Origin: an uncultured Muribaculaceae bacterium
Lineage (GTDB): Bacteria > Bacillota_I > Bacilli_A > RF39 > UBA660
NCBI GenBank assembly: GCA_964542235.1
Contig: CAZITT010000001.1
Location: 1-46,775 of the forward strand
Reading direction: 5' to 3'
Length of the DNA stretch: 46,775 bases
A model generated the notes under the pieces. That model was not told the origin of the DNA and made no database searches. It was given only the letters and a program-made list of their open reading frames with translations. The position numbers and the translations under genes were made by a program. This document shows, piece after piece, positions 1-46,775 of this stretch (position 1 is the stretch's first letter; each line of letters opens with the position of its first letter).

Positions 1-53
1 AACTCCCACTATAACCTTGGGAAGGTCATGTTCTACCATTAAACTATATCTGC
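1..53 (-). tRNA. tRNA-Gly (anticodon CCC), 3' portion cut off by the window edge
   Basis: Reverse complement of 1-53 reads GCAGATA-TA-GTTT-AATGGTA-GAAC-A-TGACC-TTCCCAA-GGTTA-TAGT-GGGAGTT. This gives the acceptor 5' arm, D arm, anticodon stem TGACC/GGTTA with loop TTCCCAA (CCC), and the start of the T arm. The rest lies left of position 1. Confidence 0.7.
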
Positions 54-122
54 AAATATTAATTATATTGATATTATAACATTACTTTAATAATTTTAAA
101 AATATTTATTTAAATATCTAGG

Positions 123-150
123 TTGATTAAATAAATAAATATGATATAAT
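123..150 (+). promoter_or_regulatory. sigma-A type promoter for the lipoprotein gene
   Basis: TTGATT (123-128), 16 nt spacer, then extended -10 TGaTATAAT (142-150). A GGAAAGGAG ribosome-binding site follows at 164-172, ahead of the ATG at 181. Confidence 0.5.
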
Positions 151-180
151 GATTTATATGATAGGAAAGGAGATTTATAA

Positions 181-642
181 ATGATGAAACTTAAAAATAT
201 TTTCTTTATTTCAATACTAGTTTTATTTTCATTTATGCTTACTGGTTGTAATGAAAAAGAAAAATTAACAACTGGCAATTTTAAAACTAAAATGGAGGAA
301 CAAGGCTATATTGTAACTGATGCAACTAATCAATTTGATACTACTACCATTGATACAGTATATATTGGAGTAAAAAATAATTATCAAATTGAGTTTTATA
401 CCGTTCCAACTGATTCTCAAGCTATAACAGCTTTTGAACAAAATAAAACTAATTTTCAAGTAAATAAAACTGATACAAGTATTGAAACTTCATCTAGTAA
501 GGATAATTATGCAAAATATACATTAGAAACTGATACAACATACTATATTACATCTAGAGTTAATAATACTTATATATTTGTAAAAACTGACAAACAAAAT
601 AAAAGTGATGTTGATGAAACTTTAAAAAATTTGGGTTATTAA
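181..642 (+). CDS. small secreted lipoprotein, function unknown
   Basis: N-terminus MMKLKNIFFISILVLFSFMLTGC has a signal peptide and an L-T-G-C lipobox. Strong RBS; the rest of the protein is hydrophilic. Confidence 0.7.
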   Translation: MMKLKNIFFISILVLFSFMLTGCNEKEKLTTGNFKTKMEEQGYIVTDATNQFDTTTIDTVYIGVKNNYQIEFYTVPTDSQAITAFEQNKTNFQVNKTDTSIETSSSKDNYAKYTLETDTTYYITSRVNNTYIFVKTDKQNKSDVDETLKNLGY

Positions 643-666
643 AAGATAAAAATTTTATCTTTTTTT
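641..666 (+). terminator. weak AU-rich intrinsic terminator
   Basis: Inverted repeat aaaagataaa / tttatctttt (641-650 pairs with 654-663) followed by a T run. It overlaps the TAA stop. There is only one G-C pair, so it is weak. Confidence 0.35.
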
Positions 667-667
667 A

Positions 668-676
668 TGTTATAAT
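668..676 (+). promoter_or_regulatory. extended -10 promoter element upstream of the yfhO-like gene
   Basis: TGtTATAAT at 668-676; RBS AGGTGG at 684-689; ATG at 694. No convincing -35 element. Confidence 0.4.
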
Positions 677-693
677 TTAACATAGGTGGTTGT

Positions 694-3267
694 ATGAAAT
701 CCAAAATAATTAATTTTTTAAAAATATATAAATTATATATTATTTGCCTTATAATAACAACATTTTTAGTTTCCTTAATATATATAATTAAAGGAGTTAC
801 TCCTTTTGGTAAAAATTCTTTATTAATTATTGATTTTTATCATCAATACGGCCCTTTATTTGGTGAATTATATGATAGAATAATTAATAAGTTAAACGTT
901 TTATATTCTTTTAATTTATCACTAGGCTTACCTTTTTTTAGAAATTTTTTAAATTGCTTATCTAGTCCATTTAGTATAATTATTTTTTTGTTTAATAAAA
1001 CTCAGCTGATAACTTCTCTTTCTTTAATAATCGGTTTAAAAATAATATTTTCTTGTGCTACTATGACTTATTATTTGTCAAAAAAAATTAATACTAAAAA
1101 TATTTATTTGGTATTATTTGGACTATTATATGCTTTCTCTTCTTATTTTATTGCTTATTACTGGAATATTATGTATCTTGATGGATTAGTGTTTTTTCCT
1201 CTTATAATTTTAGGAATAGAAAGATTAATTGATGAAAATAATTATATGTTATATATAGTTAGTCTGCTAACAATGATTGTTGCTAATTATTACATAGCTT
1301 ATATGATATCTATATTTTCTTGTTTATATTTTTTAGCTTATTATGCTTTAAAAACTTTATCTTTTAATGTTAAATATTTTCTAAAATACTTGGGTAAATT
1401 TATTATGTATTCTTTTATAGCAGCTGGAATAGCAGGATTATTTTTAATACCTTTAATCTATAGTTTTCATTCAATAAGTGCTACTGGTAGCAGTTGGCCT
1501 ACATCTCAATATTATTTATTTAGTTTGAAAGAATTTATAATTGGCCTTTTTTCTAATGTTAAATATACTATTTTTGCTAGTGGTATTACTAATGCTCCTA
1601 ATATTGGTTGTGGTGTTTTAATTTTATATTTATCTATTTTATTTTTTGCTAATCCTAAAATAAAATTAAAAGAAAAAATAATATATTTATCTATTTTAGC
1701 AATATTAACATTATCTTTTGCTATCGCTCAAGTAGATTATGTTTGGCATGGATTTCATGTTCCTAATGATGTTCCTTATCGCTACTCTTTTATATATTCA
1801 TTTATCCTAATCGTATTAGCTACTATTTCTTTATTTAAAATAAAATATGTAAAATATATATATATATTAGGAAATTATATAGTAATTAGTGTGATAGCAA
1901 TTATAATATATCTAACTAAAAATATTAATTTTTCGGACAATACTTTAATTATTAATTTAGTATTATTATCACTTTATTTTCTTTTTATAACAATTTATGT
2001 TTATTATCCTAAACTAAAAAAAATAATATTTATATTATTTTTGATAACAGTTAGTGGTGAAATTTTTATTAATATTAATAAAAACTGGACATATTTATAT
2101 GAAAAAAATCAATTCTACGATCAATATGATGTAATTACTAAAACTCTTAATAAAATAAAGGAAAATAACAAATCAATGTATCGTATAGAACAAGTATATT
2201 TTAATTCTTATAATGATCCATCGTGGTACAATTATTATGGTCAAATGGGCTTTAGCTCAATGATATATGAAAATCTTGCTTATTTAGAGTATAGCTTAGG
2301 AATGCCCTCTAATGAAATAAACAGTTTTAATTATAAACAAACAACTCCTATTCATGATTTAATGTTTAATATTAAATACTTTATTGGCGATAATTTTGAT
2401 AATTTAAATTATGAATTATATTTCGAAAATGAATATCTAACTGTTAATAAAAATAATTATAATGTTGGTTTAATGTTTGGTGTTAATAAAGATATATTAA
2501 ATTGGAACTATGACTTAGAAAATCCTTTCTTAATTCAAAACGATTTTATAGATAAAGCAACTGGTATCAAAGATATTTTATATAAATTAAAAGTTGCCAA
2601 TGAAATAGTAGCATTTCAATCTGATGATGAAATTATTATTAAATATGAAATTGATAATATTAATAAAAATATGTATATTTATAACAATGATTATAATGTA
2701 AACTACTTCATTATAGATAATGTCTTATATCAAAAGTATGATGATGAAGACATCACTATTATAGAAAAAAATTTAGATATAGAAATAAAAGAAATTAAAG
2801 ATTATGAAGATAAATATGTAATTAGTTCTATTCCTAAAGAAAGAACTACCATATATGTATCATATAATAATTATGAAAAAAACTCTCTTTTAGTTTATTC
2901 TCTTGATAATAATAAATTAAAAGAAGCTTATAATATCTTAAATAGTAATGCTTTTAAAATAGCTGACTTTAAAGAAAATCATATTAAAGGAAATATAAAT
3001 ATTGATAAAGAAATGGTTTTATATACTTCCATTCCTTATGATCAAGGATGGGAAGTATATATTGATGGCAAAAAAGTTAATACATATGCTATTGGTAATG
3101 CTCTTTTGGGATTTAATATCTCAAAAGGAAACCATCAAGTAGAATTAAAATACTATCCTAAAGGTTTAAATTTAGGGATAGCTATTTCAATTATATCTAC
3201 ATTAACATTAACTGTTTATTATGTAATTAATAGGAAAAAATACAATAAAGAAAGAATCTTGAATTAA
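694..3267 (+). CDS. yfhO: YfhO-family polytopic membrane glycosyltransferase (GT-C like)
   Basis: 857 aa. The N-terminus (GVTPFGKNSLLIIDFYHQYGPLFGEL) is typical of YfhO. More than 10 predicted TM segments are followed by a large extracytoplasmic domain and a final C-terminal TM. Confidence 0.85.
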   Translation: MKSKIINFLKIYKLYIICLIITTFLVSLIYIIKGVTPFGKNSLLIIDFYHQYGPLFGELYDRIINKLNVLYSFNLSLGLPFFRNFLNCLSSPFSIIIFLFNKTQLITSLSLIIGLKIIFSCATMTYYLSKKINTKNIYLVLFGLLYAFSSYFIAYYWNIMYLDGLVFFPLIILGIERLIDENNYMLYIVSLLTMIVANYYIAYMISIFSCLYFLAYYALKTLSFNVKYFLKYLGKFIMYSFIAAGIAGLFLIPLIYSFHSISATGSSWPTSQYYLFSLKEFIIGLFSNVKYTIFASGITNAPNIGCGVLILYLSILFFANPKIKLKEKIIYLSILAILTLSFAIAQVDYVWHGFHVPNDVPYRYSFIYSFILIVLATISLFKIKYVKYIYILGNYIVISVIAIIIYLTKNINFSDNTLIINLVLLSLYFLFITIYVYYPKLKKIIFILFLITVSGEIFININKNWTYLYEKNQFYDQYDVITKTLNKIKENNKSMYRIEQVYFNSYNDPSWYNYYGQMGFSSMIYENLAYLEYSLGMPSNEINSFNYKQTTPIHDLMFNIKYFIGDNFDNLNYELYFENEYLTVNKNNYNVGLMFGVNKDILNWNYDLENPFLIQNDFIDKATGIKDILYKLKVANEIVAFQSDDEIIIKYEIDNINKNMYIYNNDYNVNYFIIDNVLYQKYDDEDITIIEKNLDIEIKEIKDYEDKYVISSIPKERTTIYVSYNNYEKNSLLVYSLDNNKLKEAYNILNSNAFKIADFKENHIKGNINIDKEMVLYTSIPYDQGWEVYIDGKKVNTYAIGNALLGFNISKGNHQVELKYYPKGLNLGIAISIISTLTLTVYYVINRKKYNKERILN

Positions 3268-3288
3268 AATATTCAAGATTCTTTTTAA
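3252..3288 (+). terminator. rho-independent terminator of the yfhO-like gene
   Basis: 13 bp perfect stem aagaatcttgaat (3252-3264) / attcaagattctt (3271-3283). The loop taaaat contains the stop codon. The stem is followed by TTT. Confidence 0.6.
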
Positions 3289-3289
3289 T

Positions 3290-3325
3290 ATATATTATGT
3301 GGGCGGTGGGCGGCACATAATATAT
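3290..3325. other. 12 bp perfect hairpin with a 12 nt G-rich loop (GGCGGTGGGCGG)
   Basis: atatattatgtg (3290-3301) is the exact reverse complement of cacataatatat (3314-3325). The loop at 3302-3313 is almost pure G/C within an otherwise AT-rich intergenic region. Confidence 0.6.
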
Positions 3326-3328
3326 CGA

Positions 3329-3364
3329 AATTAAATTGTAAGTTATGAAACTTACAATTTAATT
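3329..3364 (-). terminator. 15 bp hairpin, probable terminator for the convergent thioredoxin-like operon
   Basis: aattaaattgtaagt (3329-3343) pairs with acttacaatttaatt (3350-3364) around a 6 nt loop. It lies 44 nt downstream of the minus-strand stop at 3408. The trailing U tract on the minus strand is poor. Confidence 0.4.
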
Positions 3365-3407
3365 ATATCATTATTTTTTTAAATATCAATATTTATATTA
3401 CTAATTT

Positions 3408-3872
3408 TTAACAATTGTTAGTGCAAATAATATCATCATATACTTTATTAACTAATGAAATAACGTTTAATTCATTAATATTAGTTATTACTTCAATAAT
3501 TTTACCATTTTTTAATCCTATCAATACTGGATACGTAAGTTTATAATTTAAAAGTTGTGCTAGATAATTATCTCTTTGGTAATCCTTTGCTAAAAAATAC
3601 GCTAATCCAATTTCATTTTGGTTTAGTATTTTATATAAAACAGTTGCTTCAATAACATCTTTTTTTTCAGCAATAAATATTAAGCCATTGGATTTATTTT
3701 TTATTAGCATTTTTATATCATTTCCTTCTACTGTTTTAAATATATCATTTTTAATATTGTAATATTTATTAAATAAATCTTGATCATTTTTATTTATCAT
3801 ATATATCAAAAAAATTACCGATATTAAAAAAAATGCTAAAATTATTATGGATCTAACTAGCCATTTTTGCAT
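3408..3872 (-). CDS. membrane-anchored thioredoxin-fold-like protein lacking a CXXC motif
   Basis: I prefer the ATG at 3872, preceded by GAGGAG 4 nt upstream, over the TTG at 3884 used by the ORF track. One N-terminal TM. Domain size and position resemble the upstream thioredoxin-like paralogue but without the redox motif. The protein ends in C-T-N-N-C. Confidence 0.4.
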   Translation of the reverse strand: MQKWLVRSIIILAFFLISVIFLIYMINKNDQDLFNKYYNIKNDIFKTVEGNDIKMLIKNKSNGLIFIAEKKDVIEATVLYKILNQNEIGLAYFLAKDYQRDNYLAQLLNYKLTYPVLIGLKNGKIIEVITNINELNVISLVNKVYDDIICTNNC

Positions 3873-4503
3873 AAGACTCCTCAATTAAATCATACATTTC
3901 TTCTACTTCATTATTTTGCAAATATTTATGTTTAAACCCATGTATATAAGAAACTACTTTACCATTTTTTACAAAGAAAATCATTGGTTGAACAACGCCA
4001 TGTTTAGTTTTATCAAAGTCTTTATCCGCTTCATTTTGAGTATAAGTATCAACTGGCAAAACATCATATAATTTTGCTACCAAAGTTTGATAATTTTCAT
4101 TATTCTCATTTCTATCAGGTACAACATTATAATAATAAACATTCTTATTAATATCATTAGTGAAATTTATCAATATCGGAGTAAATAAACGACACCATGG
4201 ACAAGTTGCTCTACTAAAATATAAAATGCCTGTTCCATTATTTAACAAATCCATTACTTCGTCAAAATTTAAAGCTACCATATTATTGTCAAGATCAATG
4301 GTTACTGTTGACCACTCATACTCTACTCCATTATAGGTATATTTAGTTCCATTTAATGATTCATAATCATTTTTGACAGTTATAGCATCATTATCAGTTT
4401 GCTCTTTAAATGTATAATTATTATTTTTTAAAATAAAATATCCTTTTATTCCTACTGCTACTAAGATAATTAATATTATAATTATTAAAATATTTTTTCT
4501 CAT
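3853..4503 (-). CDS. membrane-anchored thioredoxin-family protein (extracytoplasmic thiol-disulfide oxidoreductase type)
   Basis: N-terminal TM anchor. Contains the thioredoxin-like active-site context YFSRATCPWCRLF (C-P-W-C). Confidence 0.7.
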   Translation of the reverse strand: MRKNILIIIILIILVAVGIKGYFILKNNNYTFKEQTDNDAITVKNDYESLNGTKYTYNGVEYEWSTVTIDLDNNMVALNFDEVMDLLNNGTGILYFSRATCPWCRLFTPILINFTNDINKNVYYYNVVPDRNENNENYQTLVAKLYDVLPVDTYTQNEADKDFDKTKHGVVQPMIFFVKNGKVVSYIHGFKHKYLQNNEVEEMYDLIEESYAKMAS

Positions 4504-4626
4504 TTACGTCGCCTACCTATTCTATTATTTATTTTATCATAATTTATTAAATTAATAAATTATATTTTTATTTCACCTTATAAAAAATTGTTATATAATT
4601 ACTAATATAAGGAAAGTGGTATAAAT

Positions 4627-5133
4627 ATGGCAGATAATTTCGATAAATTAGTCAATAAAATAAAAAAATGTGATTATTGTAAAAATAAATTTGGTTTTAC
4701 GCCTCATCCTATATTTTTAGGAAATGAACATTCTAAAATTGTTCAAATTAGCCAAGCCCCATCAGCAAATGTCCATAAAACATTAAAACCATTTAATGAT
4801 ATGAGTGGTAAAAAATTAAAATATCAGTGGTATAAAATAAGTGATGAAATATTTTATAACCCCGATAATTTTTATATTGCTGCTTTGGCTCATTGCTATC
4901 CTGGTAAAGATAAAAATGGCAATGACAAGATGCCACCCAAAATATGTTATGAACTTTGGATAAAAAAAGAATTAGAATTTATAAATAATCAATTATATAT
5001 CATAATTGGAGCAAAAGCGGCAAAATTATTTTTTCCAAAAGAAAATTTTAATGATTTAGTATTTAAAAATAATTATATTAATAATAAATTAACAATTGTA
5101 TTACCACATCCATCTCCTCTTAATATTAGATAG
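4627..5133 (+). CDS. uracil-DNA glycosylase superfamily protein, apparently truncated by an in-frame TAG
   Basis: Motifs VQISQAPS (GQAPG-like), HCYPG and a C-terminal LPHPSPLN. The frame stays open for 29 more codons after the TAG at 5131, up to the TAG at 5221 (see findings). Confidence 0.65.
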   Translation: MADNFDKLVNKIKKCDYCKNKFGFTPHPIFLGNEHSKIVQISQAPSANVHKTLKPFNDMSGKKLKYQWYKISDEIFYNPDNFYIAALAHCYPGKDKNGNDKMPPKICYELWIKKELEFINNQLYIIIGAKAAKLFFPKENFNDLVFKNNYINNKLTIVLPHPSPLNIR

Positions 5134-5226
5134 TTTAAAGAACATCCCAAATTTATTAATAAAAGAATAAGAGAAATAAGAAAAATTATATATGAAATTT
5201 TAAATTTAGAAAAAATGAAATAGCAT

Positions 5227-5257
5227 AAAAAACTCAAGAAAAAAATCTTGAGTTTTA
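5227..5257. terminator. bidirectional rho-independent terminator
   Basis: Stem actcaaga (5232-5239) / tcttgagt (5246-5253) is flanked by an A run on the left and a T run on the right. It sits between convergent genes. Confidence 0.65.
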
Positions 5258-5330
5258 AAATTCAAAAAATTTAGAGGAGAAACAAAATGGATTACCAAAT
5301 TTTTATTTATTCATATTATATTTTATTCTA

Positions 5331-5831
5331 TTACTTTATACTTTCTAAGTATCTATTTAAACTCTTTCTGTTTTTAAATATAAGTACTTTCTCGCTTTTC
5401 TCTTTCTTTAATAAATCTAAGTATAGAAGTCTTTTAGATTTATTAAACTTTGCAACGAATTTTAAAAATGAAGGATTTATTTTTTCTTTACATCCAGGTA
5501 TTCCTACCACTTCCTTATTTAAATTCATAATCATTCTTTTTAATACTCCTCTAAATTGGGCAAATAATGAATAATCTAAAAATATTATTGTATCAGATCT
5601 TTTAAATTGTTTTTCTAAAGATCTTGTGAAATTTCCATCAATTATCCACTCATCTTCCTTTATATACTTCAATAGAATTTCATATCGTTCAGATATATCT
5701 CTCTTTTTCCAGTTTTCAAGGTATTTTATACCATCAATATGATACACAGGTAAGCTTAATATTTCGCCTAATTTAATTGCAAGTGTTGTTTTACCAGTTC
5801 CTCCACCACCAATAATTGAAATTCTTTTCAT
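5331..5831 (-). CDS. P-loop NTPase, adenylate-kinase-like / DNA topology modulation (FlaR-like) protein
   Basis: Walker A motif IIGGGGTGKTT near the N-terminus, then LPVYHIDG and WIIDGNF, typical of the FlaR/AAA33-like family. I prefer the ATG at 5831 (GGAG upstream) over the GTG at 5840. Confidence 0.75.
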   Translation of the reverse strand: MKRISIIGGGGTGKTTLAIKLGEILSLPVYHIDGIKYLENWKKRDISERYEILLKYIKEDEWIIDGNFTRSLEKQFKRSDTIIFLDYSLFAQFRGVLKRMIMNLNKEVVGIPGCKEKINPSFLKFVAKFNKSKRLLYLDLLKKEKSEKVLIFKNRKSLNRYLESIK

Positions 5832-5919
5832 AGTATTCACTCCGTTTTCTTACCTAAAATTATATCATTATTTCAAAAAAAGAGTTCCCATTATTTAGAA
5901 ATCTCTTCTGTCTCAATTT

Positions 5920-5993
5920 TGGAGGGGCTAACCAGATTTGAACTGGTGCTCAAGGTTTTGCAGACCCATGCCTTACCGCTTGGCTATAGCCCC
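5920..5993 (-). tRNA. tRNA-Cys (GCA), CCA encoded
   Basis: Reverse complement reads GGGGCTATAGCCAAGCGGTAAGGCATGGGTCTGCAAAACCTTGAGCACCAGTTCAAATCTGGTTAGCCCCTCCA. Acceptor stem is GGGGCTA/TAGCCCC, the anticodon loop is CTGCAAA, and the T loop is TTCAAAT. Confidence 0.9.
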
Positions 5994-6007
5994 AAATTGA
6001 TAAACTT

Positions 6008-6036
6008 ATTATAACATTACTTAATCTATCGTTCAA
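6008..6036 (-). promoter_or_regulatory. sigma-A promoter driving tRNA-Cys
   Basis: On the minus strand: TTGAAC (6036-6031), 17 nt spacer, then TGtTATAAT with TATAAT at 6013-6008. This is about 15 nt upstream of the mature tRNA 5' end. Confidence 0.6.
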
Positions 6037-6117
6037 TATTTTTTACATTAATTATGTAAAATTTAGTGTCATTAATATATTTTATCATTATATTTAAGTA
6101 TACTTAAAATATTGGTG

Positions 6118-6126
6118 TGATATAAT
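6118..6126 (+). promoter_or_regulatory. extended -10 element upstream of the autolysin gene
   Basis: TGaTATAAT at 6118-6126; RBS AAAGGAGG at 6152-6159; ATG at 6165. Confidence 0.4.
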
Positions 6127-6164
6127 ACTATTATATAATATGCAATGAATAAAAAGGAGGATTT

Positions 6165-8342
6165 ATGAGAAAAATAATAAAATTTTTTATGATAATTTCT
6201 TTACTGTTATCTTTTTTAATTAATCCTCTTGTAATAAATGCAGCAAGTTCTACAATTGGTACAGCAACAGGAATTGTTAGCGTTAAAGATGGTCCTGGTG
6301 ATAATTATAATACAGTAGCTACTTTATCTAGAGGAAGAAGTTTTACTTTAGTGAGCAATGAAAAATATACTAGCGCTAGTGGTTGTGCTGCTAATTGGTA
6401 TAAAATTTATTATAATGGTATTGAAAGATATATTTGTAGTTCTTATGTTAATTTATCTAATTCTACTATTAATTATTTCACTACAAACTTATGGGAAGCT
6501 AGAAGTATTTCCAGTTCTTTAAATGTTAGAGAAAAAGCAAATAGTTCAAGTAAATTCATTGAATCAATTGGATTTGGTACTCAATTAACGATTTTAGAAG
6601 AAGCAGCAAAGGGTAATGGCTGTGATGATAAATGGTTTAAAATATCATATTATAACAATAAAACAGGTTATATATGTTCTACTTTTGTTGCAAAATATCA
6701 AGATGTTACTACTAATAATGAGGAATATAATCAAGTTTTAGAAGCAGCTGGATTTCCTAAATCCTATTGGCCATATCTTTCATATCTACACAGTAAACAT
6801 CCAAACTGGACATTTGTTGCTATACCTACCAATTTGCATTTTAAAGATGTAATTGATGGTGAAGAAGGAAATAATTATATCCAAACTAGCCTTGATGCAT
6901 ATAGAACATCATCTACTCCAGTTGAAGGTTCATCATGGTATCGAGCAACTAATAGTGTTATTGCTTTTTATCTTGATCCTAGAAACTTTTTATTTGAAAA
7001 TTCAATATTTATGTTTGAAAATTTAGGATATGATGCCGAAAATCATACTAAAGAAGTTGTTAAATCTGTATTTGGAAGTGGTTCTTTAGCAGGTGATGTT
7101 TATGTTGATGCATTTTTAAGTGCTGGTGCTAAATATAAAATAAGTCCTATTCATCTTGCTAGTCGTGTTAAACAAGAAGTAGGTATTAATGGTAATCAAG
7201 CTACTAGTGGGAGTAATTTTATTTGGAACGGATCCACCTATTCTGGATTTTATAATTTTTTTAATATCGGAGCTTATGGAACTAACCCATTAACAAGAGG
7301 TTTAGCTTATGCAGCCGGATTACTTGGAAATACTGGAAATGAACTGCCATGGAATACAATTGAAAAATCAATTAATGGTGGAGCTTCTTTTCTTGCTAAT
7401 GGCTATACTTCTCAAGGTCAATATACATTATACTTACAAAAATTTAATGTCGCTCCTAATGCAACATATTCCAGATATACTCATCAATATATGACTAATG
7501 TTAATGCTCCTACTGCTGAAGGGATATCAACTTACAAATCATATAGTGACCAAAATTTATTAGATGTTGGATTTGTCTTTTCAATTCCAGTATATAAATC
7601 TATGCCTGAAGATGCTACTACTTTACCATCTATTGGTAATACTAATAATGATTTAGTAGATATAAAAATAGATGGATTATCTTTAAAGAACTTTGATAAA
7701 GATGTAATCAGTTATGATTATGAAGTATCAGAGGATTTAACTAAAGTTAATTTATCCGCTACACCATCAACAAGTTTAAGCACTGTTCAACTAGATAATG
7801 AAGTAGTTTTAACAACCACAACTACTTCTACTAATATTACAGTAGTTTCTGAATCAGGGCTTTCTAAAACTTATACAATTAATATAACAAAAGTGCCTAA
7901 TTCAGAATTAACTATTGAAAAACAATTATCTTATTTAGGCTTAAAAGTTATTGATAGCAATTTAACAAGTATTAGTGCTTTAACAACATCTAATAATTTA
8001 AGTAATCAAATATTGAGCAAAATGCCTACCGCAACTGTTAATATTACTTTTAATGGCGATAAATTAAGTCCTACTGATAATTTAACAACTGGAAGTATTA
8101 TTACTATTACTAATAATGGCGAATCAATTAAAACTTATAATATAGTTATTAAGGGTGATACAAGTGGTGACGGCAAAATTTCCATTCTTGATTTATTGCA
8201 AACTCAAAAGCATATATTAAAAACTACATTATTAACTGGAACAAATTCTGTTGCAGGGGATGCAAATTATGATAATAAAATAACTATTCTTGATCTATTA
8301 TTAATTCAAAAACATATATTAGGCTTTACTAAAATAAAATAA
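6165..8342 (+). CDS. secreted peptidoglycan hydrolase: two SH3b-like domains, a GH73-type N-acetylglucosaminidase, cadherin-like beta-sandwich domain(s) and a C-terminal dockerin
   Basis: Signal peptide ends INAASS. Two SH3-like repeats (VKDGPGDNYNTVATLSRGRSFTL; LNVREKANSSSKFIESIGFGTQLTIL). Glucosaminidase motif SPIHLASRVKQEVG. Cadherin-like module LVDIKIDGLSLKNFDKDVISYDYEV...KTYTINITK. The last 62 aa hold two dockerin Ca-binding repeats, GDTSGDGKISILDLLQTQKHIL and GDANYDNKITILDLLLIQKHIL (DNA 8154-8339). Confidence 0.8.
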   Translation: MRKIIKFFMIISLLLSFLINPLVINAASSTIGTATGIVSVKDGPGDNYNTVATLSRGRSFTLVSNEKYTSASGCAANWYKIYYNGIERYICSSYVNLSNSTINYFTTNLWEARSISSSLNVREKANSSSKFIESIGFGTQLTILEEAAKGNGCDDKWFKISYYNNKTGYICSTFVAKYQDVTTNNEEYNQVLEAAGFPKSYWPYLSYLHSKHPNWTFVAIPTNLHFKDVIDGEEGNNYIQTSLDAYRTSSTPVEGSSWYRATNSVIAFYLDPRNFLFENSIFMFENLGYDAENHTKEVVKSVFGSGSLAGDVYVDAFLSAGAKYKISPIHLASRVKQEVGINGNQATSGSNFIWNGSTYSGFYNFFNIGAYGTNPLTRGLAYAAGLLGNTGNELPWNTIEKSINGGASFLANGYTSQGQYTLYLQKFNVAPNATYSRYTHQYMTNVNAPTAEGISTYKSYSDQNLLDVGFVFSIPVYKSMPEDATTLPSIGNTNNDLVDIKIDGLSLKNFDKDVISYDYEVSEDLTKVNLSATPSTSLSTVQLDNEVVLTTTTTSTNITVVSESGLSKTYTINITKVPNSELTIEKQLSYLGLKVIDSNLTSISALTTSNNLSNQILSKMPTATVNITFNGDKLSPTDNLTTGSIITITNNGESIKTYNIVIKGDTSGDGKISILDLLQTQKHILKTTLLTGTNSVAGDANYDNKITILDLLLIQKHILGFTKIK

Positions 8343-8352
8343 AGAGGTACTT

Positions 8353-9717
8353 ATGAAAAAAATATATTACAAGTTATTTATATATAGTTTATTAATTTTT
8401 TTACTTGGTATTCCAACCATTGTTGCTAGTGCTGCTACTATTAAAATGACAACTTCTTCATCAACATCAACGATTGTCGTAGGAAAAACATTTACTGTTA
8501 AAGTAGTAGTATCTTCAAATGTTCCAATGGGAGCTTGGGGTTATACTGTAAACTATAATACAAAATTATTTAAATTAATTAGTGGTAAATCATCAGTTGC
8601 TGATGTTGCAAATAGCGGTAATGTTAAAAGTGTAACTTATTCTTATTCATATAAGGCAATCGCATCAGGAACTGGTTCAATTGGCGTAAAATCATATGAA
8701 GCTTACATTTGGGAAAATAATCAAAAAGCAACTGTTAGTCCATTAAGCAAATCAATAAAAGTTATTACCCAATCTCAGCTTGAATCATCTTATAGTTCTA
8801 ATAATTATTTATCATCATTATCAGTTTCCGGCTATAGCCTATCTCCAGCTTTTAATAAAGATGTAACTAGCTATAAAGTAACGTTAAATCCTAATATTGA
8901 AAAGATTACTATTAATGCTACTAAAGCTGATAAAACTGCTTCCCTATCAGGAACAGGAACAAAAGCTGTTAGTGAAGGTGAAAATAAAATATCTGTTGTA
9001 GTAACATCCCAAAAAGGAACAAAAAGAACGTATACTATTATTGCAACTGTTATTGATAAAAATCCTATTAAAACAACTATCAACAACGTTGAATATACAA
9101 TAATTAAAAGAAGTAGTTTATTAAAAGCTCCATCTATTGCCTATCAAGCAAAAACTATAAATATTAATGGTCAAAACATTCCAGCTTTTTATAGTGAAAT
9201 TACTGATTATACTTTAGTTGGTCTTAAGGATAGTGAAGGGAACATTTTTCTTGGTATATATGATGAAGTTAATAATAAATATACACCTTATCAAGAAATT
9301 GAATTTGAAGATGTTACCTTTTACGCACTACCCTTTCCAGAAGAAATAAAAGATTACATCAAAACAAATATTACAATTAATGGAGTTACTATTATTGGTT
9401 ATAAATATGATAAAGATTCAAAATATGCTTTATTATATGGAATAAACGTTAATACAGGTAAAAAAAGTATTTATATGTATGATAGTGAAGAAAATACAAT
9501 TCAAAGATATAATAATGAAGAAATAATTAATTTATATAATAAAAATAAAGATCAAACTATGATAATTTATTATCTAATTGCTGGTATATTACTAGAGCTT
9601 ATTACTGTTGCAATTTTAGTAATAAGAATTATATTGAAAAATAAAAAAAGAAAGAAAAGTAAAAATGAATTAATTGAAGATAAAAAGAAGAAATCTAAAA
9701 CTAAAAAAAATAACTAA
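8353..9717 (+). CDS. type I membrane-anchored surface protein with an N-terminal cohesin-like domain and a cadherin-like beta-sandwich domain
   Basis: Signal peptide ends VASAAT. Residues ~28-137 (TIVVGKTFTVKVVVSSNVPMGAWGYTVNYNTKLFKLISG) follow the cohesin pattern. Cadherin-like module: YLSSLSVSGYSLSPAFNKDVTSYKVTL...GTKRTYTIIATV. A C-terminal TM (IIYYLIAGILLELITVAILVI) is followed by a Lys-rich tail. Confidence 0.6.
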   Translation: MKKIYYKLFIYSLLIFLLGIPTIVASAATIKMTTSSSTSTIVVGKTFTVKVVVSSNVPMGAWGYTVNYNTKLFKLISGKSSVADVANSGNVKSVTYSYSYKAIASGTGSIGVKSYEAYIWENNQKATVSPLSKSIKVITQSQLESSYSSNNYLSSLSVSGYSLSPAFNKDVTSYKVTLNPNIEKITINATKADKTASLSGTGTKAVSEGENKISVVVTSQKGTKRTYTIIATVIDKNPIKTTINNVEYTIIKRSSLLKAPSIAYQAKTININGQNIPAFYSEITDYTLVGLKDSEGNIFLGIYDEVNNKYTPYQEIEFEDVTFYALPFPEEIKDYIKTNITINGVTIIGYKYDKDSKYALLYGINVNTGKKSIYMYDSEENTIQRYNNEEIINLYNKNKDQTMIIYYLIAGILLELITVAILVIRIILKNKKRKKSKNELIEDKKKKSKTKKNN

Positions 9718-10343
9718 CTGTTATTTTTTTTATAATAATCACAAATATTTTTTAACTTACAATCATCACATAATGGATTTTTAGCTTTACAATAATATCT
9801 TCCAAATAAAACTAACTGATAATGAATCCTATTCCAATTTTCTTTTAGAAATAATTTTTTTAATTTATTTTCAATTTTTAAAACATCATCATTATTTTTG
9901 GCAATATTCAATCTTTTGCTTACCCTACTTACATGAGTATCAACTGCTATATTAGGTATATCATATAAAGTACTTAAAACAACATTTGCTGTTTTTCTAC
10001 CAACCATTGGTAAATTTTCTAAATATCTTCTTTTAGTTGGTACTTTACCTTGATATTTATTATCTAATTCTTTAGCTATTTCGATTATTGCTTTACTTTT
10101 TTTGTTAAAATTTCCTAATTCTTTAACAATTGGTATAATATCATCAATATTAGCATTTGCTAAATCTTTCAAATTCTGATATTTAGTAAACAATACTGGT
10201 GTTACTTTATTTACTCTCTTATCTGTTGTTTGAGCACTTAGCATTACAGCAATTAAAAATTCATAATCTTTATTATAAACTAATTCACATTTTGGATTGG
10301 GAAATAAAATATTTAAATACTCTTCAATTTCATTCATTTTCAT
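9714..10343 (-). CDS. nth: endonuclease III
   Basis: HhH-GPD motifs (MLSAQTTDKRVN, LPMVGRKTANVVL, VDTHVSRVSKRL). C-terminal 4Fe-4S ligand spacing C-x6-C-x2-C-x5-C (CKAKNPLCDDCKLKNIC). Confidence 0.9.
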   Translation of the reverse strand: MKMNEIEEYLNILFPNPKCELVYNKDYEFLIAVMLSAQTTDKRVNKVTPVLFTKYQNLKDLANANIDDIIPIVKELGNFNKKSKAIIEIAKELDNKYQGKVPTKRRYLENLPMVGRKTANVVLSTLYDIPNIAVDTHVSRVSKRLNIAKNNDDVLKIENKLKKLFLKENWNRIHYQLVLFGRYYCKAKNPLCDDCKLKNICDYYKKNNS

Positions 10344-10950
10344 CTAACCAGTTATAATCAAATATTTCAATGTTGTCTTCTTCTTTATCTTTTATTTTTT
10401 TATAACCTTTTTTACTCCATTCATATAAAATTTTATCAATATATTTTAGATTAAATACTCCACACAACACCGCTTCTTTAACAGCATCTAAAATCATTTT
10501 TTCATCTATTTTATTATCTAACCATTTTTTTATTGTTTCAAATTCAATAGGACTAAGTACTCTACCAAATTCTTTTTCTATAACAGAATAGATATTTGAA
10601 TCAATAATTTCCTCATCATTTTCAACAATTAAATTAGCAATCTTATTGTTAAAATTATCAATATCTAAATATTCTTCACTAATACCTTTATCGTTTTTTA
10701 TAATCTTAACTGTAATTAATTTTTTATTTATCAAACCTGTTATAATTTCCATAATTAGGTTTATTTCATAACCTAGTTCATTATGAAATAATTCTACATC
10801 AAACGGGATTTTATCACCATATTTTCCTAAATAAGATAAAAATATTATTTCTCTTTCACTAATATTTAATTTGGAATAATATTTAATAATATAGGTTGGA
10901 ATTATAATACTTTTGCTTTTCATCATATCTAGTATTTTTTTATTTTTCAT
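10330..10950 (-). CDS. dnaD: DnaD-domain replication initiation / membrane attachment protein
   Basis: N-terminal winged-helix-like region and a C-terminal DnaD-like domain (SPIEFETIKKWLDN...ILDAVKEAV...KYIDKILYEWSKKG). It lies directly upstream of nth, as in Bacillus. Confidence 0.75.
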   Translation of the reverse strand: MKNKKILDMMKSKSIIIPTYIIKYYSKLNISEREIIFLSYLGKYGDKIPFDVELFHNELGYEINLIMEIITGLINKKLITVKIIKNDKGISEEYLDIDNFNNKIANLIVENDEEIIDSNIYSVIEKEFGRVLSPIEFETIKKWLDNKIDEKMILDAVKEAVLCGVFNLKYIDKILYEWSKKGYKKIKDKEEDNIEIFDYNWLDENE

Positions 10951-10952
10951 AA

Positions 10953-12047
10953 CTACCCCCTATAAGTTTTTTCAATATATTTTTTTAATTTTTCTTTATC
11001 ATTTTTTAATTTGTCATTAACTATTTTATATTCTATATCCTTTATTATATCTTTTAAAAATGGTCCAGGTTCTTTATTTAGTATATCACATATTTCATTA
11101 GCCGAAATATTAATTTCACTAATACTTTTTATTTGTAACTTATTATACTTTTTTAAATATTCAATTTTATTTAATTTTTTTAATTCACATACAATGCTTA
11201 ATATATAATTGCCATATTTATACATAATATATTTATTTTTTATGTCTTCATTGATCATGCTTCTAATATCTTCTATAATCCCCTTTTCTTCCTTTGTATA
11301 AGGGTAATAATTATTTTTATCAATAACTGCCCATATCCCTATTAAATCATTCGTTAAAAGAGCTTTTTCGACATTTACAATATCTAATGATTTTTCTAAA
11401 TCTAGTTCTTTGATTAAATTAATTCCTTTTTCTTTATTAACACTCATAAATATTCTATTTAATTCATCTTTTTTTCTATAAAATGATAAAATTTTTAATA
11501 AATCTTTATTATTTATTATCGCTTGTTTTAATTCATTATCTATTTTAAAATCTAAAACTGTTGCAAATCTGATTGCTCTTAATATTCTTAGACTATCTTC
11601 TTCTATTTTTAAATTAGCATTACCTACTGTCTTAATCAATTGATTATTTAAATCATTGTTAGCATGTAACATATCAATAATATTGCCATCTTTATCCATA
11701 CAAAGAGTATTAACAGTAAAATCTCTTCTTAATAAATCTTCTTTTAAATCATCAATATATTTTATTTCAACTGGTTTACGATTATTTTCATATTTAATTT
11801 CTTTTCTAAAAGTTGTAATTTCAAAATCAATATTATTGATTTTGAAATGAATTGATCCATATTCAAATGGCGATATAATCGCTTCATCAAACAATTTTTG
11901 GATTTCTTTAGGTGTTGCATTAGTACAAATGTCAATATCATAGGTATCAATTTTTAAAATTAAATCTCTTACAAATCCCCCTATTATATAAGCTTGATAC
12001 CCATTATCTGCTAGTTTTTTGATAATTTTTAGAGCTTCTTCTTTCAT
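10953..12047 (-). CDS. cca: CCA-adding tRNA nucleotidyltransferase
   Basis: N-terminal polymerase-beta nucleotidyltransferase motif GGFVRDLIL...DIDICT, followed by RRDFTVN and LRAIRFA motifs. Confidence 0.85.
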   Translation of the reverse strand: MKEEALKIIKKLADNGYQAYIIGGFVRDLILKIDTYDIDICTNATPKEIQKLFDEAIISPFEYGSIHFKINNIDFEITTFRKEIKYENNRKPVEIKYIDDLKEDLLRRDFTVNTLCMDKDGNIIDMLHANNDLNNQLIKTVGNANLKIEEDSLRILRAIRFATVLDFKIDNELKQAIINNKDLLKILSFYRKKDELNRIFMSVNKEKGINLIKELDLEKSLDIVNVEKALLTNDLIGIWAVIDKNNYYPYTKEEKGIIEDIRSMINEDIKNKYIMYKYGNYILSIVCELKKLNKIEYLKKYNKLQIKSISEINISANEICDILNKEPGPFLKDIIKDIEYKIVNDKLKNDKEKLKKYIEKTYRG

Positions 12048-12084
12048 AAATATTACCTCAATCCAATTATATCAAATTTAACAT

Positions 12085-12107
12085 TAAAAAACTGTTTAAT
12101 AAACAGT
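12085..12107 (-). terminator. small hairpin plus U tract downstream of the tRNA pair
   Basis: The minus strand reads ACTGTTTattAAACAGT followed by TTTTTT. It is followed by an extended -10 (TGATATAAT, plus-strand 12066-12074) for cca. Confidence 0.4.
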
Positions 12108-12257
12108 GTCAAACAAAGGAACTAAAACTATTGTATATTTATTTAAGTATTAAGTTCCTTTCTTTAATCTAACCACTATTATTATTTTATCATAACTTTT
12201 TTAAATACTCAAATTAACTGTTATAAAAAAATTAGAATTATATCTAATTATTTTTTT

Positions 12258-12333
12258 TGGTAGCCTGTATGGGACTTGAACCCACGAATATTGCCTTGAG
12301 AGGGCAACGTGTTAACCCCTTCACCAACAGGCC
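12258..12333 (-). tRNA. tRNA-Glu, anticodon read as CUC, CCA encoded
   Basis: Reverse complement reads GGCCTGTTGGTGAAGGGGTTAACACGTTGCCCTCTCAAGGCAATATTCGTGGGTTCAAGTCCCATACAGGCTACCA. The Glu-type short D stem is GTG/CAC. The anticodon stem TTGCC/GGCAA carries loop CTCTCAA. Confidence 0.85.
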
Positions 12334-12373
12334 ATTAAATAAAAAAACTCAAACTTGAGTCTTTAACTTTATT

Positions 12374-12450
12374 TGGTAGCGATGGGGGGGATCGAACCCT
12401 CGACCTCCCGGGTATGAACCGGACGCTCTAGCCAACTGAGCTACATCGCC
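12374..12450 (-). tRNA. tRNA-Met (CAU), elongator type, CCA encoded
   Basis: Reverse complement reads GGCGATGTAGCTCAGTTGGCTAGAGCGTCCGGTTCATACCCGGGAGGTCGAGGGTTCGATCCCCCCCATCGCTACCA. The anticodon loop is TTCATAC. It lacks the three consecutive G-C pairs of initiator tRNA. A lysidine-modified tRNA-Ile2 cannot be excluded from sequence alone. Confidence 0.85.
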
Positions 12451-12469
12451 ATAAAAGTTAAGCAATAAC

Positions 12470-12498
12470 ATTATAGCAAAAGTTATTTAACTTAACAA
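12470..12498 (-). promoter_or_regulatory. sigma-A promoter for the tRNA-Met/tRNA-Glu pair
   Basis: On the minus strand: TTGTTA (12498-12493), 17 nt spacer, TATAAT (12475-12470). This is 19 nt upstream of the tRNA-Met 5' end. Confidence 0.5.
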
Positions 12499-12504
12499 TA
12501 GTTT

Positions 12505-13053
12505 TTAAATATTTAATTTATGCATTACTAATTGTGTTCTTTCTCTAATTAAACATCCTTCTTTATTTTTTTCAGATCTAATAACAAAGATACCCAATCC
12601 AGAAGCAAGAATTCCTGCTCCGCCTAAAATAATAGCTTTTGTTGAGTCTCCTCCTAGAGCATAATGATAAACTAAACTACCAGCACATAAAGTAGTCCCT
12701 ATCCCAGCTATACTGCCAAAAATATTTTTAGATATTCTTAAATTGCAAATTGAATCATTTAATTGATCCATTTTTAAAGAATCAATAATTTGTTTGTCTT
12801 TTTCATGCATATTTCTATAATCAACAGTTGCTATTTTATTATAACATTTACCATCAATATTAATTCTTTCTGCAGATAATATCCTTTCAATAGAAGAAGT
12901 TGCAAAACTTAATAAAGCTTCCCCATTAACATCTTTATTTTGGGGCATATCAACTACTTTAACTAATTTTTTTGCTTCTCCTTTTTTGATTAACAATTCA
13001 ATTGAATCATGATATCTTACAAAAGTTAAACTTAATTCCTTTTTATTTTTCAT
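12505..13053 (-). CDS. hypothetical protein with a C-terminal glycine-zipper membrane segment pair
   Basis: 182 aa with RBS GAAGGGGAAA. The first ~110 aa are soluble with no motif I recognise. The C-terminal part is GSIAGIGTTLCAGSLVYHYALGG...AIILGGAGILASGLGIFVI. Confidence 0.5.
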   Translation of the reverse strand: MKNKKELSLTFVRYHDSIELLIKKGEAKKLVKVVDMPQNKDVNGEALLSFATSSIERILSAERINIDGKCYNKIATVDYRNMHEKDKQIIDSLKMDQLNDSICNLRISKNIFGSIAGIGTTLCAGSLVYHYALGGDSTKAIILGGAGILASGLGIFVIRSEKNKEGCLIRERTQLVMHKLNI

Positions 13054-13111
13054 ATTTTATTTCCCCTTCACATTAAGAATAAGGGAATTATATCATAAAA
13101 CAATAAAAAAA

Positions 13112-13210
13112 TCAATTCTTTTTATTAATTTTAACTCGATAATCAATTTTTATCATTAATAAATTATCTTGTAGTGTATTAAGTAGTTCCATCATATCTA
13201 TATTATTCAT
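13112..13210 (-). CDS. candidate small ORF (32 aa), below the ORF-track length cutoff
   Basis: ATG at 13210 preceded by TAGGAGAAtacatt. It translates to MNNIDMMELLNTLQDNLLMIKIDYRVKINKKN and ends in TGA at 13112-13114. It is co-directional with, and 58 nt upstream of, the 182 aa gene. No homology is recognisable by eye. Confidence 0.25.
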   Translation of the reverse strand: MNNIDMMELLNTLQDNLLMIKIDYRVKINKKN

Positions 13211-13318
13211 AATGTATTCTCCTATTACGATAATACATCAAATAAATAATAATTTGGCAAATTAGACAAAACATATCAAAATATGACAAATAACAATGTT
13301 ATTACACATAAATAACAG

Positions 13319-13347
13319 TAGAAATTTATAGTTATATGTAGTATAAT
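13319..13347 (+). promoter_or_regulatory. putative promoter of recU-ponA
   Basis: TAGAAA (13319-13324), 17 nt spacer, TATAAT (13342-13347). Confidence 0.4.
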
Positions 13348-13367
13348 TAACATATGTGGGTGGTTTA

Positions 13368-13925
13368 ATGAGATATCCAAATAATATAATAAAAGAAAAT
13401 TCTATGTGTTTAAAAAATTATAAAAATAGAGGAATGTCTTTAGAAAGCATGCTTAATGATTCAAATAAATACTACTTGGAATATGATATTGCTGTTATAT
13501 ATAAAAAACCTACCCCAATAAAAGTTTTAGAAACTAAATACAAAACTGGTAATAAACAAGAAATTACCAAAGCCTTTTATGAAGAGAAATCAACAACTGA
13601 TTATAATGGTATTTATAAAGGAATATACATTGATTTTGAGGCAAAAGAAACAAATAATATTAGCATGTTTCCTATATCTAATATTCATAGGCATCAAATA
13701 AAACATATGGAAAAAATTATTAATCATGGAGGTATTAGTTTTGTCATTATAAAATTTAACAGATTAGATAAGATATATTTATTACCAAGTAAAATATTGA
13801 TAAATTTAATTAAAGATAACAAAAAGCACATTAAAATAGATTATTTTAAGGAAAAAGGTTATTTAATTGAAAATAAAATTAAACCAAAATTAGATTACTT
13901 AAAAATAGTTGATAAATTGATATAG
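13368..13925 (+). CDS. recU: Holliday junction resolvase RecU
   Basis: GMSLESMLNDSNKYYLEYDIAVIYKKPTPIKVL and the catalytic-region motif YIDFEAKET. It lies directly upstream of ponA, as in Bacillus. I prefer the ATG at 13368 (GGGTGG RBS) over the GTG at 13356. Confidence 0.9.
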   Translation: MRYPNNIIKENSMCLKNYKNRGMSLESMLNDSNKYYLEYDIAVIYKKPTPIKVLETKYKTGNKQEITKAFYEEKSTTDYNGIYKGIYIDFEAKETNNISMFPISNIHRHQIKHMEKIINHGGISFVIIKFNRLDKIYLLPSKILINLIKDNKKHIKIDYFKEKGYLIENKIKPKLDYLKIVDKLI

Positions 13926-13938
13926 AAGGAGATATAAA

Positions 13939-16812
13939 ATGAGTAAGTTTAAAAAAATATTTAAAGTAAATTCTAAAAAAGAAAAAGTTAAAAAAGTTAG
14001 AGTAAATAAAGTTAAAAGTGAACAAGCTCACTATGGAGATAGAAACAATTTTAATTTAAAAACAAATAAATGGTTTTATCTTGGTGTGACAATTTATACA
14101 TTGTTATTATTTGGGGTTATTTATTTTATATTTGGATCTACTTTAGCAGTTATTTTATTAATTCCTTATACCTTCTTTTTAGTTCTGGCAATGGTTATGG
14201 ATAGAAAAAAAGAAAGATCATTTATTAGAAAAATAATAAAATCAATTCTTACGGCAACTATTATCTTAGGAATTATTGGCATTATGTTATTTGCTGCTTT
14301 CTTTATGTATATTGCTATTACTGCTCCTAAATTTGATAGCGATAAGTTAAATAATGATGAGAAGACTATAATATATGATAAAAATAATACTATTATAACA
14401 ACCATTGGTTTAGAAAAAAGGGAAAAATTAAATTATAATGAATTATCTGATGTTTTAGTAGATGCCATTATAGCAACTGAAGACTCAAGGTTTTTTCAAC
14501 ATAATGGTCTTGATGCTCCTAGGTTTTTTAAAGCAACCGTTGGTCAATTAACAGGTAATTCTGAAGCTGGTGGAGGATCAACTATTACAATGCAAGTTGT
14601 TAAAAATAATTTTACATCTACTACTCGTTCTGGTATTAGAGGCATCATTAGAAAATTTACAGATATATATTTAGCAATATTTAAAATGGAAGCTGGATAT
14701 ACTAAAGAAGAAATATTTGAATTTTATGTTAATGATCCATTTTTAGGAAGTAAGTCATATGGAGTAGAACAAGCATCTCTTACTTATTTTGGTAAGAGTG
14801 CTAAAAATTTAAATTTAGCTGAAGCTTCTCTTATTGCCGGATTGTTCCAGGCACCTGGTGCTTACGATCCTAATATTAATCCAGAAGCTGCTACTCAAAG
14901 AAGAAAAACGGTTTTAGCATTGATGAGACGTCATGGCTATATTACTAAAGAGGAAGAAGATATTGCTAATTCTATTCCAGTTAAAGATTTGTTAATTCCA
15001 TATAATTCATCAAATAGTCCTTATCAAGGCTATATAGATTTAGTTATAGATGAAATTACTGAAAAAACAGGAATGGATCCATATGTAGTACCAATGCTAA
15101 TATATACTAACATGGATAAAAAGAAACAAGATGGCATTAATGACATAATGAATGGCAAAGGTTATAAATGGAAAGATAAAACTATTCAAGCAGGAATTGC
15201 TGCTGTTGAAGTAAATTCTGGTAAAATAGTTGCAATTGGAGCTGGAAGAAATAGAACTGGGGAGCGTACATTTAGTTATGCAGTTGATATAAAACGTCAA
15301 ATAGGTTCAACGGCTAAACCAATATTTGATTATGGTCCAGGTATTGAATTCAATAATTGGTCAACATATACTCTATTTAAAGACGAACCATATCAATATA
15401 GCAATGGTACTAAAATTAAAAACTGGGATAATAAATATTTAGGAACTTTAACTTTAAGGCAAGCTTTAGCAAAATCAAGAAATATTCCTGCTGTTCAAGC
15501 TTTCCAACAAATTGACAATCAAAAAATAATTGAATTTGTAACTTCGCTTGGTATTACTCCAGAGATAGTAAATGGTTATATTCATGAAGCTCATGCCATT
15601 GGCGGTTTCAATGGTTCAAATCCATTAGAACTTGCTGCTGCTTTTGCAGCATTCTCAAATGGCGGTTACTATTATGAACCATATTCAGTTAATAAAATTG
15701 TACTAAGAAACGAAGCCGAAGAAACTACTACTTTTTCTTCAACTCCTACTAGAGTTATGAGTGAAGAAACGGCTTATATGATTACAAATATTTTATATAA
15801 TGGTGTTAATTCTGGGGATATTGGCATTGCAAGAATTTCAGGAGTTGCTCTTGCGGGTAAAACAGGAACAACTGATTACGATCAAAAAACTAGAGATAAA
15901 TATAAATTATCTACTAGTGCTGTTAATGATGCTTGGATTATTGGATATACACCAACATTATCAGTTGGTTTGTGGTATGGTTATGATACAATAACAAAAG
16001 GTGTTTATAATACTATGAGTCAAGCTTCCTATCAAAGAAAAGTTTTATTTAGTGCTATATCAAAAGTTATGTTCTCAAAAACATCTAGCTGGAAACAACC
16101 TACCGGAGTTGTTAGTTCAAAGATAGAAAAAGGAAGTAATCCAGCTATGCTACCAAGTAGTTATACTCCAAGTGATCAAATTGTTACTGAATTATTTAAA
16201 AAAGGATCCACTCCTACTGAAGTATCTTCAAAATATGTTCCTTTACCAACTCCACAAAATGTTAATGTAACATATTCAAGCGGTACTTCAACAATTACAT
16301 GGGATGATGTAACTCCTCATGAAAATATTAATACTACTGAATATGGTGCCTTTGGTTATGAAGTATACTATAATGGCGCTTACTTAGGGTTTACAACTCT
16401 AACAACTTATACTTACGATACAACCTATCCATATGGTACTTATATGATAAAAGCAGCTTACAATAAAATTAAAACGAATAGAAGTAGCGGTGGAAGTTAT
16501 ACCTTATTAAAAGATGCATCTCTTGTTAATTTAACTGTTCAACTTAACAGTCCAACATCATCAGAGACAATTCCAATTGGTTCAAATTATGTTGAACCTT
16601 CTCCTCCAGTCTTAGTATTTGATAACATGATAGATGTAACGTCTTTATCCACAATAACTAAAAATATATATAATTCATCTAATGCTTTTATTGGAACTTC
16701 AATTAGCAGTCTTAATGCTAAAAATAATGAACCTGGAACATATCGAATAGAATACACTGCGGTATATTCAGGTATTACTAAAACTATTAATAAAACAATA
16801 ATTTTTCAATAA
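13939..16812 (+). CDS. ponA: class A penicillin-binding protein (transglycosylase/transpeptidase) with long N- and C-terminal extensions
   Basis: GT51 motif EDSRFFQHNG. Transpeptidase motifs STAKP, SRN and KTGT. The C-terminal ~250 aa contain an FN3-like module (VNVTYSSGTSTITWDDV...YEVYYNG). Confidence 0.95.
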   Translation: MSKFKKIFKVNSKKEKVKKVRVNKVKSEQAHYGDRNNFNLKTNKWFYLGVTIYTLLLFGVIYFIFGSTLAVILLIPYTFFLVLAMVMDRKKERSFIRKIIKSILTATIILGIIGIMLFAAFFMYIAITAPKFDSDKLNNDEKTIIYDKNNTIITTIGLEKREKLNYNELSDVLVDAIIATEDSRFFQHNGLDAPRFFKATVGQLTGNSEAGGGSTITMQVVKNNFTSTTRSGIRGIIRKFTDIYLAIFKMEAGYTKEEIFEFYVNDPFLGSKSYGVEQASLTYFGKSAKNLNLAEASLIAGLFQAPGAYDPNINPEAATQRRKTVLALMRRHGYITKEEEDIANSIPVKDLLIPYNSSNSPYQGYIDLVIDEITEKTGMDPYVVPMLIYTNMDKKKQDGINDIMNGKGYKWKDKTIQAGIAAVEVNSGKIVAIGAGRNRTGERTFSYAVDIKRQIGSTAKPIFDYGPGIEFNNWSTYTLFKDEPYQYSNGTKIKNWDNKYLGTLTLRQALAKSRNIPAVQAFQQIDNQKIIEFVTSLGITPEIVNGYIHEAHAIGGFNGSNPLELAAAFAAFSNGGYYYEPYSVNKIVLRNEAEETTTFSSTPTRVMSEETAYMITNILYNGVNSGDIGIARISGVALAGKTGTTDYDQKTRDKYKLSTSAVNDAWIIGYTPTLSVGLWYGYDTITKGVYNTMSQASYQRKVLFSAISKVMFSKTSSWKQPTGVVSSKIEKGSNPAMLPSSYTPSDQIVTELFKKGSTPTEVSSKYVPLPTPQNVNVTYSSGTSTITWDDVTPHENINTTEYGAFGYEVYYNGAYLGFTTLTTYTYDTTYPYGTYMIKAAYNKIKTNRSSGGSYTLLKDASLVNLTVQLNSPTSSETIPIGSNYVEPSPPVLVFDNMIDVTSLSTITKNIYNSSNAFIGTSISSLNAKNNEPGTYRIEYTAVYSGITKTINKTIIFQ

Positions 16813-16836
16813 AAATGTTCAATAGAACATTTTTTT
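16811..16836 (+). terminator. rho-independent terminator after ponA
   Basis: aaaaatgttc (16811-16820) pairs with gaacattttt (16825-16834) around loop aata. The stem runs into a T tract. Confidence 0.6.
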
Positions 16837-16837
16837 A

Positions 16838-16846
16838 TGCTATAAT
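16838..16846 (+). promoter_or_regulatory. extended -10 promoter element for the LCP gene
   Basis: TGcTATAAT at 16838-16846; RBS TAGGAGG at 16858-16864; ATG at 16873. Confidence 0.45.
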
Positions 16847-16872
16847 ATTTTTATCAATAGGAGGCTTTTATT

Positions 16873-18807
16873 ATGGAAAAAAAATTCAGAATTAAACCTA
16901 AAATTTTTATATTTTTATTTACAATTATTTGTATGATAAGTTTTATTTATTTGTCTTATAGTCTTTATTTATTAACAGGGATTGAAACAGTTATTAGGTA
17001 TGCTTGTATTACTATTTTAGGTATAATAAATATAATAATATATATCTTAGCATTAAGATCTTGTAAAAAAAGAAAAGTAATAAAACATATTATGTGGATT
17101 ATCATATTGTTAATATTTACTATTGGCCAAGGATACTTAGGTTACTTTATTCATAGTGCTTATTCATCAGTAAGCAACATGACAAAAAATTCATTAATAT
17201 ATGAAACTAGTGTCGTTGTAATGAAAGGTTCTTCAATTACCGATATCGATGATGTAAAAAATAAAAAGATAGGATATTTAAATGATCCAACATCAATTGA
17301 TAACAATATTCTAGCAGAAGCGATTATTGAAGAAAAAAACTTAGATAAAAATAATCAGGTATTAAAATATGATGAATTAAATACGTTAATAGCTGATTTA
17401 TATAATGATGATTTAGACTTAATATTAATAACTAGCAATTATGTTAATTTATTTGGTGATAGTGATGAAGATAGCAGTGGTAATACTAATCCCTATAAAA
17501 ATATTAAAGATGAAACTAAAATAATATATAACAAACAAAAAAAATACACTAAAGAAGAAATCGAAGATATTGAAGGCAATCCTTTAACCAATAGTACTAC
17601 TACCATCACAGATCCTTTTACTATTTTGGTTATGGGTATCGATTCAACTTCAAGTACTTTAAACAAAAATGCTATTGGTAATGGTGATGCTTTAATTATT
17701 ATAACATTTAATCCTAAAACTTTTAATGCAACAATTCTTTCTATTCCAAGAGATACCTATGTTCCAATAAGCTGTAATAGCAACAGAGAGAAAAAAATAA
17801 ACTCAGCAGCATATGGTGGAATAACTTGTATGATTAATACAATTCAAAACTTTTTAAATATAAAAATCAACCATTATGTTAAGATAAACTTTAAAGGGGT
17901 CGTTAAACTAGTTGAAGCATTAGGAGGAGTAGACATTAATGTTCCCTACTCTTTCTGTGAACAAAATAGCAGCAGACAATGGGGTAAAAATACTATTTAT
18001 GTAAATAAAGGGTTACAACATTTAAATGGTGAACAAGCTTTAGCCTTAGCTAGAAATAGAAAAACAAATACTCGTTGTAGTAAAGAATGGAACCAAGGAA
18101 CAAGAAATGACTATGTTAGAGGCCAAAATCAACAATTAGTAATACAAGCAATAATAAATAAAACTAAAACTATAAACAGTCCTGGTCAAATGTTAAACAT
18201 ATTAGATACTGTTAGTAAAAGTATTGATACAAGTTTTTCTACTGAACAAATACTATCATTTTATACAATTGCTAAAGATATTATAAAAACAAGTGCTGTT
18301 GAATCTAGTAATGTCATCACTTTACAAAGACTTTATTTATCTGGTAGAACTCAATGTATTTATGAAGAAAACATGAATAAAGATACATATCCTTGTCTAT
18401 CTAATGAAATACCAAATAAAAATAGTGTAAAAGCTATCCAAAATGCAATGAATGCCAACCTTGGTGGATCAAACTCATTAATTAAAACATTTGATTTTTC
18501 TGCTAATGAAACATATACTCCAACTATTATTGGGAAAAATGTTAGTGGTGTAACATTGTATACTTTACTTGGATCATTCTTAAATAAGACAAAAGCTCAA
18601 GCAGAAATTATGTGTAACAGCAAAAAAATAACTTGTAGTTTTAAATATGCTACTGTAACAGATGCAAATAAAGTTGGAAAAGTAATAGATCAAAGTTATA
18701 ATCAATATAAAAGAGTTGACCGAATTACTTCAGCTTCTCCTTTAACTTTAACAATTGGTCAAGAAAAAATAACAACAACGACAACAACTGTTTCAACTAC
18801 CGAATAA
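16873..18807 (+). CDS. LytR-CpsA-Psr (LCP) family glycopolymer-to-peptidoglycan phosphotransferase, multi-TM N-terminus plus accessory domains
   Basis: LCP core motifs ILVMGIDS, GDALIIITFNP, LSIPRDTYV, INSAAYGG and ALALARNRK. About 4 N-terminal TM segments and an extra ~130 aa extracellular domain precede the core. The C-terminal tail is Thr-rich. Confidence 0.9.
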   Translation: MEKKFRIKPKIFIFLFTIICMISFIYLSYSLYLLTGIETVIRYACITILGIINIIIYILALRSCKKRKVIKHIMWIIILLIFTIGQGYLGYFIHSAYSSVSNMTKNSLIYETSVVVMKGSSITDIDDVKNKKIGYLNDPTSIDNNILAEAIIEEKNLDKNNQVLKYDELNTLIADLYNDDLDLILITSNYVNLFGDSDEDSSGNTNPYKNIKDETKIIYNKQKKYTKEEIEDIEGNPLTNSTTTITDPFTILVMGIDSTSSTLNKNAIGNGDALIIITFNPKTFNATILSIPRDTYVPISCNSNREKKINSAAYGGITCMINTIQNFLNIKINHYVKINFKGVVKLVEALGGVDINVPYSFCEQNSSRQWGKNTIYVNKGLQHLNGEQALALARNRKTNTRCSKEWNQGTRNDYVRGQNQQLVIQAIINKTKTINSPGQMLNILDTVSKSIDTSFSTEQILSFYTIAKDIIKTSAVESSNVITLQRLYLSGRTQCIYEENMNKDTYPCLSNEIPNKNSVKAIQNAMNANLGGSNSLIKTFDFSANETYTPTIIGKNVSGVTLYTLLGSFLNKTKAQAEIMCNSKKITCSFKYATVTDANKVGKVIDQSYNQYKRVDRITSASPLTLTIGQEKITTTTTTVSTTE

Positions 18808-18828
18808 AAAAACTTCGGTAGTTTTTTT
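18797..18828. terminator. bidirectional rho-independent terminator
   Basis: ctaccgaa (18797-18804) pairs with ttcggtag (18814-18821); the loop taaaaaaac is followed by TTTTTTT. It overlaps the stops of both convergent genes. Confidence 0.75.
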
Positions 18829-19540
18829 AAGCATTTTTAACTGCTACTACACAAAGTTTTTTTATAGTTTTTTTCTCATATTTAATTTCTTCTTCTTGTT
18901 GATTAAATGGCCACCAAATAAACTTTTTAGCTTCTTTTTCTATTGGTACTTCAACTTCTTGTTCGTCATGAATTAAAGTTATGTTAACTCTAGTTGGATA
19001 GCCCATATCTTCTTTATAATCAATATCTATTGTAATTATATAAGCATTACTATCTGTTTCATTATTATATTTATATGATGAATTCTTAATTTCTCCAACT
19101 GTTATATCCTCTACTTCCGGTAATTCTTGAGTACGTTCATTATATAAGTTTTGCTCAATATATTTATACATTGTATCTGATGCTTTTAAAATAAAATTAG
19201 CTCTTTCTTCTTCGTAAACAAAATTAACACCACCAATATCATTTTTGCTCCGTTTATCTTTTAAATTATAAAAATCAAAGACAAACATTTGCGCTACTAA
19301 CTTAGCATACTCTTCTTCATCTATCGTATCACTATCAAGTACATCTGCCAGATTATGAAATAATGACTCATATTTTGATGGACTATCAGCATCTAATTTA
19401 TAATTATATCCTTTGATTTCTTCTATTACATCATTTTTTTCTTTACTATTAATATAGATATTGTAACCAATTATTAGACCTAATGCTAAAACAATAATTA
19501 ATAAAAACAGTAGTAAAACTTTTAAAATTTTCTTTTTCAT
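18827..19540 (-). CDS. membrane-anchored extracytoplasmic protein, function unknown (last gene of the ltaS operon)
   Basis: 237 aa with an N-terminal signal anchor (KVLLLFLLIIVLALGLIIG) and an acidic soluble domain. RBS AGGTGAG. It starts 10 nt after the ltaS stop. Confidence 0.5.
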   Translation of the reverse strand: MKKKILKVLLLFLLIIVLALGLIIGYNIYINSKEKNDVIEEIKGYNYKLDADSPSKYESLFHNLADVLDSDTIDEEEYAKLVAQMFVFDFYNLKDKRSKNDIGGVNFVYEEERANFILKASDTMYKYIEQNLYNERTQELPEVEDITVGEIKNSSYKYNNETDSNAYIITIDIDYKEDMGYPTRVNITLIHDEQEVEVPIEKEAKKFIWWPFNQQEEEIKYEKKTIKKLCVVAVKNA

Positions 19541-19550
19541 ATTATCTCAC

Positions 19551-21518
19551 CTATTCCTTTAAATTTTCTTTTTTTATTAGATCATATACAACAATATTAT
19601 TTGATACTTTGAGCAAATTTTGAGCATAATCTCTATAATTACTTATATAATTTTCATCTAATGCTTTATCTATTAATAATTTATATTCGCCTTTACCTTC
19701 ATTATAATATACTTTATCTGTAACAAAGTTTCCATTTGGGAATACAACAATATTATTTTTTACACTAAATATGTCGTTGCCTAAAGCATAATCATTTTTA
19801 AATCCCATAATATTTCCTAATGTAGGCATAACATCATACATACCCATTACTTTTGTTATTTCTTTCTTTTCTTCACCATTTTTAGTCCAAATAATGAAAG
19901 GAACTTTTCTATTTAATTCATACCAATAATAATCAAGATCTACATAATTTGGATCATCACTATTTAAAATATTATTAGTATTTGGATCATAGTTATACAT
20001 ATAATTATACTCATTTTTAGATAATCTTGCATCATGATCGCCATATATTATAACTACTGTATTTTCAAGTAATCCCTCTTTATCTAATAAATATAAAAAT
20101 AAACCAATTTGCATATCTGCATAATGAACAGATTTAATATAATTACCTAATTTTGTACCTTCTAAATAAGGATAAACCTCGCCGTTCTTAGTTAATGTTA
20201 CATCAAAATCGCCATATTTATCAACATCGCCAAATGGAGTATGATTACTTAATGTAATTGATGTTATAAAAAATGGATTTCCTTCTTCACTTATTTGTTT
20301 AATGATTGGGACTGATTGAGTAAAGAAAGATTTATCAGATAAACCAAAACCAATCACATCATCTATTGTAAATGATGATTTATCATACATTTTGTTATAT
20401 CCTAAATTTTTATGCATATTTTTTCTATTCCAAAATGAACCATTATTAGCATGCATACTATAAGATTTATAGCCTTGAAGGCTTAATAATTTAGGAATAG
20501 ATATATACTCTTTATCATAATGATTAATAAATACTGTGCCACTGTTAACTGGCATTAATGAAGTTAAAAAAGTAAATTCAGTATCACTACTTGTCCCTAC
20601 ACTTACTTGAGAATAAAAATTACTAAAATATAATCCTTCTTTTGTTAATTTATTTAATGTTGGCGTTACTGCATTACCATTAAATTTTTTATTGATTACA
20701 AAACCTTGAAGACTCTCAGCATGAATGACAATAACATTTTTGCCTTTATAAATATTTGTATATTTATTTTTTTTGCTATTATCTTCTTTATTGGCAAAAT
20801 AATTTTTAAAATTTAAATAAGCTTGATCAGAGCCAAACATTTCTGATAATTTTGGTTCGATGCTTTTAATAATATCGTTTAATTGATAACAATAAACTCC
20901 AAATCTACTAACTAAATATTCCCTATTCCATTGCGAATAAAATCGTGAATAATCGATTGGTTTTAATAGAGATAAAAATAAAAAGAAAATTATACTGCCC
21001 CAAGAAAAAGCTAATTTAATAGATTCTTTATCATGTCCTGATTTAATTAAATGTTTATTTTTTCGTAGATATAAGTTTAAGCCAAACATAAAAAAGGGAT
21101 AAATAAGCAGTATTAGATATTTAAAGCTTAAAATATTTTGAGCAGTATTAACTCCCCCTGTATCATAATTAGTCATAATAAATGATATAAAGGTTATTGA
21201 TACAAATGAATCATAAAAACCAAAATATAAAGCATTAGCCAATGAAAAAAAACTAGAGATAACAGTTAATATCAATAAATAAGTATTTCTTCTTGATTCT
21301 TTAATAAATAAAGAAAGCCCTCCAATTAATAAACTAACACTAAAATCGGCTAGGATGGGTGTAATTCCAAAATAATTTTGAATTGTTAAAGCTCTTACTA
21401 AAAATCCATTAAATGTTGCTCCAATAACATAGCATGATAAAAAAATGTTATTTTTAAAAATATTCTTTGATCTAATGAAAAAATTTTTAATTTTTTGTTT
21501 CACTTTTACCACTTCCAT
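19551..21518 (-). CDS. ltaS: lipoteichoic acid synthase family protein (LtaS-type sulfatase-fold phosphoglycerol transferase)
   Basis: Five N-terminal TM segments followed by an extracellular sulfatase-like domain (NVIVIHAESLQGF, VGTSSDTEFTFLTS, GDHDARL). Confidence 0.9.
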   Translation of the reverse strand: MEVVKVKQKIKNFFIRSKNIFKNNIFLSCYVIGATFNGFLVRALTIQNYFGITPILADFSVSLLIGGLSLFIKESRRNTYLLILTVISSFFSLANALYFGFYDSFVSITFISFIMTNYDTGGVNTAQNILSFKYLILLIYPFFMFGLNLYLRKNKHLIKSGHDKESIKLAFSWGSIIFFLFLSLLKPIDYSRFYSQWNREYLVSRFGVYCYQLNDIIKSIEPKLSEMFGSDQAYLNFKNYFANKEDNSKKNKYTNIYKGKNVIVIHAESLQGFVINKKFNGNAVTPTLNKLTKEGLYFSNFYSQVSVGTSSDTEFTFLTSLMPVNSGTVFINHYDKEYISIPKLLSLQGYKSYSMHANNGSFWNRKNMHKNLGYNKMYDKSSFTIDDVIGFGLSDKSFFTQSVPIIKQISEEGNPFFITSITLSNHTPFGDVDKYGDFDVTLTKNGEVYPYLEGTKLGNYIKSVHYADMQIGLFLYLLDKEGLLENTVVIIYGDHDARLSKNEYNYMYNYDPNTNNILNSDDPNYVDLDYYWYELNRKVPFIIWTKNGEEKKEITKVMGMYDVMPTLGNIMGFKNDYALGNDIFSVKNNIVVFPNGNFVTDKVYYNEGKGEYKLLIDKALDENYISNYRDYAQNLLKVSNNIVVYDLIKKENLKE

Positions 21519-21524
21519 ATTGTT

Positions 21525-22352
21525 TTAATTTTCCTTTTCTTTTTCTTTATTTTGATAATAATCAATATTCATTGTCATTCCAATAACAAATATATAAGAT
21601 AGGACATAAATCCATACAAATAATACTAAAATACTAGCAAAACTTCCATATACAATACTATAATCTGCTAACTTTGTTATATAGATAGAATATATCTTAG
21701 TAGCGATAATCCAGCCAAATGTTGTAAATATCGCTCCATAAGTAGTTTCTTTACTTTTAATGTCAATGTCTGGTGCTAATGTATATATAATTTTAATATT
21801 TAGATAAATAAAGATTAACGAAACTGGAAGTTTAAATATTTGGTATATTGACATAATCAACAAAGAGGTAGCATCACTTTTAATTAATTTAATGACAAAT
21901 TTTACTATAACATCTCCAAATACTGGTATAAATATCAAAAACATTAAAATAATTATTAAGAATATTGTCATAAGAAGTGATTTTATTTTAACCTTAAACA
22001 TTTGTTGATCTTTTATGCCATATAACATATCAGCGGTATTTATAATAGAAGCTAAACCACTAGAGGAAAGATAAAAACCTATTACAAATAACCAAAGATA
22101 ATTATTGCTAACGCCATTTCCTTCTAAAATTGGAATTAAAATATCCGCAATGAAATTAGGAAATATTGTATAAACAATGTTAGACAAATCATAAGCTTTA
22201 CTTATTTTAGAAACTATAAAAGTAAATATCAATAAAAGAGGAACAAGTGACATTAAAAATGAAAATGCCAATTGCCCAGGAAGTATCCTTGTTTCTCCTC
22301 TTTTAAAGGCTTTTTTAAAATTATTGTATAATCTTTTAACTCTTTTTATCAT
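21525..22352 (-). CDS. YihY/BrkB (formerly 'ribonuclease BN-like') family membrane protein
   Basis: N-terminal LPGQLAFSFLMSLVPLLLI motif and six predicted TM segments typical of YihY. Confidence 0.8.
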   Translation of the reverse strand: MIKRVKRLYNNFKKAFKRGETRILPGQLAFSFLMSLVPLLLIFTFIVSKISKAYDLSNIVYTIFPNFIADILIPILEGNGVSNNYLWLFVIGFYLSSSGLASIINTADMLYGIKDQQMFKVKIKSLLMTIFLIIILMFLIFIPVFGDVIVKFVIKLIKSDATSLLIMSIYQIFKLPVSLIFIYLNIKIIYTLAPDIDIKSKETTYGAIFTTFGWIIATKIYSIYITKLADYSIVYGSFASILVLFVWIYVLSYIFVIGMTMNIDYYQNKEKEKEN

Positions 22353-22357
22353 AAATA

Positions 22358-24415
22358 CTAGTCCTTGTTTTTAATATTATTATATAATTGCTCCTTGTTT
22401 TTTCTCATTTCAATAGTAGCTTCATTAATTGCATCATCTATTGTTTTTATTTCATCAAATATCGTTGAATAACCAATAGCTGCTCCAAATCCATATGGTA
22501 GTTTTTCTAATTCTTTTTGTAATTTATTAACATAAGTTTCGATTTGTTTATCGCTATAGCCTAGTAAATATATTAAAAATTCATTGCCATCGGTTCTAAT
22601 AATCTCACTTTTTTCTAATTGAGTATTTATCAAAATTGATGCTGCTTTCGCAATTAGATCATTACCACTATCATATCCATAATTATCATTTACATATTTT
22701 AATTTATTTAAATCTATTATGACAATTGTTCGAGGAAAGATATTCATTTCTCCCCATTTTTTCATATTAGCAATTAAATAATTCCTATTTTTTAAGGAAG
22801 TTAATACATCATTATATTTTAAAATATCTTCTTTTTTTACCAATTTTCTTTCTTTTATTTTATTACTTAATTTTATAAATAAAAATATTACAATAATTGG
22901 TACGATAATTAATATAATAATGAATTTAAATATATATTTAAAAATATTTGAATTATCTAATGCATTATATAAATTATTAAGACTTATATTTCTACAATTA
23001 TTACTATTGCTATAATCAATAATAAAATCTAAGACATTATATAATAATTCATTGTTTTTAGAAACCATAAAGTTATATTCTTTTCTAATGTTATCAGTGA
23101 ATAATAACTTATAATCGACTAATAAATCAGAGGCATAATATAAATATTGATCTTTATCAATTACTAAGACATTACTTTTCAAATTGTCTTTTAATTTATT
23201 TAATACTTTAGGCTTAGAATACATATCTGATAATACTTCATATATATAAGTTTTTTGATAAGTATAAATATTATAATTATTTAATGATTTTAAAGATGTT
23301 GCATTAATATAATTATTTGATAATCCAACTACTTGTTCAATAAAATGATTACTTGTTTTTAAATATTTATCACTATTATAGTTAAAGTTAACAAATGCTA
23401 TATCAATACCTCGATTATCTAAAGCTTCAATTAAAGCTTCAGTATTATTATATTTTACATATTTAAACTCTATATTATCCATAGTTGATAACATATTAAT
23501 ATATTCGCCTGCTAGACCATAAAGTTTTTCATTAACCAAAATATTATATGGAATATTTTCTACATAACCATAGCTATAAGTTCTAACACTTAGATTTTTT
23601 TGCTCTTTATCTAAAATTTCTTTAGCAATCACATAATAATTAAATAATCCTTTATTATAAGAATCGTATAGCTTATTTTCTTTTTGCCATTTATGAAAAT
23701 ATTTGGTTATTATGTTATTTAACTTATTATTATTCCCTAATCTAATAACAATAGAATTATAAATATCATTAATTTGATAATTAATATATTTATCTTTTAA
23801 ATTTAAAATTTTATCCAAATAAAGATTATTAAGAACAATCATATTATCAACATTTTTGCTATTATAATCACTAATAAGATAATCTATTGTTTTATATGTT
23901 TTAATACTTATTTTACTATTTTCTTTTAAATAGTAATTTATTAAAGCGCTGTCGTTTTCTAATATACCAACACTACCAGTTAATTCATTAATATTATTTA
24001 TTTTATTATCAGTACGACCAATTAATAAATAATTAATATTGGCTATTTCTAAATCACTACTTTTTTTATCATCCATGCTATTGATTAACATTATTTTAAT
24101 GTTATTATCTTTAGAGTTATCAGGATATAAATATGAAATTAAATTAAATTTTAATTCTGTATTAGTTTCAAAGTCTTTTAAAAAATCAAATACTACTCCT
24201 GCTCCATCTTTAGCAAATATATCAATATTATTAACTACATCAATATCAATTAAGTTGGATTTATTATTTTCAATCCACTGTTTTTCCAATATTGATAAAG
24301 ATGTATCTTCATCTTCAGAATTGAGATATAAAAAGACTAATGACCCTAAAAACAAAACTATTATTGTTGAAATAATAATTCCAATTCTATTTTTTTTATT
24401 ATTCTTTTTTGTCAT
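22358..24415 (-). CDS. membrane sensor with a large extracytoplasmic (two solute-binding-protein-like halves) domain and a degenerate GGDEF domain
   Basis: Layout is TM, ~470 aa extracellular region, TM, GGDEF fold. The GGDEF fold shows DVLTSLKNRNYL, IDLNKLKYVNDNYGYDSGN and a signature reading RTDGNEF (22577-22597) instead of RxGG(D/E)EF. Confidence 0.75.
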   Translation of the reverse strand: MTKKNNKKNRIGIIISTIIVLFLGSLVFLYLNSEDEDTSLSILEKQWIENNKSNLIDIDVVNNIDIFAKDGAGVVFDFLKDFETNTELKFNLISYLYPDNSKDNNIKIMLINSMDDKKSSDLEIANINYLLIGRTDNKINNINELTGSVGILENDSALINYYLKENSKISIKTYKTIDYLISDYNSKNVDNMIVLNNLYLDKILNLKDKYINYQINDIYNSIVIRLGNNNKLNNIITKYFHKWQKENKLYDSYNKGLFNYYVIAKEILDKEQKNLSVRTYSYGYVENIPYNILVNEKLYGLAGEYINMLSTMDNIEFKYVKYNNTEALIEALDNRGIDIAFVNFNYNSDKYLKTSNHFIEQVVGLSNNYINATSLKSLNNYNIYTYQKTYIYEVLSDMYSKPKVLNKLKDNLKSNVLVIDKDQYLYYASDLLVDYKLLFTDNIRKEYNFMVSKNNELLYNVLDFIIDYSNSNNCRNISLNNLYNALDNSNIFKYIFKFIIILIIVPIIVIFLFIKLSNKIKERKLVKKEDILKYNDVLTSLKNRNYLIANMKKWGEMNIFPRTIVIIDLNKLKYVNDNYGYDSGNDLIAKAASILINTQLEKSEIIRTDGNEFLIYLLGYSDKQIETYVNKLQKELEKLPYGFGAAIGYSTIFDEIKTIDDAINEATIEMRKNKEQLYNNIKNKD

Positions 24416-24423
24416 ATTTACCT

Positions 24424-24888
24424 CTATTCTTTATTAAAGGAAAAAGAAGTTTCTTTAACTTTTCGATAACCTATTAAAGGATATCCACTAACATCATCTT
24501 TTTCATTCTTAATAAAAATTTGAAAATCATAGAAATTAACTTCATCTTCACTAAAATTTGCATATATTTGATCGGCTATTTTTTTGGCATCTCCTACTTT
24601 GGTATTTTCTACTACTATTACTATATAATTAACAATTTTACCAGAGATATCACCTGTTATTTTACTGATAGAGCTATTATCTTTTAATAGCTTGTTAGAT
24701 ACATCTTTTAGTTTTTCACTAGTAATTGGAACCTCTTTAATACCATCCAGCCTATTTCCATATATTGGTAATCCAAAATTTGGAAATAACCATCTAAAAA
24801 CTATAAATCCCAAAATAAATAGTCCTGTACAGATGATAAGACATAGTATTGTAAATTTATTTCTTCTAATTATCTTCATAGCACTCAT
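24424..24888 (-). CDS. membrane-anchored protein, function unknown
   Basis: Single TM (FTILCLIICTGLFILGFIVF) followed by a ~110 aa soluble domain. I prefer the ATG at 24888 (GGGAG RBS). The GTG at 24903 would lie at or upstream of the predicted transcription start. Confidence 0.5.
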   Translation of the reverse strand: MSAMKIIRRNKFTILCLIICTGLFILGFIVFRWLFPNFGLPIYGNRLDGIKEVPITSEKLKDVSNKLLKDNSSISKITGDISGKIVNYIVIVVENTKVGDAKKIADQIYANFSEDEVNFYDFQIFIKNEKDDVSGYPLIGYRKVKETSFSFNKE

Positions 24889-24914
24889 ATTTTCATCTCC
24901 CACTACTAAACATT

Positions 24915-24943
24915 ATTATATATTATATTAACAAAATAATCAA
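24915..24943 (-). promoter_or_regulatory. sigma-A promoter inside the 66 nt gap, upstream of the GGDEF-yihY-ltaS genes
   Basis: On the minus strand: TTGATT (24943-24938), 17 nt spacer, TATAAT (24920-24915). Confidence 0.5.
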
Positions 24944-24969
24944 TCGAAAAGAGGAACATAAATAAACCT

Positions 24970-26031
24970 TTATTCCCCCACTTTTTTACAATTTTCTAAT
25001 AATTTTAAATCATTTATTGTTTTGCTAGAAATCATCTTAGGTAATGAATAAGAACCATTATTATATGCTATTTCATATGAAGCGATTACAATAAAATCAG
25101 TTGTTATTTGATGATCATTCATAAGTTCACTATCACAATAGGAAATACTATTATTCTTACCTATTAGTATTTCATTACCAGACATTTCTCTACTAGCATT
25201 AACAATAATTTTTTTATTTTTTACTTCAAAATTATTAGTATTAAGATACATTCCTAAATAATTATTATCAATGTTGTTATCATATTTAAATATTTGTTTT
25301 CCTACTATATCATAACCTTTTAAAACATATCCTTCGCTATTACATCCATATTGATATAAAATAACAAAAATATCATTTATAACTTCTAGTTTTATTGGCC
25401 CACCACATAAAAAATCTTCATTAACTATTAAATTACTATCAATTTTTATTTTTTGTTTGCCAAATTTGCCGTTTCCTGCTTTTTCTCTAACAAATTCTAG
25501 CAGTTTTTCCTCTTTATTAATTTTAATATTATAAGTACAATTATAAGCATTACACGTGTCTTTAAAATTAATACTGGTAACTACTTTATTATTCATTTTT
25601 TGAGAACTAACCATAGCTACTTGTTTTTTTAGATATTGATTTTTCAATAATACATTTGTTTTATCGATAAATATATCCCAGTCAATTGGATATTCATCTT
25701 TGCCAATTAAATAATTATTTAAATTGCTATCTTTATATTTTATAGTCCATAAATAATCAACATCATCTTTTATTTTATTATCTTTGATGGCATCCCAATA
25801 TTGATTAAAATATTTAATATAACTATCCATAAGATTACTTGTTAATTTTATTTCAGTGCCATTAGCATATGCTAATAGTTTTTTGGGTTCAATTGTAACG
25901 GTTGTATCATTAGCTTTAATTTCCAAAAGTAAGAATCTTTCATCTACTACTTCCTCTTCTTTTATAACATACAAATAAATACCTAATCCTAAGATACTAA
26001 TACCTAATAATGCAATCAATTTTTTTAACAT
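24970..26031 (-). CDS. membrane-anchored extracytoplasmic protein, function unknown
   Basis: 353 aa with an N-terminal signal anchor (LIALLGISILGLGIYLYVI). RBS AAGAGGT. Several Cys pairs; no motif recognised. Confidence 0.5.
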   Translation of the reverse strand: MLKKLIALLGISILGLGIYLYVIKEEEVVDERFLLLEIKANDTTVTIEPKKLLAYANGTEIKLTSNLMDSYIKYFNQYWDAIKDNKIKDDVDYLWTIKYKDSNLNNYLIGKDEYPIDWDIFIDKTNVLLKNQYLKKQVAMVSSQKMNNKVVTSINFKDTCNAYNCTYNIKINKEEKLLEFVREKAGNGKFGKQKIKIDSNLIVNEDFLCGGPIKLEVINDIFVILYQYGCNSEGYVLKGYDIVGKQIFKYDNNIDNNYLGMYLNTNNFEVKNKKIIVNASREMSGNEILIGKNNSISYCDSELMNDHQITTDFIVIASYEIAYNNGSYSLPKMISSKTINDLKLLENCKKVGE

Positions 26032-26097
26032 GAAAATACCTCTTTCATTAAATATTAAATATATTTTAACACATTAATTAAAATAATAACAAATTTA

Positions 26098-26106
26098 TGT
26101 TAAAAT
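26098..26106 (+). promoter_or_regulatory. extended -10 promoter element for tmcAL
   Basis: TGtTAAAAT at 26098-26106. This overlaps the ORF-track ATG at 26097, which argues for the downstream start at 26124. Confidence 0.4.
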
Positions 26107-26123
26107 ATTGTTTGGTGATAGAT

Positions 26124-27233
26124 ATGGAAATTATTGGAATCATAACAGAATATAATCCATTTCATAATGGACACCTTTATCATATAAATGAAATAAAAAA
26201 ATTATATCCAAATTCATTAATAATTTGTGTGATGAGCGGCTCTTTTTGTCAACGTGGTGATATTAGCATTATAAATAAATGGGCTAAAACAGAGATAGCT
26301 TTAGAAAATAACATTGATATTGTGGTAGAATTGCCATTTCCTTTTGCAACTCAATCGGCTGATATTTTTGCAAAAGGGGCTATTGCTATTTTAAATCAAT
26401 TAAAAGTTAATAAAATAATCTTTGGCAGTGAATTAAATAATATCGAAGAAATAAAAAAAATAGTAAAAAAACAATTAAATGACAAATCAAATATTAAAAA
26501 GTATTTAAATCAAGGTCTAAATTATCCAACTGCCTTATCTAAATCATTAGATAGTAACATAAATACTCCTAATGATCTACTCGCTATTTCCTATATTAAA
26601 CAAATTATGATTAACAATTATCAAATAGAAGCGATTACAATAAAAAGAACCAATAATTATCACGATAATAATTTAAATAATAAAATTGTTAGTGCATCAG
26701 CGATTAGGAATAACTTAAATAATAAAAATATTAAAAAATACTTACCTATTAAAGCATATAAAAATATATATAAAATTGATAATGAAAATTATTTTAATCT
26801 TTTAAAATATCAAATTGTTAGCAATATTAATAATTTAAATAAATTTCAAACCGTAGATGAAGGAATTGAAAATAAAATTAAAAAGTGTATTTATGATGCT
26901 AAAAACAGAGAACAATTAATTAAAAGTATCAAATCAAAACGATATACTTACAACCGAATTAACAGAATGCTTACACATATTCTTACTTCTTTTACTAAAG
27001 ATGAAGCTAACAGATGCCAAAATATTGAATACATAAAAATATTAGGATTTAATGATAAAGGTAGAAATTATTTAAATAAAATAAAAAAAGAAGTAAGTAT
27101 TCCTATAATTACTTCATATAAATATAATAGTTTATCATTAACTATTGAATATCGAGTAAATAATATTTATAGTTTAATTACAAAAGACGTTAATTTAATA
27201 AAAAAAGAACTACAAAAACCTATTATTAAATAA
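26124..27233 (+). CDS. tmcAL: tRNA(Met) cytidine acetate ligase (YlbM/UPF0348 family nucleotidyltransferase)
   Basis: N-terminus MEIIGIITEYNPFHNGHLYHI (HxGH nucleotidyltransferase motif) and overall length typical of TmcAL/YlbM. Start ATG at 26124 is preceded by GGTGATAG. Confidence 0.8.
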   Translation: MEIIGIITEYNPFHNGHLYHINEIKKLYPNSLIICVMSGSFCQRGDISIINKWAKTEIALENNIDIVVELPFPFATQSADIFAKGAIAILNQLKVNKIIFGSELNNIEEIKKIVKKQLNDKSNIKKYLNQGLNYPTALSKSLDSNINTPNDLLAISYIKQIMINNYQIEAITIKRTNNYHDNNLNNKIVSASAIRNNLNNKNIKKYLPIKAYKNIYKIDNENYFNLLKYQIVSNINNLNKFQTVDEGIENKIKKCIYDAKNREQLIKSIKSKRYTYNRINRMLTHILTSFTKDEANRCQNIEYIKILGFNDKGRNYLNKIKKEVSIPIITSYKYNSLSLTIEYRVNNIYSLITKDVNLIKKELQKPIIK

Positions 27234-27237
27234 ATTT

Positions 27238-27645
27238 CTATAATTTTTTAAACACAAATATCTTACTAAAAAGATAATTTAATATTAAAATTACAAATTG
27301 TAATAGTATTTTAGCAATTTTATCATTTAAGTAAATAATATCAACTAGCAAATACATTAATAAAACCTCTATTAATAAAGTAAATATTCTAGCAGATACA
27401 AATTTAATTAATTCTCTATATTTATTTTGAATGCTTTTAAAAACATACTTCTTGTTGGTGTAAAAAGCAAATAAAACAGCACATATCCAAGACATAATTG
27501 ATGAAATAATATAATTAATATTAATAAATCTGAAGACAAAATAACTAAAAATTGATACTCCTGTAGTTAAGGCTCCAACTATAACATAATTAATAATTTC
27601 TTCATATTTTTTATATATTTTTTTTATTTTATTGATTATTTTCAT
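27238..27645 (-). CDS. gtrA: GtrA-family membrane protein (putative polyprenyl-phosphate-sugar flippase)
   Basis: Four TM segments with the GtrA-like start YVIVGALTTGVSIFSYFVF. ATG at 27645 is preceded by AAGGA. It overlaps the end of the upstream GT2 gene by 17 nt. Confidence 0.75.
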   Translation of the reverse strand: MKIINKIKKIYKKYEEIINYVIVGALTTGVSIFSYFVFRFININYIISSIMSWICAVLFAFYTNKKYVFKSIQNKYRELIKFVSARIFTLLIEVLLMYLLVDIIYLNDKIAKILLQFVILILNYLFSKIFVFKKL

Positions 27646-28543
27646 AAATATCCTTAGTGATGTAAATTGGTCTTTTTTTAACTTCATTATAAGTTTTATC
27701 TATATATTTACTAAATATAGATAAAATAAGTACGTTAAAGTATGAAATTATTAATATAAAAATAAACAAATTATAACTAGATAAGTTGTTATTTACAAGA
27801 CCTAATATTATTAAAATAGAAATTGTTAAAATTATTACTTTTCTAAATAATTTACATAATAGAAGAGGCAAATTGGCAAAGGCAATGATACCATCAATTG
27901 CATAATTATATAACTTTTTAAAATTATATTTAGACTTACCTATTTTTCTTTTATTAACGCTATATGGTAAATAAACTACATCAAAGCCAATATAAGGAAA
28001 TATTCCTTTAGAAAAACGATTAACTTCTTTAAAGCTTAAAATTGTATCAATCATTTTTCTGTTTATAAGTCTAAAATCGCTTGCATTTTCTATAATGTTT
28101 ATTCCTATGACTTTATTAAATATTTTATAAAATATTTTTTTACAAAAAGATATAATAAAATTTTCTTTTCTTCTTTTTTGATAAAAGCTTACACCATCAC
28201 ATTTTTTTTCATTTACTGTTTTTAACATCTTTAATATTAATTGCGGATCTTGTTGCAAATCAACATCGATCATAACAGCATAATCTCCAGAACAGTTTTC
28301 AAGACCAGCATAAATAGCTGCCTCTTTGCCAAAGTTTCTTGAAAAATCAAGTATTTTTATCTTACACAGATTAGTATTTATTAATTTTTTCATTTCTAAT
28401 AATGTTTGATCATAGCTTCCATCGTTAATAAATATTAGCTCGAAATTATATTCTTTACTAAATATTTTTTTTATTTCATCAAAGAAGGGTTTTATATTTC
28501 CTTCTTCATTATAACAGGGAATAATTACCGAAATACTTCTCAT
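27629..28543 (-). CDS. GT2 polyprenyl-phosphate glycosyltransferase (GtrB/CsbB type) with two C-terminal TM segments
   Basis: ISVIIPCYNEEGNI, FINDGSYDQT and DVDLQQDP (DxD) motifs, then two C-terminal TM helices. I prefer the ATG at 28543 (AAAGGAG RBS), which removes the overlap with ugd. Confidence 0.85.
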   Translation of the reverse strand: MRSISVIIPCYNEEGNIKPFFDEIKKIFSKEYNFELIFINDGSYDQTLLEMKKLINTNLCKIKILDFSRNFGKEAAIYAGLENCSGDYAVMIDVDLQQDPQLILKMLKTVNEKKCDGVSFYQKRRKENFIISFCKKIFYKIFNKVIGINIIENASDFRLINRKMIDTILSFKEVNRFSKGIFPYIGFDVVYLPYSVNKRKIGKSKYNFKKLYNYAIDGIIAFANLPLLLCKLFRKVIILTISILIILGLVNNNLSSYNLFIFILIISYFNVLILSIFSKYIDKTYNEVKKRPIYITKDIYENNQ

Positions 28544-28556
28544 ATAATAATCTCCT

Positions 28557-29852
28557 TTACCTTCCAATTGATTTATAAATAATTTCATGTTTCTTTACTT
28601 CTTCTAAATTGTAACAATTTCTACCATCATAAACAACTGGTTTTATCATTAATTTAGCGTATAGTTTTAAATCAATATTTTTTATTTCAGGCCACTCAGT
28701 AAAAATAAAACATACATCCTTATCTTTTATGGCACTTATAATAGTATTTGCATACATTATTTTGTCTTTAAAAATTTTTCTAAAATTATCTAATCCAATA
28801 GGATCATAAGCAGTTACTTCACATCCACATTCTAGTAATAACTCTGTGTTTATAATTGAAGGAGCTTCTCTTAAATCATCAGTTCCTGGTTTAAATGTGA
28901 CTCCTAAAATAGCAACTTTTTTATTTTTTAAATCTGGATAATCCTTCTTAAACTTTTCAAAAAGCTTAATCTTTTGGGCTTTATTTACTTCAATACAAGC
29001 TTTAATTGTTTTTAATTCATTACCTAAAGTCTTACTTAACCAATGAAGTGCTTTAGTATCCTTAGGAAAACAACTTCCTCCATAGCCAATACCCGCATTT
29101 AAGAATTTATTTCCTATTCTGGAATCATATCCCATTCCTTTAGTAACATCTTCAATATTAGCTCCTACACTCTCACAAAAATTAGCAATTTCATTAATAA
29201 ATGATATTTTAAGGGCTAAAAAGTTATTAGATGCATATTTTACCATTTCAGCACTTTTTCTGTTCATAAAAATAATAGGAACATTATATGGTTCTTTAGT
29301 TAAAGGTAAGTAAAATTCTTCCATTATTTTTTTAGCATGATCATTTTCAACGCCAATAATTATTCTGGATGCATAAAGAGTATCTTTAACTGCCGTTCCT
29401 TGAGCTAAAAATTCAGGATTGGAAACTACATCTATTTTGTATTTAGAATCAGTATTTAATTTTTCTTCAATTATATCGTTTGTTCCAATCGGAACAGTAG
29501 ATTTTATTATTACTACACAGTCTTTATTAATAGATGCTTTAATTTGATCTATTACTTGATAAACATAATCTAAATTAGCAGAGCCATCTTCTCGCTCCGG
29601 CGTTCCTACTCCAACAAAAATAACATCTTTATTTTTATATGCCTCTTTGTAATCAGTAGTATATTTTAAATTACTACGATTTTTTTTCATTAAGTCTTCT
29701 AATTTATCCTCATATATTGGAGATATTCCTTTATTCATTATATCTATTTTATTCTGATCGATATCAATACACGTTACATGATGATTAATATGGGCTAAAC
29801 TAACCCCTGTTACTAATCCAACATATCCTGTTCCTGCTACTGCTACTTCCAT
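28557..29852 (-). CDS. ugd: UDP-glucose 6-dehydrogenase
   Basis: N-terminal Rossmann motif VAVAGTGYVGLVTG and catalytic-Cys motif GGSCFPKD. Length is 431 aa. Confidence 0.95.
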   Translation of the reverse strand: MEVAVAGTGYVGLVTGVSLAHINHHVTCIDIDQNKIDIMNKGISPIYEDKLEDLMKKNRSNLKYTTDYKEAYKNKDVIFVGVGTPEREDGSANLDYVYQVIDQIKASINKDCVVIIKSTVPIGTNDIIEEKLNTDSKYKIDVVSNPEFLAQGTAVKDTLYASRIIIGVENDHAKKIMEEFYLPLTKEPYNVPIIFMNRKSAEMVKYASNNFLALKISFINEIANFCESVGANIEDVTKGMGYDSRIGNKFLNAGIGYGGSCFPKDTKALHWLSKTLGNELKTIKACIEVNKAQKIKLFEKFKKDYPDLKNKKVAILGVTFKPGTDDLREAPSIINTELLLECGCEVTAYDPIGLDNFRKIFKDKIMYANTIISAIKDKDVCFIFTEWPEIKNIDLKLYAKLMIKPVVYDGRNCYNLEEVKKHEIIYKSIGR

Positions 29853-29878
29853 ATTATTTAATCCTTTCGAACTTTAAA

Positions 29879-30346
29879 TTATTTTTTATTTATTTCCTTT
29901 TTTAATTTATTAATAAAATTATCATTATTACTTATAAATTTTTTAGGTTTAAAATTTTTAGATACTTTTATTAATTGGTTTAAATCATCATTTTCATCTA
30001 ACTTTAATATATATCCTTCTTCTGAAAAGATATTTACTATTTCTTCCTGATGATCATCAACATGTTCTTTATATTTTTCTTTTCTAGCACAAGCGATCAC
30101 CTTTTTGCCTTTTTTTAAAGGTCCAATTATCGAACCAGTTCCTCCATGAGTTATTATAAGATCTGCCTGTTTTACGTAATTATCCATTTTTTCATAATCA
30201 ATAAAATCAAATATTTCCATTTTCTTACTTTGATATTTTGTATGACCAGCTTGAACAATTATTTTATCTTTTAAATCTAATTTTTCAAGATAATTAAGCA
30301 ATCTTGTAAATTGTTGTTTTTGAGTGCCAAGAGTTACTAAAATCAT
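29879..30346 (-). CDS. Alg13-like / Cps14G-PssE family glycosyltransferase catalytic half
   Basis: MILVTLGTQKQQFTRLL and ITHGGTGSI motifs. Its ATG overlaps the upstream stop (TAATG), and GGGGAGGG is the RBS. Confidence 0.8.
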   Translation of the reverse strand: MILVTLGTQKQQFTRLLNYLEKLDLKDKIIVQAGHTKYQSKKMEIFDFIDYEKMDNYVKQADLIITHGGTGSIIGPLKKGKKVIACARKEKYKEHVDDHQEEIVNIFSEEGYILKLDENDDLNQLIKVSKNFKPKKFISNNDNFINKLKKEINKK

Positions 30347-30816
30347 TAATAAATCCCTCCCCAATATGCTGCTTTAGGATAAAATTTTAACATTGATTCC
30401 CATTGAACTACAAATGTAGTATAAGCATGTAATTTATATATATATTTTCCCGTTATTGATGGTGTATCTCGTTTAGCAAAACTTTCAATAAAAATAACTT
30501 TCTTACTAAATATTTTACCTAAACAACACATAGCTGCTGCTGTATTGGCTCCTGTTGATACAATTACATCAGGATGATATTTTATAAAATAAAACAATGA
30601 TAGAATGCAACTTAATATTAATATGAAAGGATATGCCAATTTTTCATTTCTTGATCCATATGGTAAATATTTAATTTTATATTTATTTATTAATTTCTTA
30701 GTAACTTCTGTCTTTTCTGTTATTAAAATATAATTATAATTATTAAATATCGATTTAAGTTCCAAAAGCTGAGTTAAATGCCCTCCAACGCTTGATATAA
30801 ACATTACTTTTTTCAT
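30346..30816 (-). CDS. Alg14-like / Cps14F-PssD family glycosyltransferase membrane-anchoring half
   Basis: KVMFISSVGGHLTQLLEL and STGANTAAAM motifs with an internal hydrophobic segment. It is paired with the Alg13-like gene. Confidence 0.8.
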   Translation of the reverse strand: MKKVMFISSVGGHLTQLLELKSIFNNYNYILITEKTEVTKKLINKYKIKYLPYGSRNEKLAYPFILILSCILSLFYFIKYHPDVIVSTGANTAAAMCCLGKIFSKKVIFIESFAKRDTPSITGKYIYKLHAYTTFVVQWESMLKFYPKAAYWGGIY

Positions 30817-30840
30817 ATTTTATCACCTACTATTTCAATT

Positions 30841-33207
30841 TTATTTATAAAAATCTTTTTTGTCATATATTTTTAAATATATAGACCAATGCGATTTGCC
30901 ATTTATTTTTTTATTATACGGTATGTATAGATATATTTTATCATCAACTTTCATTATTGTCGACTTATAAACTCTACTATTTTCTTCAGTTTTAACAAAT
31001 GATATATCAATATTCTTAATAGTTTCAAAATTTAAGCCATTATTTGATTTCATCAGACAAAGTTCACCATTTTGTAAATAAGCTAAATAGTAATAACTAT
31101 TATCTTCTCTAATTATTTCACCATGCCATACTATCTTAGTAAAGTTATTGATTTCAACTTTTATAGGACTTGTCCATTTTTTTAAGTCATTACTTTCTCG
31201 GTAATAAATATTCCCATCATAATTTACATACCAAATTTTATATTTATTATTTTCATAAATAATACTCATACTCATAAAAGCCTGATTATCTTCTTTATCA
31301 AAAATTAACTCTTCTTTAGACCAGTTAATTCCATCCTTACTTGTTTTTCGATAAATTAAACAATTATATTTTTTACTTTCAACTTTTCCATATATATATG
31401 GATTAAATCGATACCAAAGTTCAAACTGACCATTATTATAAAATAAATAAGGATCTGAACAATAATCTTTAATATGATTTTTAGTTGTACAAGCAACTGG
31501 ATTAGAAAGTCCATTTGGAACAATCCAGTGGGTTCCAGAATTTGATGCTAAAATAGAAGGATTTTCATATCTTGGATTATCATTTGGAAGAGGAGTTAAC
31601 GTTAACCAATATTTATAGCCAGAAACTTTTTTATTTAAATTTACTATTGAAGGATGAGTTGCCTGATTACTTCCATCGTAGGTTGTCGTAACAATAAAAT
31701 TACTAAAATACTTATTTTCTAAACTATGGTAATACTTGTAATAACTAACAAAATAAACTGTATAACTATTATTAAGATGATAATATTTTAAGAAACTATT
31801 ATATTGCTCTTCATTGGTTGGCTTTCCTTTTTGTCTTATAATTTGAGGATAAGGATAACTTGGTAAAATAATATTATAATCTTTTATTTTTATTTTAAAA
31901 TTGATAATTTCTGATATTTCTAGTTTGTTTAAATAATTTTTATAGGCAACATAACCAAGTATTACTGATAATGATAAACTTCCTATAATTATCAAAATAT
32001 TTATTATTTTTGGTTTAATAACAAATAAGTTATTAGCAAGTAAATAAGTAAAAATTATCAATATTACATATGAAGAGAAAAAGCATCTTGGTCCAATGCG
32101 ATAAGAAACTAATAGAGGAAGAGCTACTATAAATGCTGATAAAAATAAACATAATAACATGAAAAACTGATTTTTATCTTTTTGATAAAACAATTTATAT
32201 AAAAGATGAATTATAACATAAACATAAATTAAAAAGATTAATAACTTAATTTTAGTTGAAAATATAAAATTTAAAGGATTAAAGTATAAAAAAGGATATA
32301 TTATAAAAGTTATTAACGATAATGCTATTATTAGTAATTGTGCATACTTATTTTTTACTTTTTTAATATTAAGAACAAATAGTATTCCAATAATAAAATT
32401 TAAAACAATATTCTCGTATGATAAACTATCTAACCAAATAGTATTTTTTAAATTGTAAATTATTTTATCTATAAAACCCATATTAACAAAAAAATCAGCA
32501 TTAGTAAGTCTTGGCATATTTCCCCAATAAACTGGCGATAAAAAAGTAAGGGCGCAAAAAGCAATGCTAGTAAATAAGAATACTAATTGTAACTTATATA
32601 CTTCCTTTCTTATTAAGTAACTTGCTCCTATTATTCCAACAGCTAAAAGGACACTAAAAATAGAATTATGCTCTGTAAATAAATTCATGAATATTCCACA
32701 TAAGATAGCTATTACGTAATGATACCATTTGTATTCAATTTTTGCTTCTTTATTAAAAATATCTTTAGAAATATAAATAATCTCAGCAATACATAATCCT
32801 GGTATAACAAAATTAGCAAAACTACTCATCCAAGATATCGTATCTTTAAACATGCTAAGAGGCATTAAAATTAATAATAAAAAGCTTAACAAAATGCTTT
32901 GAAATTTATTAATTTTAATATATTTTGATAAAACAGTTATAAGAGTTAGCATAACTAAAGATGAAAAAATGCTTTTAAAAATATCACTATATTTAAATAA
33001 GCAAACTAAAATATTTCCAAAAAATCTACCATTATAAGTTTTCCATAGATAAACACTATTTTTTATTGAAGATAAAAAATTAAGAGACTTTTTACCCCAG
33101 TCGTCACTATTATAAGGAAACATATAAAATAATGCTCCTAGGAAAACAAAAATAATAAAACTAATAATTATGTCATAATAATTCTTTTTTATAAAATTCT
33201 TTAACAT
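30841..33207 (-). CDS. fusion protein: polytopic (~12 TM) GT-C/DUF6056-like membrane domain plus a C-terminal extracytoplasmic beta-propeller (glycoside-hydrolase-like) domain
   Basis: The first ~420 aa are almost entirely TM helices (YMFPYNSDDWGKKS near the start). The last ~300 aa read ATHPSIVNL...YKYWLTLTPLPNDNPRYENPSILAS..G.HW, with repeated W/Y-rich blade-like segments. Confidence 0.55.
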   Translation of the reverse strand: MLKNFIKKNYYDIIISFIIFVFLGALFYMFPYNSDDWGKKSLNFLSSIKNSVYLWKTYNGRFFGNILVCLFKYSDIFKSIFSSLVMLTLITVLSKYIKINKFQSILLSFLLLILMPLSMFKDTISWMSSFANFVIPGLCIAEIIYISKDIFNKEAKIEYKWYHYVIAILCGIFMNLFTEHNSIFSVLLAVGIIGASYLIRKEVYKLQLVFLFTSIAFCALTFLSPVYWGNMPRLTNADFFVNMGFIDKIIYNLKNTIWLDSLSYENIVLNFIIGILFVLNIKKVKNKYAQLLIIALSLITFIIYPFLYFNPLNFIFSTKIKLLIFLIYVYVIIHLLYKLFYQKDKNQFFMLLCLFLSAFIVALPLLVSYRIGPRCFFSSYVILIIFTYLLANNLFVIKPKIINILIIIGSLSLSVILGYVAYKNYLNKLEISEIINFKIKIKDYNIILPSYPYPQIIRQKGKPTNEEQYNSFLKYYHLNNSYTVYFVSYYKYYHSLENKYFSNFIVTTTYDGSNQATHPSIVNLNKKVSGYKYWLTLTPLPNDNPRYENPSILASNSGTHWIVPNGLSNPVACTTKNHIKDYCSDPYLFYNNGQFELWYRFNPYIYGKVESKKYNCLIYRKTSKDGINWSKEELIFDKEDNQAFMSMSIIYENNKYKIWYVNYDGNIYYRESNDLKKWTSPIKVEINNFTKIVWHGEIIREDNSYYYLAYLQNGELCLMKSNNGLNFETIKNIDISFVKTEENSRVYKSTIMKVDDKIYLYIPYNKKINGKSHWSIYLKIYDKKDFYK

Positions 33208-33208
33208 A

Positions 33209-34750
33209 TCATTTTCTCCTAGTTATTTTATTTTTAAAAATATCTTTAATAGTTTCCCAAAATCTTCTTTCTAAATATAAAAATTCTTTTCTATAAAACA
33301 AATTAAACATTCCAATTACAATTAACAAAATAATAATTCCATAAATTAGTGAATAAACAAACCACATTGTTAAACTTTTAGGAACAAATGGCATAATCAT
33401 CGAAAATAAGTAAACGATTGAAATAGTTAATAAAATTATTAAGATATTTTTTAAATGATAACCTAGCCAGAAAAGAACATCAAATTTATTAAACAATTTT
33501 TTAGCGGAATGATAAGCATAGCCCCAAGATTCTATTCCAAAAGAAGCAATAATTGTTCCAATTAATACGCCATTAATTCCATAACCTTTAACCAAAGCAA
33601 AAGATATTACTAAATTAACAAGAGCTGTTGCCATTAACATCTTTTTTGTTTCTTTAAATATGCCAAGAATGTTAGAAAGGATATGAGATGATCTAACAGT
33701 CAAGTTATGGTACAACATTAATAAAAACAATATTAAAGTAACAGTTGAAGCTGAATACTTTCCACCAATCCAAATAATTACAAATTTATTTAAAACAAAG
33801 AATAATAAAATAATCATTAATACTGCAAAAAAAGAAAATATGGTATTAGTTTGTAAAATGGATTTTTTTATTTTTTCTTCATCGTTAGTAGCTACAATAC
33901 TACCTATCCCATCTTTTATGGCATAAAAGATATGTTTGGAAGTATCAACAGTATATTTTATTATATAATTATAAGATCCATAGACAACAACTGATTCTGT
34001 TCCCACAAAAGAGGATAAAAGAACAATATCAATATTATTAGAGATTAATCCTGCAATTCGATGAATTATTAAACTATTAACATCTTTTTTTATTTCATAA
34101 TTTTTATTTTTGACATTTTTTAGCCATGGATAATCTTTTTTTATTTTATTATTTATTATTACATTTTGAATTATTGCAATAAATGATGAGGGAATTAATA
34201 TCAAAATATAATTAAATCCTTGATATAAAAGAAGTATTTCTACTAATATTTCTAATGTTTTAAATGAATACATAATAACATTAAATTTATAACTTTTATT
34301 ATCAGCTGTTACCACATATCTAGGAACAAACATAAAATAATCAATAACATTTTTAAGGACAAAAAGCATGAAAGTCACTACTAAAAAAATTAAATTGAAA
34401 TTATTTTCTTTAATTATAAACTGAATAAAGAATGACAAAATAAAACCTATTATAATCATTCCAATTCCTATTTTTTTAAATATATCTACTGTTCCTGAAT
34501 ATAATCTATTTATTTCATTATAATTTTTATTATTTAAATGCTTATATAATCTATACATTAAAGCTGATCCAAAACCAGCTTCTAAAACACTAATATAAGA
34601 AAATAGATTAATATAAACTTGATTTAAGGCAAAAATATCTTCTCCTAATGACGTTATAAAAATTCTTACTTTTAATATGCCTAAAATTGCAATTATAAAA
34701 TAAAATATATAACTAGATAAAAAATTTAGAATCCCATTTTTAGTTCTCAT
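33209..34750 (-). CDS. wzx: Wzx-type (MOP superfamily) oligosaccharide flippase
   Basis: 513 aa with ~14 TM segments. The N-terminus ILGILKVRIFITSLGEDIFALNQVYINLFSYISVLEAGFGSAL is typical of polysaccharide-biosynthesis flippases. Confidence 0.8.
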   Translation of the reverse strand: MRTKNGILNFLSSYIFYFIIAILGILKVRIFITSLGEDIFALNQVYINLFSYISVLEAGFGSALMYRLYKHLNNKNYNEINRLYSGTVDIFKKIGIGMIIIGFILSFFIQFIIKENNFNLIFLVVTFMLFVLKNVIDYFMFVPRYVVTADNKSYKFNVIMYSFKTLEILVEILLLYQGFNYILILIPSSFIAIIQNVIINNKIKKDYPWLKNVKNKNYEIKKDVNSLIIHRIAGLISNNIDIVLLSSFVGTESVVVYGSYNYIIKYTVDTSKHIFYAIKDGIGSIVATNDEEKIKKSILQTNTIFSFFAVLMIILLFFVLNKFVIIWIGGKYSASTVTLILFLLMLYHNLTVRSSHILSNILGIFKETKKMLMATALVNLVISFALVKGYGINGVLIGTIIASFGIESWGYAYHSAKKLFNKFDVLFWLGYHLKNILIILLTISIVYLFSMIMPFVPKSLTMWFVYSLIYGIIILLIVIGMFNLFYRKEFLYLERRFWETIKDIFKNKITRRK

Positions 34751-34772
34751 AAGCTACATCTCTTTTCGTTTT

Positions 34773-35690
34773 TCAATTGTATTTAATTCCATTTACTATT
34801 CTTTTTTTTCTTACTTTATTAGTTATCAATAAATCAATGTATGGCAATAATTTAAAACCATATTTAATATAATTTAAATTTTTTCTTCTTAAATATTGAA
34901 TAAAAATAAAAGCATTTAATCGATACATCACTTTTCTTCTATCAAGAATGTTTAATTCTTTTAAATATGGCTTTACTAATTTTATTACTTCTTTTTTGGC
35001 TTCTATTGCTTTTAAACTACCTGTTATTCTAGTTTCACCACTATGAAAATACGATCTAGATCCAACAAAATTAAAGTACCCGATTTTGTAATTTCCAACA
35101 ATTGTATTTAACAACAAAATATATTCTTGACTTGCAGGAATATCGTAAAATCCACCTAGATCTTCTAAAACTTCTTTTTTGTAAACATAACCAGTAGTTC
35201 CACTTATAACATCCACTAATATTTTTTTAAGTAAACCTTTTCGTGTCAAATCAAAATTTTTTTTGTAACTATTAATATATTTTTCTTTGGTATCGACATA
35301 ATAATGCTCAACATCACAAAAAATCATATCATAATTATTTTTAGTAATAAATTCAATTTCTTTTTCAATATTATTAGGAAAATAAATATCATCATCATCA
35401 AGAAAAGTTATGTATTCGCCTTTTGCATTTTTAATTCCAAAATTTCTAGTTTTACAGGCTCCACCATTTTTAGGCATTTTTAAATATTTGACTTTAGGAT
35501 TATTTTGATATTTTTTATTGATTAAATTTTCGGTTTCTTTTCTATGTATTGAATCCTTATCATTATCATCTACTACTATAATCTCAATATTATCGTATGT
35601 TTGTTTTAAACCAGAATCAATTGCTCTTTTTAATGTCGTTGGTCTACTATATGTTGGGATAACAATACTAACTAATGACTTTTTCTTCAT
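34773..35690 (-). CDS. family 2 glycosyltransferase
   Basis: VSIVIPTYSRPTTLKRAIDSGLKQTYDNIEIIVVDDND and the FLDDDD (DxD) motif. Confidence 0.85.
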   Translation of the reverse strand: MKKKSLVSIVIPTYSRPTTLKRAIDSGLKQTYDNIEIIVVDDNDKDSIHRKETENLINKKYQNNPKVKYLKMPKNGGACKTRNFGIKNAKGEYITFLDDDDIYFPNNIEKEIEFITKNNYDMIFCDVEHYYVDTKEKYINSYKKNFDLTRKGLLKKILVDVISGTTGYVYKKEVLEDLGGFYDIPASQEYILLLNTIVGNYKIGYFNFVGSRSYFHSGETRITGSLKAIEAKKEVIKLVKPYLKELNILDRRKVMYRLNAFIFIQYLRRKNLNYIKYGFKLLPYIDLLITNKVRKKRIVNGIKYN

Positions 35691-35700
35691 AATTTACTCC

Positions 35701-36759
35701 TTAATTTAATAAAATTTTTAATTCACGTTTAATATTTTCATTATAATTTTTTAAATAATCATATTGTTTGTTTTTATTTTTTTTAGCTTTTATTATACTA
35801 TCTATTATGTCATTTGATGTTTTAATATTAGGACAATATTTTTGTAAATGAGATGGCATAAAGACATCTAATCCTAACGTTTTAGCTTCTAATCCTACTA
35901 TTCCCTGCCCTTCATAGCGAGACATCATAATAAATCCATCCATCAAATTCATAATATTATAAGGATTACTTTTCTCTCCTAATAAAGTGATGCTATTATT
36001 TAGATTATTTTTATTTATTTTATTAATGATATTAAACTTTTCTTCACCATCACCAATGATATAAAGATGAATATCATCTCTTTTTTGTTTTATTTTATGA
36101 AAATTATCAATCAAAATATCCATCCCTTTAACTTTTGCAAATCTACCAACACTAATTAAATTATATTTACTTTGATCAATTTTTAAATTTATTTTTTCTT
36201 TACTCTTTTCTATGACGTCATCCACAATAATCAAATTTGGAATTACCTGATAATTTTTATTAGCGAAAGGATATATATTATAAAATGATGATACTATTCC
36301 TTTAGAAACAAAAACAAATTTTTGATATAATTTAAATTTACTTTTTGATAAAATACTTGATATTTTATATCTTTTTTCATATTGATACTTTTTTTCTAAA
36401 TCACTATGAATAAAACAAACTTTATTTTTAGAATTAGTATTTAATGTTGCGATTGCTGTTTCATTGCTATAACTGTTAAAATCAATTGCCAAATCATAGC
36501 TTTTATCGATAAAGTAATTATTTTTATAAAGTTTATTTAAAATATTAAAAGGAAGATACTTACCAATCTTAGGTAATTTATCTAAATATTTTATATTTAT
36601 ATTTTTACTTTTTTCTATTTTGCCAATATTAAAAAAGTTGCTTTTATCAAAAAGATATAAATCAATATCGACATTATTAATATTTTCTAAAATATTAATT
36701 AATGATCTTTGGATTCCTCCAACATGTAAATCTGTTTGAAAAATAGCAACTTTTTTCAT
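35701..36759 (-). CDS. GT-B fold (family 4-like) glycosyltransferase
   Basis: N-terminal KVAIFQTDLHVGGIQRSL and C-terminal SRYEGQGIVGLEAKTLG (E-x7-E-like) motif. Its start overlaps the upstream stop (ATGA). Confidence 0.8.
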   Translation of the reverse strand: MKKVAIFQTDLHVGGIQRSLINILENINNVDIDLYLFDKSNFFNIGKIEKSKNINIKYLDKLPKIGKYLPFNILNKLYKNNYFIDKSYDLAIDFNSYSNETAIATLNTNSKNKVCFIHSDLEKKYQYEKRYKISSILSKSKFKLYQKFVFVSKGIVSSFYNIYPFANKNYQVIPNLIIVDDVIEKSKEKINLKIDQSKYNLISVGRFAKVKGMDILIDNFHKIKQKRDDIHLYIIGDGEEKFNIINKINKNNLNNSITLLGEKSNPYNIMNLMDGFIMMSRYEGQGIVGLEAKTLGLDVFMPSHLQKYCPNIKTSNDIIDSIIKAKKNKNKQYDYLKNYNENIKRELKILLN

Positions 36760-38255
36760 CTTAATTTCTTCCTCTCATTACGTATAAAATTAAAGATATA
36801 TCCTGCTGTTATTGCCCCATATATACTTACAGTTGGGGCAAAATAAGTATGCCCTGAAAAATACGCAATAGAAAATGTTAATATTAAGGTAATTCCACAA
36901 CAAATTATTTTATCATTATCTAAATGTTTTTTTATTTTATTTAAAAACAATATAACAAATCTTATTAAAATATACGAAGGCAATAATAAATAGATTACCA
37001 ATCCTATTATACCATAAGAATAGTATATATCAAAATAATCAGATTCGGCAATTACCTCATTTTCTTTGTCATTATATAAGGTGGATCCAAATAATTTTTG
37101 GATAAAACTTGCATCCTTAACTAATTCTTTTTTTATTTCTCTTTTTGTCTTTCTTCCACTATATATTATATCAATAATTGGACTATCTTCATCAATTAAT
37201 GCCCCTTCTTTGTTTTCACTTTTAATATAGTAATCATAACGATTTAATTGATATATGTAATTATAATAATTTGGTGAAAAATAAGTTAAGCAAATGGTTA
37301 TTGCAATTAAAATAAAATAATAGCCAACTTTTTTTATACCATTTTTACTGATTATAAAAATGATAAATTGTCTTAATAAATAAAAAGATAAAGAAAAAAT
37401 TAAAGCGAGAGCTAAAGTTTTTGTGCCTATAATTAATAAGCCGCAGGAATAAAAGATAAATATGACATATTTAGTAAATTGGTTTTTTACTTTATTAATA
37501 CTTAAGACAACAAATGGCGATAAGATAGCTAATAAATTGCTAACTTCATTTGGAGATCTAAACCACCCTATTTCTCCTTGCTTGCCCCAGCCATTAAATT
37601 CGGGTGATGATATCAATAATAAAGCAATCGAAATTACTATAATATAAACATTACTAATAATATTAATTATTTTGTTAAAATAATCCTCTTTCTTAAATGA
37701 TATTAATTTTAGTGATATAACAGGAGCAAGCAGTAAAACAGCATTAATAAAGCCTGATAAAGAAAACCAATTATAATCAGCATAACAACCAGAATCATAT
37801 GTTTTAACTGAACTAGACATTATCATCGCTAACATTATAAATCCAATATATATAAATGAAATTATTGATAAAATATTGAAAATATTTTCCTTTTTACTTT
37901 TATAAAATAAAATAATAAAAAATAAAATCATCATTGGATAATAGATTAATTTAGCAATAAAAATTAATTCTAACATTAATGTTTTAAGATTTATAAATGG
38001 CATATTGGCAACCAAAAAACCACTTACAAAAAAAATCACTAAAATACTATAAATTAACCAAACTTTTTTATTATTTTTAAAAATATAAAAGTAGGCAAGA
38101 AACAAAACGAAAAAACGAAATAATGCACTAAAAGAAATTCCAACTATATTTAACTCATTAGTTAAAGATGAAATTATATCAATCATTGGACTTAGAATTA
38201 ACAATATCTCTACTATCGACATTTTTTCTTTTATTTTGGTAATTATTTCTTTCAT
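36756..38255 (-). CDS. wzy: Wzy / O-antigen-ligase family polymerase-like membrane protein
   Basis: About 12 TM segments with one larger external loop (GWGKQGEIGWFRSPNEVSNLLAILSP), characteristic of the Wzy_C/O-antigen ligase family. I prefer the ATG at 38255, preceded by AAGGAGG. Confidence 0.7.
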   Translation of the reverse strand: MKEIITKIKEKMSIVEILLILSPMIDIISSLTNELNIVGISFSALFRFFVLFLAYFYIFKNNKKVWLIYSILVIFFVSGFLVANMPFINLKTLMLELIFIAKLIYYPMMILFFIILFYKSKKENIFNILSIISFIYIGFIMLAMIMSSSVKTYDSGCYADYNWFSLSGFINAVLLLAPVISLKLISFKKEDYFNKIINIISNVYIIVISIALLLISSPEFNGWGKQGEIGWFRSPNEVSNLLAILSPFVVLSINKVKNQFTKYVIFIFYSCGLLIIGTKTLALALIFSLSFYLLRQFIIFIISKNGIKKVGYYFILIAITICLTYFSPNYYNYIYQLNRYDYYIKSENKEGALIDEDSPIIDIIYSGRKTKREIKKELVKDASFIQKLFGSTLYNDKENEVIAESDYFDIYYSYGIIGLVIYLLLPSYILIRFVILFLNKIKKHLDNDKIICCGITLILTFSIAYFSGHTYFAPTVSIYGAITAGYIFNFIRNERKKLR

Positions 38256-38271
38256 AGGAACCTCCTTAAGA

Positions 38272-39495
38272 TTATTTAACAATCCAGGCATTAATTACAT
38301 ATCTTTGCCCTACTGAATTAGTTACTCTTGGTTTATTGATCAATTTGTTATTAATAATTAAAGTAGATGATCCACCACCATCTAAATTAGCAGCATTATA
38401 AGCTTTATATTTAACAAATATATCGGCTAATTCCTTAATACTTATTCCAACACTACTAGACTGTCTACCATCAATAACAACCAAAATAACAATTCCATCT
38501 TGTCTTTGACCAATTGCTGTTCTAGGATGAATTCCGTATCCACCATTACCTTTAAAAGTTGATACCTTGCCATTGACGATTAAATATGGACCAAATTCAA
38601 CAGCATCTCTAATGCCATTAGCAACTGCTTGTTTAGCGGTTTGGTTAGTTAGCGTTAAAACATTATCATTATTAAATGCTATTAATTGCCCTTTTTTACC
38701 ATTATTATAATATATTTTTCCATCAGTAATAACATTGCCACTAGGTTTAATTAATGATCCTACTCTTTTAAAGCCTCCGGCATTAATACCAATAACAGCA
38801 TTATTATCTTTTACTATTTTTTCAACGGTTTGACCACTATTAGATAAATTTTTTGCCATAACAAAACTAATTCGTGAAGGATCGTATAAAACAACCATAT
38901 AACCTTTATAATTATCTCCTTCAATTTCTACTAATTTATATAAATCATTGCCTTCATCTTTTTTTAATACTTGTTCCTCATAAGCTGATTCATAATAATT
39001 TTGTTCTTCTATTTCAGTGATTTTTATCTTTGAAGTATCAGTTTCTCCTCCTACTTCAATAGTAACATTCTCACTTGCTATTTGTTTTACTTTTTCTTCA
39101 GAATAAAGGACATATGCATAATAACGATGAGACATTGTCGTAAGGGCTGTTGTTACTAACCAATCTCTAAAAAAACTAAGTGGTCCATAAGCAACGAAAA
39201 AAGAAATTATTACTAAAACATCTAAAATTATTAACAATTTGCCATAGAAATATTTAGATTTTTTAAATTTACTGTTATTTTTATTTACTTGATTAAGGTC
39301 TTCCTCAATTTTATTTTTTGACTTATCGATATCAGCTGCTATATCCTCAATTATTTCTACATTCTTTTTATTTTTAAATAATTTTTTAATTAACTTTTTC
39401 TTAGATTTTTCGGTAGTATCGATGATAGCATCTAGATTTTTTATAGCCGCTACTTTGCTTAAATCAATATTTTTATCGTTATCATTATTTTTCAT
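38272..39495 (-). CDS. membrane-anchored phosphodiester glycosidase family protein (NAGPA / 'uncovering enzyme'-like)
   Basis: Lys-rich cytoplasmic N-terminus and one TM. C-terminal domain motifs are IGINAGGF, HPRTAIGQRQDG, VIDGRQ and NLDGGGSST. Confidence 0.75.
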   Translation of the reverse strand: MKNNDNDKNIDLSKVAAIKNLDAIIDTTEKSKKKLIKKLFKNKKNVEIIEDIAADIDKSKNKIEEDLNQVNKNNSKFKKSKYFYGKLLIILDVLVIISFFVAYGPLSFFRDWLVTTALTTMSHRYYAYVLYSEEKVKQIASENVTIEVGGETDTSKIKITEIEEQNYYESAYEEQVLKKDEGNDLYKLVEIEGDNYKGYMVVLYDPSRISFVMAKNLSNSGQTVEKIVKDNNAVIGINAGGFKRVGSLIKPSGNVITDGKIYYNNGKKGQLIAFNNDNVLTLTNQTAKQAVANGIRDAVEFGPYLIVNGKVSTFKGNGGYGIHPRTAIGQRQDGIVILVVIDGRQSSSVGISIKELADIFVKYKAYNAANLDGGGSSTLIINNKLINKPRVTNSVGQRYVINAWIVK

Positions 39496-40873
39496 CTGAC
39501 GCTACCTCCAATTCATAAGGATTATTTTTGGTTCCATTTCCTTTTAAAATATTAACATCATCTTTTAAATAGATAGATGGTCTTATTTTTTTCTTAGCAG
39601 TAACAAAGTCCGCAAAAAAAGTTTTATCATCAGTAGTACTGTATACCAAGGTATTATTACTTCCATATGGTCTATTTGACAAGAAGACATTTAAATAATC
39701 TTGAACGTATAAATCGCCTATTTTCAATAAACCAACATTAGCATTATATTTAGCATTATAAACATCTTTATAATTATATTTATTATAGCCAGTATAAACT
39801 CCATAGTACCAATCTGATTTAACTATATACTCTTTACTATTTAAAGAATTATAAAAATTATTATTTAAGTAATAACCAATAGTTCCTTTAGCTGTAGAAA
39901 ATTTACTATTACCATAAGTTATATCAATTTCATTACCTTCATTATCTTTAATATATCCATCAAGTGCTAATTGAATTTTTCCTTCTTGTTTTGATATAAC
40001 TTTCCATAGATAATTACTATATTTTATATAATTAGAAACACTAACATTTGCTAATATATTGACATTATTATTTTCAATTATATATGGATCGCTTTTAGTT
40101 CCTGTTCCTGATACTAGGTTAGTATAATTTCTAATCGTAATAACTGGTCTTATTCCATGGCTGGATCCTAATATTTTGCCTTCTTGAATTCCACCATCTG
40201 ATGCTACATACCAATATTGATTATTGCTATTAGTAGTTGCAAGCCACCAATCTTCTTCATTATTTAAATAGCTTTTAGATCCTCCTATTTTTTTATAATC
40301 ATTAAGTGATAATAAAGTTACATAATCTTCTTCATATAAACTATTACACGTTATAGCCTCAACATTATCTATTTTATCTATACACAAAGAAGTTTTTTCC
40401 ATATATTCATACTGATTGTTTAAACTCTTAAAATAAATACCAGTATTATTGACATTTTTAATATTTTCTAACCAATATCTAATAGGAGCATTTTGATATT
40501 TATCAGCTTGTTCTTGAATAAATAAGGTATCTGATTCTTCTCTAATCATTTTAATATTTTTATCTTGATCGATATCAATAATTCTCCACATTCTACCAGA
40601 GTACATAACATAATTTTTAATAGCATTACCTTTATAGGTATAAGTGCCATCATCATTATCTATTAATCCATTATCTAGATCAATATAACTAATATATTTT
40701 AATAGATCATCAACTAAAACAACTGCTTGATCAGATAATCCATTAGTGTTTTGTTTTAAATAATAATATACAAGGCGATATGAATAAAATATTACAAAAA
40801 AAAGAATAATTAAGGAATTAATTATATAGAAAAATGTTCTTTTTTTTATTTTTGATCTAGTTTTATTATCCAT
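39485..40873 (-). CDS. signal-anchored extracellular protein with two tandem DUF6273-like modules, function unknown
   Basis: N-terminal TM. Two repeats each end in a basic-RP-hydrophobic strand followed by G(T/N)GTKx(D/N)PY: HGIRPVITI...GTGTKSDPYIIE and KKIRPSIYL...GNGTKNNPYELE. WWLATT and WRIIDID motifs also occur. Confidence 0.45.
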   Translation of the reverse strand: MDNKTRSKIKKRTFFYIINSLIILFFVIFYSYRLVYYYLKQNTNGLSDQAVVLVDDLLKYISYIDLDNGLIDNDDGTYTYKGNAIKNYVMYSGRMWRIIDIDQDKNIKMIREESDTLFIQEQADKYQNAPIRYWLENIKNVNNTGIYFKSLNNQYEYMEKTSLCIDKIDNVEAITCNSLYEEDYVTLLSLNDYKKIGGSKSYLNNEEDWWLATTNSNNQYWYVASDGGIQEGKILGSSHGIRPVITIRNYTNLVSGTGTKSDPYIIENNNVNILANVSVSNYIKYSNYLWKVISKQEGKIQLALDGYIKDNEGNEIDITYGNSKFSTAKGTIGYYLNNNFYNSLNSKEYIVKSDWYYGVYTGYNKYNYKDVYNAKYNANVGLLKIGDLYVQDYLNVFLSNRPYGSNNTLVYSTTDDKTFFADFVTAKKKIRPSIYLKDDVNILKGNGTKNNPYELEVASDEK

Positions 40874-40890
40874 GTTGAAAGCTTCCCTTC

Positions 40891-41577
40891 TTAATCTCCA
40901 AAGTCATTTTGATAAGCGATTAAGCTGGCATTAATCATGCCATTTATATCACTAAATTTATCAACAATATCTTCATCAATTTTACCATTTTTATCACTTC
41001 TTAAATCCATTTCAAAAGTAAGTTCTACTTCATGGCCATATAGTGATTTGCTTTTTAACTTATATTTGGGCATTTTTTTAAGAGTACTAATTACTTCTTC
41101 ATGAGCATTAGCATTATATTTTAATATTAATAAATATCTACTTGATACTTTAAAACCCATTAAATAGCTAATATAATATAAAATTCCTAAAATAAGTGAA
41201 CCAATTATCGCTGGTAAATAAAAGCCCGCTCCTGCCATAATCCCAGCGGAAATGCCCCAAAACATAAAACCAGTATCAACAGGTTCTTTAACAGCTGTTC
41301 TAAATCTGACAATAGATAAAGCACCAACCATACCAAGTGATAATGAGATGTTGGAAGATATGGTTCTAATGATTAAAGCTGTAACCATTGCTAGCATAAT
41401 AATACATAATGCAAAGGCTTTAGAATAAACAACTCCGGTATAGGTCTTCCTATATATGTAAACAATAAATATGCCAATCATAAAAGCTATCAATAATGAT
41501 AATAACATCTGCTCAATAGTAATTGTTCCGGTAAATTCTTCCAAAACCGATTTTTTAATTGCATCAACAAAACTCAT
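40891..41577 (-). CDS. DUF4956-family membrane protein
   Basis: 228 aa with 4-5 TM segments containing LSIVRFRTAVKEPVDTGFMFWGISAGIMAGAG. About 85 aa form a soluble C-terminal tail. It follows the VTC gene by 16 nt with an AAAGGAG RBS. Confidence 0.7.
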   Translation of the reverse strand: MSFVDAIKKSVLEEFTGTITIEQMLLSLLIAFMIGIFIVYIYRKTYTGVVYSKAFALCIIMLAMVTALIIRTISSNISLSLGMVGALSIVRFRTAVKEPVDTGFMFWGISAGIMAGAGFYLPAIIGSLILGILYYISYLMGFKVSSRYLLILKYNANAHEEVISTLKKMPKYKLKSKSLYGHEVELTFEMDLRSDKNGKIDEDIVDKFSDINGMINASLIAYQNDFGD

Positions 41578-41593
41578 AAAATATTACTCCTTT

Positions 41594-42274
41594 TTATTTA
41601 ATACTACGACATTTAGCAAATTTTGAAACAGCTTCTCGACACATTGGAATAGTTTCAATAATTGTTGCAATATGACTTGGTAGTATTTCATTAAATTTTA
41701 TTTCTAATACTTGTTTTTTATCTCCTATAACTTCAAAACTAGGAGCTTTTTTATTAAATAAGTCAACATTATACATCCCAGATTTAATATGGGAATCAAA
41801 TGTAACTCTAACTTCTGATAATGGATAAATATAAGCGATTCGATGATATTCAACGATGATGGATGGGATTAATTTTTTAGTTTTCACATCTAGCAAAAAC
41901 TCTGTTAATAAAGGATCATTTGTCGAAATATCACTTATTTTACCTAAAATAATTTTACTATATATATCTCTAGAAATCAAGGTTTGTTTTTTGGAAGTTA
42001 ACGTATTATATTTTAATTTAGCTTCAAGTCTTATAAAATTTTCATCGTTATTATAAATTCTAACTCGATACTTTTTGCGATATAAAACTCCATCTATTTT
42101 TTCATAATAACTACTTGATTTTAAATCATCAAAATATAAACTTTTAACGAGATATGAATGATCATCAAAATAAGAATTATTATCATTTTTCATAACTAAA
42201 TTAAGTCTTTGTTTTAATATTTCTGCTTGATTATCAGAAATTATAAATTTTAATTCATGTCTATACTTACTCAT
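41594..42274 (-). CDS. VTC-domain (polyphosphate polymerase catalytic tunnel-like) protein
   Basis: Starts MSKYRHELKFII, followed by VKSLYFDD, YRKKYRVRIY, FIRLEAKLK, VRVTFDS, LEIKFNE and SKFAKCR. This matches the conserved ladder of basic/aromatic strands in bacterial VTC-domain proteins. I prefer the ATG at 42274, 4 nt after the CotH stop. Confidence 0.75.
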   Translation of the reverse strand: MSKYRHELKFIISDNQAEILKQRLNLVMKNDNNSYFDDHSYLVKSLYFDDLKSSSYYEKIDGVLYRKKYRVRIYNNDENFIRLEAKLKYNTLTSKKQTLISRDIYSKIILGKISDISTNDPLLTEFLLDVKTKKLIPSIIVEYHRIAYIYPLSEVRVTFDSHIKSGMYNVDLFNKKAPSFEVIGDKKQVLEIKFNEILPSHIATIIETIPMCREAVSKFAKCRSIK

Positions 42275-42278
42275 AACA

Positions 42279-45179
42279 TCACCCAAATAATTCCTTAGCT
42301 TTACTACTTGATAGTCCAAAAAAACTTTTTGCTTGACTTCTAATATAACTTTGTCTTTGTTTAGTAAACGTCTTTAAGTAATTAACTTGATTTTTCCATT
42401 CGTTATAAGAATAACCCCATTTATCTAAATTTCTCTTCATTTCAGGTTGTAATTCATTATATATTTGATCAATCATTGCATTGACATTGGCAGTTGACCA
42501 AGTATTTTTCAAATTATAACTAAGTCTTTCAATATAAGTATTTTTAAATTCTTTATTTTTCATTAAATTTCTAAGTAAGAAAGTTGAATAATGATTAAAT
42601 GTCATCCCGCTAGAAGAAGTTGAAAACTGAAAGTAATTTTTTTCTGGATGATACATTGAATAATCTAAATCGTAAAAAATGAAATGCCATTTTCCATTGT
42701 CGACATAAGGATTAGAAAAATATCTACAATTGACAATATCGTTATTAGTTGTCCAAGTCTCAGCAATCCAAAAATCAATTAAATTCTCAATATCGATTTG
42801 CTTTTTTATTTCTTCATAATATTTTTGATTGCTCATCGAATGAGTTTTTATATAATTTAACATATTATTGTATTTTGTACTGCTGCCACTTTTAACATTG
42901 CCATCTATTCTTAAAATATCAGATTTTTCGCCACTAACGTTATAGTTATTATCAACAAAAGTAGCATCTACTTTCTCTCTAATGTAATAAATTCCCCAAT
43001 AATTTCCATTAATATATAAAATTGTTGATTTATATGCTTGAACATCAACATTAGTATATTTATCAACTAATGATGTTGTTACAAGATCTCTAATAATAGC
43101 ATGTCTATCGCCAGGCGCTTGTTCATCTTGAGAACCAGTCCTAAGTACTAGCGAATTAAAAACTGAAAAATCACGATTATCAAATACTTGATACTCCAGT
43201 TCGCCTTCTCCATATTTCTTTTTAAAAACTATTTCAAAGCTTTTTTTGGCATGGCCTCTTGTTGAACCACCAAATAATTGTAAAGCACAAGGTATTTCAA
43301 AGCCTTCTTTGCCATTTTCAAAAAACTCAGCATAAGCTGCTACTTCTAAACCCGTAACCCAAGCATTTCTACTTAAATAACTAAAATCGCTTTGTTTTAG
43401 GCTAACAGACATTACGGGAAGAATATGATTTTCATTAATAATATAAGAATTAGCAACTACTTCACTGTTTAACTTTCCCGATTCCACTGAAATAGCTTTA
43501 ACTACAGAGGTTTTTGATAAAGTAAGGGGACCTTTATATACTTTTGAAGATGTCGTTGGTTTTGACCCATCCAAGGTATAATAAATAGTCCCTTCACCTT
43601 TAATTTCAACGCTTATATTTTTTACATCGTTATATATACCTGCTTCTTTTAAAATATCCGGTTTAAATGCTATCGCTTTTTGTCCTTTATTATTTTTAGC
43701 TTTTGGCGTCGGTGACGAATAATAAAATATTCCACTACTATTTCCTTTTCCAACGCTGTAACCCGTTAATACATCAGCCATAAATAAAGAATCAACAATT
43801 TTATTATTTTTTACTAAGTAAATCCCTTCTATATCTCCTAATTTAAAATTAGCATGTTTATAAGAACTATTGGATAATTTAGTGTTACCTGATGCCATAA
43901 TAATATAATATTCACCTTTTTTTAACTCCACATCAGGTAATTTATACATGTTCATATTATCAGTACTAGTGGTAAGATAATAATCACTTAATTTTATAGT
44001 AGAATTACTATTATTTTTTAATTCAATCCAATCATAATATCTTCCACCATTTTGCGCCATATATTTATAATTAGAGTTCATTGCTTCATTAATAATTAAT
44101 GTATCTTTAGTTTTTATTGTTGAGTTAAATTTTTCAATACCATTTGTATTATTAATATAGCCTGGACTAATACTACTACCCTTAAAAAAACCATTATTTC
44201 CTCTAATATAAGCAAGTCCATTAGACAAACTACTATATTTTACTGAATCAACAACTTGTCCTTTACTATTAGCAAGAACTACTACGCCATCAAAATTATT
44301 AAGTTTAAAATTAGCATGTAATATACCTTCAGTTATATTGCGATTAGATGTATAAACTAAGACAACTTCTCCTTTTTTAATTTTAAGATCAGGAAATTGC
44401 CATCTAAAATTAATTGAATCATCGTTTGATAAACTATATCCTTTTAAATTAATAGTTTCATTTCCAATATTAATTACCTCAATATAACCACTAAAACTAT
44501 CATAATTATCAGTGAAATAGCCTTTATTATTAGGCAATATTTCATTTATTACAATACTATTTTCTTCATTTGATATAAGAGATTTTAAAAATAAATTATG
44601 TCCTTCTACTGTATTAGCATATCCTGGTGTTGGCTTAGTTTGAATTATCCACGAACCATTTAAATCTCTTGCCATAACATAATTGTTTGATAGTCCAACC
44701 GTTGTAACCGCATCAATGGTTTTACCATTAGGATTTCTTAGTGTTAAAGTCTCTCCACCACCACTTTTAAGTTTAAAATTAACATATAATCCATTTATTT
44801 TGCTACCACTTAAAAAAACAACAAGATATTCGCCTCTTTTAACAATGGCGTTAGGAAATGTCCACTTTATTTTATTAGCAACATCAGATAAACCATAGTT
44901 TTTTAAATTGACATCTTTACTAGTACCATTATATATTTCCACATAGTCATATAAATTGCCATTAGAATCAAGATAAGCTCCTTTATTAGCAGTCATAATT
45001 TCATTAATTACTAATTTATTTACAACAACTTCTCCTGATTCTAAATCTTTTTCTTTTAAAGATGCTTTTTTACCACTAGTACCAAAAAAGATAGATAAGA
45101 CTAAAAAAACAACAACAATTAATATTGCTATAATGAAAAAATCCTTTTCCTTTAGAAATTTATTTTTATCAAACTTCAC
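42279..45179 (-). CDS. signal-anchored CotH kinase-family protein with three lamin-tail-like domains and a chitobiase-C-type module
   Basis: GTG start with a GAGGTAG RBS. TM segment FFIIAILIVVVFLVLSIFFG. Three LTD-like repeats begin VINEIMTAN, VINEILPNN and IINEAMNSN, each ending in a FKL..(G/F).G motif. Also GTIYYTLDGSKPTTSS. The C-terminal ~370 aa CotH domain shows FEIVFKKKYG, LVLRTGSQD, YINGNYWGIYYIREK and KWHFIFYDLDYS. Confidence 0.85.
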   Translation of the reverse strand: MKFDKNKFLKEKDFFIIAILIVVVFLVLSIFFGTSGKKASLKEKDLESGEVVVNKLVINEIMTANKGAYLDSNGNLYDYVEIYNGTSKDVNLKNYGLSDVANKIKWTFPNAIVKRGEYLVVFLSGSKINGLYVNFKLKSGGGETLTLRNPNGKTIDAVTTVGLSNNYVMARDLNGSWIIQTKPTPGYANTVEGHNLFLKSLISNEENSIVINEILPNNKGYFTDNYDSFSGYIEVINIGNETINLKGYSLSNDDSINFRWQFPDLKIKKGEVVLVYTSNRNITEGILHANFKLNNFDGVVVLANSKGQVVDSVKYSSLSNGLAYIRGNNGFFKGSSISPGYINNTNGIEKFNSTIKTKDTLIINEAMNSNYKYMAQNGGRYYDWIELKNNSNSTIKLSDYYLTTSTDNMNMYKLPDVELKKGEYYIIMASGNTKLSNSSYKHANFKLGDIEGIYLVKNNKIVDSLFMADVLTGYSVGKGNSSGIFYYSSPTPKAKNNKGQKAIAFKPDILKEAGIYNDVKNISVEIKGEGTIYYTLDGSKPTTSSKVYKGPLTLSKTSVVKAISVESGKLNSEVVANSYIINENHILPVMSVSLKQSDFSYLSRNAWVTGLEVAAYAEFFENGKEGFEIPCALQLFGGSTRGHAKKSFEIVFKKKYGEGELEYQVFDNRDFSVFNSLVLRTGSQDEQAPGDRHAIIRDLVTTSLVDKYTNVDVQAYKSTILYINGNYWGIYYIREKVDATFVDNNYNVSGEKSDILRIDGNVKSGSSTKYNNMLNYIKTHSMSNQKYYEEIKKQIDIENLIDFWIAETWTTNNDIVNCRYFSNPYVDNGKWHFIFYDLDYSMYHPEKNYFQFSTSSSGMTFNHYSTFLLRNLMKNKEFKNTYIERLSYNLKNTWSTANVNAMIDQIYNELQPEMKRNLDKWGYSYNEWKNQVNYLKTFTKQRQSYIRSQAKSFFGLSSSKAKELFG

Positions 45180-45215
45180 TACTATCTACCTCGTATCTAC
45201 TTTATTTTCATTCTA

Positions 45216-45224
45216 ATTTTATCA
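45216..45224 (-). promoter_or_regulatory. extended -10 promoter element for the CotH-led operon
   Basis: The minus strand reads TGaTAAAAT, 37 nt upstream of the GTG start, in the 57 nt gap after mutM. Confidence 0.4.
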
Positions 45225-45236
45225 TATGATTTCGAC

Positions 45237-46067
45237 TTATTCAACCACTTTTTGACATATTGGACAATAGTAGGTACTTCGCCCATTTATCTTTTCTCTT
45301 ACTATTATATTACTACAATTAGGACATTTTTCTTTTTCTTTTTTATGAACTAACAAATCATTTTGAAATAATCCTGTTATTCCCTCATCAGAGGTATAAC
45401 TTCTAATAGTTGTTCCTCCTTTTTTAATCGCTTCTTCTAAAATAACTTTAGTATTATCAATAATATTTTGTAATTCTTTATTGTTTAAATCTTTACCTTT
45501 TTTATAGGGATTAATCTTTGATAAGAATAATATCTCATCAGCATAAATATTGCCAATTCCAGCGATAATGCTTTGATCAAGTAATAATGTTTTGATAGGA
45601 ATGATTTTATTTTGATATTTTTCTTTTAAATAATCAATGTTAAGTTTATCATCCCATGGCTCTAAGCCTATTTTAGAAAGAGGCGTATTAGTAAACAATT
45701 TATCTTTTTCTACTAAATACATTCTACCAAACTTTCTCGTATCTTGATATCTTAACTGACTATCATCATCAAAAGTAATAGTAAGATGTTCATGCTTTAA
45801 AATAGGATCTTTTGTATTTTTATAAAAGAATTTCCCCTCCATTCGCAGATGACTTAAAAGATAATAGTTATCTAAGTTAAATATAAGCCATTTACCTAAC
45901 CTATCTATATCTATTATTTTTGTATTTTTTATTAATTTTAAAAATTCTTCTATTTTAGGATAGGCTATCATTTTAGGATAAAATACTTTAGCCTCTTTGA
46001 TATTTTTATTTAATATTTTTCTTTTTAATGTATTTTTTACTGTTTCTACTTCTGGTAATTCAGGCAT
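45237..46067 (-). CDS. mutM: formamidopyrimidine-DNA glycosylase
   Basis: N-terminal MPELPEVETV, H2TH region, and a C-terminal zinc finger CPNC-x16-CPIC. Confidence 0.95.
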   Translation of the reverse strand: MPELPEVETVKNTLKRKILNKNIKEAKVFYPKMIAYPKIEEFLKLIKNTKIIDIDRLGKWLIFNLDNYYLLSHLRMEGKFFYKNTKDPILKHEHLTITFDDDSQLRYQDTRKFGRMYLVEKDKLFTNTPLSKIGLEPWDDKLNIDYLKEKYQNKIIPIKTLLLDQSIIAGIGNIYADEILFLSKINPYKKGKDLNNKELQNIIDNTKVILEEAIKKGGTTIRSYTSDEGITGLFQNDLLVHKKEKEKCPNCSNIIVREKINGRSTYYCPICQKVVE

Positions 46068-46085
46068 ATTATCACCTCTATATAT

Positions 46086-46094
46086 ATTATATCA
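46086..46094 (-). promoter_or_regulatory. extended -10 promoter element for mutM
   Basis: The minus strand reads TGATATAAT. RBS GAGGTGAT lies ahead of the ATG at 46067. Confidence 0.4.
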
Positions 46095-46101
46095 TTTTAA
46101 A

Positions 46102-46130
46102 TTTTAAAAAAACAAGTTTTACCTTGTTTT
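46102..46130 (-). terminator. rho-independent terminator of the deacetylase gene
   Basis: The minus strand reads AAAACAAGgtaaaaCTTGTTTT followed by further Ts. The 5' arm overlaps the last codons and the stop. Confidence 0.55.
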
Positions 46131-46775
46131 ACGATATATTTTCCCATCAACAATTTCTTTATTATAATTTTTTAAAGCATTTGTTAATGTCATGAATTTA
46201 TAATCTTGTTCTAATAAAAGTGGAATTAACTTTTTGATTCCTTCTAATGTTGTTTCATATATATCATGAAATAATGCAATAGAACCATCTTTAATACATT
46301 CTATTTCCTTTAAAGTAATTTCAGTCATAGTATCAGGATTTTTATTTTCCCAATCTCTAGAATCACAAGACCATAAAATTACAGGTATAATTGTGTCATC
46401 TATAACACTAATGGTACCATCACTATTACCTGTTTCTTTTAAACCTATTGATTTAATGTTTTCTAACAATTCTTCCGTATATCTTCCTCCCCTTGGACGA
46501 TATGCAGTTGTATATGGTATTTCAAATGAATCTAATATTTGCATTGATTTCAATAATTTTTTTTCAACTGTTTCTCTCGTTTCTTCTGTTAAATATTCAT
46601 GGGAGCTATGAAGACAAATTTCATGTCCTTCTTCACAAGCTCTTTTTATTACATCCTTATATTTTTCTACATTATAGTCAACTACAAAGAATGTAACTTT
46701 AATATCATATTCTTTTAATATATCTAATATTTTTGATGTATATACTGATGGACCATCATCAAATGTTAATGTTAT
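46119..46775 (-). CDS. polysaccharide deacetylase (NodB homology domain), 5' end outside the window
   Basis: The frame is open to the window edge, well beyond the internal Met used by the ORF track. Translation from 46775 gives ITLTFDDGPSVYTSKIL...EGHEICLHSSHEY...YRPRGG, covering NodB motifs TFDDG, H-x-x-x-H and RPP/RPRGG. Confidence 0.85.
   Translation of the reverse strand: MTLTFDDGPSVYTSKILDILKEYDIKVTFFVVDYNVEKYKDVIKRACEEGHEICLHSSHEYLTEETRETVEKKLLKSMQILDSFEIPYTTAYRPRGGRYTEELLENIKSIGLKETGNSDGTISVIDDTIIPVILWSCDSRDWENKNPDTMTEITLKEIECIKDGSIALFHDIYETTLEGIKKLIPLLLEQDYKFMTLTNALKNYNKEIVDGKIYRKTR

Follow-up and report, generated by a model that had tools for sequence, protein, structure and literature searches.

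The window analysed here (46,775 nt) encodes a predicted secreted peptidoglycan hydrolase ending in a type I dockerin (P1) and, directly downstream, a membrane protein whose N-terminal domain is predicted to be a cohesin (P2). We propose that P1 and P2 are the two halves of a dedicated cohesin-dockerin tether of the non-cellulosomal kind, by which the genome's sole GH73-type enzyme would be kept at the membrane surface to cut the cell's own wall (probability about 0.7). The domain identities, the single-copy status of the domains, gene order, co-occurrence and co-variation of the pair, and the predicted packing of a homologous pair are described below together with three other readings of the locus.

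P1 and P2 lie on the same strand (Table 1). The coordinates and motifs given for both genes in the original prediction, including the 10-nt gap, were reproduced; the gap contains AGAGG. No terminator-like site was found in the 10-nt gap between the two genes. A same-strand dockerin-GH73 gene directly upstream of a cohesin-anchor gene was present at all 20 relatives' loci, and the same order was found at 79 of the 80 loci taken from species genomes, with one exception on a 2.2-kb contig cut upstream; overall, the order was kept in 99 of 100 related loci. The genome (0.77 Mb, 84% complete) contained one dockerin, one cohesin-like domain and one GH73-like domain, all at this locus, and a single copy of the P2 membrane-proximal domain. 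Because the dockerin and the cohesin-like domain are each single in the genome and the gene order is so widely kept, the adjacency of P1 and P2 is not due to chance.

Table 1. Features of the P1-P2 locus (positions in the window).
Feature	Position	Strand	Remarks
P1 ribosome-binding site AAGGAGG	6150..6164	+	7 nt 5' of ATG; read from sequence
P1 gene	6165..8342	+	725 aa
P1 signal peptide, residues 1-26 (...LVINA/AS)	6165..6242	+	AxA-type cleavage site read from sequence
P1 two SH3b wall-binding domains, residues ~33-100 and 110-178	6261..6698	+	Pfam SH3_3, PDB matches
P1 GH73-type N-acetylglucosaminidase domain (predicted), residues 190-480	6732..7604	+	PDB matches
P1 spacer region, cadherin-like 506-576 and second stretch 590-655	7680..8129	+	sub-threshold Pfam Cadherin-like
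P1 type I dockerin, two calcium-loop repeats	8142..8339	+	Pfam Dockerin_1
Intergenic spacer, 10 nt	8343..8352	+	holds P2 ribosome-binding site AGAGG; read from sequence
P2 gene	8353..9717	+	454 aa; type I membrane protein
P2 signal peptide, residues 1-27 (...IVASA/AT)	8353..8433	+	hydrophobic segment 4-33
P2 compact cohesin domain (predicted), residues 28-140	8434..8772	+	family profile, PDB, fold model
P2 cadherin-like beta-sandwich stalk module, residues 153-229	8809..9039	+	Pfam PF12733
P2 conserved membrane-proximal domain, residues 236-395	9058..9537	+	family conservation
P2 TM helix ~403-428 and Lys-rich tail 429-454 (14 K/R)	9559..9714	+	hydropathy scan

The original prediction had named many dockerins in the genome as an observation that would make this adjacency incidental; the survey gave one dockerin and one cohesin. 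No other dockerin, cohesin or scaffoldin was found in the genome, which is 84% complete, so that a second dockerin or cohesin could be absent from the assembly. Relatives carried 0-4 dockerins. The lone dockerin in this 84% complete genome argues against a multi-dockerin, cellulosome-type system. The GH73 domain and the P2 membrane-proximal domain were present in the identical 19 of 41 genomes; almost every genome was single-copy for both, and the two double GH73 entries each represent one gene in two pieces.

The sole hydrophobic segment of P1 in a hydropathy scan was at residues 1-31. Pfam SH3_3 matched two stretches of P1 (E 4.6e-19) and 15 of 20 P1 family members, and this region matched the SH3b NMR structures 2kt8, 2kyb and 2krs in the PDB. 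Pfam Glucosaminidase (PF01832) did not match P1 at E up to 1, nor the 20 family members (E up to 0.001) or any other part of the genome. The GH73 assignment was made because P1 matches solved structures: the single sequence matched Atl glucosaminidase (6fxo, 6e-16), AtlE (4pi7, 8e-9) and SagB (6u0o, 1.2e-7), and the family profile matched SagB (6u0o, 4.3e-24), 6fxp (8.6e-24) and 6fxo (1e-22). The putative catalytic Glu, E338, lies within SPIHLASRVKQEVG at residues 327-340 and aligned with the 'HALLETG' Glu of SagB and Atl; E338, Q441 and Y442 were at least 90% conserved among 20 family members. Judged from sequence, the P1 glucosaminidase is a divergent GH73 branch overlooked by the Pfam core model, and the earlier GH73-type call was upheld by the structural matches and the aligned Glu, with PF01832 silent. 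Between the enzyme and the dockerin, Pfam Cadherin-like scored 23.0 bits, just under its cut-off of 24.2, and matched 9 of 20 family members. Stretch 590-655 gave no profile match and is taken to be a further spacer module. Thus, of the cadherin-like modules claimed for P1, one was detectable at a sub-threshold score; the plural did not hold. P1 family proteins are 508-770 aa long and vary in the number of spacer modules.

The C-terminal region of P1 matched Pfam Dockerin_1 (PF00404) with 39.9 bits against a cut-off of 22.9, which bears out the two dockerin calcium-loop repeats of the original prediction. The match runs over residues 663-719 and takes in all 57 profile positions (1-57); in a six-frame genome search, the same domain scored 44.6 bits. 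A dockerin is expected to comprise a pair of ~22-residue repeats, in which an EF-hand-like calcium loop carrying D/N at positions 1, 3 and 5 and D at 12 leads into a helix. P1 has two such calcium-loop repeats, DTSGDGKISILD and DANYDNKITILD, at residues 664-685 and 698-719 (DNA 8154-8219 and 8256-8321), and the dockerin in a fold model of a homologous locus (L037, see below) has three helices. Of 20 family members, 19-20 keep D1, D5 and D12 of the loop in each repeat. Intact calcium loops are thus conserved in the two repeats, and recognition positions 10-11 are variable. Type I dockerins in the PDB matched the P1 dockerin.

Pfam Cohesin (PF00963) did not match the window's own P2 sequence. 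This result favours a reading in which the two modules are not mutual binders and their adjacency reflects mere co-expression of two envelope proteins: the N-terminal domain of P2 would serve as a spacer of generic Ig-like or jelly-roll type, and the dockerin would be a stabiliser that binds calcium, or would have a different partner, such as a wall polymer or another species' cohesin. Many orphan dockerins of non-cellulolytic organisms likewise have no known partner. However, PF00963 matched 6 of 47 P2 homologues at E < 0.01 and 5 of 20 at E < 0.001, and two homologues 40-47% identical to P2 scored 28.5 bits (P0045) and 29.9 bits (P0092), above the cut-off of 24.1. When the profile of the P2 N-terminal domain was compared with the PDB, the matches were almost exclusively cohesins (21 of the 26 listed), the best being 3l8q (7e-5). 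The AF2 model of the domain was confident (pLDDT 93, pTM 0.83) and had 10 strand segments; with the nine-stranded beta jelly-roll of solved cohesins as the criterion, it has the cohesin fold and is ~25 residues shorter than the Pfam model (~113 aa, versus 139 model positions of canonical cohesins). The top Foldseek matches were cohesins (2jh2, 6kgf, 2w1n, 2xdh, 5lxv and 4dh2; E 2e-6 to 4e-5, TM 0.57-0.71; the first five, TM 0.63-0.71), and cohesins made up most of the best 50 matches listed. Other beta-sandwiches (TRAP-beta, CARDB and complement MG domains) were only ~tenfold worse and had similar TM-scores, a point in favour of the spacer interpretation. Because homologues pass the Pfam threshold, the PDB profile matches are cohesins and the fold model is confident, the N-terminal 113 aa of P2 are, by sequence profile and model, a compact, divergent cohesin. 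The cohesin assignment of the original prediction therefore stood the profile and fold tests at the family level, whereas P2's own sequence falls below Pfam detection.

Over 85 distinct P1-P2 pairs, dockerin distance was best correlated with cohesin distance (Pearson 0.66, Spearman 0.50); with the P1 module that directly precedes the dockerin, the corresponding values were 0.50 and 0.27. When the other modules were controlled for, dockerin and cohesin had a partial correlation of 0.42-0.45, which was reached by 0 of 2000 permutations. The partial correlations of the dockerin with the adjacent module and with GH73 were 0.08 and -0.01, respectively. These findings indicate that dockerin divergence follows the neighbour gene's cohesin better than it follows modules of its own protein. 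Part of this co-variation comes from a shared recombination history, because the dockerin and cohesin coding regions are only ~100 nt apart; the adjacent-module control argues that it is not the whole story. The original prediction had instead taken a shared cadherin-like module as a sign of co-evolution. This argument does not hold: the cadherin-like modules of P1 and P2 showed no pairwise similarity (BLASTP E = 15), and the real co-variation is that of dockerin with cohesin.

At the homologous locus L037, the two genes are in a common frame, and the dockerin and cohesin are 48% and 47% identical, respectively, to those in the window. A read-through model (dockerin, stop, signal peptide, cohesin) gave a pTM of 0.70 and a pLDDT of 87.9, with disorder in the linker only; this is an artificial single chain of a homologue modelled with no negative control, and pTM is its sole read-out. 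The cohesin part, 117 of 216 residues, would alone cap pTM at ~0.54-0.56. Since 0.70 is above this single-domain ceiling, the dockerin is placed confidently against the cohesin in the L037 model. The dedicated two-gene module of the original prediction thus gains from a pair that is conserved, co-occurring and co-varying, with a homologous pair predicted to pack. Together with the single dockerin and single cohesin in the genome and the gene order kept in nearly all loci, the specific co-variation and the L037 model make the reading of non-binding modules very improbable.

The remaining parts of P2 point to a membrane anchor. A27 at the signal peptide cleavage site is nearly invariant across the family. 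PF12733 matched P2 with 33.2 bits against a cut-off of 24.2 and matched all 47 homologues; this match and the hydropathy scan agreed with the cadherin-like module, TM helix and Lys-rich tail described earlier. The membrane-proximal domain had no Pfam, NCBIfam or PDB sequence match; P238, I271, an LVGLK motif at 288-292 and Y376 are conserved in it. No SLH match and no LPXTG-like motif were found in P2, and no sortase was found in the 84% complete genome, which rules out P2 as an SLH- or sortase-anchored scaffoldin.

A passive tether would have no need of the strongly conserved 160-aa domain or of the charged cytoplasmic tail that P2 carries. P2 might instead be a regulator whose cohesin holds P1 inactive or sequestered, or delivers it to a site such as the septum through the membrane-proximal domain and the tail, with activity dependent on release or on partner proteins. 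Known hydrolases are often under membrane-partner control. Staphylococcus aureus SagB is a membrane-anchored GH73 glucosaminidase that works with the membrane protein SpdC (PDB 6u0o), and its NCBIfam name is 'peptidoglycan release complex glucosaminidase'. SagB and P1 share a catalytic domain family (profile E 4.3e-24), and in both cases a glucosaminidase that has a membrane partner may be kept at the membrane surface. However, SagB is anchored by an N-terminal TM helix of its own and has a polytopic partner, whereas the one hydrophobic segment of P1 is a cleavable signal peptide and P2 would be a separate, pluggable, single-pass stalk anchor. The NCBIfam SagB profile matched P1 with 45 bits (E 6.6e-12), far under its cut-off of 425. 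A SagB-SpdC-type complex was therefore rejected, the resemblance being at most a functional analogy. An LCP gene is often linked to the pair, which hints at a coupling with the attachment of wall polymers and also speaks for regulation. Against it, no sequence sign of an inhibitory contact with the catalytic domain was seen, the P2 tail is low-complexity and variable in length, and cohesin-dockerin contacts in known systems are confined to the dockerin. We consider a regulatory role of P2 unlikely.

Gene context bears on the target of the enzyme. The window holds genes for a class A PBP (PBP1A), an LCP ligase, an LtaS-like enzyme and YfhO, and an LCP homologue lies directly beside the pair in ~55 of 100 loci. 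A pair situated amid the cell's own envelope genes argues against a displayed hydrolase aimed outward, which would lyse or graze neighbours' peptidoglycan (scavenging, competition or an epibiotic lifestyle) and leave the own wall unremodelled. The very small genome (relatives have about 0.6-1.6 Mb) suggests dependence on others, stalk and two spacer modules would give the enzyme a long modular reach, and peptidoglycan is a general ligand of SH3b domains, all of which would suit such a role. Across the order, 288 of 401 sampled genomes, from 104 of 145 genera, carried the P2 membrane-proximal domain; the module is not essential, because it is absent from ~28% of the order's genomes, including a 98%-complete genome of 0.8 Mb, and this dispensability also fits outward action. 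However, P1 is the only GH73 of the 84% complete genome, its closest solved relatives are housekeeping staphylococcal autolysins, and no immunity gene is evident. The same module is also indicated in a free-living Ruminococcus with a normal-sized genome by a brief published annotation (PMC4611034). An outward target is, in our judgement, quite improbable.

That annotation concerns Ruminococcus bicirculans, for which a lone dockerin and a lone cohesin 'associated with a GH73 enzyme' were recorded (Wegmann et al. 2014, cited in Ze et al. 2015, PMC4611034). GH73 with a dockerin is also recorded in strains of Ruminococcus albus (Dassa et al. 2014, PMC4081043). The arrangement is therefore already in print for R. 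bicirculans, noted but uncharacterised in the passage concerned (PMC4611034). Common to these cases and ours is the non-cellulolytic or non-cellulosomal setting. These ruminococci belong to Clostridia and have normal-sized genomes, whereas the host here is of a Bacilli-labelled lineage with small genomes of about 0.8-1.3 Mb. The published notes, in the passages cited, are one-line genome annotations that do not describe gene order, anchor type, binding or function.

Better-characterised connectors offer further comparison. In Clostridium thermocellum, dozens of dockerins are encoded in the genome, and a single cohesin on a surface-anchored protein likewise captures a dockerin-bearing enzyme: OlpA and OlpC (PDB 3ul4, 4dh2) directly capture the type I dockerins of enzymes on the cell surface. 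Both 3ul4_A and 4dh2_A were among the cohesin fold matches of P2, and their dockerins were among the P1 sequence matches. OlpA and OlpC have SLH anchors and plant-polysaccharide enzymes, whereas P2 has a C-terminal TM-helix anchor, an autolysin as predicted cargo and an exclusive pairing. The best structural match to the P2 cohesin was 2jh2 (E 2.2e-6, TM 0.65, Foldseek). This structure, 2w1n, 2o4e and 2ozn are non-cellulosomal cohesin/dockerin modules of Clostridium perfringens glycoside hydrolases (GH84 NagJ cohesin). These hydrolases are likewise a case of non-cellulosomal connector use in a gut Firmicute; however, their modules join secreted host-glycan enzymes to each other, whereas the P1-P2 pair would join an own-wall enzyme to a membrane anchor.

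We therefore favour a tether that acts on the cell's own wall. P1 and P2 would both be exported via Sec. P2 would be retained in the membrane by its C-terminal helix, with the Lys-rich tail inside, and would present its one compact cohesin at the end of a stalk consisting of the cadherin-like module and the 160-aa conserved domain. Freed from its signal peptide, P1 would plug its type I dockerin into this cohesin in a calcium-dependent manner, which would place the genome's only GH73 and two SH3b domains within fixed reach of the external face of the membrane. There, P1 may cut the glycan strands of its own cell's peptidoglycan, so as to trim or release strands as the cell grows, to separate daughter cells, or both. 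Such tethering may also control muralytic activity spatially, as the original prediction supposed. If this is true, a gut bacterium with a tiny genome uses a connector known from cellulosomes to keep its own wall hydrolase at the membrane.

P1, a signal peptide-bearing hydrolase, and P2, a membrane protein, are encoded on one strand in different reading frames, separated by 10 nt. No terminator-like site was found between the two genes. The motifs quoted for both proteins in the original prediction were recovered at their assigned positions. Beyond the pair, nth, dnaD and cca lie on the opposite strand. A phage-endolysin origin of the pair was rejected in view of the signal peptides on P1 and P2 and of the flanking tRNA-Cys, nth, dnaD and cca. 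The class A PBP, LCP, LtaS-like and YfhO genes of the window indicate that the organism builds a cell wall; one Amidase_3 is encoded elsewhere in the genome, outside the window. In ~55 of 100 related loci, an LCP homologue directly adjoins the pair, either on the same strand just downstream of P2 or divergent ~150 nt upstream of P1. In the window itself, the LCP gene is 7 kb from the pair. Window ORFs of at least 100 aa use CGG once in 14,696 codons and AGA 243 times, and terminate in TAA (24), TAG (9) or TGA (5). No sign of a frameshift tied to CGG was seen in the P1 gene.

Features of the window around the P1-P2 pair
Feature	Coordinates	Strand	Product size	Remark
YfhO	694-3267			encoded in window
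P-loop ORF	5331-5840	minus	169 aa	motif GGGGTGKTT; no Pfam match at E up to 1e-5
tRNA-Cys (GCA)	5920-5993	minus		in the 325-nt gap directly upstream of P1
P1 gene	6165-8342	plus	725 aa	ORF call; own Shine-Dalgarno AAGGAGG
P2 gene	8353-9717	plus	454 aa	ORF call; own Shine-Dalgarno AGAGG
Class A PBP	13939-16812			encoded in window
LCP (LytR-CpsA-Psr) ligase	16873-18807			adjoins class A PBP gene
LtaS-like sulfatase-family enzyme	19551-21518			encoded in window

Pfam searches of P1 revealed two SH3_3 domains (E 4.6e-19) and a full-length Dockerin_1 domain at residues 663-719 (39.9 bits; cut-off 22.9). A Cadherin-like module fell just below threshold (23.0 bits; cut-off 24.2). Apart from its N-terminal signal peptide, P1 has no hydrophobic segment. 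Because the Pfam Glucosaminidase model gave no match in P1, in 20 relatives or in the genome, the GH73 assignment was taken from sequence matches in the PDB. Residues 190-480 matched the solved GH73 glucosaminidases Atl (6fxo, 6e-16) and AtlE (4pi7, 8e-9) of S. aureus and SagB (6u0o, 1.2e-7), and a 20-member family profile matched SagB at 4.3e-24 and Atl at 1e-22. The catalytic Glu of the solved enzymes aligns with E338 of P1, in SPIHLASRVKQEVG; at least 90% of family members keep E338, Q441 and Y442. The dockerin has two intact calcium loops, DTSGDGKISILD and DANYDNKITILD. In 19-20 of 20 relatives the liganding positions are kept, and positions 10-11, which contribute to specificity in known dockerins, are variable. 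Between the repeats the helices barely differ (ILDLLQTQKHIL and ILDLLLIQKHIL), a symmetry that may, as in other type I dockerins, be tied to a dual binding mode.

The N-terminal domain of P2 (residues 28-140) had been proposed to be a cohesin. Searches with P2 itself did not bear this out: Pfam Cohesin gave no match on its own sequence or in a six-frame search of the genome, and a single-sequence PDB search returned only noise. The proposal was upheld by homologues, domain profile and fold. Full-length homologues of P2 number in the hundreds, and PF00963 was matched by 6 of 47 and 5 of 20 of them in two samples. At E up to 0.001 the representative library gave thousands of hits, many of which are giant multi-cadherin proteins and not orthologues of P2. 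Two homologues examined closely, P0045 and P0092, scored 28.5 and 29.9 bits, above the curated Cohesin cut-off of 24.1. When a profile of the domain was searched against the PDB, cohesins made up 21 of the 26 matches listed, the best being 3l8q (7e-5). An AlphaFold2 model from the same alignment had a pLDDT of 93 and a pTM of 0.83. Its best Foldseek matches were the cohesins of C. perfringens GH84C (2jh2), C. acetobutylicum CohA2 (6kgf), Archaeoglobus (2xdh) and R. flavefaciens ScaC (5lxv), with E values of 2e-6 to 4e-5 and TM-scores of 0.57-0.71. Unrelated beta-sandwiches (TRAP-beta, CARDB and complement MG domains) scored within ~tenfold of these; the fold evidence taken alone is therefore soft, and the sequence-profile evidence decides the assignment. 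From the family members, profiles and model, we conclude that the domain is a compact (~113 aa), divergent cohesin.

The cohesin of P2 follows a signal peptide and precedes a Cadherin-like module (residues 153-229, 33.2 bits), a conserved domain (236-395), a TM helix (~403-428) and a C-terminal tail with 14 K/R in 26 residues. P2 has no LPXTG-like motif, and no sortase was found in the genome (769,544 bp, 84% complete). Signal peptide, C-terminal TM helix, K/R tail and the lack of LPXTG and sortase together mark P2 as a type I membrane protein whose N-terminal domain lies outermost from the membrane. The conserved 160-aa domain is extracellular and membrane-proximal. It is present in single copy and had no sequence match in Pfam, NCBIfam or PDB. 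P2 might in principle be a regulatory rather than a passive anchor; we consider this unlikely.

The genome searched (769,544 bp in 97 contigs, 84% complete) did not contain the many dockerins and scaffoldins that would make the adjacency of P1 and P2 incidental: it encodes exactly one dockerin and no cohesin other than that of P2. A six-frame scan with family-specific HMMs found dockerin, GH73, cohesin and membrane-proximal domain in one copy each, all within P1 and P2, which makes P1 the sole GH73 protein of this 84% complete genome. Another conceivable role for P1, that of a weapon or scavenging enzyme directed at other bacteria, is in our estimate very unlikely.

The same arrangement recurs in relatives. 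At each of 20 related loci, the next gene after a dockerin-bearing GH73 gene, on the same strand, encodes a signal peptide-bearing, cohesin-like protein; this also holds at loci whose cohesin has diverged beyond detection by the profile used. Among 185,579 species genomes scanned, 380 relatives of P2 were found; of the 80 loci listed, 79 had a GH73-dockerin gene immediately upstream, and the exception was a 2.2-kb contig truncated upstream. The GH73 domain and the membrane-proximal domain of P2 occurred in the identical 19 of 41 genomes, nearly always in single copy (two apparent double GH73 entries were one gene in two pieces), and genomes without the pair missed both parts together. No fusion of GH73 directly to a stalk and TM helix was seen in the genomes without the pair. 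Sampling of the order found the membrane-proximal domain in 288 of 401 genomes and 104 of 145 genera. Its absence from ~28% of the sampled genomes, one of them 98% complete, points to a common yet dispensable module. The relatives are MAGs from the guts of humans, goats, sheep, rabbits, reindeer and chickens. They carry the labels Bacilli, Mycoplasmatota or Tenericutes, which would fit the GTDB order RF39, and include 'Clostridium sp. CAG:524' and Candidatus Onthocola.

Some relatives depart from this pattern. In some genera, at loci L028-L033 (genomes G014, G005, G006, G022, G024 and G002), the protein after the dockerin gene has an N-terminal domain beyond the reach of the cohesin profile; the G002 and G022 proteins are far shorter, at 231 and 311 aa, and have no membrane-proximal domain. 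These loci may represent swapped cohesin types or decaying copies. Relatives G013, G014, G015, G020 and G024 encode 2-4 dockerins each, some of them in very large open frames (1000-2500 aa). Thus, the connector has other cargoes in some family members.

For 85 distinct pairs, divergence between loci was compared among six segments: GH73, the module immediately preceding the dockerin, dockerin, cohesin, P2 cadherin-like module and P2 membrane-proximal domain. Dockerin divergence correlated with that of the cohesin at Pearson 0.66 (Spearman 0.50), with that of the adjacent upstream module of its own gene at 0.50 (0.27) and with that of GH73 at 0.49 (0.29). The partial correlation of dockerin with cohesin given the remaining segments was 0.42-0.45, a value reached by 0 of 2000 permutations; it was 0.08 for dockerin with the adjacent module, -0.01 for dockerin with GH73, and 0.21 for cohesin with the P2 cadherin-like module. 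Physical linkage alone predicts that the tie to the adjacent module should at least equal the tie to the cohesin; dockerin and cohesin therefore change together. Such joint change points to co-evolution, or to exchange as a matched unit. Co-evolution had originally been argued from a cadherin-like module common to P1 and P2. That argument was wrong: the two modules do not resemble each other in sequence (BLASTP E = 15).

Complex formation was modelled by single-chain folding. The window's P1 and P2 are in different frames, and no CGGN word was available to bridge them because of the near absence of CGG. At the homologous locus L037, whose dockerin and cohesin are 48% and 47% identical to those of the window, the genes are in frame with one TAA between them. 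Reading this TAA as Gly gave one chain of dockerin, 3 residues, signal peptide and cohesin, which was folded with a block alignment of 15 natural paired rows and 90 unpaired fragments. AlphaFold2 returned a pLDDT of 87.9 and a pTM of 0.70, with poor definition only at residues ~65-100, the linker. As pTM is normalised over all 216 residues, the cohesin part (117 residues) alone could reach at most ~0.54-0.56. The value of 0.70 exceeds this ceiling, indicating that the dockerin was placed confidently against the cohesin. The model, with pTM as its sole read-out, suggests indirectly, through a homologue and an artificial fusion, that the L037 dockerin packs on the cohesin. That the modules of P1 and P2 do not bind at all is the least probable of the alternatives we considered.

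The original interpretation is thus partly supported: a dedicated cognate pair of P1 and P2 is well supported in silico, spatial control of the hydrolase would be a possible consequence, and the cadherin-module argument fails. In the mechanism we propose, both proteins would be exported; P2 would stay anchored and display its cohesin on a stalk, and P1 would dock by its calcium-loaded dockerin. The SH3b domains would engage peptidoglycan and the GH73 domain would cut glycan strands, with its reach set by the P2 stalk and the P1 spacer modules. More broadly, with a probability of roughly 0.2, the cohesin-dockerin connector may be a widespread housekeeping positioner of a glycan-strand-cleaving autolysin in Firmicutes, a modular analogue of the SagB membrane complex of staphylococci that acts on nascent peptidoglycan with LCP ligases, the conserved stalk domain coupling it to the machinery of wall synthesis.

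P1-P2 would resemble membrane-anchored SagB in function but be built from cellulosome-type connectors. It differs from the SagB-SpdC complex in that P1 has no TM helix and its partner P2 is single-pass. It differs from a cellulosomal anchoring scaffoldin in that P2 carries no SLH or sortase signal and the genome lacks the enzyme repertoire. Both likenesses are analogies, not family relationships. A passage in Ze et al. (2015, PMC4611034), citing Wegmann et al. (2014), describes a lone dockerin and a lone cohesin, GH73-associated, in Ruminococcus bicirculans, and one in Dassa et al. (2014, PMC4081043) describes dockerin-bearing GH73 enzymes in R. albus. P1-P2 is therefore a further case of an arrangement already noted in print, in these passages without characterisation. 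Full-text literature searches found no paper testing a cohesin-tethered autolysin. The present case comes from a different class and from strongly reduced genomes, in which the pair is especially clearly exclusive.

Cohesin-dockerin pairs are textbook parts of the cellulosome, and to our knowledge the many copies in non-cellulolytic organisms stand mostly without a function. In P1-P2 the connector is pared down to the simplest possible form, with one dockerin, one cohesin and one cargo. The genome is under strong reduction, and ~72% of the sampled genomes of the order retain the module. The pair makes a clean, widespread candidate for cohesin-dockerin in a housekeeping role. It also lends itself to testing whether the connector has a second task, that of placing a peptidoglycan hydrolase at the membrane. 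As small orthogonal connectors, the compact 113-residue cohesin and the dockerin matched to it may find use in protein engineering as well. How membrane partners control autolysins is under active study in cell-wall biology, and a tether of the pluggable kind would be a new answer. If the housekeeping reading is true, wall remodelling, not cellulose degradation, could be an old, perhaps the original, job of the cohesin-dockerin connector.

Follow-up and report, generated by a model that had tools for sequence, protein, structure and literature searches.

A CotH, VTC and DUF4956 gene trio as a conserved, mostly stand-alone envelope module with a plausible link to polyphosphate export

We found that the genes for a surface-anchored CotH-family protein, a soluble VTC-domain protein and a DUF4956 membrane protein form a mostly stand-alone, self-contained envelope module, which is widespread in Firmicutes, is conserved as a set of neighbours across Bacillota and has glycan genes beside it in a minority of loci. 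As a tentative reading, which we prefer to its alternatives while rating it below an even chance, polyphosphate would be made inside the cell, exported and then used or handled by the external CotH protein acting on envelope polymers or proteins. Such a supply to an external kinase is plausible and would fit all of the findings presented here. If true, the trio may give bacteria a route for moving phosphate-bond energy to the cell exterior.

Open reading frames (ORFs) were called over the whole window, that is, the entire stretch of 46,775 nucleotides analysed. The calls agreed with the first-pass annotation in placing three contiguous and co-oriented genes on the minus strand, in the order CotH-like, VTC and DUF4956, with gaps of 4 nt (CotH/VTC, counting from the ATG start of VTC) and 16 nt (VTC/DUF4956). 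The domains proposed there (three lamin-tail domains, a chitobiase-C-type module, CotH, VTC and DUF4956) were all recovered by profile search, the Pfam matches of the three proteins exceeding gathering scores. The features of the trio and its surroundings are:

45216..45244, minus strand: promoter-like site (TTGAAT, 17 nt, TG-n-TAAAAT) by consensus match, inside the 57-nt gap after fpg
42279..45179, minus strand: gene for the surface-anchored CotH-family kinase (Pfam), 966 aa, GTG start, GAGG ribosome-binding site
45084..45140, minus strand: N-terminal signal anchor (hydropathy score 3.46) at aa 14-32, preceded by a Lys-rich N-terminus
43785..45014, minus strand: three lamin-tail domains (LTD), aa 56-158, 209-313 and 361-465 (Pfam, 8.5e-44)
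43443..43643, minus strand: CHB_HEX_C_1 / Fn3_assoc module, aa 513-579 (Pfam; CHB_HEX_C_1 2.4e-15)
42342..43280, minus strand: CotH kinase-like domain, aa 634-946 (Pfam PF08757, 1.7e-43, 149.8 bits vs a cut-off of 23.8)
42738-42740, minus strand: CotH D814, aligned with B. subtilis CotH D228 and B. cereus D224
42669-42671, minus strand: CotH D837, aligned with B. subtilis CotH D251 and B. cereus D247
41594..42274, minus strand: gene for the soluble VTC / triphosphate-tunnel protein, Vtc4-like, 226 aa from the ATG (MSKYRHELKF), Pfam PF09359
40891..41577, minus strand: gene for the DUF4956 membrane protein, 228 aa, Pfam PF16316
41275-41343, minus strand: near-universal DUF4956 motif SxGMVGALSIVRFRTAxK[DE]PxD, aa 79-101
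39485..40873, minus strand: membrane-anchored 462-aa protein with no family match, co-travelling with the trio in the window's clade
38272..39495, minus strand: membrane-anchored NAGPA-type phosphodiester glycosidase (Pfam), co-travelling with the trio in 7 related loci
27238..38291, minus strand: wall-glycan genes in the same tight gene string (ORF spacing, Pfam, terminator scan)

The expectation that the trio is kept together in other genomes held. Across the 80 species-level loci of our comparison sample, VTC and DUF4956 were adjacent in 76, the four exceptions running off a contig end (76/76 where the contig allows), and CotH lay within 6 kb of VTC, the proximity limit applied, in 60 of the 80, in three different gene orders. 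The pair itself occurs with either gene first, a variation more readily expected of functionally coupled genes than of synteny kept by descent. Two results count against the polyphosphate model: around a quarter of the VTC-DUF4956 pairs have no CotH gene within 6 kb, and no VTC-DUF4956 fusion was present among the 80 loci or 150 cluster representatives. At loci L058 and L080, lamin-tail proteins without a CotH domain adjoin the pair, so that the external lamin-tail part itself appears linked to it.

Whether the trio tracks with polysaccharide clusters had been raised as a question, and in the sample it mostly does not: Pel genes were neighbours in 3-4 of the 80 loci, other glycosyltransferase-like genes likewise in 3-4, and no locus had an O-antigen-ligase-like neighbour. 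Most sampled genomes carry no glycan genes within 10 kb of the trio and have housekeeping genes at its flanks, and in C. difficile, Paraclostridium and Tissierella it stands alone. It is embedded in the pel clusters of Cytobacillus and a Lachnospiraceae genome, adjoins DUF6056 and GT2 genes on the P. xylanivorans plasmid pNP95, as in the window, and lies within a synthase cassette in Planococcus and C. perfringens. Because only a minority of the 80 loci have glycan genes beside them, the description of the trio as the lead module of a glycopolymer operon fits the window but not the family. In the window, the 15 genes from 45179 to 27238 overlap or lie at most 26 nt apart, and no minus-strand terminator-like site was found over this range, in line with the run into polysaccharide genes first noted. 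The genes within 27238..38291 include O-antigen-ligase-like, GT4, GT2, a 513-aa multi-TM protein and DUF6056, as well as Alg14/Alg13-like, UDP-glucose dehydrogenase, GT2 and GtrA; elsewhere they are not conserved beside the trio, even in the closest relatives. NAGPA stays with the trio in its 7 related loci even when inverted. The extended -10 element ascribed to the trio is present, but 169 sites of this type were found in the 24% GC DNA of the window vs 176 expected from shuffled sequence; occurring at chance frequency in AT-rich DNA, it does not indicate a separate promoter. The interval between fpg, which lies upstream, and CotH also lacked a terminator-like site. Diguanylate-cyclase genes occur near some trio loci and, in the window, at 22358-24415.

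The first-pass annotation knew of no experimentally assigned function for the trio, which has nevertheless been described before. It was seen in 2010 in C. perfringens NELoc-2 (PMC2879425), and Whitfield et al. published it in 2020 as a set of genes accessory to Gram-positive pel loci (PMC7112168 = bioRxiv 10.1101/768473). In S. intermedius, where the trio is SIR_1594-1592, deletion of the DUF4956 or the CotH gene alters Pel level and aggregation, with Pel going up in the former case and down in the latter, whereas the VTC deletion has no reported aggregation phenotype, which speaks against the polyphosphate model (PMC12345266, 2025). The same study reported the trio to be absent outside pel loci; contrary to this, most of the copies sampled here lie outside them. 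The pel accessory group and the window share the same three families, contiguous and co-oriented, with a secreted CotH, a soluble VTC and a DUF4956 of 4-5 TM segments with an ACT-like tail. Contiguous with the pel group are pelDEADAFG and a DUF4832 hydrolase, whereas the window trio has neither: PelG, DUF3492 and DUF4832 gave no Pfam match in the 37 window ORFs scanned, three ORFs of at least 100 aa falling outside that scan. The S. intermedius CotH domain lies at the N-terminus, ahead of FN3, whereas in the window it is C-terminal, after three LTD and CHB_HEX_C, and the extra partners are the DUF4832 hydrolase in the former and NAGPA with the 462-aa protein in the latter. The C. perfringens NELoc-2 / Planococcus plasmid cassette (VTC, DUF4956, CotH, a ~690-aa protein, a HEAT-repeat protein and a glycosyltransferase) resembles the window in setting the trio beside a polysaccharide synthase-type gene, but differs in its order (VTC-DUF4956-CotH), its shorter CotH without lamin-tail domains and its other partner genes.

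The VTC protein (3.3e-30, 105.8 bits vs a cut-off of 23) has no hydrophobic segment by hydropathy, in keeping with the soluble protein first described, and consists of the VTC domain only, an SPX domain and a fused C-terminal TM (DUF202) domain being absent. The family profile matched the Vtc4 catalytic domain at 1.3e-12. An AlphaFold model (pLDDT 82.7) gave the Vtc4 structures 3g3r and 3g3q as best matches (E 1.5e-10, TM 0.60-0.64), with the Vtc2 tunnel domain and further tunnel enzymes ranking lower. Residues K9, R70, R72, E191 and K218 align with Vtc4 K200, R264, R266, E426 and K458; the positions aligned with K200, R264, R266, E426, S457 and K458 do not vary among 55 diverse homologues and are at least 90% conserved in 66 sequences. 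The functional roles of these tunnel residues in yeast Vtc4 were reportedly established by Hothorn et al. in 2009, and K458 distinguishes active Vtc4 from inactive Vtc2/3. The protein thus looks catalytically competent and Vtc4-like. Compared with the yeast VTC complex (Vtc4 tunnel, Vtc1/2/3 channel; 3g3q, 7ytj, 8i6v), the tunnel fold and the aligned residues are shared, as is an obligatory coupling of the catalytic domain to a membrane protein, in the window by gene adjacency. Unlike the yeast complex, the window has no SPX, its catalytic domain is a separate soluble protein, its membrane partner is the MgtC-like DUF4956 rather than the 3-TM DUF202 type, and its target compartment would be the cell exterior rather than the vacuole. 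The VTC start is ambiguous, the ATG at 42274 giving 226 aa and a TTG at 42286 giving 230 aa; in the near-identical contig L001, our comparison for the start call, the longer TTG form was called, overlapping the CotH stop codon by 8 nt.

DUF4956 (7.9e-12, 45.7 bits vs a cut-off of 30.6) has 4-5 hydrophobic segments by hydropathy, as had been proposed, with ~5 TM helices at aa 21-140 followed by an ACT-like beta-alpha-beta-beta-alpha-beta domain at aa 147-221. R91, R93 and K97 are 98% conserved, and this near-invariant R-x-R-x3-K motif is predicted to sit on the cytoplasmic side of the membrane. Outside its own family DUF4956 resembles only MgtC/SapB, through a weak, co-linear match (NCBIfam PRK09977; E 2.8e-5); at 23.9 bits vs a cut-off of 214 it can be no more than a distant relative, and Pfam MgtC was absent from a search with E allowed up to 5. 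A low-confidence model (pLDDT 68) gave no significant structural match, and the MgtC C-terminal domain 2lqj matched weakly in fold. DUF4956 resembles MgtC/SapB/YhiD in its ~5 TM helices and C-terminal ACT-like domain, but carries an invariant RFRTAxK motif of its own and is in every case paired with a VTC gene. MgtC is a regulator and not a known channel. A relationship to the Vtc1-type (Vtc1/DUF202) channel was considered and rejected, the two not being homologous, so that a pore role for DUF4956 would be conjecture.

The CotH protein (100% identical to P0121 on record) was first proposed to carry its kinase domain outside the cytoplasm. By hydropathy and the positive-inside rule, the domain is predicted to be extracytoplasmic in the window and in each of the 53 module ORFs whose N-terminus is intact: a hydrophobic N-terminal segment is present in 53 of 58, the remaining 5 not being full-length ORFs. 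Its CHB_HEX_C_1 / Fn3_assoc module also matches the C-terminal module of the beta-hexosaminidase 6q63. D814 and D837 have the same 23-residue spacing as the B. cereus CotH aspartates, and the catalytic and metal-binding aspartates are each at least 90% conserved among 26 diverse module CotH domains; mutant data for B. subtilis D228/D251 are cited in PMC7821199. With both catalytic aspartates kept, the domain looks catalytically competent. The profile of module CotH domains matched B. cereus CotH 5jd9 at 1e-43. The window thus shares the kinase-like domain and both aspartates with B. subtilis / B. cereus CotH, but differs from the spore-coat proteins in its membrane anchor, predicted location and large N-terminal extra domains, and it has neither CotB/CotG-type substrates nor a sporulation context.

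In the favoured model, the cytoplasmic Vtc4-like enzyme would polymerise the NTP gamma-phosphate into polyphosphate, as its conserved catalytic residues and fold suggest. It would dock on its obligatory membrane partner DUF4956 (MgtC-like, with a cytoplasmic ACT-like domain), to which the invariant gene adjacency points. Analogy with the yeast VTC complex is what suggests that the chain may then reach the outer face of the membrane, where the anchored LTD/CotH protein would use or handle polyphosphate in acting on polymers or proteins of the envelope. Since the trio heads a wall-glycan gene string and has NAGPA as a clade partner, the target in the window is probably a wall glycopolymer. Against this model, we know of no bacterial VTC-domain protein with polyphosphate synthesis and, to our knowledge, no enzyme of protein-kinase-like fold uses polyphosphate as a donor. 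A 2026 preprint on B. cereus describes polyphosphate outside the cells and, independent of PPK, a synthesis of unknown origin (PMC13484657).

An unlikely but serious alternative places VTC and DUF4956 at the inner face of the membrane, where they would synthesise polyphosphate, sense it or hydrolyse a triphosphate without export, an MgtC-like tuning of phosphate, Mg2+ or ATP status setting exopolysaccharide output while CotH acts separately outside with ambient ATP or none. The weak MgtC/SapB match and ACT-like domain would suit such a regulatory or homeostatic module, as would the opposite Pel changes in S. intermedius, which look regulatory, the diguanylate-cyclase genes near some loci and in the window, and the quarter of pairs lacking a nearby CotH. 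However, it leaves unexplained why the partner found most often is a secreted CotH/lamin-tail protein (60/80, with the lamin-tail-only proteins in addition), the MgtC match falls far under the family cut-off, and VTC keeps the K458-aligned residue and is nearer to Vtc4 than to the Vtc2 tunnel domain or triphosphatases.

Slightly less probable again is the other option of the first-pass annotation, that CotH is a glycan kinase or phosphotransferase acting on the polymer of the downstream genes, with VTC/DUF4956 supplying the donor for that pathway only and NAGPA trimming sugar-phosphodiester intermediates. The secretory kinases Fam20B and POMK, which are related to CotH, phosphorylate glycans, and the tight 15-gene string without a predicted terminator, the CHB_HEX_C module, the co-travelling NAGPA and the presence of the trio inside other glycan clusters (pel, pNP95, the Planococcus/C. 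perfringens cassette) are consistent with this. The general absence of glycan genes within 10 kb in most sampled genomes, and the lack of conservation of the window's own beside the trio even in its closest relatives, argue against it.

That CotH serves at the surface as an adhesin or scaffold without catalysis, a role suggested for Mucorales CotH invasins, with a biochemically meaningless VTC/DUF4956 linkage, is very improbable: the protein is indeed a large surface-anchored one of several domains, Ig-like and carbohydrate-module-like ones among them, but the aspartates and other core residues are kept in module domains only 12-52% identical to the window's, and CotH linkage recurs in 60/80 loci in three gene orders. 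A spore-coat kinase as in B. subtilis, for which the family name speaks, is hardly credible given the signal anchor and the finding of no sporulation genes among the Pfam-scanned window ORFs, the latter in line with the context first noted; published hosts of the module include streptococci and bifidobacteria, which are non-spore-forming.

The CotH-like, VTC and DUF4956 genes of the window (the trio) constitute a published module whose mechanism is still unexplained, and the window holds a new variant of it, in which one protein combines three lamin-tail domains (LTDs), a CHB_HEX_C module and a CotH domain, the partners are a phosphodiester glycosidase of the NAGPA family and a protein of 462 aa, and the surrounding wall-glycan genes are not of the pel type. 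The first-pass annotation had described three consecutive minus-strand genes with gaps of 4 nt (CotH/VTC) and 16 nt (VTC/DUF4956), which the ORF calls bear out when the ATG start is taken for VTC, and every domain it had named was confirmed by Pfam. Its interpretation of the trio holds up in part.

42279-45179, minus strand: CotH-like gene, 966 aa, GTG start with GAGG upstream of it
CotH-like protein, aa 56-158, 209-313 and 361-465: three LTDs (Pfam)
CotH-like protein, aa 513-579: CHB_HEX_C_1 / Fn3_assoc (Pfam)
CotH-like protein, aa 634-946: CotH domain (Pfam)
41594-42274, minus strand: VTC gene, 226 aa (MSKYRHELKF), ATG start at 42274, VTC domain (Pfam) spanning the entire protein
40891-41577, minus strand: DUF4956 gene, 228 aa, DUF4956 (Pfam)
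45244..45216, minus strand: extended -10 promoter-like site, TTGAAT, 17 nt, TG-n-TAAAAT

The start of VTC is ambiguous, as a TTG at 42286, four codons upstream of the ATG and preceded at 5 nt by AAGGA, gives a 230-aa form that overlaps the CotH stop codon by 8 nt and is the choice of public gene callers on a near-identical contig; either start implies translational coupling. The extended -10 element previously assigned to the trio is present, but matches like it occur at chance frequency in this 24% GC DNA (169 found, 176 expected). We saw no terminator-like site between the upstream fpg gene and the trio, nor any on the minus strand from the trio down to 27238, in agreement with the earlier reading that the trio runs into the polysaccharide genes, and the 15 genes of this stretch overlap or lie at most 26 nt apart. 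An Rfam scan found no regulatory RNA near the trio, only tRNAs. The genes 3' of the trio are, in order:

38272-40873, first and second: a 462-aa membrane-anchored protein with no family match, then a membrane-anchored NAGPA-type phosphodiester glycosidase
third: O-antigen-ligase-like protein
next: GT4 and GT2 glycosyltransferases
next: 513-aa multi-TM protein, then a DUF6056 protein
next: Alg14/Alg13-like proteins, then UDP-glucose dehydrogenase
last: a second GT2, then GtrA

The 462-aa and 513-aa proteins matched nothing in Pfam or NCBIfam, even at permissive thresholds.

To place the trio in a wider context, one scan of species-representative genomes was used, which retrieved at least 595 loci encoding a VTC relative, and the best 80 of these were analyzed by six-frame HMM searches. 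VTC adjoins DUF4956 in 76 of these best 80 loci and, as a contig end lies within 800 nt in each of the other four, the adjacency is complete wherever it could be tested among them. A CotH gene is found within 6 kb in 60 of the same 80, so the grouping noticed in the window recurs in other genomes. The gene order is CotH-VTC-DUF4956 in 33 loci (one with a second CotH), CotH-DUF4956-VTC in 13 and VTC-DUF4956-CotH in 11 (one with CotH on the opposite strand). Secreted LTD-only proteins that have no CotH domain lie directly upstream of VTC-DUF4956 in two of the loci (L058:8522-9970 and L080:8356-9429), so that the external lamin-tail part is in its own right linked to the pair; this part may be the piece functionally linked to VTC-DUF4956, possibly as a polyanion binder. 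The VTC tunnel enzyme is thus never apart from DUF4956, and the protein that most often joins the two is a secreted one of the CotH or lamin-tail kind. Additional lamin-tail ORFs are present in loci L029 and L064.

Hydropathy analysis agreed with the proposal of a soluble VTC protein and an extracytoplasmic CotH domain: in the CotH protein a Lys-rich start precedes a single strong N-terminal hydrophobic segment (aa 14-32), no such segment is seen in VTC, and DUF4956 contains several. Beyond the window, an N-terminal hydrophobic segment is present in 53 of 58 module CotH ORFs, the other five not being full-length, and CotH is therefore predicted to be extracytoplasmic in every testable case. 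Several of the short-type CotH ORFs also end with a C-terminal TM segment.

A profile built from 55 VTC homologues matched the yeast Vtc4 catalytic domain at 1.3e-12. Counted along the profile alignment, residues K9, R70, R72, E191, S217 and K218 of the window protein correspond to Vtc4 K200, R264, R266, E426, S457 and K458; these six tunnel-aligned residues are invariant in the 55 homologues, and in 66 sequences taken from the loci their conservation is 90% or higher. Hothorn et al. in 2009 reportedly found those Vtc4 residues to be catalytic, and K458 is said to separate active Vtc4 from inactive Vtc2/3. The AlphaFold model of VTC is a closed beta tunnel (pLDDT 82.7). Vtc4 structures containing AppNHp or polyphosphate fit it best (E 1.5e-10, TM 0.60-0.64), and lower in the ranking come the tunnel domain of Vtc2, E. 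coli YgiF, and CYTH cyclases and triphosphatases. Likewise, a profile of 26 module CotH domains (12-52% identity to that of the window) matched B. cereus CotH 5jd9 at 1e-43. Window residues D814 and D837 align with the aspartates equivalent to B. subtilis D228 and D251, mutation of either of which inactivates the B. subtilis CotH kinase (PMC7821199), and conservation of both in the 26 domains is 90% or higher. The Vtc4-domain and 5jd9 sequence matches depended on profiles; single-sequence searches of solved structures gave nothing relevant for VTC or the CotH domain. Because the tunnel residues and fold match Vtc4 and the catalytic aspartates are kept, VTC, as a Vtc4-like tunnel enzyme in the cytoplasm, and the CotH kinase domain, outside, both look catalytically competent from sequence and models.

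The AlphaFold model of DUF4956 is of only moderate confidence (pLDDT 68). An amphipathic N-terminal helix is followed in it by five helices (aa 21-140) and then by a beta-alpha-beta-beta-alpha-beta domain (aa 147-221). None of the Foldseek matches to this model was significant, the weak ones being to small ferredoxin-like/ACT-like domains, including the MgtC C-terminal domain (E about 0.02). NCBIfam returned a weak co-linear MgtC/SapB match (E 2.8e-5, far below the family threshold), which agrees with the description of S. intermedius SIR_1592 (PMC12345266). A signature, SxGMVGALSIV-R91-F-R93-TAx-K97-[DE]Px-D101, is 95-98% conserved in 62 sequences and is predicted by the positive-inside rule to lie at the cytoplasmic end of the third helix. 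With a model this weak the structure is uninformative on a pore and, since DUF4956 is also unconnected to a Vtc1-type channel, a pore function is conjecture. Natural VTC-DUF4956 fusions were sought, and the long VTC homologues carry only disordered basic N-terminal extensions with no Pfam domain; in homologues P0256, P0261, P0267, P0273, P0275, P0315 and others these are 140-400 aa long and rich in Lys, Arg, Glu and Pro.

The trio had been taken for the lead module of a glycopolymer operon. The window's string of genes fits this, but elsewhere glycan clusters are only an occasional neighbour of the trio. In the 85 genes lying immediately next to it on the same strand, housekeeping methyltransferases were the most frequent Pfam families; PelG and NAGPA occurred three times each and group-1 glycosyltransferases twice. 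When window, plasmid and Pel proteins were used as queries against everything within 10 kb at 80 loci, Pel genes were found in 3-4 and other glycosyltransferase-like genes likewise in 3-4, and no locus had an O-antigen-ligase-like gene. The three genes stand by themselves amid unrelated ones in C. difficile, Paraclostridium and Tissierella. The order pelF-pelG-CotH-VTC-DUF4956 occurs in Cytobacillus and a Lachnospiraceae genome, and P. xylanivorans plasmid pNP95 (L082, 4250-11769) carries a non-pel polysaccharide cluster, DUF6056-GT2-CotH-VTC-DUF4956-GT4, that resembles the window in its DUF6056 and GT2 genes. On a Planococcus maritimus plasmid (L083, 5389-12824), VTC, DUF4956, CotH, a 690-aa hypothetical protein, a HEAT-repeat protein and a glycosyltransferase follow the same gene order as C. 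perfringens NELoc-2, and the module thus has a second conserved form that is carried in part on plasmids. In the window's clade, the trio has the 462-aa protein and NAGPA as companions in 6-7 loci (L002, L003, L004, L007, L009, L011 and L012), even where these are inverted, and the window's glycosyltransferase genes do not travel with it; the two companions parallel the DUF4832 hydrolase of streptococcal pel loci. Together, the stand-alone loci and the varied glycan neighbours indicate that the trio is an autonomous module, repeatedly recruited next to different exopolysaccharide systems.

This module has been described before. Whitfield et al. reported that Gram-positive pel loci can have an accessory gene group made up of cotH, DUF4956, DUF4832 and a gene for a polyphosphate polymerase, with a bifidobacterial variant carrying a diguanylate cyclase/phosphodiesterase gene (PMC7112168), and the NELoc-2 genes given by Lepp et al. 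(2010) include those for VTC, a membrane protein and CotH (PMC2879425). In S. intermedius, deletion of the DUF4956 or the CotH gene reduced aggregation in sputum medium by more than half, with more Pel in the DUF4956 mutant and less in the CotH mutant; no aggregation defect was reported for the VTC deletion, and the authors went no further than to propose 'a role in phosphate metabolism' (PMC12345266). The module is thereby already tied genetically to Pel-dependent aggregation in a pathogen. The occurrence of the trio outside pel loci contradicts the statement in the same paper that the arrangement is not found there, and if the module is autonomous rather than a pel accessory these phenotypes are to be read differently. 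Our literature searches found no published mechanism for the trio. New here are sequence- and model-based indications that both enzymes are catalytically competent, the complete VTC-DUF4956 pairing, the predicted extracytoplasmic position of CotH, the autonomy of the module and the LTD partners that lack a CotH domain.

In the yeast VTC complex, polyphosphate is translocated through the membrane subunits as it is synthesised. By analogy, the cytoplasmic Vtc4-like enzyme would make polyphosphate on DUF4956, the chain would reach the outer face of the membrane and, outside, the CotH protein would use it as a donor or handle polyphosphate on envelope polymers. Polyphosphate synthesis by VTC is probable; export, suggested by the yeast system, is possible at somewhat less than even chances; and use of the chain by CotH is doubtful. 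In full, the trio could be a dedicated system for moving phosphoanhydride energy across the membrane as polyphosphate, in which MgtC-like DUF4956 is the conduit and has a Vtc4-like polymerase docked on it, polyanion-binding LTDs hold the external CotH near the chain, and the chain serves as donor for (poly)phosphorylating wall polymers or proteins, a proposal we put forward speculatively and rate as rather unlikely in its entirety. If true, CotH would be the first polyphosphate-dependent enzyme of a protein-kinase-like fold, and bacteria would have in the trio a source of extracellular polyphosphate that does not depend on PPK. As a concrete set of three proteins, the trio is a candidate answer to where secreted bacterial kinase-fold enzymes obtain their phosphoryl donor, and a candidate source of such polyphosphate in Gram-positive bacteria. 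CotH domains are found in cellulosomes, stalk-forming bacteria and biofilm loci. In B. cereus, extracellular polyphosphate and PPK-independent synthesis have been described with no enzyme assigned (2026 preprint, PMC13484657). A table in PMC10434189 places the B. thetaiotaomicron DUF4956 gene beside a DUF2490 gene (BT3498-BT3499), the expression of both shifting together when iron is limiting; this pair would fit export in diderms, provided that DUF2490 is an outer-membrane protein. The system is small and widespread and lends itself to direct reconstitution.

The main rival to polyphosphate export is a regulatory, MgtC-like role of VTC-DUF4956 in which nothing is exported, and this suits the opposite Pel phenotypes of the S. 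intermedius mutants. Local tailoring of the wall polymer, the alternative offered by the first-pass annotation, may apply at this locus, where the NAGPA neighbour and the CHB_HEX_C module favour it, but it cannot be the general role of the trio. No pel and no sporulation genes were found among the window ORFs scanned, the latter as the first-pass annotation had stated, and we reject a pel-accessory role for the window's trio and a spore-coat role for its CotH.

The relatives of the window are gut MAGs labelled Bacilli or Tenericutes, plus Clostridium sp. CAG:524. The remainder of the window consists of envelope and housekeeping genes, namely those for YfhO, PBP1, an LCP protein, an LtaS-like sulfatase and a membrane GGDEF protein, together with genes for DNA repair and tRNAs. 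The tRNA genes are on the minus strand at 1-53, 5923-5993, 12261-12333 and 12377-12450, three being complete and one cut by the window edge. The 685-aa protein with a C-terminal GGDEF domain (22358-24415, minus strand) lies within the same envelope-gene neighbourhood, and GGDEF genes are also close to the trio in loci L049 and L054. GtrA, a GT2 with C-terminal TM segments and DUF6056 (27238-33207) look like a three-part system for extra-membrane polymer glycosylation, with the YfhO gene (694-3267) at the opposite end of the window. On the plus strand, 6165-9717 encodes a 725-aa protein with SH3_3, cadherin-like and type I dockerin domains and, after it, a cadherin-like protein of 454 aa, the dockerin being unexpected for a small-genome gut Bacilli MAG.
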